A stretch of 64,000 bases of DNA, from the sequence record NC_106597.1; one strand, 5' to 3'. Below, in pieces: positions 1 to 64,000 of this stretch (within the stretch, counting starts at the first letter, position 1; the number at the start of each line of letters is the position of its first letter). Origin of the DNA: Escherichia phage BB1. A program made the position numbers and the translations under genes. Under the pieces are notes generated by a model. That model made no database searches. It saw nothing but the letters and a program-made list of their open reading frames with translations, and had not been told where the DNA came from.

Positions 1-1506
1 CACACGGCAACCCAAACATACAAGATGATTGAAGAGATTATGGGTGGTGACTTCCAAACATTCACCAAACTAATTTATCAATCAGTGGGTTCCAATCTAG
101 ACTTTCTAAAAGCAACAGATGCAACACGTAAGGCTTTTCTTGTTAACTTGTTCAATCAAGAACAGTACAAAGAAATGTCAGAAACTATTAAGGCTGACCG
201 TAAAGAAATAGCAAATACCTTAAATAATTTGCAGGGCCAAATGGCTGTAATTACGAAAATCCTTAATGGAAAGAATAACTTGGGAACCTTACAAGAACCA
301 GTCGAAGTGCCGGAGTTTGATGAAGAGCCATTAGCACAAGAACTTACTGAATCGAAAATTAAGGCGGCATTAGCCAAGTCTCAAGAGGCTAATATTACTA
401 AATTGCGTAATTTGGACAAAGCTGTACAAGTTGCCGAACAATCTTTCGAGCCTTTTAAAAATTTGCCTGCGCCCACTGACCAAAACGAAGAGATCTCAAG
501 TGTTACGCGTGACCTAACGATTGTGACCTCACGTGCGGGCGAAGTTAAGAAACGTTATCAGAAGTTCAAGCAAGAGGCTTCAAATACTGAATGCCCTACC
601 TGTGGTACTCATCTAGATACAACTGCTGCTCAAAAAGCAATGGATATGGCTAGAACAGAATATGATCCTCTGTTCAAAGAGAAGCAATCTCTTGAAGCTA
701 AGCTAGAACAGTTGAAGAAAGAACAACTTGAGTATGTTGCGTATACTAGAGCAAAGGATGCTTTGGATAAAGCAGTGGTAGCTAGAGACGAGTTCAAAAA
801 TTCAATGAGTGATGCTTCTTTTGAAGAACTCAATGTGCAAATCCTACAGGTGCAAATCCGACAATTAGAACAGGAAATCGCTGATGGGCGTTCTAAGGTT
901 GCAATTGCTAAAGAACATAATGCAAATGTTGAGTTAGCCAATGCAAAATATAAAGCGAAACTAGAGCAGATTGAGAAAGCTGAAGCAGAAATGTCCGAGA
1001 TTACTTCTAAACTGGATGGAGTATCCGAAGCTGTTGCTGATCTCGATATTCTGATTGCTGCATTAAAGAATCTAGTAGGGTATAAACTAGAGCATAGTGT
1101 GAAAGTATTTGAAGAGCTAATTAATAAATACCTTTCAATTATGACTGGTGGTAAATTCGCACTTGGATTTGAACTTGATGAAACAAAATTACAAGTAGTA
1201 ATCTTCAATGATGGAAACCGTACCAGTATGGAGAACTGCTCTACTGGTCAGCAAAGTCGAATTAATCTAGCAACCCTGTTAGCTATTCGGATGCTGTTAA
1301 CATCTATTAGTAAAGTTAATATTAATCTTCTATTCCTTGATGAAGTAATTAGCTTTATTGATACAAAAGGACTTGATACTCTCGTTGAACTATTAAATGA
1401 GGAAGAGAGTCTAAATTCTATCATTGTTTCTCATGGGCATACGCATCCACTAGCTCATAAGATTACTGTCAAAAAAGATGCAGAAGGATTTTCCTACTTA
1501 GAATAA
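1..1506 (+). CDS. SbcC/Rad50-like recombination nuclease ATPase subunit, C-terminal part (5' end lies outside the window)
   Basis: Frame is open from position 1; long coiled-coil segment, CxxC zinc-hook-like ECPTCG, ABC signature STGQQSRINLA, Walker B LLFLDEV, SHGH near C-terminus. Confidence 0.7.
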   Translation, partial: HTATQTYKMIEEIMGGDFQTFTKLIYQSVGSNLDFLKATDATRKAFLVNLFNQEQYKEMSETIKADRKEIANTLNNLQGQMAVITKILNGKNNLGTLQEPVEVPEFDEEPLAQELTESKIKAALAKSQEANITKLRNLDKAVQVAEQSFEPFKNLPAPTDQNEEISSVTRDLTIVTSRAGEVKKRYQKFKQEASNTECPTCGTHLDTTAAQKAMDMARTEYDPLFKEKQSLEAKLEQLKKEQLEYVAYTRAKDALDKAVVARDEFKNSMSDASFEELNVQILQVQIRQLEQEIADGRSKVAIAKEHNANVELANAKYKAKLEQIEKAEAEMSEITSKLDGVSEAVADLDILIAALKNLVGYKLEHSVKVFEELINKYLSIMTGGKFALGFELDETKLQVVIFNDGNRTSMENCSTGQQSRINLATLLAIRMLLTSISKVNINLLFLDEVISFIDTKGLDTLVELLNEEESLNSIIVSHGHTHPLAHKITVKKDAEGFSYLE

Positions 1507-1509
1507 AAC

Positions 1510-1992
1510 ATGGCTGTAGATAGTAGAGAGAAAGGTAAACGTGGCGAATATCAGGTAAGAGATATTTTACGTGAACGTACAGGTCTTGAGTGGGAACGTG
1601 TTCCTGGTTCTGGTGCTTTTGGCCAGAGCCACGGACTGAAAGGTGACATCTACCTTCCACCACAAAGCGGGCACATTAGTAAATACTGCTTCGAAGTTAA
1701 GTGGTATAAAGATGATAATATATCAAGTAATTTATTTAATGTTGGTGAATCCACTCTAGAGAAATGGTGGCAGCAGTGCTCACGTGAAGGTGAGCAGATG
1801 AACTCCAAGCCTGCATTAATATTCAAAAAAGACAGAGGACAGTGGTTAATAGCTTTGGATAGCTCAGACCCGATGGTTGACAACTTAATGAGTCGTACCC
1901 ATATGGTGTTAAATAAGAAAGACATGGAAATCGTAATTGGCTTATTTGAACCGTGGCTACATCATGCATCTGTTGAGGACTTAATTAAATAA
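1510..1992 (+). CDS. PD-(D/E)xK-type nuclease (Holliday-junction-resolvase-like), putative
   Basis: 160 aa; GDIY followed by FEVK with spacing typical of a D...ExK catalytic core; sits between the SbcC-like and flap endonuclease genes. Confidence 0.45.
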   Translation: MAVDSREKGKRGEYQVRDILRERTGLEWERVPGSGAFGQSHGLKGDIYLPPQSGHISKYCFEVKWYKDDNISSNLFNVGESTLEKWWQQCSREGEQMNSKPALIFKKDRGQWLIALDSSDPMVDNLMSRTHMVLNKKDMEIVIGLFEPWLHHASVEDLIK

Positions 1993-2867
1993 TGAGTAAA
2001 TCCTGGGGAAAATTTATTGAAGAAGAGGAAGCTGAAATGGCTTCCCGTCGTAACCTAATGATTGTCGATGGAACTAACTTAGGCTTTCGCTTCAAGCATA
2101 ACAATAGTAAAAAACCATTTGCCTCAAGTTATGTTTCCACTATTCAGTCTCTTGCAAAATCTTATTCTGCTAGAACTACAATAGTTTTAGGAGATAAAGG
2201 GAAGTCTGCATTCCGCTTAGAGCATCTTCCCGAGTATAAAGGGAATCGAGATGAGAAATACTCACAGCGTACGGAAGAGGAGAAAGCATTAGATGAGCAG
2301 TTCTTCGAGTATTTGAAAGATGCTTTCGAATTATGTGAAACTACATTCCCAACTTTCACTATTCGTGGTGTAGAAGCAGATGATATGGCAGCTTATATTG
2401 TTAAGTTGATCGGACATCTATATGATCACGTTTGGCTGATTTCTACTGACGGTGACTGGGATACTTTATTAACTGATAAAGTATCTCGCTTCTCTTTCAC
2501 AACACGTCGTGAATATCATCTTCGTGATATGTATGAGCATCATAATGTTGACGATGTAGAGCAGTTTATCTCTCTAAAAGCAATTATGGGTGATTTAGGG
2601 GATAATATCCGTGGTGTTGAAGGTATTGGGGCAAAACGCGGGTATAACATTATTCGTGAATTTGGTAACGTTCTGGATATTATTGATCAGCTTCCACTGC
2701 CTGGAAAACAGAAATATATACAGAATTTAAATGCTTCGGAAGAATTGCTTTATCGAAACCTAATTCTGGTTGATTTACCTACCTACTGTGTGGATGCTAT
2801 TGCTGCAGTGGGTCAAGACGTATTAGATAAGTTTACAAAAGATATTTTGGAGATTGCAGGACAATGA
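1992..2867 (+). CDS. flap endonuclease / 5'-3' exonuclease (T5 D15-like)
   Basis: 291 aa; N-terminal MIVDGTNLGFR 5'-nuclease motif, acidic clusters, helix-hairpin-helix GDNIRGVEGIGAKRG; same length as the T5 exonuclease. Confidence 0.85.
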   Translation: MSKSWGKFIEEEEAEMASRRNLMIVDGTNLGFRFKHNNSKKPFASSYVSTIQSLAKSYSARTTIVLGDKGKSAFRLEHLPEYKGNRDEKYSQRTEEEKALDEQFFEYLKDAFELCETTFPTFTIRGVEADDMAAYIVKLIGHLYDHVWLISTDGDWDTLLTDKVSRFSFTTRREYHLRDMYEHHNVDDVEQFISLKAIMGDLGDNIRGVEGIGAKRGYNIIREFGNVLDIIDQLPLPGKQKYIQNLNASEELLYRNLILVDLPTYCVDAIAAVGQDVLDKFTKDILEIAGQ

Positions 2868-3310
2868 TTAAAATTAAATTAACCCATCCAGATTGTATGC
2901 CTAAGATTGGCTCCGAAGATGCCGCAGGTATGGATCTGCGAGCGTTCTTTGGTACTAACCCTGCTGCAGATTTACGTGCTATTGCACCAGGCAAATCTCT
3001 TATGATTGACACCGGTGTCGCGGTAGAAATTCCGCGAGGTTGGTTCGGTTTGGTGGTCCCTCGTAGCTCCTTAGGTAAACGTCATCTGATGATTGCAAAC
3101 ACCGCAGGAGTGATTGACTCAGACTATCGTGGAACTATTAAGATGAACCTTTATAACTATGGTTCTGAAATTCAAACTCTGGAAAATTTTGAAAGACTTT
3201 GTCAGCTAGTAGTAGTACCGCACTACTCAACTCATAATTTTGAAATCGTTGACGAACTAGGGGAGACTGGTCGTGGGGAAGGCGGATTTGGAAGTTCAGG
3301 AAGCAAATAA
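2864..3310 (+). CDS. dut: dUTP pyrophosphatase
   Basis: 148 aa; dUTPase motifs AAGMDLRA, GLVVPRSSLG, GVIDSDYRG and a Gly-rich C-terminus; start overlaps the upstream stop (ATGA). Confidence 0.85.
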   Translation: MIKIKLTHPDCMPKIGSEDAAGMDLRAFFGTNPAADLRAIAPGKSLMIDTGVAVEIPRGWFGLVVPRSSLGKRHLMIANTAGVIDSDYRGTIKMNLYNYGSEIQTLENFERLCQLVVVPHYSTHNFEIVDELGETGRGEGGFGSSGSK

Positions 3311-3536
3311 TTTTACCGATCCTAATATGGTAGGTATTAATACTAATACGTCAACTTATCAGATTAAAACTACTGAACCAGAAACGGTTGTACTAAAAAC
3401 AGATAAAGAAGGTAATGTTATTTTCTGGGATCCTGAAGGTTTTGTAGAGCTTTGTACTAATACGGATAATGAGCAGTTAAAAATATTATTAACTATTTAT
3501 AATCTTGGTATTATAGAAGGTTGTAGAAGTGAATAA
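3273..3536 (+). CDS. hypothetical protein
   Basis: 87-aa ORF overlapping the dut 3' end; ends just before the bidirectional terminator. Confidence 0.3.
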   Translation: MGKADLEVQEANNFTDPNMVGINTNTSTYQIKTTEPETVVLKTDKEGNVIFWDPEGFVELCTNTDNEQLKILLTIYNLGIIEGCRSE

Positions 3537-3540
3537 TAGA

Positions 3541-3580
3541 AAACCCCAGTGGATTTTGTCCACTGGGGTTTCTTTTTAGC
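3541..3580. terminator. bidirectional rho-independent terminator between convergent genes
   Basis: Hairpin CCCCAGTGG-attttgt-CCACTGGGG followed by TTTCTTTTT on plus strand and by a T-rich run on the minus strand. Confidence 0.75.
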
Positions 3581-3582
3581 TA

Positions 3583-6500
3583 TTATCTATTCGCTAGTAG
3601 AGAGTTAACTACTATGGTTAGATCTGCAATTTGCTTTTTAAGATCAGATACTTCTGATTCTAGAGCTGTGATCCTGCTATCAGATTCTCTGCTTACCTGT
3701 ACTAACAACCCGGTAATGGCCCCATAATCTACCGAATAGAATCGTTCCTCTCCAACGAGAGGCTCACCGTTTAGGGTGGCACCTGCGAGATCTGTATATT
3801 TTGTAAATCCACTTACAGCCTCCGGTAGCGCTTCCATCACTTCCTGGGCTATAACTCCCGCGTACGGCATACCGTTTTCTTTAAGGGTATATGTATATCC
3901 TTTCATTTTACGGAGAGATTCTGTAGCATTGGGTATCTCTACTATGTTATCTTTTAGATCCCTATCAGAAGCTTGGTTAAATGCGATTGCTTGAGCAGCC
4001 CCATTTACTTGGAGAACACGAGATCCATCAGTATTTTGTTGCGCATAAAATAAGTATCCATCAGTTAATTTACACTCAATAACAGAAGGTCTTCCAGTAG
4101 TATTACCCCATAATTGAAGTATAGCATCTTTAGCTGCATTTGATGTATTTTCAATTCTAAACTGTCGATTATTTGAACGACGTACAACTATAGCAGTACT
4201 ATCTGCAAAAACTCCACCACCATAATTAGGGGTCCTTATTGAAGTATTACCATCCTCCCCTAAACTTAATGAACTGCCCATCATCTCATTAGCTATAACA
4301 ACAGATTTTCCAGCTCCGGTTTTACCAAAATACCACATTCTAGTATTATTAGCTGTTCTACCTGCTAAATAACCACTTTCAGAAGTATCATCAACACTAG
4401 ATTTTAGGGTTAATGCCTCTCCATTTTTATTTATAAAAAGAGGGACTTTAAAATCAGCATATTGATCCGTAATTATACGATTCCATGCACCTATAGTGCC
4501 AGATTCAATACTTCTCAGATAATATTTATTACCCCTACCGGCTAGTTGAGTAGCATAGTTACCACTAAAACCTATATGTACCCCACCATATACAACATTG
4601 TTTTCAGGACTATTAACTTGACCAGCAATACCATAAAACTTATTGATAGTGTTATGTTGTGTATTCCAGTCTACACCAGTAGAAGATAACATACCTGAAG
4701 GAGCTGAGAAGGTCCCATCCTTATTAAAATTAAAGAATTTATGACTAGCAGAACTAGTCATATCCCTAACAATAATCTGTCCAGCTTCTTCTGTTGCCCT
4801 AAACTCACTTTGTCCTAATATGGTATCAGCACTATTTACTAACTGAGATGTGTATGTATTTTTTGTTACAGCATCGCCTCTAGCAGAAAAACTATTAGCA
4901 CCAACAACACTACCATTAAAAGTAAAAGAAGGTGCAGTAGCAGAAAAGGCGTTACCAGAGTTAAGATTATTAGTTAAAGCAAAATTAGGAGATAATCCCT
5001 GACGGAAAGGATGATTAGAGTAAAAGCCAGAACCGCCACCAGTAAAGTTCAAGAGGTTGCTAACATTACCCTCAGCATTTCCATCACCCGCATCTGTTAC
5101 TCCAAATTTAAATTTAACCCCGTTAGTTCCTAATACATAGTCTTCCGTTGGAACATTTATAACAACCTTTGGGTCTGTCATAATGTTCACAGGAAATGCT
5201 TTATAGTGCACATAAACTGCTATGTGTTGAGCATAGTCCTTGTTACTTCCTTTTATGCATAGAATACCCAACTCATTGGGGTCATACGTTGTGAATACTC
5301 CATATGCTATACTAGGGCTATCGCTCCAGCCACCACAAGTTACGTAGCCAGAAAAAACATTATTATTCATCTCATGGCCGGCCGATCTACCAGGAGTACG
5401 AATAGATATAGGTACTGGCATAACCCCATTACCATTAACACCTCCAGTATAAAATATAACTGGATAGTATTTCCCATCAACAGCACCTGAAGGCGCATTA
5501 ATAGTTTGGTAAGTACCTATAAATCCTGTAGTAGGTATACCTAAATTTTGTTGAGTTACAGTAAGATTCCTAACAGCTATAGTATCCGTATTAATCTCAT
5601 TTGGTACGAATAGTTGACCATTATGTTTAAAATGGAATGTTTTATAAGATGGGCCAGTATCTTCTCCCATAATCTGCAGAGTTGCAGCAGCAGTACCATC
5701 AGAAAGTTTTTCAGGGTATAAGCGCATACGCGCTCTTTGAGTACCATTCACAGCTCTTAAGTAACTATTAATAATACCTCCAGCAGCTGCCGTACTATCA
5801 CTATATCCAGTTAATGATAGACCAGCAAATAATGGTGCATGCTGGGAACCTAGCTCAATAAGCTGTCTACAGTAGCTAGGATCGTAACTATTAAGGATAG
5901 ATCCCCAGGCAGACCATGTTGAGGTACCTGGGTTATAACTACGTTCGTATATCCTATTAGTACTAAAGGTAATGTATATCTGACAACATCCAGCAACCCC
6001 ATTAGCACTATTTTGTAGTACCATTAAGTTTCCCGCTTCTTGAATAGGATAATTACGGGCTATAGTTGCATTAGCAGATAGATTCTGGTAATAGAAACCT
6101 GCAGACTCACCCGTAAGATCATTCAAGTTCTGATCTGTTAAGGTAGAAAATCTACGATACATTACTTCCAGATTTCTACGTGCGTCAGAAGTATTAAGAG
6201 CACCAGTGCCGCCCTGAGCTATTGCGAGAGGTTGCCACCTACTAGTTGTAGGATTAAATGCTCCCCACTGACCACCAGCATCAACCTGTAAGTAACAGCC
6301 ATCCGACTGAATATCTGTTGAACAAACGATGGTTCTTGTATCACTGGAACGTTGGAAGCGGTTTAGCTGTAGATTAGTTCTCGCTTCAGCAGCTGATCTA
6401 CCTCCGGTACCACCCTGTCCTACTGCAAGAGGTATGTATGTCCTATTCTCTATATCATAAGCTCCCCAGAGTTTATTGGAAGTAATAATTATTTTTGCAC

Positions 6501-7485
6501 CTTCATTAGGGTTTAATAGTTGAGTTTCAGAATTTAGTTGGACGAGCTTATCAACCTCATTCTTACGTGCATGACGTGTCCACTGCGGGCCAGTAGATGT
6601 ACTCCAACGATAGGTGTATAATGAGCGAGACGCCCATCCTTGGAAAACACCAGTGTACGCTGGACTACCATCCACTTGACTAATAAACCCTGTAAGACTA
6701 CTCTCACCAGAGGCTATTGATGGGAAGCCTACTGCATTACTCATGATACGCATAAAGCCAATATACGCAGAAGGATTACCAGAAATATCAGGACAATCAC
6801 GAGGGGCATTACCTAAACCTATAGAGGCTTTCATGCCGGAAGCTACATTTTCAGCTTTAGTAGCTGAAGCAGCCGCATTAGTTTCCGAAGTTTTAGCATT
6901 AGTTTCTGATACTTTAGCAGCATTAGCACTGTTAGCAGCAGCAGTTTTACTACTATTAGCGTTAGTTTCAGAAGTTTTAGCGGCAGAAGCAGATGCAGCA
7001 GCATTAGTTTCTGAGGTTTTTGCTGCGGAAGCAGATGCAGCAGCAGCAGTTTTGCTACTATTAGCATTGGTCTCAGAAGTTTTAGCCGCTGTTTCACTAG
7101 CTTTTGCATTGGTTTCTGAAGTTTTTGCAGCCGTCTCACTAGCTTTTGCGTTAGTCTCAGAAGTCTTAGCAGCTTTAGCGCTATTAGCAGAAGTAGTAGC
7201 AGAAGAGGCAGACTGAGTTGCAGATTGCTGGGAAGATGCTGCGGAAATTTCTGCTTCATTCTCAGAGTCTTTAGCGTTTAGCTCTGACTGTTTAGCATTA
7301 ATCTCTGATTGTTTAGCTGCTGCAGCAGAAGCTTTAGAGGATTCTATAGCAGTAGTTAGTTCTCCTGCCGTAATAGAGCTAATGGAATTAGAAAGCACAA
7401 CTGTATACTTAGGATACTTACTTGCAGTTATGCTATTCTGGTCCATAATGACCATTTGCTGTAAAATTATTTTAGTTATAGCCAT
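3583..7485 (-). CDS. L-shaped tail fibre protein (pb1-like) with C-terminal intramolecular chaperone domain
   Basis: 1300 aa; N-terminal Ala/Ser/Thr-rich tandem repeats (AKTSETNAKASETAAK...); C-terminal S74-type autoproteolytic chaperone motif (DRDLKDNI..., GYTYTLKENG); position matches ltf in T5. Confidence 0.8.
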   Translation of the reverse strand: MAITKIILQQMVIMDQNSITASKYPKYTVVLSNSISSITAGELTTAIESSKASAAAAKQSEINAKQSELNAKDSENEAEISAASSQQSATQSASSATTSANSAKAAKTSETNAKASETAAKTSETNAKASETAAKTSETNANSSKTAAAASASAAKTSETNAAASASAAKTSETNANSSKTAAANSANAAKVSETNAKTSETNAAASATKAENVASGMKASIGLGNAPRDCPDISGNPSAYIGFMRIMSNAVGFPSIASGESSLTGFISQVDGSPAYTGVFQGWASRSLYTYRWSTSTGPQWTRHARKNEVDKLVQLNSETQLLNPNEGAKIIITSNKLWGAYDIENRTYIPLAVGQGGTGGRSAAEARTNLQLNRFQRSSDTRTIVCSTDIQSDGCYLQVDAGGQWGAFNPTTSRWQPLAIAQGGTGALNTSDARRNLEVMYRRFSTLTDQNLNDLTGESAGFYYQNLSANATIARNYPIQEAGNLMVLQNSANGVAGCCQIYITFSTNRIYERSYNPGTSTWSAWGSILNSYDPSYCRQLIELGSQHAPLFAGLSLTGYSDSTAAAGGIINSYLRAVNGTQRARMRLYPEKLSDGTAAATLQIMGEDTGPSYKTFHFKHNGQLFVPNEINTDTIAVRNLTVTQQNLGIPTTGFIGTYQTINAPSGAVDGKYYPVIFYTGGVNGNGVMPVPISIRTPGRSAGHEMNNNVFSGYVTCGGWSDSPSIAYGVFTTYDPNELGILCIKGSNKDYAQHIAVYVHYKAFPVNIMTDPKVVINVPTEDYVLGTNGVKFKFGVTDAGDGNAEGNVSNLLNFTGGGSGFYSNHPFRQGLSPNFALTNNLNSGNAFSATAPSFTFNGSVVGANSFSARGDAVTKNTYTSQLVNSADTILGQSEFRATEEAGQIIVRDMTSSASHKFFNFNKDGTFSAPSGMLSSTGVDWNTQHNTINKFYGIAGQVNSPENNVVYGGVHIGFSGNYATQLAGRGNKYYLRSIESGTIGAWNRIITDQYADFKVPLFINKNGEALTLKSSVDDTSESGYLAGRTANNTRMWYFGKTGAGKSVVIANEMMGSSLSLGEDGNTSIRTPNYGGGVFADSTAIVVRRSNNRQFRIENTSNAAKDAILQLWGNTTGRPSVIECKLTDGYLFYAQQNTDGSRVLQVNGAAQAIAFNQASDRDLKDNIVEIPNATESLRKMKGYTYTLKENGMPYAGVIAQEVMEALPEAVSGFTKYTDLAGATLNGEPLVGEERFYSVDYGAITGLLVQVSRESDSRITALESEVSDLKKQIADLTIVVNSLLANR
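6838..7330 (-). repeat. in-frame tandem nucleotide repeats encoding the Ala/Thr/Ser-rich repeat region of the tail fibre
   Basis: Reiterated units of about 21-24 nt (gcattagtttctga.gttttagc variants); both antisense ORFs in the track show periodic low-complexity translations. Confidence 0.7.
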
Positions 7486-7907
7486 TATTGAGTTACCCCA
7501 TCGCTAATATAAACTTTGCCTTCCATAATACGGAAAGAGCTAGCAGCGCTACCAACAGCTGTTCTAGTAATTATAACATCGTAGTATCCAGCTAACCTTT
7601 GTCTAGGATTATACCTATCTCTTTCTTTAGATGCTTTAGATGCAATAGTAGTTACAGCATTAACAGGTAAACTTATAGATGCTACACCTTGTTTAGCATC
7701 TATAATAGAAGTGGTAAAGGATGCTAAATTTTCAGCCCCATCCTCTAAACTACTCTTAATACTTCCTCTAAGAGAGAAGCCAGTAAGATCTACTGGCTTA
7801 GATGTAGCAGGATAAACACTATCATCTACATCCATAAATTGCATAAGTAAACCATAAGGTACGTTTTCGTCTACTACTAAATCAATAACTCTATTTTCTG
7901 TACTCAT
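7485..7907 (-). CDS. tail collar protein (p132-like)
   Basis: 140 aa, start overlaps the tail-fibre stop; length and position match T5 p132. Confidence 0.5.
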
Positions 7908-7912
7908 TATTT

Positions 7913-10051
7913 TTACCTTATATGGATATACCCGTTTTGCAGGTCTATCTTCATTTTGTAAGATCCCTCTGGATTAGAGGATAGTGCGGCTGCACGATCA
8001 TATATAATATTTACACCAATTTGTGATAAGAAAGCGTTATTAGCAACAATTTTACTAGCAGTTACCGTACCATTAACTATCATATCACCATGTAAAACCA
8101 TTGCAGGGCTAGCCCATGCTGAACCATTCCACTGCCTAGTGAATGCTGTTCCTGGTGCCCCACTTTTATACTCGGTTAATACATCATATTTAACAGGACC
8201 AGTACCAAAATTAGATGTAAAAAACGAATTAGCCTGAGAATCATTCCATGCCGTTAAGTTAGCAATAGCAAGAGAATACATTCCAGGACCACGTTGTCCG
8301 TCTGCTCCTGGCCGCCCATCAGCACCTGGTTTTCCATCGGCACCTGGTTTTCCATCAGCACCTGGTAGTCCATCAGCTCCCGGCTTACCATCTACCCCTT
8401 CTGTACCGCTCCATTGAACTACATCTGACCAACTAGTTCCGGATACTAATTGATTAGTAACAGGGTCCAGAGTACCCGTAGAACAGTAAATATTCTGAGT
8501 ATTAGATATTCTATTCGGCGGAGTTTTAGACCAACCAGAAGGTGGGTATGCAGGGCTTGTTGGTTTAGCAGGTAATGAAGTACCTAGAATATAAATAAAT
8601 ACTGTTTGCTTACCTTGTATACCTGTTTCTATATCAATATCGCCATTAGGTGTACCAATTACAACTCCACTAGAAATTCTTAATGTATCACCATCGAAAC
8701 GAATATATTGCGTAGCATTACCAATATCTACTTTTGGCTTCGCAGTAGCATTATCCATGCCCATCCAAATACCAGATTTTGTATCTCCCCAAGTTTTACC
8801 TTGAGTATAAATTGCTGGGTTGTCTTGACCAGTTAAGTTAGTCATTACAAAGTTCGCAGCATTAATGGTTTTAGTTATTACACTTCCATCAACGTTAATT
8901 ATCTTTTTAATAGGGTCAAAAGATATTGGTGCTTTTCCTTCTGCATCTAGAAGACCTATATTAATAGCACCTGTAGCAGCATCTATTAGGAAGGTTTGTT
9001 TCCAGGTAGATCCATCTTTGATCTTACCCTTAATGTACGCGTAATTTACTTCGATACCAGTTTCATTAACAAAACTATTATCTAATGGAGTACTCTCATT
9101 TAATATAAATGTCTGTACTGCGGAATCAGTAACATCTTGAGCATCTGGTCCCCAGGCAATAGATGACACTTTAAATTTATGCTCTACTTTCCATGGAAAT
9201 GATATAATTGTTGCTGACTGAGCAGCACCCACGTTGATTTTTTGTGCCTTAGTCCATCCAGTTCTAGCAAATTCTGCTGAATCTATATATGATAGAACGA
9301 ATTCACGAACGTTGGCGCCTGTCCCTCTATTCCAATCCCATTGCACACGTAAATCATAGCGTTCTTTACCATCCGCTATACGCGCAGCTTTAAACACAAT
9401 ATTAACAGGAGCTGTAGGAGGTACAAAGTTATATCTAACTTCAAAGACAGTAGGATACTCATAGTATCCAGATGAATCAATAGTTACTCCGTCTGGCAGG
9501 GATACTTGTCCAGAAATTCTTACCTTATAGGATCCGATTGGCACACCACCAAACATAATAGTTGGCATCAACGCACCAACATAATATTTAACCCACGGAT
9601 TATTAGCATTAGAATTATTTTTTAATTCTATAGTACAATAATCAGCTTCTCCTGTAGTATCTATATAAACTATTGGCGCTCCAACACCTACGTCTACAGG
9701 CTCTGATTCACATCTAACACCTGTAATTCTAGGTGCTGACTTCATTTTAAAAGTTTGTTTATCAGATAGATTAATACCTATCTGAGCATTAAGTAGTTCA
9801 GAGTCTATTATAGAATCATAAAATGCACCCTGAACTTCATAAGTTGTTGTAGGTTTTAAGTTATTAATAGTTACAGAAAAGGTATCAACTCCAGTAAAAT
9901 CTCTACGAGTAACGTTGCTACCTTCTTTAAGCCAAAAAGATCTACCTATAACGTCATAATCAGAATAGATAGAATGCTGGATATACGCCAACGTATATCC
10001 AGTTAAGACGCTATTTAGAACCATTTTAGCTGGTGCATTATTTGAAATCAT
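7913..10051 (-). CDS. baseplate / central fibre protein (pb4-like) with collagen-like repeat
   Basis: 712 aa; contains [36 protein letters not shown]; position between collar and baseplate hub genes. Confidence 0.6.
8285..8400 (-). repeat. collagen-like G-X-Y coding repeat inside the pb4-like gene
   Basis: Three near-identical copies of ggttttccatc(g/a)gcacctggt on the plus strand encoding the GKPGADG heptad. Confidence 0.7.
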
Positions 10052-12901
10052 TTAAATAGTAGCCCAACCAACAGATTGCTCACCATTTTCCCCTTCTGCT
10101 CTAATCCTGAATCGTAGTTTACGATTAATTCCTAAAGCACCAGAGTTTAATAGTGCAAAATCCGCCTTATTATATGTTAATAGATAGTCATAGGTATAGG
10201 CATCCTCTATCCTAATACTACGAAGCATTCTATCCTGAGAATCATGTATTTCTAGAGTATAATAAATTTCTGGAATTATTTCTTCCTCGGGTATCTTATC
10301 CCAAGCAAGTTTCACGTCTGGTCCAACAAATTCAGTCACGTCTCCAGAAGCTGTATTAGTTACTCTAAAGTTACTAACTACACTTAAGTTTCTAGCAGAG
10401 TTAAGATCCACGGAAAGGGTAACAGGAGAACTACGTCTACCATTAATATCAACAGCACGTAACTCAAAAATAGCTAAACCAGCAGGCTCACCTATAATCT
10501 CCTGAACCATCCTTTCATTAGGATTATTCTCTAATTGCTGAATTATGTAAGGATCTACATGACCTGAATGAGCTATAGAATAATATACTACGTTATTAGT
10601 AAGACTAGGTAGCCAAGATAGTTCCCCATTTTTACCTATAGCACCTATCATACCACCAGGAGTTGGTGTATACTTAAAGTCCCTAGGAGGAAGTACATTA
10701 TTACTAATATCTGGAATATCATTACCACTGTTATCCACTTGATCAGAGTTGATAAATACATCTTCACCATACTCTTGTAGTGTTAAGTTAATCTTACCAT
10801 CACGAGTATTTTCTACTTCATCTACTAGGAAGAACTTATCCTTCCACCCATAACGCTCATAAGTAAAAGCAATCGGATCATTTGGCTCTATACCAATAAA
10901 CTTATAAGGTACTGAGAAGCTAAGTGTACGTGAGTATCTAGATTTTTTAAGTTCCCTATCTGCATAACTACGAGCAGTGTAGTAGTTAGTAATATTTGCA
11001 AAAGATAGCTGAAGTTTTTTATCCAAACCCTTATCTTGTTCTTTAAACTTAGAGTTATAGAATGTAATAGAGTTTGTTTTCCAACTTAGCGCAGGATCTA
11101 CTAGGGATGCTTGTACTGAGTTAAACTTATTTCTACCAGTAGTATCAGATAAGTCTAAGTCCCCGTAAGTATCTAGAAAACCTATCTTCAAAGGAGTTGT
11201 AGAATGCTTCTCTACAGTTATTCTATACTCACCAGATAAGTTATTTATAGCTCCGCCAAAAGAATCCAGTACTCCTTGAACATTTTTAAATACTGATTCG
11301 GAGGTATCTAATATAGTGTTTAACTGAACTACTTGGCGATGTTCAGAAATAGAATCACTCCAACCAACATATCTCCAATAGGGTTGCCAGCTAATCTGAT
11401 AAGATTCATCAATTATATCTAGAATTTTTGCTTCTGATATAATCTTTTGTAGCGGGAACTGATCCAGAGTTATATTAGCCCCATAACGTTCAGAGGTTAG
11501 ATAGTCCATGAGCTGCCAGATACCGTTAAGGCTAGTTTTATCAGCTTTAACAGACCCATCAGAGCTATATACTTTGACTTTCTTACCTTGTACTTCAGCA
11601 CTAATTTCTGGAATTTCAGTTCTATTCTCATTAATAGTAAATCTAACTACAGCGTAGGCTGTGTCTAAGAGCTTATAACGAGAATCCCAGTATTCTGGGC
11701 CATTGCCATTTTGATTTTGTAAATAGAAACCCTTTCTTTTAGCGATATCCACTAATACTTGAGCTGCTGTCTGATCTGGTTTGCCATGAAAAGTCCATAT
11801 TCTTATGTCACCATTACCATCATTATACTTATACTCCTGACCATGAACAGAAGGTTGAGAAGTGCTTGTACCAGCAGCTAGTCTATGCATTGTATCACCT
11901 ACTAGTTTCTTACGACCGAAGCAGGTTCTAGTATTGGAATCTGCTTCATCGAAACAGATCATTGGGCTGTCCCCAATATAGAAATCTAGGAATCCATCAA
12001 TTTCTCCTTCCGAAAAAGCATAGACTACATACACTATATTAGGGTTATTTAGCTCAGTATCTGCAAAAATAGGGATACCAGGGATTTTCTGAACCCCATA
12101 TACAACAGGTATAAATTTAGCAGCTAAGTTAAAGTCTAAATCAACTTCTTTAGTTACAGTCTCATAATACTTTTTAAGACTGTAACTTCTTGATAGCCCA
12201 AAAAGTTTCTTCTTGGACTGAAGTTTATAACGCTCTTCTTTTACTTGATATTTAGCTAATATAGTGGTACTTTTATTAGAGTGGAAGAAGCCATAGTCTT
12301 CTTGGTACTCAGGACGTTTAGCACCATTAGAAGGTTGTAATTGTCCATTAACAACTTCAAGCCCTCGGTGGGAAGCATCATCGGTATAACGACCGTTCAC
12401 TCTATCAAAATCATAGAACTGATTAGAACAGTTCCATGTTATAACAGAGGTTCCTATACCGGAAGTACTAACGTTGTCCTTTATTCCGCCGCCAGTAATT
12501 TTACCACGAAAGAATAGTAAAGGTCCATTAGTATCAGGATCTACAGGAAGAATATTACCTTCTTCATCAATTATAGCTTGATGTATAGTGATAGTTCTAT
12601 CTAAGAAAGATACTCCATTTTGAACTAGTTTTAATACTTCATCTTCTGCTGTACCAGTTATGGTAAAAGATAGACTACCAATAGATAGTTCACGGTTTTG
12701 CTTATGGGAGCCGATACTTTTTACTTTACCAGATCTATATAAGATTCCATTATAGGTAACATCTCTAAAGTAGTCAGTTAAATAAACATAAGTAGCAGCA
12801 GAGCCTGATGAACTAGGAAGCTCTAAAGCTATAAGACAAGCTGTTTTTAGCTTGTCATGAGTATTAAGATATGTTTTAGCACTATCGAGTATCTGCTTCA
12901 T
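10052..12901 (-). CDS. baseplate hub protein (pb3-like)
   Basis: 949 aa, same length as T5 pb3; position between the distal tail protein and pb4-like genes. Confidence 0.6.
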   Translation of the reverse strand: MKQILDSAKTYLNTHDKLKTACLIALELPSSSGSAATYVYLTDYFRDVTYNGILYRSGKVKSIGSHKQNRELSIGSLSFTITGTAEDEVLKLVQNGVSFLDRTITIHQAIIDEEGNILPVDPDTNGPLLFFRGKITGGGIKDNVSTSGIGTSVITWNCSNQFYDFDRVNGRYTDDASHRGLEVVNGQLQPSNGAKRPEYQEDYGFFHSNKSTTILAKYQVKEERYKLQSKKKLFGLSRSYSLKKYYETVTKEVDLDFNLAAKFIPVVYGVQKIPGIPIFADTELNNPNIVYVVYAFSEGEIDGFLDFYIGDSPMICFDEADSNTRTCFGRKKLVGDTMHRLAAGTSTSQPSVHGQEYKYNDGNGDIRIWTFHGKPDQTAAQVLVDIAKRKGFYLQNQNGNGPEYWDSRYKLLDTAYAVVRFTINENRTEIPEISAEVQGKKVKVYSSDGSVKADKTSLNGIWQLMDYLTSERYGANITLDQFPLQKIISEAKILDIIDESYQISWQPYWRYVGWSDSISEHRQVVQLNTILDTSESVFKNVQGVLDSFGGAINNLSGEYRITVEKHSTTPLKIGFLDTYGDLDLSDTTGRNKFNSVQASLVDPALSWKTNSITFYNSKFKEQDKGLDKKLQLSFANITNYYTARSYADRELKKSRYSRTLSFSVPYKFIGIEPNDPIAFTYERYGWKDKFFLVDEVENTRDGKINLTLQEYGEDVFINSDQVDNSGNDIPDISNNVLPPRDFKYTPTPGGMIGAIGKNGELSWLPSLTNNVVYYSIAHSGHVDPYIIQQLENNPNERMVQEIIGEPAGLAIFELRAVDINGRRSSPVTLSVDLNSARNLSVVSNFRVTNTASGDVTEFVGPDVKLAWDKIPEEEIIPEIYYTLEIHDSQDRMLRSIRIEDAYTYDYLLTYNKADFALLNSGALGINRKLRFRIRAEGENGEQSVGWATI

Positions 12902-13512
12902 AGACTTTCCCTCAAGGAAAGTGAAATACCAGAGTAAGTACCATTGTTATTTAATGTAGAACCAAAAGAATCAGCATTCATTAGCTTAGTTCTAAATAAG
13001 ATACCATTAAAAACTGGTTTTTCACTACCCGTAGTAGTAATAAATAGGTCAGGGTATAAGGATAAGTTCCATACATTTCCTGAGCTAGTAAAATTTGTTA
13101 TTTTATAGACTTTTGGGTGATTGGATAATTTAAATAGATCTCCAGCTTTTGGTAGTCCTGTCAAAGTTCCATTAGTATTTAGTATAATCTGAGAACCTTT
13201 CTGGCCTGCTGGTATAGTAACACTTTTAGTATCACCACGTACTCTAAATGCTTCATACTGAGGTAGAAGTACTTCTAGATAATCTCCAGTTCTTTTATAT
13301 TCTAAAATTTTAGAATCTAGGAATGCATATTCATCTGGGAAAAGTTCCGGGTATGAGATATTAATTCCCCAGTATTGAGCAGATATTTTAACCTCTTTGA
13401 CTTTACCATTAGGTAATTCATCACGAATCATAGGGTCATTATCTACTACGTTGACGCTTTCAAAACCTAACCCTGGGTACTCTGGGTTCGTGTATGGATC
13501 TGGTAGTCTCAT
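12898..13512 (-). CDS. distal tail protein (Dit, pb9-like)
   Basis: 204 aa; directly downstream of the tape measure gene with an overlapping stop/start with the hub gene. Confidence 0.55.
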   Translation of the reverse strand: MRLPDPYTNPEYPGLGFESVNVVDNDPMIRDELPNGKVKEVKISAQYWGINISYPELFPDEYAFLDSKILEYKRTGDYLEVLLPQYEAFRVRGDTKSVTIPAGQKGSQIILNTNGTLTGLPKAGDLFKLSNHPKVYKITNFTSSGNVWNLSLYPDLFITTTGSEKPVFNGILFRTKLMNADSFGSTLNNNGTYSGISLSLRESL

Positions 13513-13579
13513 AGTTAATTTCTCCTCTTTAATAACAATATTATAATAGTATTGGAAAATTTTATCAAGAAATTTTTAT

Positions 13580-13617
13580 TTTTCCATAAAGAAAAGGAGG
13601 ACATAAAGTCCTCCTCC
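13580..13617 (-). terminator. rho-independent terminator downstream of the tape measure gene
   Basis: Hairpin GGAGGAC-ataaa-GTCCTCC followed on the minus strand by TTTTCTTTATGG. Confidence 0.55.
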
Positions 13618-13621
13618 AATA

Positions 13622-16600
13622 TTACATATTACCAAGAGATTTAAGGGTGGATCCATTCTCATTAAGAGCCAGTTCCACGGCATCTCTTAAAGCAGTGCTG
13701 TTATTCGATGCAAAATCTCTAAAGCTAGCAGCATCCATTGTGCTAATATTCAGAATGATTGGTCTTCCAGAGGTAGTCTTTGATCCATCAGAAAGCTGAT
13801 CATTAGGTGTGGCTTTCATAGGAACCATAGGAGTTACTACTTCGGTACCATGCTCACCCATTTGATAACTAACCCCAGGGTACATCATACCACCTTCAGC
13901 ACGAGGAACAAATGAGTTGGCATTACCAATACCTTTATCACCACGTAGGTAGGATAATTCTCCTGAGCTAGCTTGCATAGATACATCAACGTTCTTCTGT
14001 CGCTCACCTAGGGTTAGGTACTGAGTAGTATCTGCTCCAGAATCTGCAATAGAAGACATACCAGATGCAGAAGATGCTTGAGCAAGAGCTAAGGCACCTG
14101 CTAAACCTGCCGCCACCATCAAAGGAATAGAGAACGGGTATGGTACAGCTGTTGCTGCCTGCATTACTGCCACTGCTGTCTGGATAATAATTTGTTTCTT
14201 TGCTGCGTCTTGCTGGATTTTTAACTTTTCAGCTTCTAACTTTTTCAGTTTAGCTTTAGATGCTTCAGATTTACCATCTCGTTTCTGTTCTGCTGCAATA
14301 GCCTGATCAATTGCACTAACCTGTTGACTAGTACTATATTGAATCATAGAGGCCACAGTCTGCATACCAGAAGCAATCATAGACGTAGTATCTAGAGATC
14401 CCTGTGAGAATTGAATCATAGAGTTAGTTAAATTACCCATGCTTTGAGCTACAGCAGTTGCTTCGGAATTTAACTCAGATAGTTTAGAGATTGCCTGATC
14501 ATATGAAGACATCCTATTCTGCATATCAGCAAAATCTTTATCTGCTCCAGATAGACCAGTTGTAGGAGTATAAGTAGCTCCAACAGAAGAACCTACCTGT
14601 TGCTGCATCTGAGCATTACGTTGTGCTGTTAAAGCTGACATCTGGGCCCTTGTCTTGGCTATTTCGGCATTCCAGCGCATTTGCTCGTTAGCATTACCTT
14701 TGGTAAGTTCTTTCATCTGAGTATAAAAATCTAACTGCATTTCCATTTTTTGCATTTCCCCTGCCAGAGGGAACATGGAAGTTAGAGTATTTTCAAAGGC
14801 TTCTTGCCTTTTACTGGTCATTTCAGCTTGCTGATCCTGACGGAATTTCCATATTTCACGTTCAATTTGGGCTTGAGAACGTCTAGACTGTTCAGCCTCT
14901 TTCTGTTTATCAGCTTGTTTTGTATACCATTCGTACTTCTCTTTTTCAATGGTCAATTCAAGATTTAACTGTGCTAGACGATACTGAGTATCTGTCATAG
15001 TACGGTTATTTAAGAGAGCTATCTCACGATCTACACCAAGAATTTTATCTGTGTAATCCTTGACCTTCTTCTGAGCTTCCATACCATGATTGGTAAGTTT
15101 AAGTTTCTCCAGCTGAATTTTTTCAATTTCTTTCTCAACAGCTTTATTTCCCTGGTTTGTTTGAAGAACACGGCGTAAAGCAGTTTCTTGCTCTTCTAAC
15201 TGTTGCAACTCTAAACGTCTACCAGCTTCCTGAGCTTTTTCCTTATCCTTAGTTTGATTATACACATCAGCTATTTTCTGTTGAACTGCTAACTGATTTT
15301 TAGTTTCATTACCCGTTAGTTTAACGTACTCGGATAAGGCTTGGGAAGCAGTTTTCATCTCAGATAGGGTGTTAAACCCTAAGTTGAGACTTTTAACATA
15401 CTCATCCGCACTCTTACCAGTTCCTGCGGAGAGAGATTCTACATTTCTAATTACCTCTTCAAAAGTTGCACTAGTTTTAGCAGCGGTATCTGTACTACTA
15501 GCTATATTTTGAAAGTCATTAGCTAAATCACTAGCCGTTTTCTTAGTCTGATTATATGCTTTTTGTTGTTCTGTCAGGCTCTTTAGAGCAGCAGAATTAA
15601 AGTCGTATACAGCATCTGGGTCATACACATCTTTCTGTAGATTAATCTGTTTCTGGAACTCTGGATTAGCTTTTGCAGCAGCAGCTCCAGCAGCTTGATA
15701 AGCCGATTTCCAAGCATTGAGGTTCTCTGTAGAATCCTCTACTTCCTTACCAAGTCTAGTTACTTGTAGACCCATAGCCGCTGTTTCTTCTACAAACTTT
15801 TTATTAGCTTCGGAAGCGCCCGCGGCTGCAATACCAACAGGAATACCTTCACCAACTTGACGTATAGCTAGTTTTGTATAGAAATCTGCTTGTTCCATTC
15901 GTTTATCGAACTCAGATTTTAGCTTATTACGCTTATCAAGAGATTCCTTATACATATCTAGAGCTTTATTATAGCCTTCTTCAGAAGCGGCCAAACTTAA
16001 AGCAACAGCACCAACGTTGGTAGGATCTATCTGTCTATTAGTTTTTTCTTGAGCTCTAGCTGCTTCAGCAGATACAGAAGCCTGAGAAGTATAAAATACT
16101 GTGTTGATAGCATCAATTACTGGCCCTAAGTACTTAGCAGCAGCTTGTTGTATTGTTCTTAGTGCAGCATCTGCGTTAGCAGCAAATTGCTCCCACGGAG
16201 TAGCACGTAAAACTTCATCTAAGTAACCAAAACGTTTAGTAGATTCTGCTATAACAGCATTAGCATACGCTTGCTGTTTCTGGAAGGTAGTAAGGCTATT
16301 AATATTATATGTTATACCCGTGTTTGCAGCATTTAACTGTTTAACGTAATCAGCATAAGCATCGTTAAGACGAATAGTAACACCAAGTTCATCCAGAAGT
16401 TCGATTTCTTGTTTAGATACACCCTTAATTACACGGTTAAGTGCGTCAGTCATATCAACGCCAAGAACAGCAGCAGCACGACGAGCTACTAGACCAAACT
16501 TATTAAGTTGTTCAGCATCAAATCCATAAGCGGACGCTGAGGATGCTTGTCTCATAGCTTCTTCAAAAGAGATTGCATAGCCAGCTGCCTCTTGCAGTGA

Positions 16601-17305
16601 TCTAGCAAGGGACTGAACAGGAGTACCTGTCTGAGTACCTACTATAACACCAAATTTTTCTAGACGATTTAGCTGATCACCTAGTTTAAGTTGTTCGAAT
16701 GCAGATTGCAAAACGAAGATGTTGGAAGCAAGAGCTGCGTACATAATAGGTAAACTACCACCTATCTTAGCCATTGCTGCAAAATCACGAGTTGCACCGC
16801 GTGCTGAACCAGAAGTATTACCAATAGCTCTAGAAGCTCTACCAGCAGCACCAGCAGTATCATTAAAACCTCTAGCTGTACCGCCTAAAACTCTATTGGT
16901 ATCATACAATCTATCTTGAACTTTCTCTGTTGCAGCTGCAACATCATTACCCATTGCTTTAACAGATCTAGAAACTCCATCGAATCCAATTTCTAGTTTA
17001 TCTGTTACTTCAATAAGTTGGATAGCCAGGTAATCTAGCTTATCACCAATACCATCAATGGATTTAGTGATACCAGCCATACCCCTACTAGCTTGCATTT
17101 TAGTAAGACTTTTTGCTGCTCTATCTGCTGCCCTCTCAATGGAGTATAGAGTTCTGGGCATTTTACCTAACTGTTCATTTGTTAGTTCAGAAGCAGCAGC
17201 AGCGTTCTCTAATGCATCAGCTACGTTTTCAATAGACTTTGCAGTACGAGTTGCCCCCTTCTGTTTAACGTCTATTAGTAATTCTCGTATTAGCTTATCA
17301 GTCAT
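13622..17305 (-). CDS. tail tape measure protein (pb2-like)
   Basis: 1227 aa; long Ala/Gln-rich coiled-coil segments, hydrophobic stretch and Gly-rich C-terminal region; size and position as in T5. Confidence 0.85.
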   Translation of the reverse strand: MTDKLIRELLIDVKQKGATRTAKSIENVADALENAAAASELTNEQLGKMPRTLYSIERAADRAAKSLTKMQASRGMAGITKSIDGIGDKLDYLAIQLIEVTDKLEIGFDGVSRSVKAMGNDVAAATEKVQDRLYDTNRVLGGTARGFNDTAGAAGRASRAIGNTSGSARGATRDFAAMAKIGGSLPIMYAALASNIFVLQSAFEQLKLGDQLNRLEKFGVIVGTQTGTPVQSLARSLQEAAGYAISFEEAMRQASSASAYGFDAEQLNKFGLVARRAAAVLGVDMTDALNRVIKGVSKQEIELLDELGVTIRLNDAYADYVKQLNAANTGITYNINSLTTFQKQQAYANAVIAESTKRFGYLDEVLRATPWEQFAANADAALRTIQQAAAKYLGPVIDAINTVFYTSQASVSAEAARAQEKTNRQIDPTNVGAVALSLAASEEGYNKALDMYKESLDKRNKLKSEFDKRMEQADFYTKLAIRQVGEGIPVGIAAAGASEANKKFVEETAAMGLQVTRLGKEVEDSTENLNAWKSAYQAAGAAAAKANPEFQKQINLQKDVYDPDAVYDFNSAALKSLTEQQKAYNQTKKTASDLANDFQNIASSTDTAAKTSATFEEVIRNVESLSAGTGKSADEYVKSLNLGFNTLSEMKTASQALSEYVKLTGNETKNQLAVQQKIADVYNQTKDKEKAQEAGRRLELQQLEEQETALRRVLQTNQGNKAVEKEIEKIQLEKLKLTNHGMEAQKKVKDYTDKILGVDREIALLNNRTMTDTQYRLAQLNLELTIEKEKYEWYTKQADKQKEAEQSRRSQAQIEREIWKFRQDQQAEMTSKRQEAFENTLTSMFPLAGEMQKMEMQLDFYTQMKELTKGNANEQMRWNAEIAKTRAQMSALTAQRNAQMQQQVGSSVGATYTPTTGLSGADKDFADMQNRMSSYDQAISKLSELNSEATAVAQSMGNLTNSMIQFSQGSLDTTSMIASGMQTVASMIQYSTSQQVSAIDQAIAAEQKRDGKSEASKAKLKKLEAEKLKIQQDAAKKQIIIQTAVAVMQAATAVPYPFSIPLMVAAGLAGALALAQASSASGMSSIADSGADTTQYLTLGERQKNVDVSMQASSGELSYLRGDKGIGNANSFVPRAEGGMMYPGVSYQMGEHGTEVVTPMVPMKATPNDQLSDGSKTTSGRPIILNISTMDAASFRDFASNNSTALRDAVELALNENGSTLKSLGNM

Positions 17306-17311
17306 ATTTTA

Positions 17312-17353
17312 TTTTTCCCAATAAAAAAGGCTCTGGGCAAATCACCCAGAGCC
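17312..17353 (-). terminator. terminator-like hairpin plus T-run immediately upstream of the tape measure start
   Basis: GGCTCTGGGC-aaatca-CCCAGAGCC followed on the minus strand by TTTTTTATTGGGAAAAATAAAAT then ATG. Confidence 0.5.
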
Positions 17354-17388
17354 AAGCCTCATCGTGGAACGCCCATTGGAGGAAACTT

Positions 17389-17757
17389 TTACCGTGCACG
17401 AGATCTAGCATGTGGCTTAACGTTAGGAATCCTTCCGTTTTGCGGTTTATGCTTCTCGGCACGTTTACGTGCAGCATCTACAGCTTTAGCATCAAATATA
17501 TTGATAATGTGTAGAACAAATTCTTTTTCTATAGGATCAGTAATCCCATAAATATCAAATAAAACACCTAAAGCAGCTTTGTCTTTACCTATAAAAATAG
17601 GAAAGTCACCAGGTATGAAACAGTCAATTAGACTATTATAAATATTCATACTAATAGCTACAATAGGTGGAAAGTCTTCAAGTTCAACAGGCATAGCCTT
17701 AGGATCAGGCTCTATACCCATTGATTCACAAAGTATTAAATATTGTTGTTTAGTCAT
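17389..17757 (-). CDS. putative tail assembly chaperone
   Basis: 122 aa, acidic N-terminus; sits in the position between tail tube and tape measure genes where siphophage chaperones lie. Confidence 0.3.
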   Translation of the reverse strand: MTKQQYLILCESMGIEPDPKAMPVELEDFPPIVAISMNIYNSLIDCFIPGDFPIFIGKDKAALGVLFDIYGITDPIEKEFVLHIINIFDAKAVDAARKRAEKHKPQNGRIPNVKPHARSRAR

Positions 17758-17818
17758 TTTAGATGCTGAGCTTTTAATACACTTATCTGCAAAATCAGCA
17801 ACAGCATCTAGTAATTCT

Positions 17819-18223
17819 TTACGCTTTTGAGCTACGAAAAGTGTCTAAGTGGAACACTGTCTGGTTGATCCAAGAATCAAACGCGGCGGAGTTCTGCATA
17901 AGCATTACAGCATTATCACGACTAAATGGAACTTCAGTAGCAGGATCAGCATCTGTTTCAATCAGCATCAGTTTTTCAACGTCACCTACAGTCAAACCAG
18001 TCCAACCTTTAATCGCAGCATCAACGAAGGCTTCAATGAACTTATCATCATCCTGTACCTGAATCAAAGTACCGTTAACCCACTCGTCACGCTTAGCAGA
18101 AGTGATAACTCGCTTAGAAGTAGCACGAGACATATAATTAAGCTCTAGCTTAAAGTTAGGCATACCTGGGTATGAAAGGGTGACAGTACGAGTTTCTAGG
18201 GTAATATCTTTTAAGTTAATCAT
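17819..18223 (-). CDS. putative tail assembly protein
   Basis: 134 aa; start overlaps the upstream gene stop. Confidence 0.3.
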   Translation of the reverse strand: MINLKDITLETRTVTLSYPGMPNFKLELNYMSRATSKRVITSAKRDEWVNGTLIQVQDDDKFIEAFVDAAIKGWTGLTVGDVEKLMLIETDADPATEVPFSRDNAVMLMQNSAAFDSWINQTVFHLDTFRSSKA

Positions 18224-19119
18224 TATTTTCTTTCTCCAAAGAAGTTTATTTCTACAGGATCTGAATCAGCAGTTGGTATTACATCATACTCTACCTGATA
18301 CAAATCTGAGAAGTTTAGGCGTTTTGAAATACGTGCTAAAGGGAATGTTATAGAAACATATTTATTTTTAATAATTAGTGGAGTTCTTGTTTCCGGGTCT
18401 AGATTCAAGAACTTATCTCCTACCAATCTCTTAACGTAATAGAAAGCTAGCGTTGCGGAAGCATTCATCTCATTGACATAAGCTCGTTTATTAGTATAAA
18501 CTTTATTTATATCAAATATACTTCTATCTTCTCTCCAAGAACATTGTTGCTGGAAGGACATAGATGCTGAAATTAATGCGGGCAATGGCGCGCTATTAGT
18601 ATACACAGCTGGAGGACTATATGGAAGTACTTCACCTTGTGTAATTGTATATCCATCGCGGAAAGTAGATACTTCAGAGAATTTTCCAGACTCAATACCA
18701 ACATTTAGGATCGGTATACTCTTATCTAAAGAAAAATCAACTGTTGATACATAACAGTTTTCGAAATAAATACAGCTATTATTATGATTAATAATATACA
18801 TATTGAACATAATAGGTTCAATATTGGGAGTATTTCTTGGCAAAAATAAAGAATTTCCCTCACGCGTGAATCCCATCCAATCAAAGAAATTAGATTCAAT
18901 AAGCGTAGTACTGAAATTTATTGCCAATGAAATAGATGAAGGATCTTGAGCATTAATAATAGAGTCTGCATAGTTGGTACGATTATGAATAGTACGTCTA
19001 AGAGTTTTAAACTCTTGAAAAGACGTACTAGCATCATAGTTAGAGAGGGCATCGAAATGATACCCTCTACCATCATACTCAATAACTATTTTAGACTCTC
19101 GCATGAGAGAATAAAACAT
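18223..19119 (-). CDS. tail protein (p140-like)
   Basis: 298 aa, immediately downstream of the tail tube gene. Confidence 0.4.
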   Translation of the reverse strand: MFYSLMRESKIVIEYDGRGYHFDALSNYDASTSFQEFKTLRRTIHNRTNYADSIINAQDPSSISLAINFSTTLIESNFFDWMGFTREGNSLFLPRNTPNIEPIMFNMYIINHNNSCIYFENCYVSTVDFSLDKSIPILNVGIESGKFSEVSTFRDGYTITQGEVLPYSPPAVYTNSAPLPALISASMSFQQQCSWREDRSIFDINKVYTNKRAYVNEMNASATLAFYYVKRLVGDKFLNLDPETRTPLIIKNKYVSITFPLARISKRLNFSDLYQVEYDVIPTADSDPVEINFFGERK

Positions 19120-19123
19120 TTAA

Positions 19124-20518
19124 TTAACCACCTGCTGTTACAGTAATCTGTTTAGTGCCTTTAACTCCAGAACCATCTTTAGCAGTAGCTTCTACAGTTA
19201 CTGCACCAGTTTTACTAACATCTGCTTTTAGTAATCCTGTTGCACTGATAGTAGCTGCATCACCAGCAGTGATAGCCCAAGTAACTTCCTTATTTTCTGC
19301 GGAAGAAGGAGTAACTTCAACACTCATCTGAAGAGTGGCAGAAGTGTTTACTGTAGTAACATTACCCGCAGATTTAACAGTAATTGCAGTTACAGCATCA
19401 GTAGCACCATTACCATTAACAATCAAGTTATTAATAGTTGTTTTGGTATACTTACTAGAGAAGCCTAAGTAACCCTCATCACCTGCATCCAGCTCTGACG
19501 GAATAGCCTTAAACTCTACTGATGTACCAAGTACATCATCAGTCTCAATCGTAGGAATATTAACGTGCGCTTGTTTGGCTACCAGAATAGCTGCAGGACG
19601 TTCATCCTCATACTCGCCACCAAGTACTAGAGCTATTTCGAAGCGGTTAACTACCTTCAGAGTTTTGATAAGATCTTTATACAGTTCCATAGAACCAAGA
19701 GATTTATCATTCAGATAAGCAGTTAACGAACCAGTTAATTCAAAAGCACCAGTAAAGGAACCAATTGGAATAGTAACACGGGACATTACATTAGGTGTTA
19801 GATAAGTAATGTTGTTGTTAATAGTAAAAGTACCACCGGTAATTGGTATGTCGTAAGACTTATTGGTATCCATGTCCTTGATCTTAAGGATCGTTAATTT
19901 GTTCTTGATGTAAGAACCCTGGATAGTCATATAAGTTTCATCATCAATACCTATTTCATCTGGGTCAAATGGTTGCTCATCCAGAGGAATAAGCTGATTA
20001 CCATTACCAGACCAAGTTACACGGCCAATATCTTCAATATCAACGTTAACTTCTGCTTGATTAATCTGACAGGAATCGATATAACTCCATGCTTTATCAG
20101 TCAGAATATAAATGTGTAACATTGCTAACTCGTGATAAGAGTTATCTTTGAAGTTAACCATAAAGTTAGCTTCGTTATTGTGTGCCCCCGTATTACCTTC
20201 TAGGTTAATAGCTTTACCACTAGAAAGTGCATGCCATAACATATAGTCAGGAACAATTTGTTTGTTAGTAGTTTTGTCTTTATATGGCAGGATATAGGTA
20301 GAGAAACTCCACTCAGCTGCGTTTAAAGAGTCGTTAAAACGTTTAGAACCACGAGTTGGACGCGGACCAGCCTCATTAACAGTAATATCTGTTGAGTTAC
20401 TGTCCTGACCCCAAGAAATATCATCCTGAACTAGAATCTCTTGCGTGTTGGTCTTATTATGACCAGTCTTAACCGTAGACACGAAGATTCGAGTATTACG
20501 TAATAGTTGTAAAGACAT
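19124..20518 (-). CDS. major tail tube protein (pb6-like) with C-terminal Ig-like domain
   Basis: 464 aa as in T5 pb6; C-terminal Thr/Val-rich Ig-like (BIG2-type) segment. Confidence 0.75.
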   Translation of the reverse strand: MSLQLLRNTRIFVSTVKTGHNKTNTQEILVQDDISWGQDSNSTDITVNEAGPRPTRGSKRFNDSLNAAEWSFSTYILPYKDKTTNKQIVPDYMLWHALSSGKAINLEGNTGAHNNEANFMVNFKDNSYHELAMLHIYILTDKAWSYIDSCQINQAEVNVDIEDIGRVTWSGNGNQLIPLDEQPFDPDEIGIDDETYMTIQGSYIKNKLTILKIKDMDTNKSYDIPITGGTFTINNNITYLTPNVMSRVTIPIGSFTGAFELTGSLTAYLNDKSLGSMELYKDLIKTLKVVNRFEIALVLGGEYEDERPAAILVAKQAHVNIPTIETDDVLGTSVEFKAIPSELDAGDEGYLGFSSKYTKTTINNLIVNGNGATDAVTAITVKSAGNVTTVNTSATLQMSVEVTPSSAENKEVTWAITAGDAATISATGLLKADVSKTGAVTVEATAKDGSGVKGTKQITVTAGG

Positions 20519-20544
20519 TTAATTATTTTCTCCTAATCTGTAAC

Positions 20545-21030
20545 TTATCTGCGAAGTGACCTACGTGGAGGCTGATACCTCACTGTTACATTTATTTCTG
20601 CTAAACCATATGGGGCCAGTAGACCCTCATCTGTACTAACTGATGTAATGATCATATCAGTTGCCTCACATGGGAAGGTCGATCCATTAGGTTTACTAAC
20701 AGTATATTCTAAATTTCCACCTGTGTCAATAACGGTTTTTATATCCGCTACGAGTTTTTCAAGTTGCTCTTGAATGTCTGTTTTCTCTTTATCGTACACC
20801 AGGATTGGAAGTTCTAAAAACATCCACTGTTGGCCTGAAGGAAGATACTGCCCAGTTTCAGTTCCGATATGAACTGCTACATAAGGAAACTCTCGTATTT
20901 CCTCAAATTTATAGGTTTGACGAGAAACGTTTCCGTATAGATTATTAAAATATTCGTCAGGTTGAGAACCATCCATTTGTTTAGAGATTCGGTCAACCAT
21001 AGCTTGTGCAATACTTGTTCTGTGGTCCAT
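20545..21030 (-). CDS. tail terminator protein (p142-like)
   Basis: 161 aa; position between head-completion genes and the tail tube gene. Confidence 0.45.
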   Translation of the reverse strand: MDHRTSIAQAMVDRISKQMDGSQPDEYFNNLYGNVSRQTYKFEEIREFPYVAVHIGTETGQYLPSGQQWMFLELPILVYDKEKTDIQEQLEKLVADIKTVIDTGGNLEYTVSKPNGSTFPCEATDMIITSVSTDEGLLAPYGLAEINVTVRYQPPRRSLRR

Positions 21031-21033
21031 TTA

Positions 21034-21801
21034 TTAGGTTCCTTGATTAACCTTAATTTTATATCTGGAGTGAATCAGGTCTCTTGCAGCTTTTGCTATA
21101 GCCTCACCAATAAGTTTTTGTGGGTTTCTAGCGCCAGGATAAGGTCGTAGAGATAATCTTCTGTATGTAGATACTGCCGGATTGAACACAGAATATGGAC
21201 GAGTCATATAATTATATGTTACGTTCAATTCAGGGGAGCCTTTACTAGTTTCAGAATCACGAAGCATAACATCTTTAATTTTTAAAGAGTTTGCAAAGCG
21301 ACCGGTCCTAAATTTTAGTGGTGCTCCCGCTTTTTTCATATCCTTTATTAAGTATTCTTTAGCAACTATCTCCAGTATAACCTTCATATTGCTATTAGAC
21401 ACGAAACGTCCAGAAGCACCTGTTACTGCACCAGAATATCCATCTTCAACATCACTAGGATCACCAAAATTTACCTGCACTCTACCAGTAGAACGTTTTT
21501 TACCTACTGAGGATTTTTTACCAGCGGTTGCTTGTATTAAGTTCTCTAGAGCACCTAAATCTCCAGAAAGATCTAAACTAGAGGATACAGCTTTTAATAT
21601 AGAAGCTGTTCTAATATTAAGGAGATCTTGTGATACAGGTTTTGAAAACTTAAAAGATACTTGAGCAACAGTACCATCTCTGGTAGGATCTTTTAATCCT
21701 GTTTCAACAGAGTATACAACAGTATTCTTATTGTTTTCAGATCGACTTGCAGTATCTAGCTGCTCTTTAATAATTTGTCTAGCTAGATCAGAAAGAGACA
21801 T
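21034..21801 (-). CDS. head-tail joining / tail completion protein, putative
   Basis: 255 aa; position only. Confidence 0.35.
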   Translation of the reverse strand: MSLSDLARQIIKEQLDTASRSENNKNTVVYSVETGLKDPTRDGTVAQVSFKFSKPVSQDLLNIRTASILKAVSSSLDLSGDLGALENLIQATAGKKSSVGKKRSTGRVQVNFGDPSDVEDGYSGAVTGASGRFVSNSNMKVILEIVAKEYLIKDMKKAGAPLKFRTGRFANSLKIKDVMLRDSETSKGSPELNVTYNYMTRPYSVFNPAVSTYRRLSLRPYPGARNPQKLIGEAIAKAARDLIHSRYKIKVNQGT

Positions 21802-22313
21802 TATACTCTCCTATATACTTCAATAATAGTACGAATATGCTCTGGAATACCAGATTTAGTATTATTGAAGGTTACTGTTTCACCACCAATTGTTTTAGCT
21901 TGGCGATAATCTTGTTTGTGCCAATGATCTACTAGCATACATGCTGCAAGTTTGAGATCTTCAGGTATTGGATTGAATCCACCTTGTGTATATGCTACAT
22001 CCATATAACCTTCTGGAGGATTAAATTTGAGAAGGATAATACCATCAGAGTATAGCTTATACTGCTCTGGGTCAATCTCATTATCGTTAATCGTCACTTT
22101 AGTTACGGAGGTAGCAGATGGTGAGCTCAGAAAATATTTCCTACGTGTAGGTTTTGTATTGATTAACTGGTCTACCGCATCAGCATCATCCATGCCTAGA
22201 AGGCTCGTGATCAGCGCATTGGCAGCAGTAATCATCATTTCTACACCAGATTCTAATTCAGGTCGTTTTAAACCGCCATATAATCTATAATCTTCGGCTG
22301 TGATGATTTGCAT
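21801..22313 (-). CDS. head completion (head-tail connector gp6-like) protein
   Basis: 170 aa; N-terminal ITAEDYRLY resembles gp6-type connector proteins; directly downstream of the capsid gene terminator. Confidence 0.4.
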   Translation of the reverse strand: MQIITAEDYRLYGGLKRPELESGVEMMITAANALITSLLGMDDADAVDQLINTKPTRRKYFLSSPSATSVTKVTINDNEIDPEQYKLYSDGIILLKFNPPEGYMDVAYTQGGFNPIPEDLKLAACMLVDHWHKQDYRQAKTIGGETVTFNNTKSGIPEHIRTIIEVYRRV

Positions 22314-22314
22314 T

Positions 22315-22351
22315 TATTTTTCCCAATAAAAAAGGAGAGCCGAAGCTCTCC
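22315..22351 (-). terminator. rho-independent terminator downstream of the major capsid gene
   Basis: GGAGAGC-cgaa-GCTCTCC followed on the minus strand by TTTTTTTATTGGGAAAAATAA. Confidence 0.65.
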
Positions 22352-22372
22352 TTATCGGCTGAAAAGCCTGTA

Positions 22373-23749
22373 TTAAGATGCAGCGTAAGCACCAGATACA
22401 ACGCCATTATTAAAGTAACGTTGCAGGTTAACACGCTGAGTAACGTAGTACGCATCACGCTGTTTACCAGCTTGGCGCTCACGTTCAACAGTAACAGCAC
22501 GCTGACGTGGCATTACGAAGTTATCTTTGTAAACAATAACTGCGAACTCTGCGGAGGTAGCTTTAGCCGGGAAGTACTCAGAAACTACAACCGGCAGACC
22601 GTAAATACGACCAACCTGACCTTGCAGTTTAACAGCATCATTACCAACCTGGGCAACATCCTGCCATTCTTCATCTTCCAGCAGATCGTAATAAGCATCC
22701 ATAGATACGATCAGTACCAGTTTGCTCAGTTTCAGACCATGACGGCCCAATTTACGACGCAGTTTAGAGATAGTTTTAGCAGTTACCAGAACAGAACCAT
22801 CAGCTTTAGCTTCAGTAATAACTTTAGCACTGTCTTCACTAGCAAGAGTCAGCAGACCTTTCGGCTTACCAGAACCATCACCAGTCATGAAAGCTTCTTC
22901 GATAGAAACAGCATGTGCTTCAATCAGACGCTTACGAAGCAGTGGCAGCAAGGAGAAGATTGCATCTTCTTCAGTTTCATCAGTAATGAAGGATTTAGCA
23001 GCCAGTTTGTAAGTTTTGAAACTGATCTCTTTAAGAGCGCCTTTAACTTCATTACCAGTAGTAGCATCAGTACCGTAAGTAGCGGCATCTACCCAAGTAG
23101 CTTTACCAGCATCTGGTTCAACCAGCATAGTAAGAATTTTGCTGGACATTGGCAGTTCTTCAAACAGAGCACCAACTACTAGTTCTTTCTGCAGGTCACG
23201 AATAATACGCTGGGAGAAAATAGTTTCATAGCTTTCACTAGAAACTTCTACTGAAGAGGACTGGTTTACAGTTTTCAGGTGTCTCTGGCCATGTTCGGTA
23301 TCAAATACACCTTTTTCCATCACGTAGGACAGAAGAACCAGTTTCTCCACTTCGTCTTCAAAGTTTTCTTGAGTACCGTACAGTGCTTTAGCTACGCTAT
23401 CACCGACGAAGGAACGCCCTTCACGAGCTGCCAGCAGAGATTTGATTTCGTCCTGAAGACCAACAATAGTTTCCTGCTGTTTTTCTACAGTCTGTGCAAA
23501 CAGTTCTGCGCTCTTCTTGGATTTTTCATCCAGGGATTTAACCAGTTCCAGAGCTTCTTCTAGCTTCTGACGATCTTCGCCAACTGCTTTAGAAACCAGA
23601 TCATTCATACGAGCCAGTTCTTTTTCTTCCTGCTCTTTACGCATACGTTCAGCTTCCTGAGCTTTCTGAGCAGCGGTCAGACCTTCCAGAGATTTAGCCA
23701 GATCACCCAGACCAAGTTCTTCTTTCAGCTTATTAATATCAATAGTCAT
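22373..23749 (-). CDS. major capsid protein (pb8-like, HK97 fold, with N-terminal scaffolding domain)
   Basis: 458 aa as in T5 pb8; N-terminal coiled-coil delta-like region followed by the capsid domain. Confidence 0.85.
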   Translation of the reverse strand: MTIDINKLKEELGLGDLAKSLEGLTAAQKAQEAERMRKEQEEKELARMNDLVSKAVGEDRQKLEEALELVKSLDEKSKKSAELFAQTVEKQQETIVGLQDEIKSLLAAREGRSFVGDSVAKALYGTQENFEDEVEKLVLLSYVMEKGVFDTEHGQRHLKTVNQSSSVEVSSESYETIFSQRIIRDLQKELVVGALFEELPMSSKILTMLVEPDAGKATWVDAATYGTDATTGNEVKGALKEISFKTYKLAAKSFITDETEEDAIFSLLPLLRKRLIEAHAVSIEEAFMTGDGSGKPKGLLTLASEDSAKVITEAKADGSVLVTAKTISKLRRKLGRHGLKLSKLVLIVSMDAYYDLLEDEEWQDVAQVGNDAVKLQGQVGRIYGLPVVVSEYFPAKATSAEFAVIVYKDNFVMPRQRAVTVERERQAGKQRDAYYVTQRVNLQRYFNNGVVSGAYAAS

Positions 23750-23766
23750 TTTTAAATAATTCTCCG

Positions 23767-24399
23767 TTATTCTTTAACGTAGCCTAAAGCTATCGCAAGT
23801 TTTTCTAGTTCAGAAAGATTACGTTCTTGAGCTGGGACAGCTTTAGAACTTATTGCAGTAAAAGATTTACGCCATTCAGTATAATCATGACCATTCATGC
23901 TCTTAGCGAGATTGAATGTCGAGTCCTGATTACAAGGTACAGAAACTACCGAAACTTCGTATAGTTCTAAATCTTTAATAATAAATATATCAGTAGCTTC
24001 ATCCCACTCTGCATCTAGGCAGCGGAATCCGATACTAAAAGTTTTCAGTACACCGTTTTTAATTAGTGAAAAGATAGCCGGGTCAGAACTTTCATAGATC
24101 TCGCATTCGATTTCGAGACCCATTTCAGTAGGATTAAGATCAATACACTTGCCGATTGGACGACGATGGTCGTGTCCGAAAAGAATAATCGGGTTTTTCA
24201 TGTAGTTAGCAAGTGCATTAGATGTTTTCCATGCCGAAGCAGGGATTACATCACCAGCGCGATCTTTACTAATTGTATTAGCGAATCCACGTATTTTTAC
24301 AACACCCTCTTTGGATTCGCTATCAATAGATTTAATATAAGCATCTAAATGAACCGGTGCTGATTTTAACTTGTTATAGTCAATAGCAGCTTGTGTCAT
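23767..24399 (-). CDS. prohead maturation protease (pb11-like)
   Basis: 210 aa; FGHDH motif typical of HK97-type prohead proteases; between decoration and capsid genes. Confidence 0.7.
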   Translation of the reverse strand: MTQAAIDYNKLKSAPVHLDAYIKSIDSESKEGVVKIRGFANTISKDRAGDVIPASAWKTSNALANYMKNPIILFGHDHRRPIGKCIDLNPTEMGLEIECEIYESSDPAIFSLIKNGVLKTFSIGFRCLDAEWDEATDIFIIKDLELYEVSVVSVPCNQDSTFNLAKSMNGHDYTEWRKSFTAISSKAVPAQERNLSELEKLAIALGYVKE

Positions 24400-24402
24400 T
24401 TA

Positions 24403-24882
24403 TTAGCCTCCACTTGGGTTTACTGTCACAGTACATGTAGTAGAAGGTTTACTAACTTTCTTACTATCTGTTACAGTTACTTTATAAGCTCCAGAATCCC
24501 CAGTAGCTGCTGTAGGCTTAGTATAGGTAGCTCCTGAAGCCTCTGGAATAGGAGAACCATCTTTAGTCCATGCATAAGTATATGGACCAATACCACCGGT
24601 TGCAGTAACAGAAAGGGTTAACGCTGCTCCCTCTTCAACGGACATGCTAGCAGTTAAATCCTTAGAAAGAGTTAATGGTGGAGCAGGAGGAACTGCTTTA
24701 CCATAGGTCTCTACAAATTTCTTCCATACTTTACGGTTAGTATGCGCAGATGAAAGTCCTAGTTCTCTACGCAGAAAAGCGTAGCTAGGAACATATTTAT
24801 GCGCAGCAACCGTAGCAAAGAAGATATGAGATTCTGGCAGTTTTTCACCAAAAATGGTCTTTAGACCACTATAATCAATCAT
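24403..24882 (-). CDS. capsid decoration protein (pb10-like) with C-terminal Ig-like domain
   Basis: 159 aa; C-terminal Ig-like segment (TLSVTATGGIGPYTYAWTKDG...KVTVTDS). Confidence 0.6.
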   Translation of the reverse strand: MIDYSGLKTIFGEKLPESHIFFATVAAHKYVPSYAFLRRELGLSSAHTNRKVWKKFVETYGKAVPPAPPLTLSKDLTASMSVEEGAALTLSVTATGGIGPYTYAWTKDGSPIPEASGATYTKPTAATGDSGAYKVTVTDSKKVSKPSTTCTVTVNPSGG

Positions 24883-26096
24883 TCTTTATCTCCCTCGGTG
24901 GAACCTTGAGGTCTACCACCTTCTTGACCAGATACGCCTGTTGCAGAACCAGCAACGTTAGCAGGAATACGAATCTTATTCATCTGCTCATCATCTAAAG
25001 GTTCAAGGTTCAGCTCTAAACGAGCTTCGTTACCAGTTATAATACCATTATTAACCAATGAGGTTAAATGTTTAGCCTCAGATTCTTTATCTGGTGTTAA
25101 TGCAGCTACTTCCTTAGTATTAGGAGTAATCTTATAACCAAAAAAGAAAGTAAGAGAACTAGTCAGCTTGTTCAGCATAGGGATGATAGTCATATAGTAG
25201 AACAATTCGATGTTTGGTCGAATGTTCGCATTATTACCACCATCAAGCAGTACTTGCGGAACACCAAAGGCTAGACAGATAGATTTATTAAATCCTTCAA
25301 TGTCTTCCTTAAAGTCTAGATCTTTAAAAGAGGATATTTGGGAGTACGGTTTAGCTTTCATACCACCATCTAGAATCAGGACAGAGGACTGACCAGTACT
25401 AGGATTATAATCTAGTTGTAATTCTTCTTGTTTACGCTCACGCAATTTCTTGTTCAGGATTTCATCCGTCTCAAGAATAAGACCAATCACGGTTCCGTTA
25501 TCGAGGAATTTCTCTTTAAAGTTAAGCATCTTGGAACGCTTCTCAAGAGAATCAATAACAGTAGCAACACGAGATTGTCCAGAAATTTGAGAGTTTGTGC
25601 CACACACGTAACTGTTATCCTTTATAAAGATAATCTCATCTACGCGATAGTCTATCTGATTATTAAATATAAATTTTTTGATAAACTTATTGGCATCTGC
25701 CTCTACTTGCATTAGTGCAGCAGGGACATGATAAAGTGCTGTGCCATCCCAATAGATGTATGCACAACCTTCAAAAAGTAGGTCAGTGACTACAAGTCTA
25801 CGGAATGTGCTTATATCCATGAATGGATTAGGTCGTACATTTAAGAGAGTGTCTAGAGTCTTTGTCTTGATGCCATTGGCATACGTGACAATATTATATT
25901 TATCTCCGACAGTATAAGAACACTCCGCCGCACTATCTATAACCATATTAGCAGTTCTATTGAGAATCTCAATTTTACTGTAGGCTTGTCCAGTGGTAAA
26001 AGGCTTACGGTTAGTGCGATGACTAACTGGTTCCATGTCTCTTATAATACGTTGACCCGGATTTAGCTTTTCAGTAATCCAGCTTTTAAAACCCAT
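24879..26096 (-). CDS. portal protein (pb7-like)
   Basis: 405 aa; position between terminase and protease genes; overlapping stop/start with the decoration gene. Confidence 0.75.
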   Translation of the reverse strand: MGFKSWITEKLNPGQRIIRDMEPVSHRTNRKPFTTGQAYSKIEILNRTANMVIDSAAECSYTVGDKYNIVTYANGIKTKTLDTLLNVRPNPFMDISTFRRLVVTDLLFEGCAYIYWDGTALYHVPAALMQVEADANKFIKKFIFNNQIDYRVDEIIFIKDNSYVCGTNSQISGQSRVATVIDSLEKRSKMLNFKEKFLDNGTVIGLILETDEILNKKLRERKQEELQLDYNPSTGQSSVLILDGGMKAKPYSQISSFKDLDFKEDIEGFNKSICLAFGVPQVLLDGGNNANIRPNIELFYYMTIIPMLNKLTSSLTFFFGYKITPNTKEVAALTPDKESEAKHLTSLVNNGIITGNEARLELNLEPLDDEQMNKIRIPANVAGSATGVSGQEGGRPQGSTEGDKE

Positions 26097-26533
26097 TATA
26101 AGAACCTTGCGAATCCTGATTTTGTTTCAGTCTTGACTTGTGTCTTTTCTTGAGGATTCTGTAATTTGTCTTTCTGCTTTTGAACCCACACTTTTTGCTT
26201 ATTAGCAGAAAATAAAGGAGGTTCTTTTGTGTAAACCTTATGTAATAATTGGTGATGGTGTACACAAAGGGTAACAGTGTCTTCTACTAGCTCATGCCTA
26301 TATCGATCATAGAATGCCGTCCTATTTGAAAGGACTGTTTCTTCGTCAGTGAAATCCAATTGGAGTTCTTTAGCAAATTTTTTAACTAGTAGAGACACCG
26401 TATGGTAATGATGAAGCTCTAATTCTTCAGCACAACCGCAGATAGCACATTGAGAGTCTTTTTTATATTGACTTTTTATTCCGTCTCTCATAAGGGATAT
26501 AGCATCGCGTTTATATTTTATATTGCTTGCCAT
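26096..26533 (-). CDS. small Cys/His-rich protein, possible HNH-type nuclease
   Basis: ORF 26096..26620; likely start at 26533 (SD GAGGAG upstream); CAICGC...LHHYH...CVHHH cluster. Confidence 0.35.
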   Translation of the reverse strand: MASNIKYKRDAISLMRDGIKSQYKKDSQCAICGCAEELELHHYHTVSLLVKKFAKELQLDFTDEETVLSNRTAFYDRYRHELVEDTVTLCVHHHQLLHKVYTKEPPLFSANKQKVWVQKQKDKLQNPQEKTQVKTETKSGFARFL

Positions 26534-26647
26534 AGTGTTCTCCTCAACTGTATGAATATAGTATACATAATCGTATCGAATTTGTAAAGGGGATTTTAAA
26601 ATGCAGGAATGGGATACCAACTGAGTAGTATCCCATCCTATATTTAT

Positions 26648-27964
26648 TTATTTACCACGGGAAATAGAGTAAATTCCATAGCGCAGCGCATCACAAAGGT
26701 GAGAGTTAGCATCATGACGTGGTTTTTCACGTGATAATTTCTCTTCACCCTCTTGGAAATCCCACTTGTAGTTCTGCAATGCATGGATTAATGAGGAACA
26801 TGAAGCATCTACAATAATCTTACCCTGCTGGAATAGCGCTTGCAAGCATGCTAGACCGTCTAGGACAGATTTTTTAGCTGGAGCTGATGCAATTTCATGT
26901 TCATAAGCTAAGTCCTGACGGAACTGAGCTGCGGCAGAGTCAACAAAAACACGATCAACTTTATAACGATCTATACAGTGCTGAATATACGCAGCATGCT
27001 GAGCTGTAGTTTTCTCCGCCTGCTGGTACTCTTCTAATACATAGTAAGTATCTGTATCATAGTGATATTTAATAGTAAGAACTGCTGTAGGGTCACGATA
27101 ACCAACGTCAATGCCAAGCAACGTTTCGAATGCCTCATCATCTTTAAAGAAGTGACGCATACCTTTGAGGTCTTTAACATGATCGATAGCATTAAAGGTA
27201 TCAAAGATCTGACCTTCGAATACAGAGAAGTCAGCCTCGTATTCCTGGCGGAAGTAGTTTTTACTAACTGTACGGCGTGCTTCCTCAATATCATTCAAGT
27301 CAGCACGCGGGTTATCACGATATGTACCATGAATAGATACCCAGTTAGGCAACGTATCATCAAATCCGTAGGCGTAAAACTCTTTAAACCAGTTACCTCC
27401 ACGAGGGGTGGAAATAAATAGAGCCTTAGAATTAGGTTTATCTAGAGTAGGACGCAGCTGAACCCTGAAGGCATCACCTCCCACATCGGAAATTGCCGCC
27501 TCGTCAAAAATGATAAAATCATATGAACGTCCAACTGCGGAGTCAGCCTGAGCCGCAGAAGCTAGTTTAAATAGAGAACCATTAGCTAACTCAATCTCTT
27601 TATCTTTAGCGTTCTCACGTTCGGTTTGTAGGCCATACTTCTTAATGAGACCACGAATCTGAGACCATCCGATATTGGCCAGTGAGTAGTTAGGGGCAAC
27701 TACTAGCACCTTCACATTAGGTTCCAGCAATTTTAGGAACCCAAGAGTATATGCTATAAAGGATTTACCTACACGGCGTGACACACACGCCGTTACAAAA
27801 CGATGTCTAGGATCTTCTAGAGCATTGATAATTGCTATTTGAGGACCATTAGGTGTAATACCTTCTTGCGCTAGTATTCCCGAAACAGGCAGACGAAAGA
27901 AACGTTTGTCTATTCCGAAATCAATAACATCTACTGTGTTAACGTAGGGTCTTGATACTTCCAT
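26648..27964 (-). CDS. terminase large subunit
   Basis: 438 aa; Walker A-like RRVGKS, ATPase then C-terminal nuclease-type acidic residues. Confidence 0.85.
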   Translation of the reverse strand: MEVSRPYVNTVDVIDFGIDKRFFRLPVSGILAQEGITPNGPQIAIINALEDPRHRFVTACVSRRVGKSFIAYTLGFLKLLEPNVKVLVVAPNYSLANIGWSQIRGLIKKYGLQTERENAKDKEIELANGSLFKLASAAQADSAVGRSYDFIIFDEAAISDVGGDAFRVQLRPTLDKPNSKALFISTPRGGNWFKEFYAYGFDDTLPNWVSIHGTYRDNPRADLNDIEEARRTVSKNYFRQEYEADFSVFEGQIFDTFNAIDHVKDLKGMRHFFKDDEAFETLLGIDVGYRDPTAVLTIKYHYDTDTYYVLEEYQQAEKTTAQHAAYIQHCIDRYKVDRVFVDSAAAQFRQDLAYEHEIASAPAKKSVLDGLACLQALFQQGKIIVDASCSSLIHALQNYKWDFQEGEEKLSREKPRHDANSHLCDALRYGIYSISRGK

Positions 27965-28446
27965 TACTTCTTACCTCCAGTAGCTAGGGAAGTAATTAAG
28001 TCCATGTAGTTTTGATCCCCGGCTCCAGCAATAATATTATTCTGGATATTGGTCTGACTAGCAGGAGCTCGGACGGCAGCTTTAGCTTTTTCTAGCTCCA
28101 CCATCATTTTCATCTCTTCCATCTTCATTTTATGTGCCTTCCATAGAATATCCATAATATCCTGGTCAGAACCCATGCCAGTTTCTTCCAGTTCCTCCAG
28201 CTTACGTTTAATAACTTCATCTAGAACACCGAACAAACGATCTCTGTTACGGAAACCACTTTCCATAAAAATATCGTTTAAATAGTTCTTAACTTCACTA
28301 CGATTCATAATATCTCGGAAAGCAATTTCGGACATTCCAAGACTACGTGCGGCAGAAGGCACATCGCTACCACACTGTAAATAAGCTTCAATTACATCCA
28401 TCCCTTCAGGGGACATAAGATCTGGTACTAATACATCATTTGCCAT
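27964..28446 (-). CDS. terminase small subunit, putative
   Basis: 160 aa with predicted HTH ([16 protein letters not shown]); directly upstream of and overlapping the TerL start. Confidence 0.5.
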
Positions 28447-28456
28447 ATTTCCTCCT

Positions 28457-30229
28457 TTAGGTAAGGCGTTGAACTGTTACTCGTAGTCTCGGTAAGAAAA
28501 CTGCAGAACCTAAACTAACGTGTAGTATAACACCTAATTCTGCATTACCATTACCAAGATTTTTTATTGTATATATAAAACTGTTTCTACTAAAAGCTCC
28601 GCTATCTGGAGTATATTTATAAGCAGAAGTAGTATGGAAAGGCACTAATTTTCCAGGAGGAAGAACTAAAATTTGGTGAAATATAGCATCCCCTCCCGTA
28701 TAACTTTGTGATTTTCTTCCTTGCACCTGAAAAACACTACCATTCCACGTATTTACTGGTAACCCAGCAACATTAAGGTTACCCGATAATATTTCACTAG
28801 TTAGTATAACAGTAGAGTTATTATTTGGTAGGCCTAGTCCAACTGTTGCTAGTGATTTATAAACATTACCAGTGCCCGGATAGGTCGGAGTAATATCATT
28901 ACCAATATAGGCACTAGCCACATTACCGGATAATAGGCGTAAAGGTATTGATGAAGGTCCCCAGACAACACCATTCTCATTACCAATAGTATTATTATTA
29001 GAGTTTACATACCAGGTCTTACTAGCAGAGAACTTATAAATACTAAGTTGTGCTCTTGTACCACTATAGTTGACTGGTGCCCATATAGATCCTTTGTTAG
29101 AGCATACAAATTCACATCTTCCAGTAGTATCCCCAAACACCCCACCATGCGCAGCGTTTACTCCAATATACTCCATATCAGCACGAGAACTTAGATTCCC
29201 TAGAGCATTCTGATTAATAAACTTCCAACCAGTAGTAGATAACTTAACTCCCTTAATAGTAAAGTTGGACGGAGAAATTATTATGTCAGAACCTGTAAAG
29301 GGATTGCTAGAAACAGACATACTACCATTAGAATACCTTAGGTTCAGCACATACCATATAACTTTTGTAGGGGTTACTCCATAACCATCTTGAACTATTT
29401 TTGTATTAGCTGATTGACTTACTAACTTAGTAGTAGAACCTCTACAAACATATCTATACCCACCATCACTAAAGTGCTGTACTATATTGCTAGGGATTGT
29501 TTGTTTGTATCCAGCATACCCCCTAATATTAGAATTACATACATAAAACCAGTTGTGCCCACGTTTACCAGCCCCCATTGGAGCCATCCAGTTAGGATCC
29601 CAATAGTACGTATCACCTGAAGATATAGGAACAGAAGTACTTCCTATAGGATACCCTAGTTGTTTGAAAGTTTCAGCTACAGTAGCACCTACAGGTGCAC
29701 CACCACCTGGTCTTACAACACCATGATAAGTACTATGTAGTACAGTACCGCCAGTACCACTTCTAGCTATAGATTCTTCATGCCCTAGAGAACTATTATA
29801 GGAATAAGTACCTGAAGCTAGACTATTACCAAAAGCAAATCCAGCAGTTTGACTTAAGCTAGCAAATGATCTAAAAGGATCGGCCTGAGGATCGGCCTGA
29901 GTAGAAGAAAGAAACTGCCCAACTTGAGATTGAGTACCATTCAAAAAACCACGATGGGTACCATTAACTTCTATAGCTGTTAGTATAACTCTACCAGGAT
30001 CATTACTCTTTAAGTTAGCTATTGCAGAAGGCATCTGGCATACATAGAAACCATTCCCAGCACTACTTAATGCGCTCTCATAAGTGCTTTCTACTAATAC
30101 GAAGGGCATATCAGAATGAAAAATAGTATTAGTACTAGGGTTTTTATGAGCATTAATATCTCCACCACTAGCAGTATTTAGTGATAATACAGTTTTACCA
30201 TCACTATATTTTCCAGCGAAAAAACCCAT
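28457..30229 (-). CDS. receptor-binding tail protein (pb5/Oad-like)
   Basis: 590 aa Gly/Ser/Thr/Asn-rich protein divergent from the llp-like gene, as oad and llp are arranged in T5. Confidence 0.6.
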
Positions 30230-30254
30230 ATAATCTCCTATTATAAAAATGTAT

Positions 30255-30283
30255 TTGCTTTCATCCCTCTATTTTGCTATAAT
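30255..30283 (+). promoter_or_regulatory. strong sigma70 promoter of T5 PN25 type driving the lipoprotein gene
   Basis: TTGCTT - 17 bp - TATAAT followed by AGATTCATAAATT; AT-rich upstream region. Confidence 0.7.
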
Positions 30284-30314
30284 AGATTCATAAATTAGAA
30301 ATGGAGAGATAAAT

Positions 30315-30581
30315 ATGAAAAAGTTTGTGATTGCACTAGTTGCCGCAGTTATGTTATCTGGTTGTGCACCTGCTCCCAAACCATTTTGTACAGGATTTGT
30401 AAAATCTTTTGGTGGTGTGGGAGAAGAACATTACGGTCTCAAGGTTCAAAAAGTTCGTATTAAGGGAGATCGCTTTCCAGTAGTACAGCTCCGTACTAAG
30501 TTTGGATGGTGGGATCTCAGTCAGTTTGACCTTAAATATGGTGATTGTAAATTTAAACTAGAACAATCTAATTACCTGTAA
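30315..30581 (+). CDS. llp: lytic-conversion lipoprotein (Llp-like receptor-blocking lipoprotein)
   Basis: 88 aa; signal peptide with lipobox LSGC; divergent from the receptor-binding protein gene. Confidence 0.7.
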   Translation: MKKFVIALVAAVMLSGCAPAPKPFCTGFVKSFGGVGEEHYGLKVQKVRIKGDRFPVVQLRTKFGWWDLSQFDLKYGDCKFKLEQSNYL

Positions 30582-30628
30582 TTAGTATAAAACAAAAAGA
30601 CATCCAAGTAAACTAAATTTTTTATTTC

Positions 30629-30967
30629 TTGGATGGTGTACTGGCAGAAAACACTATGCAAGAAAATGAGAAGCCCTTCCAGGAACCCATGCCACTTGAG
30701 ATGAATCCTAGGGCAAAAGCAGTTCATGATGCAATTAATGAAATCATTCAGGATGTCATACAAGACACTATGGAAGATGTAATGGGAACATCATTTCTTC
30801 TAGAAGAATCTGGATTTGATGAAATGATGGATCTCGTAGGAACAGTTATAATGGTTCGTGCAATTGCTAGAATATTCCAAATACCACATTTACGGGAGCA
30901 TGAAAGACATGTCAAACGGCAACAAAAGAAAGAACAGGCGCGGAGAAGTGTACGAAGCGTGGATTAA
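30629..30967 (+). CDS. hypothetical acidic protein
   Basis: 112-aa ORF; 3' part overlaps next ORF in another frame, true extent uncertain. Confidence 0.3.
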   Translation: MDGVLAENTMQENEKPFQEPMPLEMNPRAKAVHDAINEIIQDVIQDTMEDVMGTSFLLEESGFDEMMDLVGTVIMVRAIARIFQIPHLREHERHVKRQQKKEQARRSVRSVD

Positions 30968-31043
30968 CATTTACGGATTTGGCTTTGTATTATTCCTAAT
31001 CTTCGTAGGTTTTTGGTTAGCAGCTATGGCGGGGTGGATCTAA
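30900..31043 (+). CDS. small membrane protein
   Basis: ORF 30858..31043 with likely internal start; C-terminal hydrophobic helix; stop overlaps next start (TAATGG). Confidence 0.3.
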   Translation: MKDMSNGNKRKNRRGEVYEAWINIYGFGFVLFLIFVGFWLAAMAGWI

Positions 31044-31150
31044 TGGAATGGGTAATTATTGCACTACTGGGGATTGTGATTATTGGGCAGTGTATTTTAG
31101 ATAATCACTTAGCTAGAATTGAAACCTTACTATCGGAGAAACGTAAATGA
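31043..31150 (+). CDS. small membrane protein (35 aa)
   Basis: MEWVIIALLGIVIIGQ...; below the ORF-track threshold; ATGA overlap with next gene. Confidence 0.3.
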   Translation: MEWVIIALLGIVIIGQCILDNHLARIETLLSEKRK

Positions 31151-31341
31151 TGGAAGTGGCAGTTACACTAATAGTAATATTAGTCTGGGTAATCCTCATT
31201 GCCTCTCGTATCGTGTATATTCGCCTAAAAACTCTAGAAGCCCAGGTAAAACAACAACAAGTTGCGCTAGAAAAGCTAGTACTACTGCAACGGTGTGATA
31301 GCACCCGTATTCTGCAAATTGAGAAGGAATTAGATGTTTAG
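31147..31341 (+). CDS. small membrane protein (64 aa)
   Basis: N-terminal TM helix followed by a coiled-coil-like segment. Confidence 0.4.
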   Translation: MMEVAVTLIVILVWVILIASRIVYIRLKTLEAQVKQQQVALEKLVLLQRCDSTRILQIEKELDV

Positions 31342-31579
31342 TATTGTAATTGCTTTTATTATCGGGATACTCGCTGGAGTTTTCGGGACGACTGCGGCAA
31401 TCAATAAGCATCGGGAATATATTGCGGGAGTGACGCGGGAGATTGCGGAAAGGGAGCGGAAGTTTGACGAGAAACGTGCGGAGTTTGAGCGGAAGTGGTC
31501 GGATGGATCTCGGGCGTCGCGGAAGAGATTCCGTGAGTTCAGACCAGAACACAGGTTTGATGACCCTTCTATGCGCTAA
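31334..31579 (+). CDS. small membrane protein (81 aa)
   Basis: N-terminal TM helix then Arg/Glu-rich tail; start overlaps upstream gene. Confidence 0.4.
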   Translation: MFSIVIAFIIGILAGVFGTTAAINKHREYIAGVTREIAERERKFDEKRAEFERKWSDGSRASRKRFREFRPEHRFDDPSMR

Positions 31580-31744
31580 TTTGGAAATCTCGAAATTTCA
31601 TAAGATTACACATGGAGGTGTGCCCAGTGGGTCGGGGGAGAATACTTAGTCTGCTAACCGCCACCCCCCGTTACTATTAGCAGGGTAATTGTTTCATCCT
31701 GCAACCATTTTAATCGCAGGATGAAATTATTTCAACTTTAATTA

Positions 31745-32479
31745 TTACGCAACTTTTAATTTCTCAATATATTGTTGCGGGCTGCAACTATATTCTGCGC
31801 GTTCTTCCTCGGTCATACCTTCCCAGCATAGTTTTAAACGGTCAGCTAGGAATTGATAATCATTATCATCGTCGAGCGATTCATCAATAAAGGTTTCACC
31901 TATTAATGTTACACCTATTGATAGAATATCATTAACGGCTTGCGCGTCCAGCGTTTTAAATCCGTATGATGCTGCCGCCGATAGCACACCTTTATGATCA
32001 TCAATCATTGTAAAATCAGCGTTCGGATATAACTGTTTAAATAATTCAAAATAATAAGATTTATATACTGCGTCTTTGCTGTGGTATATTTCGCTAACTT
32101 TATCAGCTTTAAAATATTTATGCAGTGTGTCGCGGGAAAATACGCGGATATTGCTATTTCCTCGACCTCGCAAGCCTTGTTTGCGCAAGAAATAATAGTC
32201 CGACTTACTCATCAATCGAGCGGTGCAAATAATGTTTAAAGTATTTGCATCATTCATGCACTGGCGCATATATTCAACCAATGGCAATAAAGTATCTTGC
32301 ATTATTAAATGATGTTTGCAGGCTTCATTTTTATATTTATTTAAATCTAAATTGCCCTCATTATCAAAGCAAGGCGCTACACGATGGAAAGAATTAACGA
32401 TAGTGCCGTCTAAATCCCAAATCATGACGCGGGAAATATGCGGGAAATTACGGAAAGAATTAATAATAGATTTATTCAT
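31745..32479 (-). CDS. dmp: HAD-family 5'-deoxyribonucleotidase (Dmp-like)
   Basis: 244 aa; HAD motif I WDLDGTIV near N-terminus; length matches T5 dmp. Confidence 0.6.
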   Translation of the reverse strand: MNKSIINSFRNFPHISRVMIWDLDGTIVNSFHRVAPCFDNEGNLDLNKYKNEACKHHLIMQDTLLPLVEYMRQCMNDANTLNIICTARLMSKSDYYFLRKQGLRGRGNSNIRVFSRDTLHKYFKADKVSEIYHSKDAVYKSYYFELFKQLYPNADFTMIDDHKGVLSAAASYGFKTLDAQAVNDILSIGVTLIGETFIDESLDDDNDYQFLADRLKLCWEGMTEEERAEYSCSPQQYIEKLKVA

Positions 32480-32558
32480 TTGTTACGTTCTCCATTAAAG
32501 GGATTTAGTTATTTCAGCATTACCCGCTATTTATAAGCGGGTAATAATAAATTAACTA

Positions 32559-32954
32559 TTAAAGACCATAAGCCAACGCATCGGCAATAAAACTAACATC
32601 CTCACCTGATACGCTGGAACGAATACCAGCACAAGTATATACTTTTGCACTGATCAATTGATCATCAAGGCAAGCGGGGCAAGGCGCGACAACTGCAAAG
32701 GCAAGGCCGGATTTTACGGCGTCGATGATAATCGTTTCTTGCTTCACCGTATCAACATAAACACCTTTTGCTTTAATATGACTGGTTAGTTTGCCCTGCG
32801 TATATGCGAATGTTGTAACCTGTAAAGCGTCATTGAAATCTAATAGATCATCAATAACATGCCCCGCCTCGACGTGGTAACGTTCGCCGTTAGAATAAAC
32901 CAGAACAATTGAGGATTGAGCGCGGTCAAATGGGATGCGATTAGATTTAGCCAT
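32559..32954 (-). CDS. hypothetical protein
   Basis: 131-aa ORF in the pre-early block. Confidence 0.4.
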   Translation of the reverse strand: MAKSNRIPFDRAQSSIVLVYSNGERYHVEAGHVIDDLLDFNDALQVTTFAYTQGKLTSHIKAKGVYVDTVKQETIIIDAVKSGLAFAVVAPCPACLDDQLISAKVYTCAGIRSSVSGEDVSFIADALAYGL

Positions 32955-32990
32955 GTTTATAACTCCAGTTATTTTAATAAGGAATTTAAT

Positions 32991-33281
32991 TTATTTGATA
33001 ATAATCTGCATTTGGTACGGCGTTAATTCACCGTTTACGGGTAAATTATTATCACTCAACCATTCATAAAAAGCGTCATCATCATCAAAAGGAACAACAT
33101 CATTATCACGATAATCGACCGTAATAATACCATCAGTATTAGTTTTAGCGGCTAGGATAGGCCCGAAGCTGTAAACTTTATCGGATTCCATTTCATCCGG
33201 TGAAATGAATGCTTTTTCGTCCAATGTTTTGGGTAGTGTAACTTTCATTTTTTGACTCCTGTAATAGCGGCTATATTTCAA
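32991..33281 (-). CDS. hypothetical protein
   Basis: 96-aa acidic ORF. Confidence 0.4.
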   Translation of the reverse strand: MKYSRYYRSQKMKVTLPKTLDEKAFISPDEMESDKVYSFGPILAAKTNTDGIITVDYRDNDVVPFDDDDAFYEWLSDNNLPVNGELTPYQMQIIIK

Positions 33282-33302
33282 GCCGCTAGGGGAATAATTT
33301 AA

Positions 33303-34967
33303 TTATGCGAAGAATTTACCATTCTTAAAGTCGATCAAAGTACGCTGACCGTTTGCATAGGTAATTAAATGCGTTTGCGTCCAGCTTGACGCGCCAACGT
33401 TGTAACCCATATCCAGACTACCAGCTACTCCAGCGGTATAAACGCCACCGTAAATGCTAGCGGTATGGGTGTGTCCCGTGTTTAGCTTGCCCAATTTCTT
33501 AAACTGTTTAGGATTGCCACGACTGCCGTTAATGCCGTTGTGACCGTGTACACCGCACTCAATGCCTGCAATCTTGAAAGATTGGTCAGTGGTTAGGAAA
33601 ATGGCGTTAAACTCACAACCTGCAACCTTGCGCAGCGCATAATCTAGCACGTTAAAAGTATCATCATGATCACTGATCGCCGCGTAAATTGCAGCATTCA
33701 GGCGGTGATATAGTTCGGCGTTGGCTGGATCGTCTTTGATGTTAGCATTACGATCATCTAACCAGCGGGATAGCGCCAAATCGTGATTAGATTCAACAAT
33801 GATTGTTTGAGAGAAATCACGTTCCATTGATTCCAGCACGCGCCCCGTATCGATAAGATCATCCAGAACTTTATCACGTCCAGCGGCATACTGTTTTGCT
33901 AGGAATACACCGGATGCACGGTTATGATGATTGCGCGATGTAAAATCATGCACGTCATGAATAAACTGATATTTAGGTTTAAGAATATCAAGCAAGCTAT
34001 TTTCGCCAGCCCATGACGCAACGGCACAATCATCATCTAATTTTTCGGCGTGAATATCGCCATATTGCAAGCCTAAAACATGCCCCGACGTTTCATAGCA
34101 TCCAGCAGGAGTAGCGCAAACATTCAGATCATAAAACACCCCGCTTTCATCCATCGTTTCAAGCTGGCGAACAAAAAATTCCCCGTCGTCGTCGAACTCA
34201 ACAATAAGCGCACCGAAGTTATGCAGCGCCTCGGCCTTTTGTCCTGCTTTCTGCTGAATGTAGTTTTTGAGCGTTGCCGTTCCGGTTGAATACATACGGC
34301 GCACTACTTCACCTTTTAAAGCTGGCACGCTTTCAGCGGTAATTTTAGCGTGACCAATTGCCAGCCCTTCAATATTTAAAGCCGTTGCAGTTTCTGCAAA
34401 TCCTGAAAGCGGATAGTCTGCGGTAGGCAAAACATTAATTTCAGCCATGAAAGCAAAACGGCGGTTATTTAAAAACACGTTTTTGCTGCAAATATATTTA
34501 TCAAATGCGGGATCGTATTTGATACCGTCTGCACCTTCTCCATTCTGGAAGCCGTTTTTATTATAAATATACTTAGAAACAAGCAAATCAGCACCGATAT
34601 ATTCAGCGAATTTTTCCAGACTTGCTAAAAAGTTTTTATGTGGGAAAGTATTATTCTGAATCGACGTAATAATAAAGCGTTTACCCTGTTTTACTTCCCA
34701 TTGCTCAACCGTACTAGAAACAATCCCCGCCGCTTCTGGGCGCTCATCGTTTTTAATGGCTTTTGCTACTTTTGCCGCTTTCGGTTTAGCTGGTTTATTT
34801 GCTTCCAGCCAGTCGCAGATAGCGGTTGAATGCTTCGTTGTATCGTAGACCGCTTTTGATATATCGTCGCAGACTTCCAGTTTAGTAGCGCGCAGACGTT
34901 TACCATAGAAATTAAAGTCAGCGGCCATTTTCAGGATAACGGTTTGTTTTTCTGCGGAAATAATCAT
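33303..34967 (-). CDS. A1: pre-early protein A1-like (calcineurin-type metallophosphoesterase)
   Basis: 554 aa; metallophosphoesterase motifs GDIHAE, GHNG, GHTH; size close to T5 A1. Confidence 0.6.
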   Translation of the reverse strand: MIISAEKQTVILKMAADFNFYGKRLRATKLEVCDDISKAVYDTTKHSTAICDWLEANKPAKPKAAKVAKAIKNDERPEAAGIVSSTVEQWEVKQGKRFIITSIQNNTFPHKNFLASLEKFAEYIGADLLVSKYIYNKNGFQNGEGADGIKYDPAFDKYICSKNVFLNNRRFAFMAEINVLPTADYPLSGFAETATALNIEGLAIGHAKITAESVPALKGEVVRRMYSTGTATLKNYIQQKAGQKAEALHNFGALIVEFDDDGEFFVRQLETMDESGVFYDLNVCATPAGCYETSGHVLGLQYGDIHAEKLDDDCAVASWAGENSLLDILKPKYQFIHDVHDFTSRNHHNRASGVFLAKQYAAGRDKVLDDLIDTGRVLESMERDFSQTIIVESNHDLALSRWLDDRNANIKDDPANAELYHRLNAAIYAAISDHDDTFNVLDYALRKVAGCEFNAIFLTTDQSFKIAGIECGVHGHNGINGSRGNPKQFKKLGKLNTGHTHTASIYGGVYTAGVAGSLDMGYNVGASSWTQTHLITYANGQRTLIDFKNGKFFA

Positions 34968-35057
34968 AGTAATAAAACTCCATTAAAGGGATTAGATTAA
35001 TAACGGCAATATTGCCAAATATAACGCCTCAAATAATAGGCGTTATAATTTGCAACA

Positions 35058-35255
35058 TTAATTTAAAGGCACTAGGCTAGAACTAACACCACAAGCAACG
35101 GCAGCGATAAAACAAAGCAAGCCCAAACGTTTTGCTAACTTAGATTTACGTTTAAAATAATATGAATCTAAATCATTTTGAAAATAAGCAAATAATAATG
35201 AGGCCGCCATAATAAACAAGCCTAGAATTAATGATTCAGTAGGAAAGAAAATCAT
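35058..35255 (-). CDS. small membrane protein
   Basis: 65 aa, two hydrophobic helices. Confidence 0.3.
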   Translation of the reverse strand: MIFFPTESLILGLFIMAASLLFAYFQNDLDSYYFKRKSKLAKRLGLLCFIAAVACGVSSSLVPLN

Positions 35256-35346
35256 TTTTTAAAACTCCTGATTTAAGGGAAGAAAATAACTATCGCTAAA
35301 CAGTTATATTATTGCCCCCTCACTAAAAGGGGGCAAGGTATAACTA

Positions 35347-35754
35347 TTATTCGCCTGCGGCTTGTTTTACTTCATCGGCAACGCCTAACAGTTGCGCTAC
35401 TGCGTCCAGCGTTTCAAGTTTTGCACTTTCCAGACTTGCCAGATCGTCGGCGTCTTTGATAATGCCGGAATCAATAGCATGTTTAGCGATAACGCGCACA
35501 TAGTGAGCTTTACGCACAGAGCTACCGCCACCAACTTTACGCGGCTTATCGCTTTTTTGATAGGCTTTTGCACTGGTCAATTTTGAGCGAACGGATACAG
35601 GGGAAGCCGCGCCAACTGCTTTTGCAATCTCTTTTAAACCGTCGCTATTTGCGAAATCTAAACCGTTTTCATTAATTAACTGCTGATACATGGAAACAGC
35701 TTTCTGAGTGTTTTCTTCATTCCATGCGAATTTTGCGGTTTTAACGTTAGTCAT
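35347..35754 (-). CDS. pre-early DNA-binding protein, possibly A2-like
   Basis: 135 aa, basic central region; position downstream of the repeat region and upstream of the A1-like gene. Confidence 0.35.
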   Translation of the reverse strand: MTNVKTAKFAWNEENTQKAVSMYQQLINENGLDFANSDGLKEIAKAVGAASPVSVRSKLTSAKAYQKSDKPRKVGGGSSVRKAHYVRVIAKHAIDSGIIKDADDLASLESAKLETLDAVAQLLGVADEVKQAAGE

Positions 35755-35852
35755 GATATAAACTCCTATTAGTTTAATTTAAGGGATTAGATTAACTTAA
35801 TGTTAATCGTTATATCCCCCTGAAATAAGGGGGATATAAAGTTAACACTAAA

Positions 35853-36104
35853 TTACAGAACAGCTTCCCATTTTTCGTTACGTTGAACAACCTTTACAAC
35901 GTCGCCGGATTTAACGCGAACGTTAAAAACAGGTTTGCCGTTGTTACTACGTTCATTTTCAACATATACCGCGTCGATTGTATCAAACGGCATAAGCGCC
36001 GCGCCTTTAATACGTTCGGCCTTTCCGGTTAATTCATCCGTTTTAGTAACGAAAGGAATAAAAACGGATTGACCAATTTTTGGCGCGGTAATAACGTTTT
36101 GCAT
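35853..36104 (-). CDS. hypothetical protein
   Basis: 83-aa ORF. Confidence 0.4.
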   Translation of the reverse strand: MQNVITAPKIGQSVFIPFVTKTDELTGKAERIKGAALMPFDTIDAVYVENERSNNGKPVFNVRVKSGDVVKVVQRNEKWEAVL

Positions 36105-36332
36105 AATATAAACTCCGAGTTATTTGGTGGATTGTTCCGCATTACCTGCTAGAAAGTAGCAGGTAATAAGTAACAATCCGCTCGCCAGTATAATCGATTT
36201 AAAGAACTCCACGTAGGCCGCTATATCCCAGTTAGGGGGCGGGATGCATTATGGTAAGCACCGACCGTCAAATTTTATCAAGTTATCGCTCTTATCGAAC
36301 TGGGTACATCTTAAAACCTATCGGCTAGGTTG

Positions 36333-36536
36333 TCAAGCGGTTTTTTGCAGTTTTTTATGATTTTCTTTCAAGTCAATCATAATATTTCGCCAGATCATTT
36401 CTAAACCTTGCTGGCGACCTTTCTTGTACTGCGTGAATCTATATTTTACTGATCTTTGTGCTACTGTCAACAAGTTTTTTGTTTTGCTATCTAGTGCCTT
36501 AATAGGCTTGCCAGTGATCAAAAGCGTTTGTTTCAT
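36333..36536 (-). CDS. hypothetical basic protein
   Basis: 67 aa, Lys-rich; first ORF downstream of the DnaA-box region. Confidence 0.25.
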   Translation of the reverse strand: MKQTLLITGKPIKALDSKTKNLLTVAQRSVKYRFTQYKKGRQQGLEMIWRNIMIDLKENHKKLQKTA

Positions 36537-36945
36537 ATCGTCGATTCCTTATAATGAATAAGTTTACCGCCGATAGGCTTTAAGATGTACCCAATTTTTA
36601 AAGAGCGTGGCGGTAAACTTCCCGCCGTGTAGTTCGTCATTGCCGCCCTACGAAATAAATAATAGGGGATTCCCGAAAATGGCGCAACCTTATTTTTGTA
36701 AAGAAACGTAAAGACACGATCCACCGGACGGCGTGCGGCGACGGCCTAAAATTAAAAGAAACGGGCGCGCGAATACCACAAAACATAGCAAATAGGCAAG
36801 TAATTTTTTCATTTATATTTACTTTGCCCTACTTGACAAAACCTAAAAAGCTCGTGACAGCGATAAACGGCTTATCCCTTTATGATGAGATGGCTAAAAA
36901 CTTCATCGCGTTCTAGGGCGTTTTAGGCGCATTCTAGCCTTGTTG

Positions 36946-37020
36946 ATAACTTATCCCCAGAAGCAAAAATGAAATTTTCCTAGTTATCCACTTGACTTTT
37001 ATTTTCCAGTGGATAACTAC
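36946..37020. repeat. DnaA-box-like sites with a 12-bp inverted repeat
   Basis: TTATCCCCA (36951-36959); TAGTTATCCACT (36981-36992) and its reverse complement AGTGGATAACTA (37008-37019) around a TTGACTTTTATTTTCC spacer. Confidence 0.6.
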
Positions 37021-37139
37021 TTATTTTATAAAATAAATTAATTGACTTTTATCTGTTAGTATGCATCGGAAAGATAGCAGACTAATAATTGCTAGGATGA
37101 TAATCATGCTGGTGGATTGTAACGGCTTAAATTATTAGC

Positions 37140-37262
37140 AGACTATTAATCACGGAAAATCTCATTAGCCAACTAACTATTTCATGATATATAATATACT
37201 TATAAATTAATGAGAAATAATAATTATAATAAATAATAACTACAGTAAATAATAACTATAAG
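37140..37262. repeat. AT-rich tract with reiterated AATAATAACTA-type units
   Basis: About 120 bp of low-complexity A+T sequence between the DnaA-box groups. Confidence 0.5.
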
Positions 37263-37311
37263 AAACTATCGGCCTAAGTGAGAACCACTATCATTTAAGT
37301 TATTCACAACG

Positions 37312-37408
37312 TTATCCACAGCACAAAATAATTTGACACGATAGGCGGCGATATAAGGACTTTTGCACAGACTTATCCACAGGTTATTCCACTGTATAAA
37401 TATACAAG
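37312..37408. promoter_or_regulatory. two consensus DnaA boxes plus palindrome (left arm of a large imperfect inverted repeat)
   Basis: TTATCCACA at 37312-37320 and 37373-37381, followed by CTGTATAAATATACA. Confidence 0.6.
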
Positions 37409-37674
37409 GTAAAAAGGTAGTGTTAACAACTGCAATCAATTTTGAGCGGCCTAAATCGCATTCTAACGAGCTAAACGCTGCGGAGTAATATTAAAGTAAA
37501 GCCTTAATGCGGCGGCCTGGTGGCTTCACCGTGTTTTGCTCTTTATTACACCGCTGCGCGGTTAGCATAAAATTAGACGCTAGGCAAGGAAAATAAAAAG
37601 GTAAAATAATATTTGCCTATGCTAGAAAATTACCTTTATCATTCACTCACCGATTAACGAGGGAGGCCGAACAA

Positions 37675-38670
37675 ATGAGGCTGTATAAACCAGATAACGC
37701 AACCGTCTTAAAAGGTGCATTGCGCAACCTGCTGGAGGGTAGCAAGTCAACCAGCATTAAACATTTTATTAACAAGGCTGAAACTATTCATCAAAACTTT
37801 TTTGATGATTATGACGGTTATGATATAGATAGTTTTCTACCACTATATAAGCAAGGGGCAACGCTTGTTTTATATAACCGTGATTGCCATATCTTTACAG
37901 GCAGGGGAGCGGGGCCGGATGCCGATTTTATTATTGCGCAGGGCAATAATATTGTTGCGTATCATAGCAATTCAGGCCGTCAATCATTTAATATAAATGG
38001 TTTTGAGCTTATTGGACTTGATCTGATAAATGGACTTTCTAGTATTGAGGGATTTTTAAATGTTATCTGGAAGTATTTACCCGCTGGATGGCATAAGCCG
38101 GATAATGACGGATCTCAATATACCGCTATAATGGCTTTTGATGGCGACGGTAATTTTTTGTTACCACGGGAGCTATACCCGTATATTTATGATGGGGATA
38201 TTGAAAGCGCTGGTTTTTCTTTCTGGAAAGATGAAGATCAGATTATTGACAGTATAGAAAACCATGCTGTAAATTCTAACACTCAAACTACTGAAAACAA
38301 AGGAAAAAATACCATGACTAAGATTGCTAACATCGTTGCCGCTAATAAATCCGCTGTTGTAAATGCTGCAAAACTGGAGGCGGGTAAAATTGCATTAACT
38401 CAAATCACGAAAGTAGCGGCTAAAAAAGCGCCGTTTATGATTAAAGGTTATATTGATACGCCGATTGGTCGTGTAGTGATCGCTAACCTGCTAAGTGTAG
38501 CGGTTGACCAGTACGCACCGAGTAACCAAAAGGCGAAAGCGGTAGCAGGTGCAGCTATGGAGGCGGCAATGTTGGAAATGGTGCAAAGTTTTAACATCGC
38601 TGAAATGATTGATGAAATGGTAAAAGGTATTGATATTTCTACTTTTACCACTAGCACCGAAAGCGAGTAA
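37675..38670 (+). CDS. hypothetical protein (331 aa)
   Basis: SD GAGGGAGG upstream; first gene of the plus-strand island. Confidence 0.5.
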   Translation: MRLYKPDNATVLKGALRNLLEGSKSTSIKHFINKAETIHQNFFDDYDGYDIDSFLPLYKQGATLVLYNRDCHIFTGRGAGPDADFIIAQGNNIVAYHSNSGRQSFNINGFELIGLDLINGLSSIEGFLNVIWKYLPAGWHKPDNDGSQYTAIMAFDGDGNFLLPRELYPYIYDGDIESAGFSFWKDEDQIIDSIENHAVNSNTQTTENKGKNTMTKIANIVAANKSAVVNAAKLEAGKIALTQITKVAAKKAPFMIKGYIDTPIGRVVIANLLSVAVDQYAPSNQKAKAVAGAAMEAAMLEMVQSFNIAEMIDEMVKGIDISTFTTSTESE

Positions 38671-38735
38671 TAATAACTAGCGGGGATTATTTCCCCGCTT
38701 TACTATTCCCTTGTTAACTAATAGGAGGCTAATAA

Positions 38736-39230
38736 ATGGCTGAGGAAAAATACGGCTTCTCGCTAGGGGAAGTGAGCACGGCTAAACACGATATGATCAT
38801 TTTAGTCGATTGTCATACAGGTTATTGCGGAGAAGGTTGGACGGAGGAACATTTTGTTCCTGCTGGTACGGATCTGGACGCTTTCGCTCATGAAATGGCT
38901 GTTGATAATGCTTCTCGTTTTGGTAGCGATGGCTATGAAGACGAAGAAACTGGCGAATGGTATGAAAATGAAAACGTATATGCAAGCCTTTATCATTATC
39001 AATTAAGTAAATCCGGCACATATGTAAACGGCGGCGATCCTATTAATTCCGTCATGAAATTAATTATTAAACATGGTGGCGTCGAGATAATTGATAACAA
39101 AGCGGTAATATATGCAAACCGATTAAAACAGCTTATTTATATTCCTGATAGTACCCGATGGGAGGAATATGCTGTTTTGCATGACGAATTAAAACGATGT
39201 TTCAATATTGAAGCCTTACAAGTAGTCTAA
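38736..39230 (+). CDS. hypothetical acidic protein (164 aa)
   Basis: SD TAGGAGG upstream. Confidence 0.5.
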   Translation: MAEEKYGFSLGEVSTAKHDMIILVDCHTGYCGEGWTEEHFVPAGTDLDAFAHEMAVDNASRFGSDGYEDEETGEWYENENVYASLYHYQLSKSGTYVNGGDPINSVMKLIIKHGGVEIIDNKAVIYANRLKQLIYIPDSTRWEEYAVLHDELKRCFNIEALQVV

Positions 39231-39335
39231 TGTAAAGTTTTGTAAAGGTCGCCTTTTATGGTGGCCTTTTTTGTTATAATGCCTTTACACCAAAACGGTG
39301 GATTGAAAATTTTCCCAAAAATTTGGAGGCTTAAA

Positions 39336-39566
39336 ATGGTTGCTTATTCTTCTGCTAGTCATCTGTTTACCGCGCAAGGCTGGGTATCTAATCGTGCTGT
39401 CATCTATGAAATGGTGCAGGAGTTCGGCATTGCTAAAACCTATAATACCATTCAGGAACTATATAACGCCGATAAAATCGATCAGCAAACGGCTGGCTTT
39501 TTGCTGGATACCCTGAAAGCTGAACATTGCACTAAAAAACAAGCCGCTAAAATTGTTTTAATGTAA
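39336..39566 (+). CDS. hypothetical protein (76 aa)
   Basis: ORF 39258..39566; likely start at 39336 preceded by TGGAGG. Confidence 0.4.
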   Translation: MVAYSSASHLFTAQGWVSNRAVIYEMVQEFGIAKTYNTIQELYNADKIDQQTAGFLLDTLKAEHCTKKQAAKIVLM

Positions 39567-39615
39567 TTAATAACGGGGCGATACTTTCGCCCCGATAACT
39601 AGGAGGCTATCACAA

Positions 39616-39765
39616 ATGGTTATTTTTCGATCTATTTTAGCGGGTATCTTGGGCGCTATTTTATCGTTATTTGCGATAGCTTTCGGCGTTCACGCTGTTA
39701 TTATTGGCGCTGGCATTGCCGTATTTTCTTATCTGTTAGGCTGCATGACTAGTAAAGGAGAATAA
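39616..39765 (+). CDS. small membrane protein (49 aa)
   Basis: Below ORF-track threshold; SD AGGAGG 7 nt upstream; one long hydrophobic helix. Confidence 0.35.
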   Translation: MVIFRSILAGILGAILSLFAIAFGVHAVIIGAGIAVFSYLLGCMTSKGE

Positions 39766-39767
39766 AA

Positions 39768-39980
39768 ATGATTCGTAACGTTTCCCTTGCACGTTCGAAA
39801 GGCTTTAAGCTGGTGGATGTAAACACGTTTGAGCGGGAAGATTGTAAAATCGAATATGTAGCACGTAACAAAAATGCCTTTCGTGTTACCGAGAAAAAAT
39901 TCGACAAGCGCGGCAACGTGATAGCTGAAACAGTTAAACATTTTGCCACCTTTTATGCTGCCTTTCGTGGGGTGTTATAA
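39768..39980 (+). CDS. hypothetical protein (70 aa)
   Basis: Starts 2 nt after the previous stop. Confidence 0.4.
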   Translation: MIRNVSLARSKGFKLVDVNTFEREDCKIEYVARNKNAFRVTEKKFDKRGNVIAETVKHFATFYAAFRGVL

Positions 39981-39981
39981 A

Positions 39982-40326
39982 ATGGTTATTTATGAAGGCA
40001 ATCGCTTTGTTGCTAATTGCCGTCCGGCATTATTAGCAAACTATTTAAATCAGCTTTCCCCAGCCTATAAGGGCGTTATTAATATTTATGAGGGCAAGGC
40101 GCATTATAAAATTAATGCGGTCGTTGCCCGTGAACTAGCGTTTCAATTTTTGACTTTTGCATCTTGTGACGTTCAGGTTATGGGGGAAGCATTAATTGCA
40201 GAAAATGAAGAGGATTTTATTAATATTTTCCGTAAGGTATGCACTGAGCGCTTGATAATGAAAGGCGCGTATATTCAATCAACTGCGGAAAGTATTGAAA
40301 CAGCATTTCGAAAGGTGGCGCAATGA
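39982..40326 (+). CDS. hypothetical protein (114 aa)
   Basis: ORF 39943..40326; likely ATG at 39982 adjacent to the previous stop. Confidence 0.4.
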   Translation: MVIYEGNRFVANCRPALLANYLNQLSPAYKGVINIYEGKAHYKINAVVARELAFQFLTFASCDVQVMGEALIAENEEDFINIFRKVCTERLIMKGAYIQSTAESIETAFRKVAQ

Positions 40327-40392
40327 AATTATATATTTTCGTTGGTAATAGTAAGGCCGCTATTGGCAAAAATATATTTACTAGTGGTTATT

Positions 40393-40587
40393 ATGAGCAA
40401 TAAAATTATTGTTACCAAAACCAGTACAATGGTTGATGTTTTTTACGTTCCCGATACGCCGGAAAACCGACAAGCGGTCGAGCGTGGCGAGTATGATAAA
40501 GTGATTTATGATCACGATGGTTATTATCAACATTTGGTGGATTCCTACGGGGAGGAGGAAAAAATCACGCACCGACTACCAGACTAA
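40393..40587 (+). CDS. hypothetical protein (64 aa)
   Basis: ORF 40342..40587; internal ATG at 40393 more plausible. Confidence 0.35.
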   Translation: MSNKIIVTKTSTMVDVFYVPDTPENRQAVERGEYDKVIYDHDGYYQHLVDSYGEEEKITHRLPD

Positions 40588-40844
40588 TAATCACAGGGCA
40601 CAACTACTAGGAAGTGCCCCCCAATTCTCAAATGAGAATGATTCTCATTTGACCGCGCCCGAGATGGTTAGCCTGCTAATGGTTAGGGTGTTACGTGTCG
40701 CCTTGTGTGATCGTTAGCGAGCTAACCAATTTTTAAGCCTCCTCCAATTTTGCCATTGTTTTAGTATCCCCGCCAAAATTAAACGCGTTAGAATGCGATC
40801 TAGGACGTTTTAACGCTATATTAGAACTATTCACTGCGCAGGAA

Positions 40845-40956
40845 TACTGTATAAATATACAGTAGGATAAGCTGTGGATAAGTCTGTTAATAACGCCTCA
40901 AAATGGCTAGGATTCTGTCAAGTCAAATCGTGCTGTTAATAAGTCTGTGGATAACT
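40845..40956. promoter_or_regulatory. two consensus DnaA boxes (reverse orientation) plus 16-bp palindrome (right arm of the inverted repeat)
   Basis: CTGTATAAATATACAG at 40847-40862; TGTGGATAA at 40873-40881 and 40946-40954. Confidence 0.6.
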
Positions 40957-40974
40957 TAAATAACAGTGTTTCTC

Positions 40975-41160
40975 ACTTCCATTCTTAAATGCAAATTATT
41001 ATCATTTGTATTTCACTATCTAACTAATAATCATTTCACTTTTTAAATGAGAATCGTTTCACTTCCTGAATAATTTTCATTTCACTTTTTAAATGCGAAT
41101 GATTCTCATTATCATTCCGCTTTTTAAATGCGAATTATTATCATTATCATTCGCATTCAG
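40975..41160. repeat. AT-rich tandem repeats
   Basis: Three copies of TTTCACTTTTTAAATG(A/C)GAAT-like units and ATTATCATT reiterations. Confidence 0.6.
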
Positions 41161-41182
41161 GCTAGCAGGGCAATTGCCCTGC
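41161..41182. repeat. perfect palindrome CAGGGCAATTGCCCTG
   Basis: 16-bp palindrome centred on AATT, immediately before the direct-repeat array. Confidence 0.5.
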
Positions 41183-41188
41183 GCTTTT

Positions 41189-41788
41189 GTGCAAATCCGA
41201 CATTGCTCCATGGGTGTTACGTGCGGGCGTGTATGTGCGAATCCGACAATTTTTGGTAGTGTGCAAATCCGACCCGAAAAATTTTTATAGTGTGCAAATC
41301 CGACAATGAATTTTCCTAAAAACTCCAGCAATCACGAACTGCGTTCGAATCCTGTGGGGTATGTGCAAATCCGACATGGTTTTTCTAGGATTAAGATGTG
41401 CGAATCCGACAAGATTTTTGTGACTTCGATTGGAGGGTGTGTGATTGTGTGAGTTTGGGGAGAAGTTGAAAGAGTGAGAGAAATTTGGGGGAACTGCGGG
41501 AGGGGTGCATGTTTGGTGCGGAGCACCTGATTTGCGGGGATTTTGTGGAAGAGTTGAGAAGATTTGGGTTAATTTGAGATAAGTGCAGATAAAGTAAAAT
41601 TTTATTAGCTAAATGGGGCAAAATAGCTTGACAAGTGAAAATTTCTGTGGCTCCAAAAACTCAGGCAATCATGGGCCTTCGGCCCGAAATAATGCTGCCG
41701 TTTTCAGGAGATTATATGTTCCTAAAAACTTAGGCAATTGTGCAAATCCGACCAGTTTTTAAACTCTTGTCAGTGTGCAAATCCGACA
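41189..41788. repeat. array of 8 direct copies of a 14-bp motif GTGC(A/G)AATCCGAC(A/C)
   Basis: Copies at 41189, 41235, 41261, 41292, 41363, 41398, 41740, 41775, all same orientation, irregular spacing; non-coding. Confidence 0.7.
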
Positions 41789-42286
41789 GTAATTTCTAGA
41801 AATGTGTTTTGGAAAAATGTCTTCTAGAAATAACCGCCCTCCCAATAACCGCCCTGTATTAACCGCCTATTGCTGGAGTTTCTAGGAATATGAAAACCGC
41901 CTAAGTTGACTAGAGTTTTCCTAGAAACTTAGGAGTCTAGAAGAAAGTGTTGTGCCATCCTAGCAGATGAGCGGCAACAGGTGTATCATCTTGAACACAA
42001 ATATTGCCTTTAAATATTATAAGGTAAATAAAAGTTAATATACCCCCATTTCATGAGAGTTAGTCCCTCTAGGCGCGTGCGATTTGATACATCCTCCTGA
42101 GTCTCGGGGAGGAAGAACAATTGACGAGAACCTGCGAACAGAACCGTCATCAAGTGTTTTCCTACGAGGAATGATGTAAATCTACGGCCTAGAGGTAAAA
42201 ACAAGTTGATGTTTTTAATCTATGAGATTATTATAACACATTATTCTCACGAATGTCAAGCAAATTTCGTTACTTTTAAATTTTCG

Positions 42287-43015
42287 TCATGAGTTTGGAG
42301 TTGGGTAAATTTTTATGCAACCTTGACTTAATAGATATTTTTCTGCCTCTACAGCTTTAATATTGAATATCTCTTTTGCTCCATCGAATTTATAATGATT
42401 AGCAAATTTATTCTCGAAAAATTTATGTGCTTGGTGTTCTATTTTGTAAGCAAGTTCTTTCGATCCTTTCTTGTACTGGTAGATACCAAATACTTCCATA
42501 TCTTCAAAACCCGGCACACGCAATTTATCATACTCTAGATTCTTAAACCTTTGATGTGGCTCTCTAGAAACCCCAATCTTTGTCTTTAATTTCTTCCTAG
42601 ACTGATCTTTATTAGAGAAGATATAGAGATATGTGGGAAATTGAACATCTTCTTCTACTTCCGGTTTCTCGATAGGTGTATTGAGGTTGCTTTCTCTAGC
42701 ACATTGTAAACAACCGTGCCCATCTAGGTGAGATCTAGCAGTTTGCATAAAGTATCCTTTATGCTTATAGCACCATATCTCTACTAACTGATTGGCTGTC
42801 TTATAATTAACTCTTTCATACCCATACTCTTCTTTCTGGACTTTTAAAGCTTTCCTAATAAAGATAAGGTTTAAGGCCTCTTGTTGGAAGTCAGGGTGAA
42901 GTTGCCTAATCTTCGTTATATTAGTAGAGCCATTTGACTTCAAAAAGTTTTTAAGAGGAAACCTCCTGGCTTCCTCGCGTAGCTTTTTATTAATTTCAGC
43001 ACGTAAATCATCCAT
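42287..43015 (-). CDS. T5orf172 / GIY-YIG-like domain protein, putative
   Basis: 242 aa; YLYIFSNK ... KIGVSRE pattern resembling a GIY-YIG-related core, preceded by a Cys/His cluster (HLDGHGCLQCA). Confidence 0.35.
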   Translation of the reverse strand: MDDLRAEINKKLREEARRFPLKNFLKSNGSTNITKIRQLHPDFQQEALNLIFIRKALKVQKEEYGYERVNYKTANQLVEIWCYKHKGYFMQTARSHLDGHGCLQCARESNLNTPIEKPEVEEDVQFPTYLYIFSNKDQSRKKLKTKIGVSREPHQRFKNLEYDKLRVPGFEDMEVFGIYQYKKGSKELAYKIEHQAHKFFENKFANHYKFDGAKEIFNIKAVEAEKYLLSQGCIKIYPTPNS

Positions 43016-43733
43016 CTTTATTAACCTTTAGAATAACTCCTTTTGACGCCATGAAAAGGAATGTTGCTAAGTAAGATGACTCGGAGTTTAGCGCAGAATA
43101 ATCTACACTTCCTCTAGGTCTAGTTTCTTGTTTAGTGTCAAGAATTGTTGCTATATCAAACTTAACAGACTTTGCAACTTTTCTAGCTTGTTCAGGATCA
43201 CGTAAAATTTCAAAGTGTGCAGCATCTAGAATAGGATTAGATGTTGTTGAGTCGTCAACTATACTTAGATGAACCTGCGCAAGTGTCGATACAATTCCTA
43301 GCTTTAATTCAGATAGAGAAGAATAAGGTGGTTCTACTTTCTTTGTAAGTCTAGGAAGATGATCGTATTTACATTGCTTAGGTGGAATCATCAAAATCTT
43401 AGGATAACATTCTAGGGCTGTCTTTGCACTTCCTTCTTTAAAATGTGGGAGTTCTTTATCAGCAAAGACATGGAATGAATCTGCTGAAAATCCTTTAATA
43501 GTCGGATCAACAGTTTGAATCAGACGACGTATACTAATATAAGAAGGAGCTAACGTAACTTCTTCTGCATCTTTATTATATTTAGGTTGTCCACTAGCAT
43601 TAATGTATGCAGGATAGAACTCTGCACAAAATGCCACTGCATGTGCCTCTAACTCATTAAGCTGAGAAACACATTTCCCATTACAAGCTCTAGCTAATTT
43701 AATAATCTCTGCTAAATTCTTTTTTATACTCAT
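43008..43733 (-). CDS. hypothetical protein (241 aa)
   Basis: Overlaps both neighbours; middle gene of a three-gene operon. Confidence 0.45.
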   Translation of the reverse strand: MSIKKNLAEIIKLARACNGKCVSQLNELEAHAVAFCAEFYPAYINASGQPKYNKDAEEVTLAPSYISIRRLIQTVDPTIKGFSADSFHVFADKELPHFKEGSAKTALECYPKILMIPPKQCKYDHLPRLTKKVEPPYSSLSELKLGIVSTLAQVHLSIVDDSTTSNPILDAAHFEILRDPEQARKVAKSVKFDIATILDTKQETRPRGSVDYSALNSESSYLATFLFMASKGVILKVNKDG

Positions 43734-44344
43734 TAATTACCTCTCTTATCTTCATTAATAGCAGCTCCCAACGCTTCAAGGATAGTATCACTTATACTCC
43801 CAGGTCTAAGATTATTAAAGTGAGTAACATAGAGGGGACTTTTAAAACCTTCAGCATCCGCAGGTGCTACGCTTCGCATATCAGATTCAAAAGCTTCTTG
43901 AGTATGTTTCAACTGTACAGAAGGGCCGTAATCTTCCCCAAACTTATATGACTTCGTACTACTTACCACACCCCCACAAGGAACATTGTGCATATCCGAC
44001 ATTAACCTTTTATCGGAGTTACTCAGCATTGAGATTGTCCCTGACTGCCACGGATCTCTAATAGTTACAGGAGTACTAGGACGGTTAACCTCAGCCTTCA
44101 CTAGTTTGTATCCTGCATCGATCAGTGCATTAATCAGGTTATCAGCCGGGATGCGAGCCGTGCCAAAAATCTTACGAGCATCTTCGAGCTTACCTTCAAG
44201 ATCTTTACATGCTCTAAGGTCAGTGTGTGCAAATGTTAGCTTCATAGATTTGAGTTGTATAGTAGCAGTTAAATCTTTAAAGCTATAATCCCATGTGTTC
44301 AGTTCATGGTCTGGTACTACTTGAATAGGTTGTTGTGTAAACAT
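43733..44344 (-). CDS. hypothetical protein (203 aa)
   Basis: First gene of the three-gene operon; start overlaps the stop of the upstream small gene. Confidence 0.45.
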   Translation of the reverse strand: MFTQQPIQVVPDHELNTWDYSFKDLTATIQLKSMKLTFAHTDLRACKDLEGKLEDARKIFGTARIPADNLINALIDAGYKLVKAEVNRPSTPVTIRDPWQSGTISMLSNSDKRLMSDMHNVPCGGVVSSTKSYKFGEDYGPSVQLKHTQEAFESDMRSVAPADAEGFKSPLYVTHFNNLRPGSISDTILEALGAAINEDKRGN

Positions 44345-44529
44345 TATTTATTCTCCAGTTTGTCTAACAGTTTATGTGCTGCTAGATTATATTGTTTAAG
44401 TTCACGATTAAGGATTTGGTTTTCGCACTTTAACTCTAGATTCTTGTTGTTAAGAATGTTGCAGATTAGTAGAAGTGCTAGTATTAGTAACAGAGAACCT
44501 ACGAGCATTAAAAGAAAAAGAGTTTCCAT
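44344..44529 (-). CDS. small membrane-anchored coiled-coil protein
   Basis: 61 aa; N-terminal TM helix then heptad-like Leu/Asn/Lys segment. Confidence 0.4.
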   Translation of the reverse strand: METLFLLMLVGSLLLILALLLICNILNNKNLELKCENQILNRELKQYNLAAHKLLDKLENK

Positions 44530-44762
44530 TATTTGAGCCCTAAGTGCTTTTTAAGCTGTTTAATAAAATCTTCAGGAGTATGGTTTCTATTGCCCTGAAC
44601 TACAAATAACTTCAGAGCTTCATGCTGTAGGTTAAGCCTAGCCTTTTCACCACGTAGTTTTCTGTTATCATCTATAGTCCTATTAAGATCACGAGTCTTT
44701 TTAATAGATATGCTGATTGCAAATAATAGTGCTATTGCAAGAATAATTAATACAATTTCCAC
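44529..44762 (-). CDS. small membrane-anchored coiled-coil protein
   Basis: 77 aa; same architecture as its neighbour. Confidence 0.4.
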   Translation of the reverse strand: MEIVLIILAIALLFAISISIKKTRDLNRTIDDNRKLRGEKARLNLQHEALKLFVVQGNRNHTPEDFIKQLKKHLGLK

Positions 44763-44779
44763 TATAGTCTCCTTTTATA

Positions 44780-44817
44780 TGTACTCAAAAGGCCAGAACA
44801 ACTAAGTCCTGGCCTCC
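44780..44817 (-). terminator. rho-independent terminator
   Basis: AGGCCA ... TGGCCT hairpin followed on the minus strand by TTTGAG. Confidence 0.45.
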
Positions 44818-44822
44818 TAAAA

Positions 44823-45194
44823 TTAATGAAGTTGTTTACCACTTCTTAACATAGTGGCCGTTTCCATAAGACCTAGCGTAGCATCACGCTTATTGATCTG
44901 TTTACCAAGTTCATCAGTACGTTTACCGATGTAAGCATTAATAGCCATATTCATAGCTGTAGCGAGATCTTCTTTGGTTATCTCTTCATCGTCTAAAGCT
45001 AATTTAGCCAAAGAATCAAATGTGCTAGAGAGTCCTATAAGATCTGAGGTTTCTCCAGCCAAAATAGGATTAATGTTATCTACTGTTACTTCTAGCATGG
45101 AGTTGACAATATCTTCACCGTCTATTAGACCAGTTTCAATATTACTCTCCCACTCCTTCATCTGCTCCAATAATGGATTTTTCTTTTCTGTCAT
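44823..45194 (-). CDS. hypothetical acidic protein
   Basis: ORF 44823..45260 (TTG at 45260); internal ATG at 45194 more likely. Confidence 0.35.
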   Translation of the reverse strand: MTEKKNPLLEQMKEWESNIETGLIDGEDIVNSMLEVTVDNINPILAGETSDLIGLSSTFDSLAKLALDDEEITKEDLATAMNMAINAYIGKRTDELGKQINKRDATLGLMETATMLRSGKQLH

Positions 45195-45603
45195 GGTAGA
45201 GGTTTCCTGTATCAGTTGGTAAGAAGGACGATTGAGCTTTAGGCGGATGTTGTTTAGCAATCCAGTTAAGAATCAGTACACGACTAGGAACAATATCAGT
45301 GTTGTACCAGAAATCATGAACCCATTGACGAGCATCCTCAAACTTACCAAATTTATACGCTTTCTTAAACAATTCAAACCCAAAACAATCTGGTGTGAAG
45401 TCTACTTCACGATATTGAACTACTTTAGAACCAGTTAGGTCTTGGATCGCTGCATTAATTTCTGTATGCGAGAATTTTGTTTCGTGAAACTTGTTAAAGA
45501 ATCGGTAGTTGAAGCGTCCGTTCGTTTCGACAAACAACTGGATGAAAAGATCGTTAAATTGGTTATCAAACCAGTAATTCTGTAGTTGTTGTAGTGCTGT
45601 CAT
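45142..45603 (-). CDS. hypothetical protein (153 aa)
   Basis: ATG start at 45603; Trp/Phe-rich. Confidence 0.45.
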   Translation of the reverse strand: MTALQQLQNYWFDNQFNDLFIQLFVETNGRFNYRFFNKFHETKFSHTEINAAIQDLTGSKVVQYREVDFTPDCFGFELFKKAYKFGKFEDARQWVHDFWYNTDIVPSRVLILNWIAKQHPPKAQSSFLPTDTGNLYHDRKEKSIIGADEGVGE

Positions 45604-45800
45604 TTACGAACTCCGTTGATTGCCACGATGATGCCTTCGTACATAAAAGGAAGTAACCCAGAAGTGTAGAAGATATTTTCCGTTATTCCTAGATGTCGAA
45701 AAAGTGTATTAAATAATGCTGTTAGAAATACAATCTGAGGCAGTAATACAAAATACTCAGTTACAATCTTTGGTGCCTGATAAACAAGACGTTTTATCAT
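45600..45800 (-). CDS. small membrane protein (66 aa)
   Basis: Two hydrophobic helices; SD AAGGAGA upstream. Confidence 0.4.
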   Translation of the reverse strand: MIKRLVYQAPKIVTEYFVLLPQIVFLTALFNTLFRHLGITENIFYTSGLLPFMYEGIIVAINGVRK

Positions 45801-45837
45801 TGTTTTTAAGTCTCCTTATTACTTTGGCCTACTCCAC

Positions 45838-45868
45838 AATAATAAAAACTGCAAGCACTAATAGTGCT
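45838..45868 (-). terminator. rho-independent terminator
   Basis: AGCACT-aat-AGTGCT hairpin followed on the minus strand by GCAGTTTTTATTATT. Confidence 0.45.
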
Positions 45869-45899
45869 ATTAGCCCCGCAGTAATTGGTACTAAATCAA

Positions 45900-46226
45900 T
45901 CATGGGAGACGCCATACGTAATTAGCTGTCTGTAGAGTCTTAGCGGTATCATCATGGTACATTACTACAGACTTTGGTGAATAGCTATCAGCTAGTTCTT
46001 TACGAATCATCTTACATTCTTCACCAGTATCGATATTTTTAACTATCACTTTCATATTAAGGGGTGTTAATACAGAAAGCGGTTTCCAGGAGTCCTCAAT
46101 TTCAATTCCTACCTTTTTCTCGATTAACATGAGAACTTCTAGCGTATCATCTGGAATGCTAATATTATTATTCACAAACTGTAGTATCTTATGTAAGGTA
46201 TTTAATTCATTAAAATTAAGCTTCAT
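45900..46226 (-). CDS. hypothetical protein (108 aa)
   Basis: ORF with overlapping neighbour. Confidence 0.4.
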   Translation of the reverse strand: MKLNFNELNTLHKILQFVNNNISIPDDTLEVLMLIEKKVGIEIEDSWKPLSVLTPLNMKVIVKNIDTGEECKMIRKELADSYSPKSVVMYHDDTAKTLQTANYVWRLP

Positions 46227-46461
46227 CTTTAAGAATATCCTCTACCATATCACAAGACTGTTGCAATTCATCAGCAATACGTTTAATATCGGTTTTTGTT
46301 ATTTTACCGATTAACATCACCAGTAACATAGAAAGTATAATAAGCGGGACTGGAATAACAAACAGTGCTACCTTAACTATATTCTTTGGTGCCCATGTAT
46401 GGTACTTAGTAACCAGTACACCAACCACAATCAAATAAAACGCTAGAATAAACATCATCAT
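46216..46461 (-). CDS. membrane protein (81 aa)
   Basis: Two TM helices. Confidence 0.4.
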   Translation of the reverse strand: MMMFILAFYLIVVGVLVTKYHTWAPKNIVKVALFVIPVPLIILSMLLVMLIGKITKTDIKRIADELQQSCDMVEDILKDEA

Positions 46462-46739
46462 TTTTTAATCTCCGTGATTATCTGTGTACGCATTACTTTA
46501 GCAGGTAATTTATTATTCCCAACTATTGCTTCTATATTATTTAATTTTTCCTTAAGAATATCCGAGCGTCTTTGTGCTAATTCAATGTCCTGCTCTTGCT
46601 CTAGCAAACGGTGGTGTAGTCCATCATTAGTAATAAGCATATTTTCCATGCTTTTTCGTGCATTCACAATCCCAATAACTCCACCAATCGCTACTAGTGT
46701 CATAAGCACTAGCAATCCAATGAGAATTTCTGTAATCAT
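46458..46739 (-). CDS. small membrane-anchored coiled-coil protein
   Basis: 93 aa; N-terminal TM helix then coiled coil; start overlaps the HNH-copy stop (ATGA). Confidence 0.4.
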   Translation of the reverse strand: MITEILIGLLVLMTLVAIGGVIGIVNARKSMENMLITNDGLHHRLLEQEQDIELAQRRSDILKEKLNNIEAIVGNNKLPAKVMRTQIITEIKK

Positions 46740-46865
46740 TTATTTAAGTCCTCTAAAGTAGGTAAGGGTTTTGTATGATCAAAAGTTTCTATAACAGCAT
46801 TAGGCCCATGTAGTTCTAAACGTAGTTCATTAGCTCTTTGAACTGCCAACTCTAAATCTAGATAC

Positions 46866-47273
46866 CTAAAGTAGCCTCCGTGTACTGTAATGCTTTCGGC
46901 GCTTCTGGCCTGGACTCTCCATTGTTGTCGATCTTTTTTTCCAGGTAACTCCTAAGTACCCCGAATTAGATTGAGCGATTTTGCTACGATTATTCTCTTG
47001 GGACGTACAATCTTTTAAATTACACCATCTATTATCTTTTCTTATATTATTTAAGTGGTGTACTAGATTTGGAATATACCCCTCCATGTACAAAAAGGCT
47101 AATCTATGGGCTGCATATCTTTTTCTATTTATCCCAATAAATATATAACCATCCTTATCAGGACTACCAGCAATACTACCTGCTTTACCTCGTCCTCTAC
47201 TGACTTTCCTTATAAACTCGCCCGTTTCCGGGCGGTATTCAAATAACTCTTTTAATCTTTCTTGTGTTAGCAT
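46866..47273 (-). CDS. HNH homing endonuclease, apparently frameshifted copy (N-terminal frame)
   Basis: 135 aa homologous to the intact 178-aa HNH at 53813..54349 up to SGYLGVTWKKR, then diverges; the homologous C-terminus continues in another frame down to 46736. Confidence 0.5.
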   Translation of the reverse strand: MLTQERLKELFEYRPETGEFIRKVSRGRGKAGSIAGSPDKDGYIFIGINRKRYAAHRLAFLYMEGYIPNLVHHLNNIRKDNRWCNLKDCTSQENNRSKIAQSNSGYLGVTWKKRSTTMESPGQKRRKHYSTRRLL

Positions 47274-47545
47274 TTTTTCTTTAATTGCTTGACTTCACGC
47301 TCAAAGCTAGCTGCTCGGCGTTCTGCCACTGCTTGATGCTCCTTAGCAAAGCGTGCCTCTTGTTTTGCTAAGTTAAAGGCCATAGCGTTCTTGTTAAGAG
47401 AATCATACATCTTCTTCATCGCCGGAATAGACATTTTCATCAGTTGCCCCTCAAATCCTTGCATGTCGAGGAGAATTGCTAATACATTGGCCATTTCAGT
47501 CTTGGTAAGGTTAGAGGCGTCGAAGTCTTTAGTCATGTTTTCCAT
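47267..47545 (-). CDS. hypothetical protein
   Basis: ORF 47267..47563; the upstream ATG lies inside the conserved promoter leader, so ATG at 47545 after GAGAGG is more likely. Confidence 0.4.
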   Translation of the reverse strand: MENMTKDFDASNLTKTEMANVLAILLDMQGFEGQLMKMSIPAMKKMYDSLNKNAMAFNLAKQEARFAKEHQAVAERRAASFEREVKQLKKKC

Positions 47546-47577
47546 TAGAATTTCCTCTCTCATTAATTTATGAACTT

Positions 47578-47606
47578 ATTATACAGAATTTTAAGGCTTA
47601 AAGCAA
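47578..47606 (-). promoter_or_regulatory. T5-type early sigma70 promoter
   Basis: Minus-strand TTGCTT - 17 bp - TATAAT then conserved leader ...ATAAATTAATGAGAGAGG. Confidence 0.65.
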
Positions 47607-47623
47607 CTGAATTTTTTAATTAC

Positions 47624-48055
47624 TTACCAATCGTTAACAACGCCGGAGAACTCAGAAGCAAAAACTTTTTCAAATTTCTCTGCAATTTCAGGATGATCTT
47701 TGCAGATCAGCTCAATACAGGCTTCTGGAGTCATTCCTTCATCTTCAGGATCCCCATAGTATTTATCCCAAAGATCATCAGGAATGATATGCTCCGCCAA
47801 ATCTTGGAAAGAGATTAACTGATAACGTTCTGCTTCCTCGGGGATAAGGATTTCACAAAGATCTTTATCTATATCACTACGGTAATCAGCAATTAGCAGG
47901 GCATTGCAAGCATGACACTCCCAAACCATCAAGCGTTCAGAAATAGGATTAGACTTATCCTGTACGTAAGACTGAAACAGGGTTCGGAAAGTTGCCTTAA
48001 CTTGTTCAAACTTATCTGCTGCTGCGAAAACTAGAGCTTTATCAACTTTGTTCAT
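47624..48055 (-). CDS. hypothetical acidic protein (143 aa)
   Basis: Acidic, Cys-containing ORF. Confidence 0.4.
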   Translation of the reverse strand: MNKVDKALVFAAADKFEQVKATFRTLFQSYVQDKSNPISERLMVWECHACNALLIADYRSDIDKDLCEILIPEEAERYQLISFQDLAEHIIPDDLWDKYYGDPEDEGMTPEACIELICKDHPEIAEKFEKVFASEFSGVVNDW

Positions 48056-48085
48056 TTTGTTTCCTTCTCATCAATTTATAAAGTA

Positions 48086-48114
48086 ATTATACAGAAACTT
48101 AAGCATTTTAGCAA
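48086..48114 (-). promoter_or_regulatory. T5-type early sigma70 promoter
   Basis: TTGCTA - 17 bp - TATAAT, leader ...ATAAATTGATGAGAAGG, 23 nt to ATG. Confidence 0.65.
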
Positions 48115-48214
48115 ATAAAACTTTTAATTAAAATGCCTAGTCCTGTACCAATAGCAATACAAATGATTATAAGTATTGCTACTACTTGTATGATTCGTTT
48201 AATAATACCCATGA

Positions 48215-48736
48215 TTAGACATTTAACATCCAACTAGTTTTATCATGAGAGGTATATTTACCACTCATTATGTCTTCCAGCCGTACTGGTGATTTTGCAT
48301 ACTCAACGCAAACGTTAATATAACGAGGGTCTCCCATTAACTCAAAGTGAGTATGCCCGTGTAAGTTCTTCTTGCCCCTTAACTCTTCTGGATGTACTGG
48401 AGCATGGGAAAGCCAAAAGTTTTTATACTTAACTAGGGATTGTACATTATCTACTACTCCTACTAAGTCTTTGAAAGATAATCCTTCTCGCTCTAAGTCG
48501 TGGTTCCCCAAAACTAATGTAGTTCTAACATTGCTAAAGAGTTTTTCGAACTTCTCCAAACCATTTCTAGATACAAATGCATCTCCTAAAATATAAAATA
48601 CTGTACGCTTATCTTTCATGGATGTAATAGTATCCATAATAAATTCATCATGCTCTTCCATAGTAGAGAAGATTGGTCTGAATTTAGTAATATTTGCATG
48701 TCCTAAGTGGAGATCACTCCAAAAGCAAACTTTCAT
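48215..48736 (-). CDS. metallophosphoesterase
   Basis: 173 aa; DLHLGH, GDAF, GNHD, GHTH calcineurin-like motifs. Confidence 0.6.
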   Translation of the reverse strand: MKVCFWSDLHLGHANITKFRPIFSTMEEHDEFIMDTITSMKDKRTVFYILGDAFVSRNGLEKFEKLFSNVRTTLVLGNHDLEREGLSFKDLVGVVDNVQSLVKYKNFWLSHAPVHPEELRGKKNLHGHTHFELMGDPRYINVCVEYAKSPVRLEDIMSGKYTSHDKTSWMLNV

Positions 48737-49611
48737 TAAAGAATCCTCTGTATGCCACAGCTATCTTCTCGAAGCGTGGTAAATGTTGTAATTTTGCCAG
48801 TTTCATCATTAACTTGCGCAACCGTCAACTGCCCGTTGAAAACACCGCCAGTATCTAGGTAAACACGATTCTGGTATAAAATAGGGTAAGGTACTCCAGT
48901 ATGCCCATGAAACACAAAGTCTACCCCACTAACTGGGGGTACTTCTACCATGTATTTCTCTTTAAACCCTGCATAACGCTGGAAATGTGAGTGTTCTTCA
49001 CCATTTTTAGCTAAGTGAAAACCTATTTCTTGGATTACATCTCGATCCCATAAGTATGGCTCAACATGGTATCCAGGATGGTCATGTGGGTCTTCCTTAG
49101 CTGTTTCTACTTGTGCAATAAGGCTATCCCATACTGGGGTTTCTACTTCGTTACCGCATTCTTTGTACGTAAAAGATACACCACCATGAACAACACCATA
49201 CTTTTTACCACGATGCAATACAGTCAGAAATACTGGCATTTTTTCAGCCATGTCTTCAGCAATATTTTTAATGGTATCTGCATCTAGTTCATTCATGGCC
49301 CACATACCACCGTTATACATCCAGTTAGCCCAATCTCCCACAATCATAAATTGGTCATGATTACCACGGACACTGATAAAGCGTGGATTATACAGGAATT
49401 TGGCTAAAACTTGTAGGTTCTGCGTGCCTCGATCAATTAAATCCCCTACGCATACAACGCAGTCTTTCTTGCCGTTATAGCCAGCTAATTGTAGTGCATC
49501 TTCTAGTAAATCGTTGCATCCATGAATATCCCCAACAAAGAATAAGTTAACATCATCAGGTACTACTAGTGTTTTATGCACATTAAATTCTTTTTTCATA
49601 ATTATTCCCAA
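48736..49611 (-). CDS. Ser/Thr protein phosphatase (lambda-PPase-like)
   Basis: 291 aa; GDIHG, GDLIDRG, GNHD motifs. Confidence 0.75.
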   Translation of the reverse strand: MGIIMKKEFNVHKTLVVPDDVNLFFVGDIHGCNDLLEDALQLAGYNGKKDCVVCVGDLIDRGTQNLQVLAKFLYNPRFISVRGNHDQFMIVGDWANWMYNGGMWAMNELDADTIKNIAEDMAEKMPVFLTVLHRGKKYGVVHGGVSFTYKECGNEVETPVWDSLIAQVETAKEDPHDHPGYHVEPYLWDRDVIQEIGFHLAKNGEEHSHFQRYAGFKEKYMVEVPPVSGVDFVFHGHTGVPYPILYQNRVYLDTGGVFNGQLTVAQVNDETGKITTFTTLREDSCGIQRIL

Positions 49612-49847
49612 ATAACATTTAAAATAGTTGTACCATAATTATTTGATAGTTTGAGAGTATAACCCTCTTTATTGAGGGCTTTTATAGCTTCATAACTAAT
49701 TTCGTCACGATTAAGCTGTACAAAAGAACCTCCAATCTCGACAGAAGATACTATCCTCCGCTTAACCCATCTATACGTTTTCTTTCGGCTCTTGAGAAGA
49801 GCAGCTCTATTAACTCTAGCTAAACGTTTTGCTTGCTCTGCTAACAT
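49602..49847 (-). CDS. hypothetical protein (81 aa)
   Basis: Basic ORF directly downstream of a promoter cassette. Confidence 0.4.
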   Translation of the reverse strand: MLAEQAKRLARVNRAALLKSRKKTYRWVKRRIVSSVEIGGSFVQLNRDEISYEAIKALNKEGYTLKLSNNYGTTILNVIWE

Positions 49848-49874
49848 TTAATCCTCCTATCAATCTATATAAAT

Positions 49875-49903
49875 ATTATACCAAAATTTTTAGCAAAAAG
49901 CAA
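49875..49903 (-). promoter_or_regulatory. T5-type early sigma70 promoter
   Basis: TTGCTT - 17 bp - TATAAT, leader ...GATTGATAGGAGG. Confidence 0.6.
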
Positions 49904-49944
49904 GTAAAATAAAAGCCTGATCCGCTAAGATCAGGCTTGGTTTA

Positions 49945-50235
49945 TTAATCCTCTGGATTATCATCCAGGAAATTTTTAATAGCTTCGTGCATAGTTTCTT
50001 TACGAAGCTGACGTCCAATCAAAATATGGTTAGCTTCTACTCGACCATTAGGTAAGCGATCCGCCAGAACTACTACAGGAACTTGGCGCACACCAAATTT
50101 CTGCATTAATTCTGTATTATCAGTCTCTTTATGGATTTCCAAATTATAGTCACTGACTACTTTATCAAATACTGGCTCAAACATTTTGCAAGGATTGCAA
50201 GTGGAACCTTTCAATAGATATACTAATTTACTCAT
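49945..50235 (-). CDS. thioredoxin/glutaredoxin-like protein
   Basis: 96 aa; CNPC redox motif early in a thioredoxin-fold-sized protein. Confidence 0.45.
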   Translation of the reverse strand: MSKLVYLLKGSTCNPCKMFEPVFDKVVSDYNLEIHKETDNTELMQKFGVRQVPVVVLADRLPNGRVEANHILIGRQLRKETMHEAIKNFLDDNPED

Positions 50236-50659
50236 AGTTATTAATGGCCTCTAAGAAGTTTTTCATAGTTTTTACAGTTGCGGTGCTCAGATCAAGATTT
50301 ACACCCAAACACTCGGTTAATGCTTCCTGATAAGGAGCCTTTAATCTGCCTTCTGGGACTTCTACCTTCTTATATTCTTTATTTTTGACCTTTTTAATCA
50401 TAGTCTCTAGTACAAGAAGTGGTAATTTAGCACCTTCAATATCAGTACCCAAAAGTTCAGTTAAAATTTTATTAAGATCAAGACGAGTTAACTTTTTGCC
50501 TTTAGACATAGGAGCACCTACCTTTGTATCAATAGATTTTTCCGCTTTCTTTTCGAGCTTTTTGTACTCAGGAGAGTCATGATCGCGGAGTGCAATGTTT
50601 AGCTCGTAATGTGGTATACGAAAATGTTCCGCCATTTGAGTATAGAAACGATCAGACAT
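50228..50659 (-). CDS. hypothetical protein (143 aa)
   Basis: ORF downstream of a promoter cassette. Confidence 0.4.
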   Translation of the reverse strand: MSDRFYTQMAEHFRIPHYELNIALRDHDSPEYKKLEKKAEKSIDTKVGAPMSKGKKLTRLDLNKILTELLGTDIEGAKLPLLVLETMIKKVKNKEYKKVEVPEGRLKAPYQEALTECLGVNLDLSTATVKTMKNFLEAINNYE

Positions 50660-50692
50660 AATATATACCTCTCTTAACTAATTTATGTATAT

Positions 50693-50721
50693 ATTATATA
50701 ATAACTGGGGCTAAAAGTCAA
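50693..50721 (-). promoter_or_regulatory. T5-type early sigma70 promoter
   Basis: TTGACT - 17 bp - TATAAT, leader ...ATAAATTAGTTAAGAGAGG. Confidence 0.6.
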
Positions 50722-50734
50722 CTACTTTTTTATC

Positions 50735-51151
50735 TTAATCTACTGCATGTATAAATCTTTTCCTAACTAGATACATAGTTATTGGGTAAATTGAGTACAT
50801 AAGTATCGGGGAGAAAAGGGTGAAATACGCTGTAACTCCCCCAGCTAACATCAAAGGTATTAATGCTAGAGTAAGGGCCATAAGAATCATGCCGAATGAA
50901 ACAGCCAAAGCTATGGATATAGGATTCTCTAGTTCCATCCATAACCAACAATATTTCGTATCTCTATGGCAATTGCATTTACAAACGCCGAATGAACCCA
51001 TAATTATATACTCTAGTCCGTGAATAACCTTTATTAATAAGCTATTTCGGGTAGTTAATGCAATGATAGTAAAGACTATCATTAAAACGAATACTACTAG
51101 ACTTATTTTCCAGATACCTAGCAGCATCATAGTGAATAGTTCTGCAAACAT
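50735..51151 (-). CDS. integral membrane protein (138 aa)
   Basis: Four predicted TM helices and a CxCxC motif; immediately downstream of the endolysin gene. Confidence 0.4.
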   Translation of the reverse strand: MFAELFTMMLLGIWKISLVVFVLMIVFTIIALTTRNSLLIKVIHGLEYIIMGSFGVCKCNCHRDTKYCWLWMELENPISIALAVSFGMILMALTLALIPLMLAGGVTAYFTLFSPILMYSIYPITMYLVRKRFIHAVD

Positions 51152-51228
51152 GGCTTTCTCCTATCTTCAAAAATTATTAAAGCCCCCTTTGCCTAAAAAG
51201 GCGGGAATATTCCCGCCTCAGTTATTAA

Positions 51229-51642
51229 TTAAACTAGTTCGACATGACCGCCATCATAGGTACCACGTTTTATTTCGTCGTGATAATCTCCTGAAGCATT
51301 CCAATCAGCACCAAAACGAAGTTTAATGCCTAGTTCTTTACCAGCTTGTTCAAAAGCCTTTTTAACTGCCCAAAATGCTTCTAAGTCATTCCAATCAATT
51401 TTGCCATTAATGTATGGAGCAAAATCAAGGGCATCCCCAGTAATATGCTTGCTTTTACTAGGATCTTTTAAAAATGAAGTACCATTAGCAATATTCTGGG
51501 CACTTTGTGCTACTGTACGAATACCCTGTACGATCGTGAAATCATATGGAGATAATTCTAAAGCTCTACGAGCTACTTTTTGTAGCTCTGGCTTAACGGT
51601 AGCTAATTGTTTTTCGCTATTTTTACCAAATTTAAAACTCAT
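51229..51642 (-). CDS. endolysin, L-alanyl-D-glutamate peptidase (M15 family, EndoT5-like)
   Basis: 137 aa; SKHITGDALD and GGHVE zinc-ligand motifs. Confidence 0.75.
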   Translation of the reverse strand: MSFKFGKNSEKQLATVKPELQKVARRALELSPYDFTIVQGIRTVAQSAQNIANGTSFLKDPSKSKHITGDALDFAPYINGKIDWNDLEAFWAVKKAFEQAGKELGIKLRFGADWNASGDYHDEIKRGTYDGGHVELV

Positions 51643-52295
51643 ATTGATCTACCTAAAGATCTCTGTTGTGGAGAACAGAGCTTTGTTAAATACTCGTTAA
51701 ATTTCTCAGAATCGGCCGCATCTACAGGATTATCTTTCCAAGCAATACCAATATATCCAGCATAGATATTGTTTAGATTGAAATACGGACAAGTGTATAT
51801 GTAATTAAAAGTAACGTTCTTAAACGCAGGTATATTTAACCCCATGTATTTATTTACTTTTACACTTAAATCCGATGCGTAGTTAAAGCCCTCTAAGTGA
51901 CGTCTATATAGCTCAGACGTTTTATTTACCGCTTTATCGGCCAAGTCAGCCCTATCTAATTGCGCATTGCTTTCCCATGCAATAATGTTAGAATAATCAT
52001 TAATGGCATCGGGTTTATACTTGACGACAAAAACAGCATCTGCACCCGTTTGAGAAAAGAGAACCATGCTCTTTTCTCTAGCTACATTAGGAAAGTTATC
52101 TATCCTTTGAGTTTGAACATCCTGTAGAACCGCAGACGTGGAGAAAGTCTTTAAGAACGACATCACCTCGCTAGTATTACTAACAAATAAGAAAATAATG
52201 ACAGCAACTAAGATAGTTAGCAGACGTTTAAGAAGCGATGCTGGATCTTTCGCTTCTTGGAGCAGTACTGTTAATAATTGTAAGAACTTTTCCAA
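51639..52295 (-). CDS. holin (T4 T-like, large periplasmic domain)
   Basis: 218 aa; single N-terminal TM helix then large soluble domain; TTG start after GGAGG; overlaps the endolysin start (ATGA). Confidence 0.55.
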   Translation of the reverse strand: MEKFLQLLTVLLQEAKDPASLLKRLLTILVAVIIFLFVSNTSEVMSFLKTFSTSAVLQDVQTQRIDNFPNVAREKSMVLFSQTGADAVFVVKYKPDAINDYSNIIAWESNAQLDRADLADKAVNKTSELYRRHLEGFNYASDLSVKVNKYMGLNIPAFKNVTFNYIYTCPYFNLNNIYAGYIGIAWKDNPVDAADSEKFNEYLTKLCSPQQRSLGRSI

Positions 52296-52319
52296 TTGTA
52301 ACCTCCTCTAACCATTACC

Positions 52320-52348
52320 ATTATACTAATTTTGGAGGAAAATTACAA
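52320..52348 (-). promoter_or_regulatory. candidate sigma70 promoter for the holin-endolysin operon
   Basis: TTGTAA - 17 bp - TATAAT on the minus strand, 25 nt upstream of the holin start. Confidence 0.4.
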
Positions 52349-52404
52349 TGTGTTTTTAAAGATCACTTCTGGAGCATAAAATTTTATCGTTGTCAAGAAG
52401 AATT

Positions 52405-52442
52405 TTAGATAAAAGAAAAGCCAGGGTCGTTAAACCCTGGCT
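52405..52442 (-). terminator. rho-independent terminator
   Basis: AGCCAGGG-tcgttaaa-CCCTGGCT hairpin followed on the minus strand by TTTCTTTTATC. Confidence 0.6.
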
Positions 52443-52451
52443 TAAAATTAC

Positions 52452-53051
52452 TTACTCTTCGTTATGCTCCTCGGATTGAGGTAACTGGGCTTTATTATAT
52501 TGCTCAGATCGATATTTTGCCAAGATTTCAATACGCTTATGGATTTCTTTGCTATCTAGATAGATATTTTTGTTGTCTTTTACCATCTCGTCGATTTCGT
52601 CTATTGAGAAGAACGGATAGTAGACATCTAGCATCATATCTTCTACGAACTTATTGTAAGATTCATAGGCTTTCTTGATTTCTTGACCCTTCTCACAGAA
52701 TCCGCCGGAGAACGTGTGTCCCATTAGCGTAGCATGTGGATGTACTACCCATCCATGGCAGGATAGGAAAATTGTGCAGTAAGCAGAAGCACTAGGACCA
52801 ACCAGATGTCCTATAACTGTTCCACGGCAATTAGCAATTAAGTTAGATAACTGTGCAGCAGTATCAACATAACCACCAGGGCCATTAATCATCAGATTAA
52901 TTTCGTCGTCCTCATTTGCTTGCATAAGTACCATTGATAAATCACGGTATTCATCTGGCGGACCTAATTCTTCATCAAAGAAAAAGGTATACTCATTAGA
53001 TTGGCGAATGGAGTGAAACAGGTTAGTCTTTTCTTCTTTTTTATTAGTCAT
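52452..53051 (-). CDS. ClpP-like serine peptidase, putative
   Basis: 199 aa; INGPGG followed by a candidate active-site Ser (GPSASAY) and His, as in S14 peptidases. Confidence 0.4.
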   Translation of the reverse strand: MTNKKEEKTNLFHSIRQSNEYTFFFDEELGPPDEYRDLSMVLMQANEDDEINLMINGPGGYVDTAAQLSNLIANCRGTVIGHLVGPSASAYCTIFLSCHGWVVHPHATLMGHTFSGGFCEKGQEIKKAYESYNKFVEDMMLDVYYPFFSIDEIDEMVKDNKNIYLDSKEIHKRIEILAKYRSEQYNKAQLPQSEEHNEE

Positions 53052-53063
53052 AGCGATCCTTGA

Positions 53064-53816
53064 TTATCCAACTAGTGGTTCTAGCTCTAAGTCACAGAAG
53101 TTATAAACTTCTAGTTTAAGGTTATTGATACCATCGAATTTATTAACTAATTCGTGAGTAATATATTTTGCAGGAATACCACTTTCAGATGGATGATCTG
53201 ATTTAATAGTAAACTTCTGCTCAGCGGGTACTACATTTACTATCAAAGAATCCATATCTAAATGGTTTGTTTCTCTGAGTAGCTCTCCTTCATTGGGGAA
53301 TCTAACATCTGTTATTACGGCGACGTCTGGGTCGTCTTTAGCGATGGATTGCTCCAGAATTATGAGCCAAATGCGTTCATGCACCAGCTGCCTTCCTAGC
53401 TCTGTCCCTACGAGCTGTAACATTTTTCTCGGAGAAATAAATAAACTATAAAGTCCGTCTTCTTTATTCTCTGAGATAAGTTGTTGAGGATTAAGGTATT
53501 TTTCCTCAAAAATAGGCCAAACGTACGAGAAGTCTTCAAACTTATCGATACCGTACTTAAACCACACATCTCTGGCTCGCTCCAATTGAGATTGTGTGAC
53601 CGTAAACCATTGGTCAACCTCTTTCCCCCTGCGCTCTCCTAGAAACTCTGGAGTTACACCGAGGATTACGGATGCAAGTTCATAAACGGGCTTAGCAAAA
53701 CTATAACGACGGGATAAACACGTTGGATACGTGTCATTACACCAATCGATAATTAATTTTGCAACGGTATCTTTTCCTGCACCTGCTTCGCCATGCAGAC
53801 CCACTAGTACACTCAT
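53064..53816 (-). CDS. deoxynucleoside monophosphate kinase
   Basis: 250 aa; P-loop GEAGAGKDT at the N-terminus. Confidence 0.6.
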   Translation of the reverse strand: MSVLVGLHGEAGAGKDTVAKLIIDWCNDTYPTCLSRRYSFAKPVYELASVILGVTPEFLGERRGKEVDQWFTVTQSQLERARDVWFKYGIDKFEDFSYVWPIFEEKYLNPQQLISENKEDGLYSLFISPRKMLQLVGTELGRQLVHERIWLIILEQSIAKDDPDVAVITDVRFPNEGELLRETNHLDMDSLIVNVVPAEQKFTIKSDHPSESGIPAKYITHELVNKFDGINNLKLEVYNFCDLELEPLVG

Positions 53817-54349
53817 TTATTAAGTTCCTCTAAAGTTGGTAAAGATTTTGTAGAATCAAAAGTTTCTATAACAGCATTTTCACCGTGCAATTGTAAACGA
53901 AGTTCATTGGCTCTTTTAACGGCGGATCCTAGATATAGGTAATCAAAGTGACCTCCGTATATATTATTACCCTTAGAATTAGCAACGTTTACTTCCCACT
54001 TCTGGTCACGTTTCTTCCAGCTAACTCCTAGATAACCAGATTTACTTCTGGCAGCTTTATTTCTCTGGTTTTCTTGGTTATTGGACTCTCTAAGATTTAG
54101 CCAACGATTGTCACCACCTACGCGGTTTATGTGATCCACCATCTCAGGAAAATAGCCCTCCATATAAAGGAATGCTAGCTGATGTGCTAGGTAAGGTTTT
54201 CCATCTACCTTTATTTGTATATACCCATCTTTCCTAAGTGTACCTGCAATATTACCCGCTTTTTGATTACCAACACTCACTAATCTAGTAAATAATCCAG
54301 TATCAGGGGTATATTCAAGTAATTCCTTTAACCTTTCTTGTGTCACCAC
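53813..54349 (-). CDS. HNH homing endonuclease (intact copy)
   Basis: 178 aa; AHQLAFLYMEGY...VDHINRVGGDNRWLNL...NQENQRNKA HNH core plus AP2-like YLGVSW; stop overlaps the kinase start. Confidence 0.7.
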   Translation of the reverse strand: MVTQERLKELLEYTPDTGLFTRLVSVGNQKAGNIAGTLRKDGYIQIKVDGKPYLAHQLAFLYMEGYFPEMVDHINRVGGDNRWLNLRESNNQENQRNKAARSKSGYLGVSWKKRDQKWEVNVANSKGNNIYGGHFDYLYLGSAVKRANELRLQLHGENAVIETFDSTKSLPTLEELNK

Positions 54350-54350
54350 A

Positions 54351-54704
54351 TTAATCTTTCCTATTGTTAATTGGTGGATAATATACTAAACAACGTTTTT
54401 CTTGCAAATCTTGACGATAGAAGCAAACCATACTTGTCAGTCGTGAAATATATGAATATTCTGCCTCACGGCATTTTGCCAACATATTCCAATCTTTGTA
54501 TGGTACAACAACTACTACGCCATCTTCTCCATTTGTAGCTAGTTTCTTTTCAAACTTAAAGTCAAAGCTACAAGGTTGAAGTCCTTTAGGCCAGTCTACA
54601 TGAGCTTGCTTTAACTCATGAGATGGCTCTGGTTTTATTTCTTCTGCACAGCCTGTGATTGTGATTGCGGCTGCGAGCAGTATTCCAAGTTTCCAGTTAA
54701 ACAT
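54351..54704 (-). CDS. lipoprotein, candidate o-spanin
   Basis: 117 aa; signal peptide with lipobox ITGC; Cys- and Pro-containing mature part; start overlaps the 3' end of the upstream TM/coiled-coil gene. Confidence 0.4.
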   Translation of the reverse strand: MFNWKLGILLAAAITITGCAEEIKPEPSHELKQAHVDWPKGLQPCSFDFKFEKKLATNGEDGVVVVVPYKDWNMLAKCREAEYSYISRLTSMVCFYRQDLQEKRCLVYYPPINNRKD

Positions 54705-55084
54705 GCTAATCTTTCCTCGAACTCTTTACTCTGCTTTTTAGCAATTAATGTTACCAATCCAGGCTTTGCAGCGATAATATCTTGGCGACTAAGAGCTTTG
54801 TCTAACTGCTTAATCTTTTTGTCTAGATCTGCTTGAGAAATATTATTCATTGTGAAATACTGGTTCATTCGAGTCTCACGAAGTTCGCTTTCAGCTTTCA
54901 CCTTATTGAGGGAAGTCTCTAGAGAAGAAATCTTTTTAGTAGCTACCGCAAGATCTCCTGCTAAAGTCTCCACTTTATCTACTAAGTGATAAGCACCGAA
55001 CCCGATGCCTATCGCTAGACCTGCTCCCAGGATATACCACTTACCGTGCCATATTCCTGAAAGAAGTTTTTGTATCAAATCCAT
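54635..55084 (-). CDS. membrane-anchored coiled-coil protein, candidate i-spanin
   Basis: 149 aa; N-terminal TM helix, long coiled coil, C-terminal Cys. Confidence 0.4.
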   Translation of the reverse strand: MDLIQKLLSGIWHGKWYILGAGLAIGIGFGAYHLVDKVETLAGDLAVATKKISSLETSLNKVKAESELRETRMNQYFTMNNISQADLDKKIKQLDKALSRQDIIAAKPGLVTLIAKKQSKEFEERLACLTGNLEYCSQPQSQSQAVQKK

Positions 55085-55739
55085 GCGCTGCTAACCTGTC
55101 TTTATCTGATACTTTAATCATATCAGGCTCACCAGTTCCTAGTACACCGAAGATATACTGTTCGAGAACTTGGTGTAAACGGTATAAGTTACTTTCAATT
55201 TCCTGCCACGGAATACCTGACTGATGGAAACGAATGTTAGTCTGAATTACGAAGTTACGAACATCATCGTTATCGTTCTTTTTAATACCTTTCACATATG
55301 CAATCGGTACACGTAGTTCGGATAAGATACGTTCTGCTTTAGGTTTTGCCTCAACAAGCAAATCACGCATTGTTTCACGAACATCTCCACGACTCTTATC
55401 CAGTAAGTAAGAGCGAGCATGCAATCCCATCTCTTCCATTTTATCGAACATAGTGTCGAGATTAAACGTTTTGAAGCTAAATGCTGGATGCCAACAGTAC
55501 AACTCGTGTAACCAGTAAACTTCACCTGCAACAAATAGTGGGTTTACAAAATATTCGAAATCACCACGGAAAGATAGCGAACCATCACGAAATACCTGGC
55601 GACTATGCACGATATTCTTTTCTGCATCATCAGTTACTTTAACCAGTAGCTCTTCAGTTTTACGCTCCCAAACACGATCGGGGTCAAACAAACTATTCTG
55701 CAAATCATATACATCGGCGAATTTAGAAATGATCCTCAT
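55041..55739 (-). CDS. hypothetical protein (232 aa)
   Basis: ORF directly downstream of a promoter cassette. Confidence 0.45.
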   Translation of the reverse strand: MRIISKFADVYDLQNSLFDPDRVWERKTEELLVKVTDDAEKNIVHSRQVFRDGSLSFRGDFEYFVNPLFVAGEVYWLHELYCWHPAFSFKTFNLDTMFDKMEEMGLHARSYLLDKSRGDVRETMRDLLVEAKPKAERILSELRVPIAYVKGIKKNDNDDVRNFVIQTNIRFHQSGIPWQEIESNLYRLHQVLEQYIFGVLGTGEPDMIKVSDKDRLAAHGFDTKTSFRNMAR

Positions 55740-55770
55740 ATTTAATCCTCTTGCCTCAATCTATAAACAT

Positions 55771-55799
55771 ATTATACAAAAGTTTGGGCATCTAAGCAA
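55771..55799 (-). promoter_or_regulatory. T5-type early sigma70 promoter
   Basis: TTGCTT - 17 bp - TATAAT, leader ...ATAGATTGAGGCAAGAGG. Confidence 0.6.
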
Positions 55800-55807
55800 C
55801 TAAAATT

Positions 55808-55849
55808 TTGTTATAAAAATAGCCCAGTCGCAAAAGTGCAGGCTGGGCT
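55808..55849 (-). terminator. rho-independent terminator
   Basis: AGCCCAG ... CTGGGCT hairpin followed on the minus strand by ATTTTTATAAC. Confidence 0.5.
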
Positions 55850-55893
55850 TTGTCATTATTTGCTTTTGCTAGTAAGTTGACTTAGTGTCAATC

Positions 55894-56274
55894 TTATGTG
55901 ATATTAGTTTCTCTAGCTTTGCGTAGTACCCCTGCATTTCTCCATAATTTGATGTCAGCAACTGTTTCTTTGTACGGAGCAATAGTAGAACCAATTGGGC
56001 CAGCAATTAATAACCCAAAGAATCCTACAATACGCATGTAGAATAAACATTCTTTGCCTGTCATTTTCTCTACTGCCTTTTTCTGCTTTTCATCCTTAAA
56101 TTCATGTTCCTGATCATCAATACGTAGATACTTAACAAACCATTCAGCAGAATATTCGTCCAAATGTCTAATAATAGCTATCGCATATCCAGCACCAATT
56201 AAAAACCAAGTTGTAACAAGAATTAGTAATATAGTCATATCATCTCCAGTTATGGCTAGCAGCCACCTCACCAC
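55894..56274 (-). CDS. membrane protein (126 aa)
   Basis: Three predicted TM helices. Confidence 0.4.
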   Translation of the reverse strand: MVRWLLAITGDDMTILLILVTTWFLIGAGYAIAIIRHLDEYSAEWFVKYLRIDDQEHEFKDEKQKKAVEKMTGKECLFYMRIVGFFGLLIAGPIGSTIAPYKETVADIKLWRNAGVLRKARETNIT

Positions 56275-56348
56275 TTACCGCACTAAGGGGCACGACTCCC
56301 TTATCCGTAACAGTTGCAGGTGACGCAACTCGGTCCTACGCGAGTTCT

Positions 56349-56633
56349 TTAAATATTCCGCATTTCAGCTTTAAACTTTTTCATATTACGAGTTTTTCTA
56401 TAAAAGAAAAGTACAGATGCTGGCCCTAAAAGAATATCCATAGTAAATATCATAGATCTAGCACACCTGAGTAATGTTTTATCATCAAGAGGTGGTAGGT
56501 CTAATGGTCGGGTTTTATGTATAACGTATAATATTACATCTTTATTCTTAGAAATATATAGATCATCAATCAAGCTGTAAATAGCAACCACAGACCCGAT
56601 GACGAACCAAAGAGCAAAGGGAGAGATAATCAT
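56349..56633 (-). CDS. membrane protein (94 aa)
   Basis: Two TM helices. Confidence 0.35.
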   Translation of the reverse strand: MIISPFALWFVIGSVVAIYSLIDDLYISKNKDVILYVIHKTRPLDLPPLDDKTLLRCARSMIFTMDILLGPASVLFFYRKTRNMKKFKAEMRNI

Positions 56634-56926
56634 TTCAGATCCTTTTCATTAATTAGAATATCAGTAAACAGTGGAGTAAATCCTAGACTCATAGTGGGTC
56701 CAAAGGTTTTCATAGCTATCCATAACTGCATAGTAATCATCCCATCTTTAATCTCTGGATCTTTATACTCCCCAATACGTTTCTTGGCAAAAGCAACTAT
56801 ATCTGGATTATTTTTATTTTCCTGAATATAGTCATGCCAAAACTGGGTATTCTCACTACGTAGGAATGTTAAAATATCCTTAGTTGCTGGAATCTGCACC
56901 GTGCTGTTGATGTTTAGCCTTTTCAC
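56630..56926 (-). CDS. hypothetical protein (98 aa)
   Basis: Overlaps neighbours. Confidence 0.35.
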   Translation of the reverse strand: MKRLNINSTVQIPATKDILTFLRSENTQFWHDYIQENKNNPDIVAFAKKRIGEYKDPEIKDGMITMQLWIAMKTFGPTMSLGFTPLFTDILINEKDLK

Positions 56927-57323
56927 GTTCTTCTCTCCGACGTTTACATTCTTTCATCATATGAGCTGCTACAACTTCGTGGTAGTAGTCATTAATGTTA
57001 TCTTCTGGCAAGAAATGCTTGATAGTCTCTAGCTGACAAATAACTCGATGAAGATGGTTATTTGGTAGACACAATTTTATACCTGAAACAAATCCAGAGA
57101 AGCCTGGAACACTGAACATGGGTTGGGCTTCTACTCTACCTTCAGAGTTGATATTAAGCTCAATTGAGATACCCATTTTCATGCTATAAAGCTGGCAATA
57201 TTCTCCATTACCAGACCTTGACCAAACAGTGAAGTCCTCATCAATTTGATCTTGGATTTCTGTAATTGCAAATTTAATTCTAGGGTCTAAATTATTCATC
57301 TTCACCTTCAAAGTCGCAATCAT
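56880..57323 (-). CDS. hypothetical protein (147 aa)
   Basis: ORF with Cys/His residues. Confidence 0.35.
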   Translation of the reverse strand: MIATLKVKMNNLDPRIKFAITEIQDQIDEDFTVWSRSGNGEYCQLYSMKMGISIELNINSEGRVEAQPMFSVPGFSGFVSGIKLCLPNNHLHRVICQLETIKHFLPEDNINDYYHEVVAAHMMKECKRRREEREKAKHQQHGADSSN

Positions 57324-57597
57324 AACGACAAGTAAAAGAACTAGAGCTATTAGTACGTTGAGTAGTTATTTCACCATGTTTACTAATAGTAACGGCTGGA
57401 GTAGAGAAGTTTTTATTAGTATATATTTCTACTTTACCATTACGTTCCTTAACATCACGAACTTTACCATATTCAGTAATAATGCCGTTCTGTTGGACTT
57501 TAACATTGCCATTTTTCATAGAAACTTTGGTAGACGCCAGAGAACCGAAACTAACTGCGGAGATCATCAGTGCAATAATAAACTTATTCATCTTCAT
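57292..57597 (-). CDS. secreted small protein
   Basis: ORF 57292..57657; likely start at 57597 giving an MKMNKFIIALMISAVSFGSLAS signal peptide. Confidence 0.35.
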   Translation of the reverse strand: MKMNKFIIALMISAVSFGSLASTKVSMKNGNVKVQQNGIITEYGKVRDVKERNGKVEIYTNKNFSTPAVTISKHGEITTQRTNSSSSFTCRYDCDFEGEDE

Positions 57598-57865
57598 CCT
57601 CCCCACTACAATCACGACATACATCATAATCGTTGAAAGAGCGTTCGTGAGCTTCACACCACCAAGAACAAGAATCGCAGAGGAACATTTCGGTTTTCTC
57701 CAGTGCTTGACCTAAAAGATCATCAGCTTCCTCAGCAGTAATCTTCAATCCGCACACATCTGCCACACGTTCTTTAATTAAACGACCTGCTTCATGGTAA
57801 GACATACAGGTTCCCGCAACATCATGTTCAAGAACATGAATGGCACAGTCTAGGCGATTTTTCAT
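57584..57865 (-). CDS. Cys-rich small protein (93 aa)
   Basis: Paired CxxC-like motifs; directly downstream of a promoter cassette. Confidence 0.4.
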   Translation of the reverse strand: MKNRLDCAIHVLEHDVAGTCMSYHEAGRLIKERVADVCGLKITAEEADDLLGQALEKTEMFLCDSCSWWCEAHERSFNDYDVCRDCSGEDEDE

Positions 57866-57895
57866 TTCAAACCTCTCTCATCAATTTATAAATAT

Positions 57896-57924
57896 ATTAT
57901 AGCAAGAAAAGAGAGGTTTAGCAA
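57896..57924 (-). promoter_or_regulatory. T5-type early sigma70 promoter
   Basis: TTGCTA - 17 bp - TATAAT, leader ATATTTATAAATTGATGAGAGAGGTTTGAA then ATG. Confidence 0.65.
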
Positions 57925-57941
57925 ATGAATTATTTCAGAAT

Positions 57942-58289
57942 TTAGTCATAGCACCACCATAACCCACGCTTACGCATGTCATGATCGCGATTATAATCGT
58001 AATTTTCTGGATCTTTCATCACGCGGTGGAGTTCTTGACGATTCCCTTGACGAACCATTTTATTAGAATGCCACTTAACATTCTTACTAATAGAATTCCA
58101 GTTATAACCATCCTTTTTCTCATTACGAATGGTTGCTTCCTTCATTTCCTGTTCTACATCATCCCAGGATTTAGTATAAATAACACGAATCCAGTAGCCA
58201 TTTTCTTTAAGGAAAGAATATTCTTGAGAGAATTGTTCTTTAGACTTCCACCACTGATCACCAGATTGTTTACGATAAGTACGGCTCAT
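57942..58289 (-). CDS. hypothetical protein (115 aa)
   Basis: Trp/Lys-rich ORF. Confidence 0.4.
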   Translation of the reverse strand: MSRTYRKQSGDQWWKSKEQFSQEYSFLKENGYWIRVIYTKSWDDVEQEMKEATIRNEKKDGYNWNSISKNVKWHSNKMVRQGNRQELHRVMKDPENYDYNRDHDMRKRGLWWCYD

Positions 58290-58360
58290 ATTACCTCCAT
58301 TAAGTCTTTTAAATTAACCTAATGTGGATGAATTTTATTATACATAAATTATTTACCTAT

Positions 58361-58400
58361 ATACAGAAAAACCCCAGACTACTTATTCAATAGCTGGGGT
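58361..58400 (-). terminator. rho-independent terminator
   Basis: CCCCAG ... CTGGGG hairpin followed on the minus strand by GTTTTTCTG. Confidence 0.5.
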
Positions 58401-58410
58401 TTGTTATTAA

Positions 58411-58725
58411 TCACAGATCGGGGCGTTCATCTTCGAAACAGCTTGAGCTGATTCCTTCTCCGAATCCTACAAAGCCATCAAATTCATCATTTGAGATGCC
58501 CATAATCATTGCTTCCATTTTTCTAATCTCCGAAATTTTCATGCCTGCTTTACTATTCTTATAGTATTTGCGAGGGTTCCCACACATCCAACAAGAACAG
58601 ATGCAAGGAGTAGTAGTGATAATACCTAACCGCTTAGGGCTTTCTTCATGTGGGAAGACTGTCCAATACTTCTTGCGGTTGTTCTTCACACGTTGCCGGT
58701 GATGGCGTCTTAATGCTCGATCCAC
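58411..58725 (-). CDS. Cys-rich small protein (104 aa)
   Basis: CICSCWMCG cluster. Confidence 0.35.
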   Translation of the reverse strand: MDRALRRHHRQRVKNNRKKYWTVFPHEESPKRLGIITTTPCICSCWMCGNPRKYYKNSKAGMKISEIRKMEAMIMGISNDEFDGFVGFGEGISSSCFEDERPDL

Positions 58726-58806
58726 ACATTTCTCCTAAAACTTGGGAGATAAACGGAGTTTGCTCGACTACCTTGCGTAGTTCGGAGAAATCGTATCCAA
58801 ACCCCA

Positions 58807-59175
58807 TTACATCGCCTGAGTAAATGTACGACTAATAACGTCGTTCTGTTGTTCACGAGTCAGTGCGTTAAATCGAACAGCGTAGCCAGAGACACGGATG
58901 GTCAACTGAGGGTATTTTTCAGGATGTTTCTGCGCATCCAAAAGCTGATCACGGCTTAACACATTGACATTTAGGTGCTGACCACCTTCGATTTGAGGGG
59001 CGACTTCCACTTTGACTTCACGGAAGGCTTCGGGATCGAATTGTGGTGTGATACCTTCTAGATCTTCAACTAGAACTTTCTGTTTAAGTTCACCGTTGTC
59101 GGAGTATAGCTGAATAATCTGATTTTCATGAACAAGGTTAATTACGCCAGATTTAAGATTTTGATATGCTTTCAT
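58807..59175 (-). CDS. autonomous glycyl radical cofactor (GrcA/YfiD-like)
   Basis: 122 aa; glycyl-radical signature [25 protein letters not shown] and GGQHLNVNV...[10 protein letters not shown]. Confidence 0.8.
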
Positions 59176-59217
59176 TAGATCTCCCCGATGTTAGAATTTG
59201 GCTCAGCTATTTATTCT

Positions 59218-59412
59218 TTATACTTTTCCATAGTATACGGAAACTGTCTTACCAGTTTGGTTCATGACATATGCTACTTCATCTTCTTTTAAAAAGATGG
59301 CTTGGTCTACTCCAACTATAGCCAATCTTTTATTTCTAGGATTAAAGCTTACACTTTTGCCTGTATGAATCTGTTCCCCATTCTTGGCTGACATTATTTT
59401 AATTGTTAACAT
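59218..59412 (-). CDS. hypothetical protein (64 aa)
   Basis: Small ORF before the first tRNA. Confidence 0.35.
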   Translation of the reverse strand: MLTIKIMSAKNGEQIHTGKSVSFNPRNKRLAIVGVDQAIFLKEDEVAYVMNQTGKTVSVYYGKV

Positions 59413-59449
59413 AGCTGCTCCTAAAGTTAGCTATCTCTAGCTCTTTTAA

Positions 59450-59525
59450 TGGTAGTTAGTAGTGGATTTGAACCACTGTAGTCGCTCCGTATGAAGGAGG
59501 TGCATAACCTCTCTGCCAACTAACT
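59450..59525 (-). tRNA. tRNA-Met (anticodon CAT; could be an Ile2 or initiator type)
   Basis: Hand-folded: 7-bp acceptor, T-arm AGTGG-TTCAAAT-CCACT, anticodon loop TTCATAC, encoded CCA. Confidence 0.55.
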
Positions 59526-59678
59526 AGTTAATTCTTTATAGGTTAGATCTAGAAGATCTTTCTTACTGATAAGTCCTTCTCTATATTGGTCAATAAACAT
59601 ATCTATTCTAGAGTTCTCTGAGACTTCTATATCAGAAAGTTCAGCAAATATTTTTGCAAGTTTATCAATATCTTCCAT
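59521..59678 (-). CDS. hypothetical small protein (52 aa)
   Basis: Sub-threshold ORF between two tRNAs. Confidence 0.25.
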
Positions 59679-59692
59679 ACATAACCTTAATT

Positions 59693-59769
59693 TGGTACTC
59701 CGGGAGGGATTTAAACCCCCGATCTCTCGGTTATCAGCCGAGTGCTTTAGATCGCTAAGCTACCGAAGC
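59693..59769 (-). tRNA. tRNA-Ile (anticodon GAT)
   Basis: Hand-folded: acceptor with G-U pairs, anticodon stem CTCGG/CCGAG, loop CTGATAA, T-arm GGGGG-TTTAAAT-CCCTC, encoded CCA. Confidence 0.55.
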
Positions 59770-59770
59770 A

Positions 59771-59998
59771 TTAACATTTTACAGCAGAGCGTTTGCCATT
59801 TCTAGGTGCACCTGGAAGTCGTGCACGTTCTGCCATTCTTCGCTTAATCTTTGAGATATTTTCTAGTGTTTGTTCTTCAGGCTTAATACTTGAAACACTA
59901 CACCACTGATTACCATCCCATGCGGTAATGATCATAACACCATTACTCATGATCTTTTCTGTAAAAGTAATCCTCATTATAGCAACTCGTCTAAGCAA
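59771..59998 (-). CDS. hypothetical protein
   Basis: 75-aa ORF. Confidence 0.3.
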   Translation of the reverse strand: MLRRVAIMRITFTEKIMSNGVMIITAWDGNQWCSVSSIKPEEQTLENISKIKRRMAERARLPGAPRNGKRSAVKC

Positions 59999-60270
59999 GA
60001 GGTATATTTAAGTTTACCATCTTTATCTACTTTGATTTCGACTTCCGCTCGTGGTACTTGACGAACTGCACCATGAATCATCTTATAGTTAATAGACTTA
60101 GACGGTTCATAATCTTTTGGAAAGACTTGCTTAACCGTTACTACCTTGTACCCCTCACGCGGTGTTAGTACAACTACTTGATCACCTTCTTTGATTTTCC
60201 AAGAGCCAGGAAATTCATAGGTATAGCGTTGACCACCAGTTTGGAACACAACAGAAAGATAACGTTTCAT
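59977..60270 (-). CDS. hypothetical protein (97 aa)
   Basis: Directly downstream of a promoter cassette. Confidence 0.4.
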   Translation of the reverse strand: MKRYLSVVFQTGGQRYTYEFPGSWKIKEGDQVVVLTPREGYKVVTVKQVFPKDYEPSKSINYKMIHGAVRQVPRAEVEIKVDKDGKLKYTSCLDELL

Positions 60271-60300
60271 TTGGTTTCCCTCTCATTAATTTATATAAAT

Positions 60301-60329
60301 ATTATAACAATAAATAAGAGAGAAAGCAA
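60301..60329 (-). promoter_or_regulatory. T5-type early sigma70 promoter
   Basis: TTGCTT - 17 bp - TATAAT, leader ...ATAAATTAATGAGAGGG. Confidence 0.65.
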
Positions 60330-60337
60330 ATGAATTT

Positions 60338-60505
60338 TTAATAAAGTTTAGTCACTTCATAAACTATACTACGAGATTCTTTATTACGTTCTATTAAATT
60401 AGCATATGCTTTTTCAGCTTCATTTTTAGTATTAAAGTCTATAACGTGGGAGGTATTCGCTCTATTTGAATAACTATACCAGATAACTACTAATAATTTA
60501 AACAT
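60338..60505 (-). CDS. hypothetical small protein
   Basis: ORF 60338..60532 starts at GTG inside the adjacent tRNA; ATG at 60505 more likely. Confidence 0.3.
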   Translation of the reverse strand: MFKLLVVIWYSYSNRANTSHVIDFNTKNEAEKAYANLIERNKESRSIVYEVTKLY

Positions 60506-60519
60506 AATAGTCCTTAAAT

Positions 60520-60606
60520 TGGTGCTGGGCACAGGATTCGAACCTGCAACGGGATTACTCCTCCTGATTACAAATCAGGTGCATTCAACCATTCTGCCAA
60601 CCCAGC
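60520..60606 (-). tRNA. tRNA, class II-like (long variable arm), anticodon reads TGT; identity uncertain
   Basis: Perfect 7-bp acceptor, T-arm GCAGG-TTCGAAT-CCTGT, encoded CCA, 3-bp D-stem, 16-nt variable region, anticodon stem CCTGA/TCAGG with loop TTTGTAA. Confidence 0.4.
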
Positions 60607-60614
60607 AGAACCCG

Positions 60615-60779
60615 TTATTTCAACGGGATTTCTTTTTCAATAACAGGAGACTTATCAGTCATAACTGTCATTGCCATTTGTTGTAGAAATTCAAAGGTGA
60701 AGGCTACACGCTCTTCACCAATCTCTACTTCTACACGTTTCTTTTGTTTGTCGATCTTGACTTTTAGGTTATCAGCCAT
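60615..60779 (-). CDS. hypothetical small protein (53 aa)
   Basis: Sub-threshold ORF; ATG overlaps the stop of the upstream 83-aa ORF. Confidence 0.25.
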   Translation of the reverse strand: MADNLKVKIDKQKKRVEVEIGEERVAFTFEFLQQMAMTVMTDKSPVIEKEIPLK

Positions 60780-61023
60780 TAGATAGTACAGTACTGGTAG
60801 TTGGCAATACTACAGATGAAGCAACAGTGTTTAAATGCTTTCTCCAGTCTAGGTTAAATTGTTTTCGAAACTCTTCATAAGGTTCTTCTGGATAAAAGCT
60901 AAAACCTCCTTTCTCATCATTCAGGATAACAGAGCCGTCAGTTTGTTCGTATGCTCGGTATGTTTCTCCAATAACAATAACTCGTTTATCGGTACTTTTA
61001 TTACGAAACTCAAAAACGTGCAT
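60772..61023 (-). CDS. hypothetical protein (83 aa)
   Basis: ATG start at 61023. Confidence 0.35.
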   Translation of the reverse strand: MHVFEFRNKSTDKRVIVIGETYRAYEQTDGSVILNDEKGGFSFYPEEPYEEFRKQFNLDWRKHLNTVASSVVLPTTSTVLSNG

Positions 61024-61039
61024 AATGTTTCCTTAAAGT

Positions 61040-61115
61040 TGGAGCGGCTAGAGGGAATCGAACCCTACTCAGCGAGGCTTGGAAGGCCTGCGACACAACC
61101 CGTGTGCTTAACCGC
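61040..61115 (-). tRNA. tRNA-Gly (anticodon TCC; Trp-CCA reading not excluded)
   Basis: Acceptor GCGGTTA/TAGCCGC, T-loop TTCGATT, anticodon loop CTTCCAA, encoded CCA. Confidence 0.45.
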
Positions 61116-61123
61116 TTATTATT

Positions 61124-61199
61124 TGGCTGGAGAAGGAGGAATCGAACCTACCATTAACGGAGTCAAAGGCCGTTGTGCTAACCGTTACACTACTCTCCA
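61124..61199 (-). tRNA. tRNA-Gln (anticodon TTG)
   Basis: Acceptor TGGAGAG/TTCTCCA, anticodon stem ACGGC/TCCGT, loop CTTTGAC, T-loop TTCGATT, encoded CCA. Confidence 0.5.
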
Positions 61200-61205
61200 A
61201 TTATT

Positions 61206-61281
61206 TGGCTGGAGTGCCTGGGATCGAACCAGGAACCTTCGGAGTCAGAGGCCGACGATCTGCCAATTGATCTACACTCCA
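61206..61281 (-). tRNA. tRNA-Gln (anticodon CTG)
   Basis: Acceptor TGGAGTG/CACTCCA, D-arm GATC-AATTGGCA-GATC, anticodon loop CTCTGAC, T-arm CCTGG-TTCGATC-CCAGG, encoded CCA. Confidence 0.5.
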
Positions 61282-61290
61282 AAAATGCTA

Positions 61291-61527
61291 TTAACTAGAC
61301 GCTGTTTCTACCGGCTGAGATACAGCAGGCTGTTCTAACGTATCTGGTACTGATACAGAGAAAAGAGCTTGTAATGCTGCAATATCACGCTCGTAAGTAT
61401 CAATACGAGTAGTAAGAGTATCTACCATCTGTTTATGGTAGGCTAAGTTATTCTGAGATTCATCTCGAAGAGTTTGCAGTTCTGCAAGACGTGTTAACAT
61501 AATTTCACTAATTAAAGCATTACTCAT
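61291..61527 (-). CDS. hypothetical coiled-coil protein (78 aa)
   Basis: ORF between tRNAs. Confidence 0.35.
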   Translation of the reverse strand: MSNALISEIMLTRLAELQTLRDESQNNLAYHKQMVDTLTTRIDTYERDIAALQALFSVSVPDTLEQPAVSQPVETASS

Positions 61528-61717
61528 TTGTTTCTCCTAAGTTTTCCGGTTCTTCTAAACGTTTGCCTTCATGATCTACTCGAATAACTCCGCATCCTTC
61601 GCAAATCACAACTGCACCATAACCTTCTTTGACCTCAGCTTCTGTAATCAAACCAGAAAGATCACCAGTATCTCTGCCCCACATATCAATGGAGCATTGT
61701 TTGCAGAAATCAGCCAT
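61520..61717 (-). CDS. zinc-ribbon-like small protein (65 aa)
   Basis: CKQC ... CEGCG Cys pairs. Confidence 0.35.
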   Translation of the reverse strand: MADFCKQCSIDMWGRDTGDLSGLITEAEVKEGYGAVVICEGCGVIRVDHEGKRLEEPENLGETNE

Positions 61718-61742
61718 ATTTTATTTCCTATTTAAGTTAATT

Positions 61743-61819
61743 TGGGGTGGCTAGTGGAATTCGAATCCACATAGGCCTGATTCACAATCAGGATCATTAA
61801 CCAGTTATGATATAGCCAC
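61743..61819 (-). tRNA. tRNA-His (anticodon GTG)
   Basis: Acceptor GTGGCTA/TAGCCAC, D-stem TCAT/ATGA, anticodon stem CCTGA/TCAGG with loop TTGTGAA, T-arm GTGGA-TTCGAAT-TCCAC, encoded CCA. Confidence 0.6.
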
Positions 61820-62187
61820 AATTGAAAACTCGCAGGGTTAGCGAAACCATCCTCAATTAGCATGTTCTAGAATACTAATCAAGTTATCTCCTATTGCACG
61901 CAGCTCAAGACGAGTACGAATTTTCAATTGTGGCGGCTCTCAGAAACTCTTCTCCTCTAGCCTTAGCAGCTTACTCCCGAACGCATGTCGGGTAAGTCTT
62001 ACTAAGAACATCAAGTAGCACCGTTACACTTTGAGCCATAGATATATCAAGAAGCAGAAGGACTTGAACCTTCATGAGATAGACCATTTATCTCAGCCGC
62101 TTTATGAGGTATGTTGCAGGGAGTGGATGTTCCCTATAAACCTTTTAGGCAGCCCCGTCTACCGATTCCGGCATACTTCAAGAATTT

Positions 62188-62361
62188 TTATAAACCAGCA
62201 GAAGCCTCATTCAAAGCATCAACAATAGCTTCACGTTGGGTCATTCCATACCCGGTGGAATCTAGGTGGGGCAAATAAGCCATCCATCCCTTATCTGTTT
62301 CATGAAGACATGCTTTAAATTTTTTACCATCCTTCATTGTTACAGTAACTGTTTTGCTCAT
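62188..62361 (-). CDS. hypothetical small protein (57 aa)
   Basis: Sub-threshold ORF with SD AAGGAAA; MSKTVTVTMKDGKKF... Confidence 0.3.
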   Translation of the reverse strand: MSKTVTVTMKDGKKFKACLHETDKGWMAYLPHLDSTGYGMTQREAIVDALNEASAGL

Positions 62362-62381
62362 AAGATTTCCTTATAGTTAAT

Positions 62382-62471
62382 TGGCAGAAGATAATGGAGT
62401 CGAACCATCACCGTATCACTACAGCGGGCTGGTTTTCAAGACCAGTTACGTACCACTACGTCCTATCTTCT
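62382..62471 (-). tRNA. tRNA-Ser (anticodon TGA)
   Basis: 90 nt with long variable arm; anticodon arm CTGGT-CTTGAAA-ACCAG; T-arm GATGG-TTCGACT-CCATT; perfect 7-bp acceptor; encoded CCA. Confidence 0.65.
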
Positions 62472-62477
62472 ATTATT

Positions 62478-62568
62478 TGGCGGAAGAGGAGAGATTTGAA
62501 CTCTCAAGCCGTTTTACCAGTCAGCCACTTTCCAAGCGGTTTTCGTCGCCAATTCGATTTGCTCTTCC
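62478..62568 (-). tRNA. tRNA-Ser (anticodon GGA)
   Basis: 91 nt with long variable arm; anticodon loop TTGGAAA; T-arm GAGAG-TTCAAAT-CTCTC; perfect acceptor GGAAGAG/CTCTTCC; encoded CCA. Confidence 0.6.
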
Positions 62569-62680
62569 AATAATAAGATGATGCCTCTATCACACCAGGC
62601 AGTTACGCCCCGCTGGGATTCGAACCCATTAAAACAGCTCAACCGAGATAGTAGGTTTAATTTACTCTGACCATCAAATT

Positions 62681-62757
62681 TGGTGCGTGACAAGGGATTC
62701 GAACCCTCAAAACCCGACTTCTAAGGACGGTATGTATGCCAATTCCATCAATCACGC
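62681..62757 (-). tRNA. tRNA with anticodon reading TAG (Leu-type anticodon in a short-variable-arm scaffold); identity uncertain
   Basis: Acceptor GCGTGAT/GTCACGC, T-arm GAGGG-TTCGAAT-CCCTT, encoded CCA, anticodon stem CCGTC/GTCGG (one mismatch) with loop CTTAGAA. Confidence 0.4.
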
Positions 62758-62762
62758 ATATT

Positions 62763-62841
62763 TGGTGGAGAATAACGGAATCGAACCGTTCTGATGTCCT
62801 CGGTGCAAGCGAGGTGTCCACTCCATGCAGACCCATTCCCC
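62763..62841 (-). tRNA. tRNA-Ala (anticodon TGC)
   Basis: Acceptor GGGGAAT/ATTCTCC with the G3-U70 pair diagnostic of tRNA-Ala; anticodon stem CCTCG/CGAGG, loop CTTGCAC; T-arm AACGG-TTCGATT-CCGTT; encoded CCA. Confidence 0.6.
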
Positions 62842-63079
62842 AAATTCTTTAGTTTACTAAGGCTATTAGCTCGGCGTAACTACAGCACCTTCGCTTCGAG
62901 CGGAAGGAACCGCGTCATCTCGCAAACCCGATACACTATTCAGTTGCCGCTGAATCTAGTGGACTAATCTAGAACTTCTCCCGAATCGTAGGGATCGTGC
63001 TTTTTGGCAGCCAGTCCTAGGTCGAGCTAATACCTTAGTGAACTATGATGAGGATTTCTCCTCATCAATTTATATAAAT

Positions 63080-63108
63080 ATTATAACAAGAAATTAAGCA
63101 TCAAGCAA
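63080..63108 (-). promoter_or_regulatory. T5-type early sigma70 promoter with no downstream ORF (drives a non-coding leader and the tRNA cluster)
   Basis: TTGCTT - 17 bp - TATAAT; leader ATTTATATAAATTGATGAGGAGAAATCCTCATC forms a hairpin over the SD-like GAGGAG; no ATG follows. Confidence 0.6.
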
Positions 63109-63126
63109 CTGCATTTTTCTTGAAAT

Positions 63127-63205
63127 TGGTAGATCGCCTGGGACTCGAACCCAGAACCTTCCGATTAAAAGTCGGATGCTACTAAACCTATTGAGCTAGC
63201 GATCT
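63127..63205 (-). tRNA. tRNA-Lys (anticodon TTT)
   Basis: Perfect acceptor AGATCGC/GCGATCT, anticodon stem TCCGA/TCGGA with loop CTTTTAA, T-arm CTGGG-TTCGAGT-CCCAG, encoded CCA. Confidence 0.55.
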
Positions 63206-63206
63206 A

Positions 63207-63374
63207 TTAGTAACCATTATATACTTCTTTAATAGAGTGAACTTTCAAGTAAGGGTGATTAATCCCAAACTTCGCCATTACTTCTTTCTCATCTTTTCCA
63301 TAATGAGCAAGTAAGGATTTTGAGGTATTCTTACCTAAACGTTTGTCACTTACTACTAATCGAAATACTTTCAT
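63207..63374 (-). CDS. hypothetical small protein (55 aa)
   Basis: Sub-threshold ORF with SD AGAGGA 6 nt upstream, between two tRNAs. Confidence 0.3.
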   Translation of the reverse strand: MKVFRLVVSDKRLGKNTSKSLLAHYGKDEKEVMAKFGINHPYLKVHSIKEVYNGY

Positions 63375-63394
63375 TTCGAAATCCTCTATTAAAA

Positions 63395-63472
63395 TGGAAG
63401 CGGGTGCAGGAATCGAACCTACCTCTTTCTAGCTTATGAGACTAGCGATCTCTACCAGAGATCTAACCCGCA
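63395..63472 (-). tRNA. tRNA-Met (anticodon CAT), second copy
   Basis: Anticodon loop CTCATAA, T-arm GTAGG-TTCGATT-CCTGC, encoded CCA; 1:72 position unpaired. Confidence 0.5.
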
Positions 63473-63478
63473 ATTGTT

Positions 63479-63554
63479 TGGTCAGTGCGGCAGGACTCGA
63501 ACCTGCGACCCGAAGCATCCAAGGCTCCCACGCTACCAACTGCGCTACGCACTG
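63479..63554 (-). tRNA. tRNA-Pro (anticodon TGG)
   Basis: Perfect acceptor CAGTGCG/CGCACTG, D-arm GCGC-AGTTGGTA-GCGT, anticodon loop CTTGGAT, T-arm GCAGG-TTCGAGT-CCTGC, encoded CCA. Confidence 0.6.
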
Positions 63555-63563
63555 TTAATTCTT

Positions 63564-63761
63564 TTATTGTGGAGGAATATTAATAATTCGTCCGTCTACA
63601 CAATAAACGGTACTAGGAATTGTACTATATATGTAGAAATTCTTTATATTACTCTCTCCGCCACAGAAATTTTTAGCAAATTCATACTCTTTATTAATGG
63701 TTGAGTCAAGTTTAAAACAACCAGTAAGTAGGAATACAGACAGCAGTAAAACTTTTTTCAT
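63564..63761 (-). CDS. small lipoprotein (65 aa)
   Basis: Signal peptide with lipobox LTGC; directly downstream of a promoter cassette. Confidence 0.4.
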   Translation of the reverse strand: MKKVLLLSVFLLTGCFKLDSTINKEYEFAKNFCGGESNIKNFYIYSTIPSTVYCVDGRIINIPPQ

Positions 63762-63793
63762 TTTGCTTTCCTTCTCAACACTTTATAAGGTAT

Positions 63794-63822
63794 ATTATAC
63801 CGAGAATTAAGCGAAATAGCAA
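63794..63822 (-). promoter_or_regulatory. T5-type early sigma70 promoter
   Basis: TTGCTA - 17 bp - TATAAT, leader ...AAGTGTTGAGAAGGAAAGCAAA then ATG. Confidence 0.6.
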
Positions 63823-63971
63823 ATGAATTTTTAATAAATTTACTTATTGTGTAGGCCACCTGGAGGCTACCAACCCCACGGCTGACAAAGAAGTTTGCGA
63901 GACTTCTCTTAACTGCCAGAATAGACCCGCCGATCTATCGGAACCTACTCAATAAGTAAACTTTATAGTAT

Positions 63972-64000
63972 CATTCTAGACAGGACTCGAACCTGCTATC
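63972..64000 (-). tRNA. partial tRNA (3' half only; 5' part beyond window end)
   Basis: T-arm ACAGGACTCGAACCTGC nearly identical to that of the tRNA-Pro gene, followed by a 7-nt acceptor strand; no encoded CCA. Confidence 0.3.

Follow-up and report, generated by a model that had tools for sequence, protein, structure and literature searches.

The llp locus of Escherichia phage BB1: a probable BtuB-blocking lipoprotein gene behind a promoter of the T5 early family

The window analysed here is a stretch of 64,000 nucleotides from Escherichia phage BB1 (NC_106597.1). At the locus under study it carries llp, a gene for a small lipoprotein precursor, and on the opposite strand the gene of a receptor-binding protein (RBP) of the hrs/oad type, with 85 bp between the two (Table 1). 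The genes for the large and small terminase subunits lie on one flank and dmp (31745-32479) and A1 (33303-34967) on the other. The right ends of T5 and BF23 are laid out in the same way, and the order and divergent orientation of llp and the RBP gene are the same as in T5, BF23 and phiR2-01. Over the 2.6 kb around llp, identity is 98.5% with Salmonella phage FGS009 and about 95% with DT57C, DT571/2 and D1G. An exact look-up identified Llp as QNL29666.1 and the RBP as QNL29562.1, entered for Escherichia phage BB1 as 'receptor-blocking protein' and 'receptor recognition protein', respectively; because both proteins are identical to these entries, they are already deposited and named. A literature search did not find a paper on phage BB1. 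The locus is a known and ordinary one: public records (BB1, BF23, DT57C, D1G and AKFV33) carry annotations for the gene, the class of its function and the promoter. Judged from its sequence, the locus very probably belongs to a T5-like phage of the BtuB-using type known from BF23 and DT57C, where it makes up the llp half of the host-recognition module.

Table 1. Features of the llp locus and related promoter-like sites (positions in the 64,000-nucleotide window).
Feature	Position	Strand	Description
RBP gene (hrs/oad-type)	28457-30229	-	590 aa, divergent from llp
A-rich block AAAAAT	30245-30250	+	about -45 to -40, upstream of -35; part of the T5 early-promoter consensus
-35 element TTGCTT	30255-30260	+	T5 early-class, non-canonical; read from the sequence
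Extended -10 TGcTATAAT	30275-30283	+	17-nt spacer after -35; TATAAT at the -10 position annotated in D1G
Discriminator AGATTC and 25-nt leader	30284-30314	+	predicted start A at 30290
Shine-Dalgarno GGAGAG	30303-30308	+	ATG of llp at 30315
llp	30315-30581	+	88-aa lipoprotein precursor ORF, translation begins MKKFVIALVAAVMLSGC
Signal peptide of pre-Llp	30315-30362	+	aa 1-16: MKK, hydrophobic core, lipobox L-S-G before Cys17
Mature Llp	30363-30581	+	72 aa, from predicted lipidated Cys17 to the stop codon; Ala at +2; conserved Cys25 and Cys78
Further TATAATAGATTCATAAATT match	9806-9824	+	2-3 mismatches
Further TATAATAGATTCATAAATT match	37190-37208	+	2-3 mismatches
Further TATAATAGATTCATAAATT match	47565-47583	-	2-3 mismatches
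Further TATAATAGATTCATAAATT match	50680-50698	-	2-3 mismatches
Further TATAATAGATTCATAAATT match	57883-57901	-	2-3 mismatches

The N-terminus of Llp matches the Pfam family LPAM_1 (lipoprotein lipid-attachment site) with 23.9 bits against a cut-off of 20. In the Llp family Gly16 and Cys17 are invariant, and so, in 12 sequences, are Cys25 and Cys78, which correspond to positions 9 and 62 of the mature protein. By the Lol sorting rules an alanine at position +2 implies the outer membrane, and Llp is therefore predicted to be sorted to it. A single substitution in the mature domain, A35V, separates Llp from BF23 Llp (87 of 88 residues identical), and two residues separate it from the D1G protein (86/88). 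The Llps of BF23 and DT57C/D1G also resemble it in their length of 88 aa, in the lipobox and in the position and orientation of the gene beside hrs, and the promoter upstream is the same but for 2-3 bases. BF23 Llp was reportedly described as a receptor-blocking lipoprotein by Mondigler and co-workers in 2006, and members of the Llp cluster carry the name receptor-blocking protein. The near-identity to BF23 Llp, together with the identical BB1 entry, bears out the proposal made in the first-pass annotation that the gene encodes an Llp-type receptor-blocking lipoprotein. The family is widespread: tblastn with Llp gave matches in 396 phage records, of which about 180 reach at least 90% identity and another 214, from Epseptimavirus-type phages, lie at 60-80%; the Llp of Yersinia phage phiR2-01 matched at 48% identity.

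The sequence upstream of llp had been described as a PN25-like promoter. The 46-mer on which this description was based occurs once in the window (30251-30296, + strand; 0 matches expected in shuffles). All elements of the T5 early class are present in register, namely the A-rich block, TTGCTT, TATAATA and ATAAATT at the start; Wang et al. are said to have defined this class in 2005 as TTGCTT N17-18 TATAATA. The 95 bases ahead of llp recur unchanged in 11 further phage loci. One of these is AKFV33, whose GenBank record marks a promoter there, 'similar to T5 promoter consensus TTGCTT (N17-18) TATAATA'; the D1G record has -35 and -10 signals at the equivalent positions, and a near-identical sequence in the BF23 record is called a 'hypothetical early promoter'. 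When the llp upstream regions of this phage, BF23, an Epseptimavirus, phiR2-01 and T5 were aligned together with PN25, AAAAAT and TTGCTT were invariant in all six promoters. In five lineages, the FhuA-type phage T5 among them, the -35, -10 and +1 blocks ahead of llp do not vary, while the flanks diverge. A generic sigma-70 scan of the window did not report the llp promoter, because TTGCTT agrees with TTGACA at only three of six positions. The PN25 transcript begins ATAAATTT, and the predicted start of llp transcription is in register with it. The discriminator AGATT is identical to that of PN25 and agrees at 4/5 positions with the ATATT described for the early class (PMC7472727). From these elements we infer an early timing and the start given in Table 1 for llp in this phage, in agreement with Decker et al. 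(1994), whose title reports that T5 Llp is expressed early.

In view of the above, it is very unlikely that llp is expressed mainly from a longer transcription unit or at another time, late or constitutively, with the promoter-like sequence contributing little. The -35 hexamer, non-canonical and weak when measured against the E. coli consensus, speaks for such a scenario, as do the overlapping promoters that the T5 and BF23 records place on the minus strand for the RBP gene. However, no + strand gene lies upstream of llp, the neighbour being divergent; the promoter elements remain invariant across lineages in which the flanks diverge; the same sequence class drives the characterised T5 early genes (PN25, PN26); and T5 llp is, according to the same 1994 title, an early gene.

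The relation to PN25 itself was examined by comparison in register with 46 annotated T5 promoter windows covering -55 to +20. The PN25 sequence used as reference matches the T5 feature 'promoter P-N 25' at 100%. Over the 46-mer PN25 is the closest of the 46 T5 promoters (35/46), followed by the ligA promoter and T5_55708 with 34/46 each. Over the 75 nt the order changes to the ligA promoter (50/75), P11 (49/75), PN25 (45/75) and the T5 llp promoter (44/75). The llp promoter and PN25 have in common the A-rich block, TTGCTT, the length of the 17-nt spacer, and the ATTTGCTTTCA and TATAATAGATTCATAAATT blocks, with identity from -38 to -28 and from -12 to +7; they differ in locus, downstream gene and spacer sequence. 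PN25 and the T5 llp promoter have CTGTATAAT at -10, with TG one base closer, whereas the promoter in the window has a canonical TGn extended -10. In T5, PN25 (63043-63117) lies upstream of D2 and llp has its own annotated promoter (110349-110423), and PN25 was rejected as the orthologous llp promoter. Among 27 early-type T5 promoters, 30 positions are conserved at a level of at least 70%; the llp promoter of the window matches 28 of them, PN25 29 and the T5 llp promoter 28. By sequence, then, the likeness to PN25 is that of members of the T5 early-promoter family; the earlier description holds in that PN25 is the closest T5 promoter over the 46-mer, but it denotes a family resemblance and not orthology. 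The 19-mer core is found six times in the window at up to 3 mismatches, against 0.06 expected, and the five further TATAATAGATTCATAAATT matches in Table 1 are probably other early-class promoters of the phage.

A recent duplication or conversion, by which the D2 promoter would have been copied to llp, could explain the first rank of PN25 over the 46-mer, the two identical blocks, and the fact that the version in the window is nearer to PN25 than is T5's own llp promoter (30/46). We regard such a copy as highly improbable. The lead of PN25 amounts to one base over two other T5 promoters and is lost to ligA and P11 over the full -55 to +20 interval; the two spacers differ along their whole length; the TGn extended -10 groups with P11 and P-K28a and not with PN25; and the conserved blocks are the family consensus, common to the llp promoters of distant lineages.

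Alignment of the RBP with T5, BF23 and DT57C-type homologues, proposed earlier as a check, gave identities of 30% to T5 pb5, 69% to BF23 Hrs and 96% to D1G Hrs (DT57C type), with Llp near-identical to its BF23 and D1G counterparts. The RBP matches phrog_4815 'receptor binding tail protein' (E 1.5e-254) and shares 96.6% identity with its 586-aa counterpart at locus L023, which matches DT571/2. DT57C and BF23 use BtuB as receptor; mutations that inactivate btuB confer resistance to DT57C-type phages and BF23, and the cloned llp of DT57C brought the plating of these phages down more than 100-fold but had no effect on T5 (Golomidova et al. 2016, PMC4728585). The phages in the Llp match set with a determined receptor (BF23, DT57C and phiR2-01) are BtuB users, and BtuB is the reported or predicted target of most T5-like phages (PMC4728585 and PMC8594841, among other sources). 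A receptor other than that of T5, as suggested in the first-pass annotation, is thus well supported, since the RBP is only 30% identical to pb5 and 96% identical to the BtuB-using DT57C type.

The argument that had been used for a different specificity, the length of the RBP, is a weak one. The coordinates and lengths given there were right, with 590 aa for the RBP here and 640 aa for T5 pb5 (AY543070), but other BtuB-type RBPs have 585-595 aa and the 590 aa consist of 586 aa plus a tandem duplication of 4 aa. This duplication is a perfect 12-nt tandem repeat in the RBP gene at 29876-29901 (unit AGGATCGGCCTG, 2.2 copies) and is translated as QADPQADP near the N-terminus of the protein, in the presumed receptor-contacting part. 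It was absent from every phage record searched, and the other members of the 90% cluster of the RBP, with 585-586 aa (580 aa in the D1G entry), all lack it.

Near-identity to functionally tested proteins makes it highly likely that Llp blocks BtuB and thereby stops a second infection. That it blocks another receptor, for example FhuA or FepA as other T5-like Llp variants would, is extremely unlikely: T5-like phages with FhuA (T5) and FepA (H8) specificity exist (PMC8594841) and the RBP has its unique 4-aa duplication in the N-terminal region, but Llp differs by a single substitution from BF23 Llp and by two from DT57C/D1G Llp, whose function has been tested, its 24-30% identity to T5 Llp lies mostly in the signal peptide, and the RBP is nearly the same as a BtuB-dependent one.

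A comparison of 24 related loci (L007-L029 and L004) bears on the proposed co-evolution of Llp with the RBP. The Llps of these loci are 96.6-98.9% identical and their llp promoter regions are identical or differ at 1-3 bases, whereas the adjacent RBPs fall into at least four classes (586 aa, 97% identical to the RBP of the window; 585 aa, 71-73%; 595 aa, 69-71%; and 595 aa, 65%). Because a near-invariant Llp stands beside RBPs that are only 65-73% identical, Llp follows the receptor and not the RBP allele. Co-evolution can thus be maintained at the level of BtuB modules versus FhuA modules, but not within the BtuB group. An Llp that tracks the receptor fits with a periplasmic binding site and with the recombination point that Golomidova et al. 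proposed between hrs and llp (PMC4728585).

The relation to T5 Llp requires separate consideration. The T5 protein (lytic conversion lipoprotein; PDB 8A60, 7QJF) has 77 aa compared to 88 aa here and blocks FhuA, not BtuB. It is periplasmic and binds the FhuA plug, and a Cys11-Cys58 disulfide ties its termini together (PMC9586334). The BtuB-type and FhuA-type Llps are called non-homologous in the literature (PMC4728585 among the sources). BLASTP aligned Llp with T5 Llp at 30% identity over 67 aa (E 1e-4) and full-length hhalign gave a probability of 92%, but this sequence link was rejected because it vanishes once the signal peptide is removed: with the mature domains only, hhalign found no significant similarity (E 0.18, probability 0.3%). 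A search with the mature-domain profile against 1.84 billion cluster representatives returned its own family alone, phmmer with Llp against PDB sequences gave only noise, and Pfam has no family for either type of Llp. Both mature domains match phrog_1119 over the same profile columns, which is not independent proof of kinship because the profile may contain both subfamilies.

The Cor exclusion lipoproteins of phi80, N15 and T1-like phages are also small and exclude superinfection via a TonB-dependent transporter, and RefSeq records label Llp 'Cor superinfection exclusion protein', a label inherited from the PHROG name. Against the Cor family NF047972 (NCBIfam) Llp scored 16.1 bits, compared to a cut-off of 31, and only over residues 1-30, the signal peptide; the assignment was rejected.

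The AlphaFold model of Llp has a mean pLDDT of 82.6, with values above 90 in most of the mature domain, and consists mostly of beta strands. Foldseek found no significant match for this model in the PDB. In BFVD, a 'super-infection exclusion protein' of the T5-like phage CEC_Kaz_2018 (E 2.5e-3) and, at E 0.06, a 77-aa slur09 lipoprotein were among the matches after phiR2-01. The structural evidence gives a weak positive signal, and the cysteines at mature positions 9 and 62 fit the arrangement of Cys11-Cys58 in the T5 protein. The BtuB-type Llp and T5 Llp probably work alike and share a fold, a likeness that does not in itself establish common ancestry. More tentatively, and just short of what we would call probable, the BtuB- and FhuA-type Llps could be divergent members of one disulfide-clamped beta-barrel fold with the same binding to the periplasmic plug and allosteric closing of the extracellular receptor loops. 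Since the mature domains are without significant sequence similarity, the transfer of plug jamming from FhuA to BtuB draws on fold and context only.

In the region downstream of llp a 103-aa ORF follows directly on the + strand (30656-30967; phrog_16810, E 1e-53). The similarity to DT57C, D1G and BF23 ends within it, at about 30684, and T5 has only short remnants of it, which makes the interval between llp and the terminal repeat a variable spot. Four short overlapping + strand ORFs of 61, 45, 64 and 81 aa (30858-31579) occupy the place of T5.159-T5.162, which in T5 are single-transmembrane peptides between llp and the terminal repeat. By comparison with BF23 the terminal repeat starts at about 31.6 kb. 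An 8-bp inverted repeat (CATCCAAG/CTTGGATG) at 30601-30635 is followed on the minus strand by TCTTTTTGTTTT (T-run at 30589-30600). The minus-strand hairpin has a z-score of -2.0, with 6 of 200 shuffles folding as well, and could terminate leftward transcription from the terminal repeat before it enters llp in antisense. It does not look like a terminator for llp on the + strand, where it is without a U-tract and has a z-score of -1.5. No + strand terminator was found after llp, so the four short ORFs may be co-transcribed with it. Late genes, llp and the terminal-repeat genes (dmp and A1, from 31745 onward) follow one another in the window, which then continues for another 30 kb; the source assembly therefore probably has the terminal repeat collapsed to one copy or is circularly permuted. 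The matching BB1 contig has 110,099 bp.

A possible course of events can be described as follows. After full entry of the genome, host sigma-70 RNA polymerase would fire the T5 early-class promoter with a start near 30290, and the short-leader mRNA would be translated to the 88-aa prolipoprotein. This would be exported, lipidated on Cys17 and then cleaved by signal peptidase II, after which the alanine at +2 would direct Llp to the inner leaflet of the outer membrane. The mature protein of 72 aa may form a small beta-barrel, probably clamped by a disulfide between Cys25 and Cys78. It would bind BtuB, most likely at the periplasmic face of the plug, by analogy with T5 Llp on FhuA, and the blocked BtuB would no longer be usable for the RBP of the phage itself, which would prevent superinfection and spare progeny from inactivation on debris. 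The details of jamming the plug from the periplasmic side, which are borrowed from T5 Llp and FhuA, are much less certain than the blocking of BtuB.

The assignment predicts BtuB as the receptor of this phage and the exclusion of other T5-like phages that depend on BtuB, which would be relevant to phage cocktails. If the two types of Llp indeed have one fold, this would explain how a single near-invariant Llp can serve at least four RBP alleles that are only 65-73% identical, and the BtuB-type protein may then be of interest for structural work on the jamming of TonB-dependent transporters.

Follow-up and report, generated by a model that had tools for sequence, protein, structure and literature searches.

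The 64,000-nucleotide stretch of DNA analysed here (the window) carries, in order, genes for the terminase, a receptor-binding protein and llp, four genes for single-helix membrane proteins, dmp, A1 and A2, an injection-stop-like (iss-like) region, early genes and tRNA genes (Table 1). This order, in which late genes are followed by dmp, A1 and A2 and then by an injection-stop-like region, had been proposed in the first-pass annotation, and is borne out both by the open reading frames and by their assignment to PHROG families; our assessment of it is based on the ORF list, PHROG family scans and homology, with no statistics involved. The terminase, the structural module and the tRNA cluster are of the T5 type and arranged in the T5 order, the late module being colinear with that of T5.

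Table 1. Positions of genes, repeat boundaries and other sequence features in the window.
Feature	Position	Strand	Basis or remarks
Large terminase subunit (T5.155 homolog)	26648-27964	-	438-aa ORF; T5 annotation of aligned gene
TerS, small terminase subunit (T5.156 homolog)	27964-28446	-	phrog_3802, E 2.9e-90
Receptor-binding tail protein (pb5/Hrs type), last late structural gene	28457-30229	-	phrog_4815, E 1.5e-254
llp / Cor-type receptor-blocking lipoprotein	30315-30581	+	phrog_1119, E 1.8e-26; signal peptide, lipobox LSGC
Accessory ORF, 112 aa	30656-30967	+	phrog_16810, E 1.3e-53, match starting at residue 10
Four small membrane-protein genes	~30900-31043, 31043-31150, 31147-31341, 31334-31579	+	T5.159-T5.162 homologs; phrog_6369, phrog_5851, phrog_6447
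Single copy of long direct terminal repeat	31621-41653		10,033 bp; pre-early / first-step-transfer region
Estimated left physical genome end (first repeat base)	31621-31622		Alignment of relatives' repeat starts
Left boundary in T5 Moscow (T5 position 1) and T5 st0 (right-repeat start)	31621
Left boundary in MM-1, SIA3lw, SPC35 and BF23	31622
Left boundary in Kenya phages K37 / K16	31637 / 31641
Left boundary in pork29	31729
Predicted hairpin, 12-bp stem	31691-31727		Minimum-free-energy fold of 31580-31744; just inside repeat
dmp, deoxynucleoside-5'-monophosphatase, pre-early	31745-32479	-	phrog_415, E 1.1e-55; aligns to T5 dmp 124-858
A1 DNA transfer protein, pre-early	33303-34967	-	phrog_1745, E 2.8e-244
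A2 DNA-binding protein, pre-early	35347-35754	-	phrog_1725, E 3.4e-52
Left arm of 131-nt inverted repeat (I1), Davison's repeat region 2	37276-37406		73% complementary; four DnaA-box matches
iss-region equivalent	~40583-41583		Aligned to annotated T5 iss 9140-10149; right arm and direct-repeat arrays
Right arm of 131-nt inverted repeat	40848-40978		Two DnaA boxes, 40873 and 40946
Conserved GCGC of T5 major single-strand interruption ('7.9%' nick)	41181-41184	-	T5 nick annotated at 9748/9749
Right boundary in K37	41624
Estimated right physical genome end (last repeat base)	41653-41654		Repeat or record ends of T5, BF23, MM-1, SIA3lw and Sepoy
Right boundary in SenS-3	41657
tRNA genes (n=12)	59450-63554		After early genes

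The degree of similarity to T5 varies along the late region. Across the two terminase genes, nucleotide identity is 94-96% (window 26552-28473 against T5 106522-108443), while similarity between the receptor-binding gene and T5 oad is almost nil at the nucleotide level. The receptor-binding protein is instead 99.2% identical to that of phage PS3-1, 96.4% identical to D1G hrs and 68.8% identical to its BF23 counterpart, and the cassette that it forms together with llp is not T5-like. Between 30325 and 30859 the alignment to T5 is reduced to 45 nt (30747-30791), which fall inside the accessory ORF at 30656-30967; this ORF is an addition relative to T5, and in phage MM-1 a comparable gene is not annotated in the corresponding gap. 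Alignment to T5 resumes with the small membrane-protein genes (T5 L005 3777-5912 aligns to window 30859-33000, spanning these genes into dmp), each of which encodes one hydrophobic helix (hydrophobic 19-mer scores of 2.3-2.8), and which are the final genes of the unique right end of the genome. Beyond them, the left end of the repeat carries dmp, A1 and A2 in succession on the minus strand, colinear with T5.001, T5.004 and T5.006, respectively. At the far side of the window, T5 sequence from the tRNA region (28,745-32,071) aligns to positions 60608-63127.

The membrane-protein genes and the convergent dmp gene are separated by an intergenic region of 165 nt (31580-31744), and the hairpin predicted within it probably terminates transcription in both directions. 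Alignment with relatives of the K37 type places a hairpin at the same position with a different stem sequence. The predicted fold of this stretch improves only slightly on those of shuffled sequences (z = -1.9), and a simple terminator scan did not report the hairpin at 31691-31727, the loop of which exceeds the length that the scan allows.

An injection-stop-like region had also been claimed in the first-pass annotation, and its presence is corroborated by inverted arms with DnaA boxes, by direct repeats and by alignment to the T5 iss. Matches to the DnaA-box consensus TTWTNCACA are concentrated in the two arms of the 131-nt inverted repeat, which hold six of the nine found in the whole window, those of the left arm lying at 37300, 37312, 37361 and 37373. 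Short direct-repeat arrays span 40613 to 41794, and the repeat families of the region comprise D1-D4 and I1-I5. Such a region, large and untranslated, with inverted repeats and DnaA boxes at the right end of the terminal repeat, has been described in T5-like phages by Davison (10.1101/866236). The sequence CCCTGCGCTTTTGTGCAAATCCGAC, which surrounds the '7.9%' nick of T5, is identical in the window, and a minus-strand nick would be expected between 41184 and 41185.

To place these features in the context of a complete genome, four stretches of T5 (NC_005859) were aligned to the window. Positions 1-31620 of the window align to T5 78,102-111,531, and positions 31621-63127 to T5 from position 1 to about 32,071. 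The alignment is continuous across the junction of the T5 right repeat (between 111,531 and 111,532 in T5, and between 31620 and 31621 in the window), and is likewise continuous across the end of the T5 left repeat (between 10,219 and 10,220 in T5, and between 41653 and 41654 in the window). The segment bounded by these two junctions is thus colinear both with the left repeat of T5 (1-10219) and with its right repeat (111532-121750). Since both junctions are read through, the repeat of ~10 kb is present once; furthermore, a complete virion record would finish where the right repeat ends, and the continuation of the window into early genes again implies one repeat copy. The proposal of the first-pass annotation, that the sequence is a collapsed or circularised representation of the genome, is therefore supported, with the window reading across both boundaries of one terminal repeat. 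Its argument from gene order, with late, pre-early and early genes and tRNAs in one piece, is correct. The late-to-pre-early junction itself is natural and not an artefact: in every T5-type virion the unique right end meets the right repeat there, which makes the receptor-binding gene, llp, dmp and A1 truly contiguous, and the flagged position is where the left virion end coincides with this inner edge of the repeat. The telltale feature is instead the read-through at 41653, which lies ~10 kb beyond the interval that had been flagged (30300-31760).

These observations make it very likely that the phage is a T5-like member of the Demerecviridae (Markadamsvirinae), a group whose virions contain linear DNA with a direct terminal repeat of ~10 kb, and that the sequence gives this repeat in a single copy at 31621-41653. 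What the analysis shows directly is which genes are present, that colinearity with T5 extends over both repeat boundaries, and that these boundaries agree with those of relatives whose ends were defined from sequencing reads. With T5 (NC_005859 / AY543070), in which left and right repeats of 10,219 bp contain the first-step-transfer pre-early region, the window shares the gene order flanking both repeat boundaries, the succession of T5.159-T5.162 homologs, 42 nt and the start of the repeat, and a dmp stop codon located 123-124 nt inside the repeat. Also shared are A1, A2, the inverted repeats with DnaA boxes, the iss region and the 7.9% nick site, and the repeat ends within the same conserved sequence, directly after ...GTGAAAATTTCTGTGGCTC. 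Besides the receptor-binding cassette and accessory ORF noted above, the window differs from T5 in having one repeat copy in the record rather than two, in a shorter repeat (10,033 bp) without the hegG HNH gene, and in an extra 164-aa ORF at 38736-39230. This last ORF is also found in BF23 (OR083247) and SIA3lw (PP094244), which, together with MM-1 (PV577657), share with the window the same pre-early gene set including the 164-aa ORF, as well as boundaries at 31622 and 41653. Nucleotide identity between these three phages and the window is ~82-94%, depending on the segment. In contrast to the window, which retains a single-copy, pre-rebuild arrangement, their records have been rebuilt with both repeats (114.5-118 kb).

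Single-copy records of this kind account for most database entries of related phages. A 12-kb query (28000-40000) matched 494 phage records, mostly of Salmonella and Escherichia phages, and those that were examined belong to the Demerecviridae. Among the best 30 of these 494 matches, 21 hold one repeat copy and measure 57-112 kb (102-112 kb in all but one), while records with both repeats measure 116-121 kb; many of the single-copy records have been rotated such that their first base lies at the small terminase gene. The top match, Salmonella phage SCF (PP735124; 108,556 bp), is 94.6% identical over the full 12-kb query, and the highest identities over long stretches in the phage collection are 94-97%; a 38-mer spanning the left junction had no match in the viral_contigs or genome_contigs collections. 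Like other collapsed or rotated GenBank records, that of SCF holds one repeat copy, with the receptor-binding gene, llp, dmp, A1 and A2 contiguous; the window differs from it in representing another isolate, opened at another point. A shorter query of 400 bases centred on 31621 identified 436 matching places in 330 records, and a second copy is therefore possible in at most 106 of these records (about a third). Such findings are in keeping with previous reports that most assemblers emit one copy of a terminal repeat with an arbitrary first base (PhageTerm paper, PMC5557969), and that many GenBank records of T5-like phages have dmp, A1 and A2 beside late genes because assemblers mishandle long repeats (Davison, 10.1101/866236). 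The phenomenon is thus already known, common and well documented, and nothing in T5 biology is changed by it.

As judged from the sequence, the single copy would fit a collapsed or circularised assembly, or replicative DNA. Replicating T5 circles have the length of the genome minus one repeat, as seen by electron microscopy (Davison, 10.1101/866236, citing Bourguignon and Everett), and the window has the same arrangement as that circular form; this arrangement matches the routine outcome of assembly as well as it does this natural replicative form. A faithful record of intracellular DNA, either a circle or a concatemer junction, is nonetheless an improbable source of the sequence when compared with collapse of virion reads by an assembler, given that phages are normally sequenced from virions and that repeats are collapsed by assemblers by default (PMC5557969). 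The same sequence is expected from assembler collapse, and the positions of the virion ends are unaffected either way. Far less credible still is a misassembly or chimera, in which the adjacency of late and pre-early genes would match no real molecule. Assembly errors near repeats do occur in some GenBank records of T5-like phages (Davison, 10.1101/866236), but the window follows the natural junctions of full-length T5 base for base at both places, and neither junction shows rearrangement, duplication or truncation. In addition, an independent metagenome contig of 15.9 kb crosses the left junction with 94% identity. The correspondence of both junctions to those found naturally in complete genomes led us to reject a misassembled or chimeric origin.

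Retaining collapse of the repeat as the preferred reading, the positions of the physical genome ends can be estimated from relatives in which they have been mapped. A repeat at both ends of virion DNA has been demonstrated in BF23, SIA3lw and the Kenya phages: the termini of BF23 (OR083247) were set by PhageTerm, the 106,623-bp SPAdes contig of SIA3lw (PP094244) was reorganised by PhageTerm to 116,541 bp, and the termini of the Kenya phages were established from PhageTerm, twofold coverage and PFGE. The record of Sepoy similarly states 'repeat region predicted by PhageTerm'. Sequence homologous to the boundaries of relatives is present in the window for six records at the left end and for five at the right. 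The left end of T5, T5 st0, SPC35, MM-1, SIA3lw and BF23 maps to 31621/31622, leaving 42 nt to where the last late-region gene stops and 124 nt to the dmp stop codon. This position upholds the first-pass suggestion that a physical end should lie in or near 30300-31760. At the right end, the boundary of Sepoy also falls at 41653, even though this phage belongs to a different genus (Epseptimavirus).

Agreement among relatives is not complete, and long repeats with boundaries shifted relative to T5, by tens of bases or more, represent an unlikely alternative. The left boundaries of K37 and K16 are displaced rightward by 16-20 nt and that of pork29 by 108 nt, while at the right end K37 stops 29 nt short and SenS-3 differs by 4 nt. 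Against such a shift, the left-end sequence of the window is of the T5/BF23/MM-1 type, unlike the K37/pork29 type, and all five records with the right-end sequence type of the window stop exactly at 41653; moreover, some of the deviating annotations may stem from method rather than biology. Conversely, some boundary annotations, e.g. that of SPC35, may simply repeat that of T5, in which case they are not independent. As the window carries the T5/BF23/MM-1 type near its left end, our best estimate places the left end at 31621/31622 and the right end at 41653, and we infer from this sequence similarity that the phage has the same termini as these relatives. The left virion end, which enters the cell first, would then correspond to 31621/31622, and the right virion end to 41653.

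The value of these findings is practical, in terms of correct genome annotation, rather than conceptual. In annotating the genome, 31621/31622 should be taken as its opening position and the 10,033-bp repeat appended on the right. The true virion genome would accordingly exceed the collapsed sequence by ~10 kb, and each virion would carry dmp, A1, A2 and the other pre-early genes twice. The junction between late and pre-early genes should be retained as real, with only the read-through at 41653 being peculiar to the single-copy representation.

In the window, the late-gene unique right end runs into the repeat, and the repeat into the early-gene unique left end. The single copy in the sequence would result from assembler collapse, and the same one-repeat arrangement may also be present in the cell in the form of replicating circles or concatemers. 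The packaging substrate would then be circles or concatemers in which each junction holds one repeat, and the terminase (encoded at 26648-28446) may cut these at two fixed sites ~10 kb apart, with the repeat being duplicated by strand-displacement synthesis from staggered nicks, as in the T7-type model. Such a model is generally assumed for phages with long direct terminal repeats. We know of no experimental demonstration of the mechanism that makes the ends of T5, and no experimental account or biochemical data on T5 end formation were found in the literature searched.

Both boundaries lie in non-coding sequence that is conserved across genera, a degree of conservation that fits site-specific cutting. 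The conserved non-coding blocks extend over ~31573-31660 at the left and ~41600-41700 at the right, the latter being nearly invariant between Tequintavirus and Epseptimavirus. A search of the window and of T5 for a motif common to both cut sites, made for direct as well as inverted copies, yielded only the 7-mer AAATTTC, which is at chance level. The T5 nick consensus (Pu|GCGC) has one minus-strand match 45 nt outside the left cut, a weak signal against a background of 0.6 per kb, and no match within 300 nt of the right cut. The lack of a motif common to both cuts, together with a nick-consensus match near the left cut only, raises the possibility of two different strand-specific events. We accordingly offer as a speculative proposal, which we consider doubtful, that the two conserved blocks may be the recognition and cleavage signals of the T5 terminase, and that, instead of a single symmetric cut, a separate strand-specific event may generate each end. 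The nick-consensus match beside the left cut persists even in a relative whose adjacent coding sequence has given way to an HNH gene.

Copies of a 22-nt repeat family lie on both sides of the right boundary of the terminal repeat, five within it and two further copies just past it, and the right genome end therefore falls inside the array rather than at its edge. T5 is similar in this respect, as its repeat region 3 (9194-10409) is listed as running on past the point where the left terminal repeat stops (Davison, 10.1101/866236). The sequence around the major "7.9%" single-strand interruption of T5, CCCTGCGCTTTTGTGCAAATCCGAC, is identical in the window, where it directly precedes the first TGTGCAAATCCGAC repeat.

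Features at and around the terminal repeat (window coordinates)
Feature	Position	Strand	Remarks
103-aa ORF, phrog_16810	30656-30967		Extra ORF between llp and the T5.159 homolog
T5 nick consensus match	31573-31576	minus	Pu|GCGC on the nicked strand; ~45 nt outside the inferred left cut
Two hairpins	31640-31727		Just within the left end
164-aa ORF	38736-39230		Inside the terminal repeat
"7.9%" site sequence	41181-41185		CCCTGCGCTTTTGTGCAAATCCGAC
22-nt repeat family	41187-41417 and 41738-41794		Consensus approximately TGTGCAAATCCGACA

Near the inferred left cut, a sequence matching the T5 nick consensus is kept in every aligned relative whose sampled sequence extends that far (7 of 8); the 300 nt on either side of the right cut contain no GCGC. 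The lone match is weak evidence, as the background stands at 0.6 per kb. It is also kept in Salmonella phage LVR16A (NC_048000), in which the match is no longer coding and an endonuclease gene (L012, 456-929) takes the place of window sequence 31534-31573. Similarity to the window restarts precisely at the GCGC, 48 nt outside the left terminus, which indicates that the terminus-adjacent block has been kept in this phage. HNH or putative homing endonuclease genes flanked by dmp on one side and the last of the small membrane-protein genes on the other were observed in LVR16A, NR01, ECOP18, HildyBeyeler and SuperGirl.

Alignment showed that both hairpins within the left end are retained in the divergent subgroup K37/K16/pork29, with stems that differ from those of the window (TTAG..CTAA in the window versus AATGAG..CTCATT in the first hairpin, and TTTCATCCTGC..GCAGGATGAAA versus GTCACGG..CCGTGAC in the second). 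Such retention despite differing stems suggests that structure is under selection, with termination of transcription between the convergent genes as the probable function.

Outside the repeat, the receptor-binding protein and llp cassette (28457-30581) shares hardly any nucleotide similarity with T5. Its receptor-binding protein allele is uncommon (≥95% identity in 15 of 532 records); it shares 99.2% identity with Salmonella phage PS3-1 and 96.4% with "Enterobacteria phage D1G hrs", but only 61-73% with most other relatives matching at full length (BF23, 68.8%). The adjacent phrog_16810 ORF, which overlaps the start of the T5.159 homolog, looks like an accessory insertion, since T5 matches merely 45 nt of this stretch and no comparable gene is annotated at this location in MM-1. 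Within the repeat, T5 lacks an equivalent of the 164-aa ORF, and the T5 alignment is interrupted between 38674 and 39227. BF23 and SIA3lw have an ORF of equal size annotated at the matching position. Conversely, the hegG HNH gene of T5 is absent from the window.

Follow-up and report, generated by a model that had tools for sequence, protein, structure and literature searches.

The cluster of very small ORFs downstream of the lipoprotein gene llp in Escherichia phage BB1 raises two questions: whether such short frames are genuine genes, and what a set of small membrane proteins could do beside a gene of superinfection exclusion. The window (64,000 nt of sequence record NC_106597.1) derives from a T5-like phage (Tequintavirus) that is 97.9% identical to Salmonella phage FGS009. 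Four consecutive plus-strand ORFs with overlapping stop/start junctions had been reported in the initial annotation, and this is borne out: ORF1 (30900–31043; 47 aa), ORF2 (31043–31150; 35 aa), ORF3 (31147–31341; 64 aa), and ORF4 (31334–31579; 81 aa) are joined at TAATG (1-nt overlap), ATGA (4 nt), and ATGTTTAG (8 nt), and each has a Shine-Dalgarno-like motif 5–10 nt from its start. All four give full-length PHROG matches (E 3.8e-26 to 5.3e-47) that cover essentially the whole profile, namely, in order, phrog_8596 (E 3.6e-29), phrog_6369 (E 3.8e-26), phrog_5851 (E 2.1e-30), and phrog_6447 (“membrane protein”; E 5.3e-47).

The four small ORFs are likely orthologues of T5.159, T5.160, T5.161, and T5.162, a judgement that covers their identity, architecture, and accessory status jointly. 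Synteny and lengths agree with the T5 reference (NC_005859), in which T5.159–T5.162 have the same order, strand, and position, and three of the four lengths (35, 64, and 81 aa) are equal, at 77–94% identity. The two loci differ in that ORF1 is 44 or 47 aa here versus 42 aa in T5 (a two-codon GN insertion), that an upstream 103-aa gene is intact here and only a remnant in T5, and that the adjacent llp is of an 88-aa type here, whereas that of T5 encodes the 77-aa FhuA-blocking Llp. The location 3′ of llp, on the same strand and with no further unique gene ahead of the right terminal repeat, is kept in the annotations of T5, MM-1, Bas31, Bas33, and FGS009. These ORFs are already known as annotated genes of T5 and its relatives, and are not a discovery; the T5 reference record carries for each of T5.159–T5.162 the note “contains single transmembrane domain.” The expectation that gene callers would miss the smallest member fails for the 35-aa gene in T5 (T5.160), FGS009, MM-1, Bas31, and Bas33, where it is annotated, and is only partly correct: the records of SPC35, 1-23, and phiR2-01 leave out at least one of the small genes. 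Among the papers searched, none has a main-text mention of T5.159–T5.162, and the HIDEN-SEQ sample contained no T5-like phage.

Evidence for coding comes from selection and distribution. Pairwise dN/dS (Nei-Gojobori) in the proposed frames is 0.08, 0.11, 0.33, and 0.19 for ORF1–4 (for ORF4, over the first 66 codons), compared with 0.4–2.6 when the same DNA is read in either of the other frames; purifying selection is confined to the proposed frames. All four reading frames are retained across 25 related loci, and relatives also keep the start codons, the Shine-Dalgarno motifs, and the overlaps between stop and start; loss of the frames in related phages, the outcome that the initial annotation regarded as fatal to its proposal, is clearly not what is seen. 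Each gene occurs in 192 to 447 phage records (ORF1, 439; ORF2, 259; ORF3, 192; ORF4, 447), all of them T5-like. A word-indexed protein search with the ORF4, ORF3, and upstream 103-aa proteins had only T5-like phage proteins among the matches listed, and when the ORF4 alignment was run as a profile, exhaustively, against 1.84 billion representatives, the five matches all belonged to the same family, which appears to be confined to T5-like phages. On the evidence of sequence, the four ORFs are real protein-coding genes, and the case for genuine, translationally coupled small-membrane-protein genes beside llp is supported. A 118-aa minus-strand ORF (31196–31552) was rejected as antisense to the selected frames.

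The plus-strand unit begins with llp (30315–30581), which encodes an 88-aa lipoprotein with the lipobox LSGC; its PHROG match is phrog_1119 (“Cor superinfection exclusion protein”; E 1.8e-26), its Pfam match is LPAM_1, and annotations in relatives call it a receptor-blocking or superinfection exclusion protein. The four ORFs had been placed between llp and the pre-early block. On the llp side this needs correction, as a conserved 103-aa ORF, here designated up103 (30656–30967, plus strand), intervenes. The last 59 nt of this fifth gene also cover the start of ORF1, in a different frame; the gene matches phrog_16810 over its full length (E 9.6e-54), and encodes a product with an acidic helical hairpin and a basic C-terminal helix. 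A tblastn search located it in 307 phage records, with coverage of at least 80% in 211 of these, and its 28 protein clusters are all from T5-like phages; residues 20–80 are strongly conserved in the alignment (A3). The AF2 model is small and helical (pLDDT 70), with no PDB fold match at E ≤ 0.001. Most Tequintavirus genomes, T5 included, retain only decayed remnants of up103.

On the other side, the block corresponds to the terminal repeat, which starts at 31621 by homology with the T5 left end, and the adjacency is explained by the repeat beginning 41 nt after ORF4. To place the repeat boundary, we compared the locus with the T5 left end and with the right terminal repeats annotated in T5 and MM-1; the interval 31621–31745 extends from the repeat start (equivalent to T5 genome position 1) to the stop codon of a convergent dmp gene. 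Between ORF4 and dmp lies a terminator-like hairpin on the plus strand (31691–31727), with a 12-bp stem, a 13-nt loop, and a U-rich tract. The RNA fold of 31680–31745 (−18.4 kcal/mol; z −4.3) is matched in stability by none of 200 shuffles, and the hairpin is probably the end of the plus-strand transcript; a simple hairpin scan missed it, which we attribute to a loop longer than the 8-nt limit of that scan. A hairpin after llp is no more stable than shuffled sequence (z −1.3), and an Rfam search (E ≤ 1) yielded a single snoRNA match, at the level of chance. A consensus promoter scan was at background (7 sites versus 4.5 expected). Because no convincing conserved sigma-70 promoter was found in the aligned llp–ORF1 interval, co-transcription of llp and ORF1 is plausible. 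Together, llp, up103, and ORF1–4 would constitute the final plus-strand unit ahead of the right terminal repeat.

The initial annotation held that each product begins with a hydrophobic helix. This applies to ORF2–4, in which the best 19-residue Kyte-Doolittle window spans residues 1–19 (scores 2.33–2.77), but not to ORF1, whose N-terminus is basic and whose helix is C-terminal (residues 29–47; score 2.35). Many relatives lack the first ATG of ORF1 (30900), whereas the second ATG (30909; MSNGNK...) is found in all 16 of the aligned sequences and is therefore the likely start; it yields a 44-aa product (30909–31043), and GGAG lies 10 nt upstream. The ORF1 product is predicted to be tail-anchored, with its basic N-terminus (KRKNRR) in the cytoplasm and, at the C-terminal end, a transmembrane (TM) helix, the distal part of which (FVGFWLAAMAGW) is near-invariant in the sampled relatives. 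Each of the four proteins has one Kyte-Doolittle window above 2.3 (scores 2.3–2.8), one predicted TM helix, and neither lipobox nor signal peptide. K/R residues cluster on the proposed cytoplasmic side of each TM helix; judged solely by the positive-inside rule, the soluble part of every protein would be cytoplasmic. For the products of ORF2, ORF3, and ORF4 this would put the N-terminus outside, and the helix on the inner side would be amphipathic, coiled-coil, or charged.

In the ORF2 product, the N-terminal TM helix is followed by a short amphipathic C-terminal helix (ARIETLL). In that of ORF3, the corresponding segment is a heptad-repeat, coiled-coil-like C-terminal helix with the conserved end RILQIExELDV and a hydrophobic residue at 9 of 12 a/d positions in one heptad register. 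The ORF4 product comprises an N-terminal glycine-rich TM helix (G11xxxG15xxG18xxxA22), a long charged helix, and a basic tail. AF2 models ORF4 as one helix (residues 2–69; pLDDT 73.5), and a fold search is therefore meaningless.

Architectures with one, two, or three copies of an ORF2/ORF3-type gene occur among relatives, and ORF3 is absent from “type C” genomes. Significant similarity links ORF2 to two variants from other phages, o2b (51 aa; shuffle z 11) and o2c (34 aa; shuffle z 18), and phiR2-01 has a single 64-aa gene with an ORF2-like start (MEWV) and an ORF3-like end (ERELDV). Direct ORF2–ORF3 similarity is not significant (z 1.8), and o2b–ORF3 similarity is marginal (z 4.3) and inflated by TM composition. 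ORF2 and ORF3 appear to behave as one copy-number-variable family of one to three copies, a link that depends mainly on the chimeric-looking phiR2-01 gene. ORF1, one to three copies of the ORF2/ORF3-type gene, and ORF4 would then be the conserved core across Markadamsvirinae.

Information on expression and dispensability is available for orthologues. In Bas33, 20 min after infection, TPM values in two replicates were 219/127 for llp, 162/137 for o2b, 462/408 for o3, and 22/13 for o4, with 1–2 reads only for the ORF1 and ORF2 orthologues (o1 and o2) and low expression of o4 (PMC13250531 Dataset S1); the low read numbers may be a counting artefact of very short adjacent genes or may reflect real processing. 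When the first-step DNA alone was expressed, 0–1 reads were obtained for all six genes (PMC13250531 Dataset S1), the locus being transcribed only after second-step DNA transfer (PMC13250531). Because of this near-absence of reads with first-step-transfer DNA only, a role in injection of the phage’s own DNA is unlikely. In the T5 CRISPRi-ART knock-down screen, T5.159–162 were all classed “Not Fit,” meaning knock-down without measurable impairment of infection, and so was llp (PMC11879866). The endolysin gene lys was also “Not Fit” in the same screen (PMC11879866); the screen is thus insensitive, and supports dispensability weakly by itself. Natural variants lack ORF3, have it truncated, or have altered ORF4 tails. 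It is likely, jointly with the identity and architecture given above, that the four proteins are accessory.

For the function of ORF1–4 we tentatively favor, at low confidence, superinfection exclusion at the inner membrane. The genes are tightly coupled in translation and the helix-packing motifs are near-invariant, which suggests that the products may form a single small hetero-oligomeric complex in the inner membrane; we infer complex formation from the gene coupling. Envelope conversion of the infected cell, which Llp brings about at the outer membrane, would be the role of this complex at the inner membrane: most likely, it would keep superinfecting T5-like phages from delivering their DNA or damaging the membrane there, whichever outer-membrane receptor they use. 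Rather doubtful is the fuller version of this proposal, in which a dedicated inner-membrane complex would provide a second, receptor-independent layer of exclusion or envelope protection that complements the receptor-specific Llp. This layer would act by stopping insertion of the tape-measure protein (pb2-type) or DNA transit by rival T5-like phages of any receptor, and changes in ORF2/ORF3 copy number would tune its specificity. The four proteins show no similarity to characterised exclusion, holin, antiholin, or spanin families in PHROGs, Pfam, NCBIfam, and PADLOC (E up to 1–10), nor was homology to any other characterised protein detected; in Pfam, NCBIfam, and PADLOC, all matches stayed below threshold and at the level of architecture (LapA_dom, FtsL, PspB). 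Because Llp by itself blocks T5 infection when expressed alone (PMC9586334), the four proteins are not Llp helpers.

A role in counter-defence or host takeover is possible, though we consider it unlikely: the proteins would bind and neutralise a host inner-membrane protein (for example, a membrane-bound abortive-infection effector, a protease, or a transporter), and would matter only in hosts with that target. Accessory genes that are “Not Fit” in a screen on a laboratory E. coli host would be expected on this reading, as would the differences in copy number and gene content among close relatives, which are common for arms-race genes. The PHROGs category of ORF4 is “moron, auxiliary metabolic gene and host takeover,” and the near-invariant TM motifs in the sampled relatives could reflect binding to a conserved host helix. 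However, no PADLOC model or known anti-defence family was matched, and three of the four genes are strongly conserved (dN/dS 0.08–0.19) rather than diversified.

Small antiholins regulate the T4 holin, and small single-pass membrane proteins are typical of lysis regulators. The ORF1–4 products could accordingly be antiholin-like or holin-modulating partners of the T5 holin that set the timing of lysis, a reading we consider improbable. The T5 holin (T5.041) is itself a single-TM protein, and the annotation of the spanin genes T5.044/045 notes a similarity to T4 PseT.2. Nevertheless, PHROG and Pfam searches at E up to 1–10 revealed no similarity to holins, antiholins, or spanins, and the soluble parts of ORF1–4 are predicted to be cytoplasmic, whereas RI-type antiholins and spanins act in the periplasm. 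The lysis reading is further weakened since the T5 lysis genes are annotated elsewhere, as T5.040 (endolysin), T5.041 (holin), and T5.044/045 (spanins) (PMC4342426). A spanin, holin, or antiholin identity was rejected on the same two grounds, the missing family match and the location of the lysis genes.

That ORF2 and ORF3 encode virion or tail-assembly proteins is highly improbable. The sole support is a subset of GenBank/UniRef records, in which the ORF3 orthologue is labelled “tail assembly protein” and the ORF2 orthologue “tail fiber protein”; the T5 reference and PHROGs-based annotations call both hypothetical, and no structural PHROG or Pfam match was found for the small ORFs. The proteins are 35 and 64 aa long, each with a membrane helix, and their genes lie on the strand opposite to the neighboring receptor-binding tail protein and terminase genes and downstream of llp, a gene reported as early-expressed. 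Both orthologues are “Not Fit” in the T5 screen, and ORF3 is absent from many plaque-forming relatives; the database labels look wrong. The notion that ORF1–4 are chance ORFs or functionless decaying remnants, to which their extreme shortness, a shortened ORF3 and an internal deletion in ORF4 at individual related loci (L017 and L025, respectively), and the very low Bas33 read counts for two orthologues might be thought to point, has a negligible probability and, as far as sequence evidence reaches, is already refuted by the selection analysis, with frame-specific purifying selection in all four ORFs, conserved starts, Shine-Dalgarno motifs, and overlaps, occurrence in hundreds of genomes, and the contrast with the neighboring up103, which is truly decayed in many genomes (frameshifts and a 150-bp deletion).

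As a discovery the locus has small weight, the genes being annotated in T5, represented in PHROG families, and covered by a published knock-down screen. It is now described more cleanly, with respect to the start of ORF1, the fifth overlapping gene, the three-family core, and the copy-number-variable middle member. The five tiny, conserved, lineage-restricted genes are a tractable target beside the best-understood exclusion gene of T5. Should the inner-membrane exclusion or counter-defence reading be true, the cluster would represent a new small-protein mechanism in a classic model phage, with relevance to the design of cocktails of T5-like therapeutic phages.

Among known systems, the bacterial bitopic proteins PspB, FtsL, and the LapA domain resemble the small proteins in architecture: a single TM helix leads into a segment that is helical or a zipper. 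Membership is not supported, because the scores are far below curated cut-offs: 11.5 versus 51.7 bits for PspB, 13–14 versus 42–50 bits for FtsL, and 19.9 versus 28 bits for LapA_dom (PF06305), where the match is between the TM region of ORF4 and the domain.

A further comparison is with the Llp/Cor lipoproteins. The llp gene neighbors ORF1–4 on the same strand, its transcript in Bas33 at 20 min is of the same order as those of the small genes, and llp likewise scored “Not Fit” in the T5 screen. An exported lipoprotein, Llp binds FhuA from the periplasmic side (PMC9586334), whereas the four proteins are predicted to face the cytoplasm. Moreover, ORF1–4 do not co-vary with the receptor-binding/llp module: the cluster follows both the 77-aa FhuA-type llp (T5) and the 88-aa type found here, and is in this respect independent of the module.

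T4 Imm, T4 Sp, and HK97 gp15 are small inner-membrane superinfection-exclusion proteins, dispensable in the laboratory and expressed before lysis. Like ORF1–4, they are small phage-encoded membrane proteins, and the likeness is one of analogy, with no sequence similarity to ORF1–4 at permissive thresholds (PHROGs, Pfam). Each of these systems consists of a single protein, whereas ORF1–4 comprise three protein families encoded in a coupled operon.

Four consecutive plus-strand genes for small membrane proteins lie between the lytic-conversion lipoprotein gene (llp) and the convergent gene dmp: ORF1 (30900-31043; 47 aa counted from the first ATG), ORF2 (31043-31150; 35 aa), ORF3 (31147-31341; 64 aa), and ORF4 (31334-31579; 81 aa). 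The ORF listing and the sequence both bear out this arrangement, which had been proposed in the initial annotation together with overlapping stop/start junctions; these are TAATG (1 nt), ATGA (4 nt), and ATGTTTAG (8 nt). Shine-Dalgarno-like motifs occur 5-10 nt upstream of the four starts (GGAG, GGTG, GGAG, and AAGGA, respectively). For ORF1, many relatives have AAG, ACG, or ATA in place of the first ATG (30900), whereas the second (30909), with GGAG 10 nt ahead of it, is kept in 16/16 aligned sequences; thus, the ORF1 product is likely to comprise 44 aa (MSNGNK...).

Coding status was assessed against 21 related viral contigs and annotated records, with ORFs placed by tblastn and ORF maps. 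In the proposed frames, dN/dS is 0.08 for ORF1 (13 unique sequences), 0.11 for ORF2 (18), 0.33 for ORF3 (17), and 0.19 for the first 66 codons of ORF4 (24), vs. 0.4-2.6 in both alternative frames of the same DNA. By this measure of selection, all four are genuine coding genes under purifying selection, and the observation made in the initial annotation was largely correct. A 118-aa minus-strand ORF (31196-31552), antisense to ORF3 and ORF4, is most likely spurious, the selection pattern favoring the plus-strand frames.

The region 30250-31750 has matches in 303 phage records, T5-like by name in every case, of which the top match is Salmonella phage vB_Si_CECAV_FGS009 (Demerecviridae, Tequintavirus; 97.9% identity). 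The llp/Cor-type lipoprotein gene (30315-30581, plus strand) is preceded by a receptor-binding tail protein gene (28457-30229, minus strand). Llp is reportedly expressed early, going by the title of a 1994 report by Decker et al. Expressed by itself, it blocks T5 infection (PMC9586334). Upstream of llp, an extended -10 promoter-like element (TGcTATAAT, 30275-30283, plus strand) with TTGCTT 17 nt further 5' was recognized by eye (site 30255-30283); it is absent from the consensus promoter scan because the -35 hexamer matches at only 3/6 positions. The llp gene upstream of the cluster is of a 77-aa FhuA-type in T5 and of an 88-aa type in the window, with the same cluster behind both, and similarity between genomes picks up again directly 3' of llp; the cluster therefore belongs to the genome backbone rather than to the swappable receptor-binding/llp module. 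Further small-gene runs with one or two annotated transmembrane domains occur at 12.5-26.5 kb in T5 (NC_005859; T5.020/021, T5.027-031, and T5.048/049/052), so that runs of this kind characterize the T5 early region in general rather than the llp locus in particular.

At the 3' end, homology to the T5 left end places the start of the terminal repeat at 31621, 41 nt past the ORF4 stop; in T5, the right terminal repeat lies 42 nt past the four genes. In the window, the repeat directly follows the final unique genes; the sequence must stem from an assembly in which a terminal repeat of ~10 kb is collapsed, and it is for this reason that pre-early (first-step-transfer) genes adjoin the run. The llp-ORF4 unit probably terminates within the repeat, at a stable hairpin (31691-31727; -18.4 kcal/mol, z -4.3) that leads into a U-rich tract and then to dmp (31745-32479, minus strand).

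The run had been described as adjoining llp, which does lie 5' on the same strand, but a fifth gene, up103 (30656-30967, plus strand; 103 aa), sits between llp and ORF1. Its product aligns with phrog_16810 over the whole length (E 9.6e-54), and the final 59 nt of the gene also encode the start of ORF1, in a different frame. Intact up103 proteins show good conservation (alignment A3) and are found at a coverage of at least 80% in 211 phage records, mostly of Salmonella phages; in most Tequintavirus genomes, including T5, the gene has decayed (frameshifted remnants, 150-bp deletion). No Shine-Dalgarno motif was found upstream of its ATG. The AF2 model is of a small helical protein (pLDDT 70), for which a PDB comparison gave no fold match. 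A single record, that of phage H8, names the homologue 'receptor blocking protein'.

The T5 counterparts of ORF1-ORF4 are T5.159 (42 aa), T5.160 (35 aa), T5.161 (64 aa), and T5.162 (81 aa), each noted in the T5 record as "contains single transmembrane domain". Full-length matches were obtained to PHROGs 8596, 6369, 5851 (all of unknown function), and 6447 (named only "membrane protein"), respectively (E 3.8e-26 to 5.3e-47). The expectation that gene callers would miss one of the genes holds for SPC35, 1-23, and phiR2-01, where at least one is unannotated, but not for T5, FGS009, MM-1, Bas31, and Bas33, where all four are annotated. Some records and UniRef entries (e.g., ESCO30, phiLLS, HMD-7) label the 64-aa ORF3 or 35-aa ORF2 orthologues "tail assembly protein" or "tail fiber protein"; we found no support for these labels, which look like propagated mis-annotation. 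Among 50,697 phage records searched by tblastn, 439 matched ORF1, 259 ORF2, 192 ORF3, and 447 ORF4, T5-like throughout except for one chance-level ORF4 match. In a search of 5.8 billion proteins, the 82 clusters retrieved for ORF4 (identity of at least 66%) and the 120 matches listed for ORF3 all belonged to T5-like relatives; when the ORF4 alignment was searched exhaustively as an HMM against 1.84 billion representatives, five proteins were retrieved, all of the same family. Judged by these searches, the four genes are restricted to the Markadamsvirinae lineage.

Gene content varies among relatives. The window and T5 have ORF1-ORF2-ORF3-ORF4 (type A); MM-1, Bas31, Bas33, and others carry an additional 51-aa ORF2 paralogue 3' of ORF1 (type B); five compared loci and Epseptimavirus 1-23 have a 34-aa ORF2 variant and lack ORF3 (type C); and phiR2-01 has a single 64-aa gene with an ORF2-like start (MEWV...) and an ORF3-like end (...ERELDV). 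Shuffle tests clearly relate the ORF2 variants to one another (z 11-18). Hence, the architectures share a conserved core of ORF1, between one and three genes of the ORF2/3 type, and ORF4. Past approximately residue 66, the ORF4 tail takes three forms, two of which are seen with an insertion directly 3' (a homing-endonuclease gene or a different ORF). At compared loci L016, L018, L020, L022-L025, and L029, an insertion just 3' of ORF4 (an HNH-type homing-endonuclease gene; a different ORF in L018 and L023) coincides with a swap of its last ~15 residues. ORF4 of L025 has a 16-residue internal deletion, and ORF3 is truncated in L017.

Published RNA-seq of Bas33 (HildyBeyeler), in which the cluster is bas33_0187-0191, gives TPM values 20 min after infection (replicates 1/2) of 219/127 for llp, 462/408 for ORF3, 0.5/1.2 for ORF2, 162/137 for its paralogue, 0.8/1.0 for ORF1, and 22/13 for ORF4 (PMC13250531 Dataset S1). 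With daunorubicin, which largely limits expression to first-step-transfer (pre-early) genes, all six genes have 0-1 reads (PMC13250531); it follows that the locus is transcribed, but not as part of the pre-early set. Counts alternate between adjacent, overlapping, co-oriented genes (ORF3, ORF2, paralogue, ORF1), which may be an artefact of read counting on genes 108-129 nt long, or may reflect RNA processing or internal promoters. In a transcriptome-wide CRISPRi-ART screen of T5, T5.159-T5.162 (scores -3.86, -3.55, -4.11, and -3.60; p 0.24-0.91) and llp were all "Not Fit", which suggests that the four small genes are dispensable; the screen is of limited sensitivity, since the endolysin gene was also "Not Fit" (PMC11879866 source data). 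The four genes are annotated and already screened.

Hydrophobicity analysis identifies one strong 19-residue window per protein (scores 2.33-2.77). The initial annotation had each protein begin with a hydrophobic helix, which is so for ORF2-ORF4 (residues 1-19) but not for ORF1, where the helix is C-terminal, behind a basic N-terminal segment (KRKNRR). ORF1 is predicted to be tail-anchored, and the positive-inside rule predicts cytoplasmic soluble segments for all four proteins. The distal part of the ORF1 helix (FVGFWLAAMAGW) is near-invariant in sampled relatives, including phiR2-01; ORF3 has a heptad register with hydrophobic residues at 9/12 a/d positions; and ORF4, modeled by AF2 as one helix over residues 2-69, has invariant G11, G15, G18, and A22. 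Together with translational coupling, these features suggest helix-helix assembly of the four proteins into one complex.

An accessory role, in envelope modification or host interaction, fits the evidence, given that the genes are "Not Fit" in a low-sensitivity screen, lineage-restricted, and variable in copy number, yet under purifying selection and co-oriented with llp. Receptor-independent superinfection exclusion at the inner membrane is the mechanism we favor, albeit with low confidence. The main rival, neutralization of a host inner-membrane defense or another host protein, we rate only slightly lower. A lysis role is unlikely: the T5 endolysin, holin, and spanins are encoded elsewhere (PMC4342426), the four proteins match no lysis family in PHROGs or Pfam, and topology prediction puts their soluble parts on the cytoplasmic side. 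A structural role has no support. Under superinfection exclusion, the four proteins would form a small inner-membrane complex in the infected cell, which would keep superinfecting T5-like phages from entering or doing damage, whatever their outer-membrane receptor. Such a complex would resemble Imm and Sp of phage T4 in role, but not in sequence.

Follow-up and report, generated by a model that had tools for sequence, protein, structure and literature searches.

The closest described counterpart of the locus analysed here is the injection-stop signal (iss) of phage T5. The T5 stop-signal region was first described in 1987 and later confirmed by whole-genome sequencing, according to the citations given by Davison (bioRxiv 10.1101/866236), who compared the iss annotated in NC_005859 across 25 T5-like phages. 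In that account, the stop is independent of phage protein synthesis and is absent with FhuA proteoliposomes.

Results

Orthology to the T5 stop-signal region

We analysed a 64,000-nt stretch of Escherichia phage BB1 (NC_106597.1), hereafter the window. Judged by alignment, it derives from a T5-like phage in an assembly whose terminal repeat is collapsed to a single copy, and its interval 36725–41990 is orthologous to the T5 LTR "repeat regions 2 and 3", iss included. The left physical end of the genome maps to 31621, where position 1 of both T5 and MM-1 aligns, and the right unique end of T5 joins the repeat directly in the window, the end of the T5 record (121750) falling at 41653. The annotated T5 iss (NC_005859 9140–10149) corresponds to 40579–41583 at ~85% identity, and the annotated nick and LTR end also map into the interval. 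Direct homology thus bears out the initial annotation, which had placed here the injection-stop signal that T5 and BF23 carry with repeats and DnaA boxes; its alternative, a terminal-repeat boundary, is literally true as well, with the repeat end at 41653/41654 inside the interval. The observation is real, and the feature itself was already known as the T5 iss and LTR repeat regions. Along the window, the elements are:

31621–41653, no strand: long terminal repeat, single collapsed copy (first-step-transfer DNA), from alignment to T5 and MM-1
36941–37019, no strand: degenerate DnaA-like boxes at 36941 (−), 36951 (+), 36984 (+) and 37008 (−), including a 15-nt inverted pair; counterpart of T5 "repeat region 1"
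37131–37262, no strand: AT-rich tract separating leftward from rightward pre-early gene blocks
37276–37406, + strand: left inverted-repeat arm (T5 IRC–spacer–IRD), with four consensus DnaA boxes
37390–37409, no strand: degenerate LexA-like box CACTGTATAAATATACAAGG (CAG to CAA), island-facing end of the left arm
37447–37475, no strand: inner inverted repeat, partner at 40779–40807
37675–40587, + strand: accessory pre-early island of seven ORFs, from ORFs and homology to T5
40845–40864, no strand: near-consensus LexA (SOS) box TACTGTATAAATATACAGTA, island-facing end of the right arm
40848–40978, − strand: right inverted-repeat arm (T5 IRD'–spacer–IRC'), with four DnaA-type boxes, then the conserved block CTTAAATAACAGTGTTTCTCAC
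40970–41160, no strand: G-poor, AT-rich nested repeats and palindromes (T5 DRE/DRC), from a repeat search
41165–41185, − strand: palindrome GCAGGGCAATTGCCCTGC, then GC, to which the annotated T5 major nick maps
41189–41410, + strand: left cluster of six GTGCRAATCCGAC repeats (T5 DRD), with number, order and orientation kept across lineages
41411–41640, + strand: G-rich, C-depleted tract, the final ~200 bp of the terminal repeat
41646–41669, + strand: right end of the terminal repeat at 41653/41654 (…TGTGGCTC followed by CAAAAACTCAGGCAAT), inside one copy of a 20-nt repeat
41740–41787, + strand: right cluster of two GTGCAAATCCGAC repeats, past the repeat end

The DNA orthologous to T5 is about 85–87% identical, and both phages share the element order IRC–spacer–IRD, island, IRD'–spacer–IRC', nested AT-rich repeats, nick palindrome, DRD 13-mer array and LTR end; the whole layout agrees with Davison's account of 25 T5-like phages (bioRxiv 10.1101/866236). 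T5 differs from the window in carrying the hegG HNH gene, inserted beside its equivalent of the AT-rich tract, in lacking a 164-aa island gene, and in having seven DnaA-type boxes where the window has all eight; the left-arm palindrome, in turn, is degenerate in the window.

DnaA boxes in two independently conserved arms

Perfect TTATCCACA boxes occur on the + strand at 37312 and 37373 and on the − strand at 40873 and 40946, at exactly the positions initially annotated; the expectation for the window is 0.74, and one shuffle in 100 yielded as many as four. The degenerate boxes reported at 36951, 36984 and 37008 are likewise present, each with one mismatch, and the one at 36941 is an addition. 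The left and right groups had been described as imperfect inverted copies with two boxes apiece. They are indeed inverted copies, 131 nt long and 73% complementary, but each holds four DnaA-type boxes, arranged as two pairs 61 bp apart with 3 bp inside each pair. Those on the left (TTATTCACA at 37300, TTATCCACA at 37312, TTTTGCACA at 37361 and TTATCCACA at 37373) all fit TTWTNCACA, six of whose nine matches in the window fall within the arms. On the right, TTATCCACA at 40873 and 40946 is accompanied by TTATTAACA at 40885 and 40934, half of the boxes there being non-consensus (C6 to A), which counts against the explanation that we favour. The inner inverted repeats (29 nt, 83% complementary) have an equivalent pair in phage Sealy.

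Over 32 distinct arms, the DnaA boxes vary where TTWTNCACA is itself degenerate: TTATCCACA, TTATTCACA, TTATGCACA and TTATACACA alternate at one box position, and TTTTACACA, TTTTGCACA and TTATCCACA at another. That the variation, as read from these arms, tracks the degeneracy of the DnaA consensus is new here, and points to putative DnaA binding at the arm boxes. Within Tequintavirus and Epseptimavirus, linkers and flanks are conserved equally with the boxes, which makes conservation there uninformative about DnaA in particular. Across phages, the arms are orthologous by position, left matching left and right matching right, with the two arms of one genome only ~73% alike. The right arm is the better conserved, and some T5-like phages carry it without a left arm (Davison, bioRxiv 10.1101/866236). 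By sequence comparison, each arm is conserved independently of the other, also a new finding.

The accessory island

The interval had been described as mostly non-coding and as separating the pre-early block from the early genes; it is 50% coding, and the island genes are themselves pre-early by homology with T5 genes 011–017. They comprise a DUF7566 protein (331 aa), the 164-aa ORF that T5 lacks, a 70-aa homologue of the T5 Ung-dependent nicking endonuclease and small proteins, and their T5 homologues (011–017) are dispensable. Klebsiella-type phages carry the island in inverted orientation, as does the lineage represented by L043/L044; the Tequintavirus and Epseptimavirus loci examined all show the standard orientation. 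The inversion in Klebsiella-type lineages is new here.

Highly variable island content between conserved arms, the inverted islands and an arm core that is 91% complementary in Sealy would all suit arms that are mainly recombination substrates, their conserved flanks permitting cassette inversion or exchange between co-infecting phages. We consider this very unlikely, as it leaves unexplained the independent conservation of each arm, the single orientation in Tequintavirus and Epseptimavirus, and the family-wide host-operator motifs found in unalignable sequence (below).

A LexA-like box beside the DnaA boxes

Each arm also holds the palindrome ACTGTATAAATATACA; the right copy is perfect, and the left one is degenerate, with CAG replaced by CAA. 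The initial annotation had seen a palindrome in each group and overlooked its match to the LexA operator. Compared with the LexA consensus TACTGTATATATATACAGTA of gammaproteobacterial SOS boxes (PMC5101192, PMC13203515), the right-arm box agrees at 19 of 20 positions, where 0 matches are expected at up to three mismatches, and it is the top-scoring such site in the window. CTG-N10-CAG is retained in all 32 distinct right arms; among the distinct left arms of relatives it is intact in 27 of 32 and broken in five, as it also is in the window, a point against the explanation that we favour. In the relatives' arms the box centre varies while the CTG...CAG core persists, much as genuine LexA operators combine an invariant CTGT...ACAG with a variable AT-rich centre. 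The phage box also scores as high as the strongest genuine operators, on a heterology index that is only approximate. Unlike those operators, it overlaps no recognisable promoter, and the putative site belongs to a virulent phage, in which it accompanies DnaA boxes at either end of a gene island. The arm palindrome, which adjoins the known DnaA boxes, is probably a site that the host SOS repressor LexA may bind. This reading is new here and was not found in the preprint bioRxiv 10.1101/866236.

We also compared four T5-like phages that cannot be aligned to this region, one of Proteus, one of Aeromonas and two of Vibrio. They contain nine LexA cores (1.06 expected), 18 perfect DnaA boxes (0.7 expected) and six LexA cores within 120 bp of a DnaA box (0.0 expected), counts that none of 1,000 shuffles reached. 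By this measure, the neighbourhood of LexA-like and DnaA boxes recurs in Proteus, Aeromonas and Vibrio T5-like phages, which is new here.

In every lineage examined, inverted islands included, the LexA-like boxes face the island from both sides; the island genes include DNA-targeting and toxic functions, and the arms sit between divergent promoters and past the island terminator. Arm-bound LexA and DnaA might accordingly sense the host state, regulating or insulating toxic island transcription by DNA damage or replication status, with no role in the pause. We regard this as unlikely: the boxes lie 270–900 bp from the first island start codon, the left-arm box is ~180 bp upstream of the mapped T5 gene-011 promoter and not over it, the right arm is more strongly conserved though downstream of the island in most phages, and only the right arm is kept in some phages (Davison).

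A conserved phage protein, for example A2, could instead bind the palindrome and box arrays, the likeness to host operators being convergent or exploited mimicry. A2, a DNA-binding dimer needed for second-step transfer, is conserved in all these phages, as are the motifs; inter-box linkers are conserved as strongly as the boxes, and a dimer could read the 18-bp perfect palindrome. However, the stop occurs without phage protein synthesis (Davison), the predicted model of A2 consists entirely of helices, has no significant structural match and shows no LexA-like feature, and motif variation matches the degeneracy of the host consensus, all of which makes such a binder distinctly unlikely.

The AT-rich tract and the question of an origin

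The AT-rich tract adjoining the left group, also picked out initially, contains the 123 nt with the lowest GC content in the whole 64-kb window (18.7% GC). Together they had been read as a DnaA-dependent unwinding element or origin, in which host DnaA would open the tract and start phage replication. The boxes do cluster, at oriC-like close spacing, beside this most AT-rich stretch, and the region resembles E. coli oriC and non-origin clusters such as datA in its arrays of 9-mer boxes with 2–3-bp gaps, its mixture of strong consensus and weaker sites, and its AT-rich neighbour. Unlike them, it has no 13-mer-like unwinding motif in 36500–42300 and no GATC cluster (zero GATC in 36725–37675), and it is partly dispensable: a viable T5 mutant deleted from ~5394 to 9160 has lost the left arm, AT-rich tract and island, and retains the right arm. 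T5 replication starts elsewhere, its origins mapping near the genome middle, replication genes are silent during first-step transfer, and the left arm is missing entirely from some T5-like phages (Davison, bioRxiv 10.1101/866236). An origin is extremely improbable on this evidence, and the explanation that we favour rejects it.

Nick site, direct repeats and the repeat end

Past the right arm, the nested-repeat stretch contains two 16/19 matches to the Fur-box consensus (41095 and 41130), and the T5 major nick (9748/9749, − strand) maps to 41184/41185. The direct-repeat array initially annotated as 14 bp is present, but with a core of 13 nt: GTGCRAATCCGAC occurs in eight perfect copies across 41189–41787, every one on the + strand, and at up to two mismatches there are 11 in the window against 1.15 expected (0 of 100 shuffles reached 11). 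The 20-nt repeat that spans the repeat end has further copies at 41313, 41719 and 41869 (−); in T5 (10219), MM-1 (10407) and phiR2-01 (9901), the annotated end coincides with the end of this motif. All Markadamsvirinae-type lineages examined have 13-mer arrays on either side of the repeat end, and two Vibrio phages contain a related core.

SPP1 pacL/pacR and lambda cosB are terminase recognition arrays that flank the packaging cut. The phage repeats resemble them in flanking an exactly placed genome end in a single orientation; unlike them, the T5-type 13-mers are only candidate terminase sites, with extra copies inside the D13 gene and the early region and none near the left genome end at 31621. 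By analogy, the arrays are likely terminase or end-processing sites, and a service of the 13-mers in packaging is speculative. The whole region, arms included, might even be for packaging and terminal-repeat formation, with the host-factor motifs incidental: the repeat end lies inside the interval, one-orientation arrays flank it across these lineages, and a conserved G-rich tract precedes it. The arms, however, are ~680–800 bp from the end and duplicated ~3.4 kb further in, and their motifs vary by host-protein consensus rules, so that we find this extension clearly unlikely.

Discussion

The region is the right-hand control region of a T5-like terminal repeat, and we think it reasonably probable that putative host DnaA and LexA sites in it form an iss-homologous module and that repeats mark the packaging end. 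In a first module, two inverted arms enclose the variable island, whose pre-early genes are dispensable; in each arm, pairs of DnaA boxes and a LexA-type operator facing the island would together serve abundant host DNA-binding proteins. The right arm, better conserved and retained in the viable T5 deletion mutant, would be the core of the stop signal; it lies ~150–200 bp inside the T5 first-step-transfer end point. A second module, after the right arm, combines the nested AT-rich palindromes with the conserved nick, and in a third, one-orientation GTGCRAATCCGAC arrays flank the exact repeat end, like terminase small subunit sites flanking a packaging cut.

Alongside the homology, coordinates, motif enrichment and conservation patterns that we observe, the step from DnaA and LexA binding to a pause in injection is speculative. 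Proteins on DNA already inside the cell are expected to favour its entry, not to block it; for a roadblock, some further means of anchoring is therefore required. Because recA hosts support T5 growth, LexA cleavage cannot be required for the second step. In the mechanism that we propose, DnaA and LexA already present in the host would bind the DNA as it enters, making phage protein synthesis unnecessary, and the resulting nucleoprotein complex would help to hold the end of the first-step DNA, or to mark it, until phage A1 and A2 let transfer resume.

Homology to the T5 injection stop region

The interval 36725-41990 is matched by 495 phage records, chiefly from Salmonella and Escherichia phages, the nearest of these extending across it with 92-94% identity. 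When T5 (NC_005859) and phage MM-1 are aligned to the window, the left physical genome end falls at position 31621. The right unique end of T5 joins the repeat directly in the window, and the end of the T5 record aligns to 41653, after which the T5 early region follows. On the basis of these alignments, the window is a permuted assembly of a T5-like phage genome in which the long terminal repeat (LTR) has been collapsed to one copy, 31621-41653. T5 9317-10608 aligns to the window at 85% identity, and three annotated T5 features could be transferred.

Features transferred from T5 to the window (T5 record annotation and alignment)
T5 9140-10149, window 40579-41583: injection stop signal (iss)
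T5 9748/9749, window 41184/41185: major nick
T5 10219, window 41653: LTR end

The region is almost certainly the orthologue of the T5 iss and LTR-end region, repeat boundary included. The initial annotation had recognized this as the position of the T5 injection stop and had considered a terminal-repeat boundary within the interval; the homology to the T5 iss and the T5 record end at 41653 bear out both.

The same layout was described in 25 T5-like phages by Davison (bioRxiv 10.1101/866236), who reported IRC-spacer-IRD and IRD'-spacer-IRC' on either side of a variable coding region of about 3 kb, together with eight DnaA boxes paired at a 3-bp spacing, nested repeats, DRD repeats (nine of them in T5) and a repeat region running past the LTR end, and who argued against an origin and proposed that membrane-bound DnaA holds the DNA. 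The architecture is already published, and the initial annotation is a correct and careful rediscovery of it. With the T5 iss and LTR repeat region 3 the window shares the 131-bp IRD'-spacer-IRC', its inverted upstream partner and eight DnaA/DnaA* boxes in pairs 3 bp apart. T5 differs in carrying the hegG HNH endonuclease insertion, absent from the window phage (37046-37134), and in lacking a 164-aa island gene (38736-39230) that the window phage shares with MM-1 and EPS7.

Arms and DnaA boxes

Elements of the arms and their surroundings
36951, 36984 and 37008: one-mismatch DnaA boxes
37140-37262: AT-rich tract, the lowest-GC 123 nt in the window
37276-37406, plus strand: left arm
37390-37409: LexA-like palindrome of the left arm, facing the island
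37675-40587: accessory gene island
40848-40978, minus strand: right arm
40845-40864: LexA-like palindrome of the right arm, facing the island
37312, 37373, 40873 and 40946: perfect DnaA boxes, TTATCCACA

The four perfect boxes (0.74 expected in the window), the one-mismatch boxes, the AT-rich tract and the two inverted-repeat arms (131 nt each, 73% complementary, both with the palindrome) are all present as first described. Other parts of that description needed correction: each arm holds four DnaA-type boxes rather than two, the members of each of the two pairs being 3 bp apart; coding sequence makes up half of the interval, which had been called mostly non-coding; and the genes of the island are homologues of T5 pre-early genes 011-017. 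In both arms the pairs lie 61 bp apart, start to start, and six of the nine window matches to TTWTNCACA fall inside the arms.

We compared the region from 44 loci of relatives, aligning 32 distinct copies of each arm. Left arms of Tequintavirus and Epseptimavirus phages match the left arm of the window at 80-97%, and right arms match right arms at 90-100%, whereas the two arms of one genome are only about 73% alike. This position-specific identity indicates that each arm is under its own constraint, the right arm more so, and it rejects gene conversion as the process keeping the arms alike, since they are position-specific orthologues. One box position reads TTATCCACA, TTATTCACA, TTATGCACA or TTATACACA across the 32 distinct arms, and another TTTTACACA, TTTTGCACA or TTATCCACA; at both, the variants fit TTWTNCACA and change only its degenerate positions. 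The usual sequence of two right-arm boxes, TTATTAACA or TTATCAACA, departs from the consensus. Judging from these sequence patterns, host DnaA probably binds the arms.

The outer arm ends (40955-40978 and 37276-37299) share CTTAAATRAYAGTGKTTCTCAC, a block that hardly varies and contains an AGTG-N5-CACT dyad; the right-arm copy of this block persists even in Klebsiella-type phages.

The origin alternative

DnaA boxes next to an AT-rich tract had also been read as a DnaA-dependent unwinding element, and the region does hold both a DnaA-box cluster of the kind found in oriC-type origins and the AT tract. Against an origin, no 13-mer-type unwinding motif (at most two mismatches) was found in 36500-42300, and GATC is absent from 36725-37675 (950 bp, mostly non-coding) compared with 3.4 per kb window-wide. 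T5 origins map near the genome centre (Davison, 10.1101/866236), and a 2026 preprint describes a viable, small-plaque T5 mutant deleted from hegG to gene 017. We place this deletion at T5 ~5394-9160, one primer lying exactly at T5 9161 and the other, placed by eye, ending near 5393; it takes out the AT tract, the left arm (T5 6098-6228) and the island, so that the left arm and AT tract are dispensable in T5. The origin reading is disfavoured, the evidence on replication sites coming from the T5 homologue and the literature.

A LexA-like palindrome beside the DnaA boxes

The palindrome of the right arm resembles the LexA operator, or SOS box, in its CTGT-N8-ACAG core and AT-rich centre. Its sequence, TACTGTATAAATATACAGTA, is one base off the operator consensus TACTGTATATATATACAGTA (PMC5101192 and PMC13203515), agreeing at 19 of 20 positions, where no chance match with up to three mismatches is expected in the window. 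An approximate heterology index made from SOS boxes ranks the two arm sites (1.05 and 7.7) above all others in the window. Every one of the 32 distinct right arms retains CTG-N10-CAG, as do 27 of the 32 left arms, with the two central bases varying most; the window's own left-arm copy is broken (CAA).

The same pairing is seen far beyond the alignable relatives. Through the A1 protein, we found four loci of T5-like phages of Proteus, Aeromonas and Vibrio in which A1 is 31-42% identical and the DNA is unalignable. In these loci, CTGT-N8-ACAG palindromes with differing centres adjoin perfect TTATCCACA boxes, and in most of the loci a gene block upstream of A2 is enclosed by two such clusters, each with its LexA-like box towards the island. 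Over the four loci there are 9 LexA cores (1.06 expected), 18 perfect DnaA boxes (0.7 expected) and 6 LexA cores within 120 bp of a DnaA box (0.0 expected), each count being unreached in 1,000 dinucleotide shuffles, and the top-scoring LexA-like 20-mers of each locus are the sites at the cluster positions. Alphaproteobacterial phages with A1-like genes do not lend themselves to a test of covariation between the LexA motif and the host, as they are T7-like and have neither A2 nor a T5-type repeat region.

We found no convincing promoter over the LexA-like box, the mapped T5 promoter of gene 011 being about 180 bp off, and a conserved TTGACA in the arm spacer was rejected as a promoter on inspection because it has no usable -10 partner. 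LexA and SOS are absent from Davison's 2020 preprint and from the 2026 T5 preprint, and our literature search returned no paper joining LexA/SOS boxes to T5; papers of 1987, 2005 and 2015 were outside its reach, and an earlier mention is possible.

The palindrome could instead be read by A2, a conserved DNA-binding protein required for the second step. It has no Pfam match in our local library, and no protein of solved structure is related to it in sequence. Modelled from 25 homologues, it is all-helical (pLDDT 83), and the best Foldseek E-value of the model, 0.8, is not significant. With no structure-database sequence match and no LexA-like fold in the predicted model, A2 does not appear to be a LexA-like protein. 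For host LexA itself, we consider the chances of binding the arm palindrome, as read from its sequence, to be evenly balanced.

Island inversion

In Klebsiella phage Sealy (2700-6140 of its locus), two related IMG/VR genomes and a more divergent genome, the order and strand of the island genes are reversed, and both flanks and both arms of these genomes retain their left and right identity. The standard orientation is found in all Tequintavirus, Epseptimavirus and Erwinia loci. A flipped island between fixed flanks and arms implies that the inter-arm segment was inverted at least once in evolution; there is no sign of active switching among close relatives. The arm core of Sealy is 91% complementary, compared with 73% in the window.

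The 13-mer array and the repeat end

A direct-repeat array, likewise noticed at the outset, runs through 41189-41787; its core, GTGCRAATCCGAC, occurs there in eight perfect copies on a single strand, and no perfect copy is expected by chance. A conserved TGTGGCTC motif has 5-7 copies to its left and 1-5 to its right, all oriented alike, in each of the Tequintavirus, Epseptimavirus, Yersinia, Klebsiella-type and Erwinia loci examined. T5, MM-1 and phiR2-01 were annotated separately, and in each the annotated end is where this motif stops; the end in the window was placed by homology. Two Vibrio phages have five copies of a related core, GTGCRAAWYC, in the same position, and Proteus and Aeromonas phages have different repeat arrays at the corresponding position. 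The layout is similar to that of packaging cuts with flanking binding sites, as judged by position only, and position likewise suggests that the arrays may serve packaging or end formation, which we rate at somewhat below an even chance.

The 13-mers were also considered as nick signals. The T5 major nick is 4 nt from the first copy, yet a tandem pair at 835-862 (T5 78936-78963), which codes for a VQI[LR]Q peptide repeat within the D13 (SbcC-like) gene, lies some 360 bp away from the consensus-predicted nick in the T5 record. Nor is there a copy in the window region, at an estimated ~54 kb, that we take to correspond to the 18.5% nick of T5, and we rejected this role. A further single copy, at 43988-44000, is present in most relatives, some 2.7-3.2 kb to the right of the LexA-like box of the right arm.

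Several other sequence features surround the repeat end. A 20-nt repeat, TTCCTAAAAACTYMRGCAAT, occurs four times (41313-41332, 41650-41669, 41719-41738 and, on the minus strand, 41869-41888), the end falling within the most degenerate copy. The last ~200 bp of the repeat (41411-41640) has about 36% G and 6% C on the plus strand, the most C-depleted composition in the window, conserved in all lineages checked, and includes a 66-nt run without C, longer than any other in the window. About 600 bp past the end, a perfect sigma-70 consensus promoter (42230-42259, minus strand; TTGACA, 18 nt, TG-TATAAT) points towards the first early genes. Searches of 36000-42600 for known RNA families gave nothing credible.

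The four best window matches to the Fur consensus (16/19) fall into two places, one among the repeats to the right of the right arm and the other some 230 bp in from the left genome end; both positions recur in relatives. The two terminal sites (31849-31873; 16/19, and 18/19 in Klebsiella-type phages) are inside dmp, where they encode a conserved DDDNDYQ run, and were set aside because coding constraint accounts for their conservation. The non-coding sites (41095-41113 and 41130-41148, also 40634) lie in AT-rich palindromes, with similar matches at the same relative position in most relatives; they are suggestive only, the local-composition P of ~0.004 having been obtained after inspection by eye and in AT-rich DNA.

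Implications for two-step DNA transfer

What we add to the published layout is a testable refinement, namely that putative LexA-like and DnaA sites form a paired element conserved across T5-like phages. Whether complexes of DnaA and LexA on the arms would contribute to the injection pause or its timing can be argued both ways. The right arm, at the inner (right) LTR end and about 680-800 bp left of the boundary, lies just inside the T5 shear point; host proteins would need no phage protein synthesis to act; and of the two arms it is the right one that is retained and more strongly conserved. However, a protein on DNA already in the cell does not obviously halt further entry, and we regard a contribution of these complexes to the pause or its timing as rather unlikely.

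More broadly, we put forward, as a tentative proposal, that the arm palindrome may be a functional host LexA operator which, with the DnaA arrays, would form a composite landing pad for host proteins, conserved in the T5-like phages examined (those of Escherichia, Salmonella, Klebsiella, Yersinia, Erwinia, Proteus, Aeromonas and Vibrio) and possibly the host component still lacking, by which the end of the first-step DNA is marked or held. Because A1 destroys host DNA, such a landing pad could tie that destruction, via RecA and LexA, to later timing.

For annotators of T5-like assemblies, the end of TGTGGCTC offers a simple sequence landmark of the terminal-repeat end. For the biology of these phages, the halt of T5 after 8% of its genome has been a standing question since the 1960s, and papers of 2023 and 2026 still treat its mechanism as such. 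Our comparison narrows that question: it singles out the right arm as the module that is conserved and retained, the motifs of this arm change as expected of DnaA and LexA sites, and their pairing persists in relatives whose DNA can no longer be aligned. A vaguely defined "complex repeat region" is thereby reduced to a short list of testable point mutations and host mutants.
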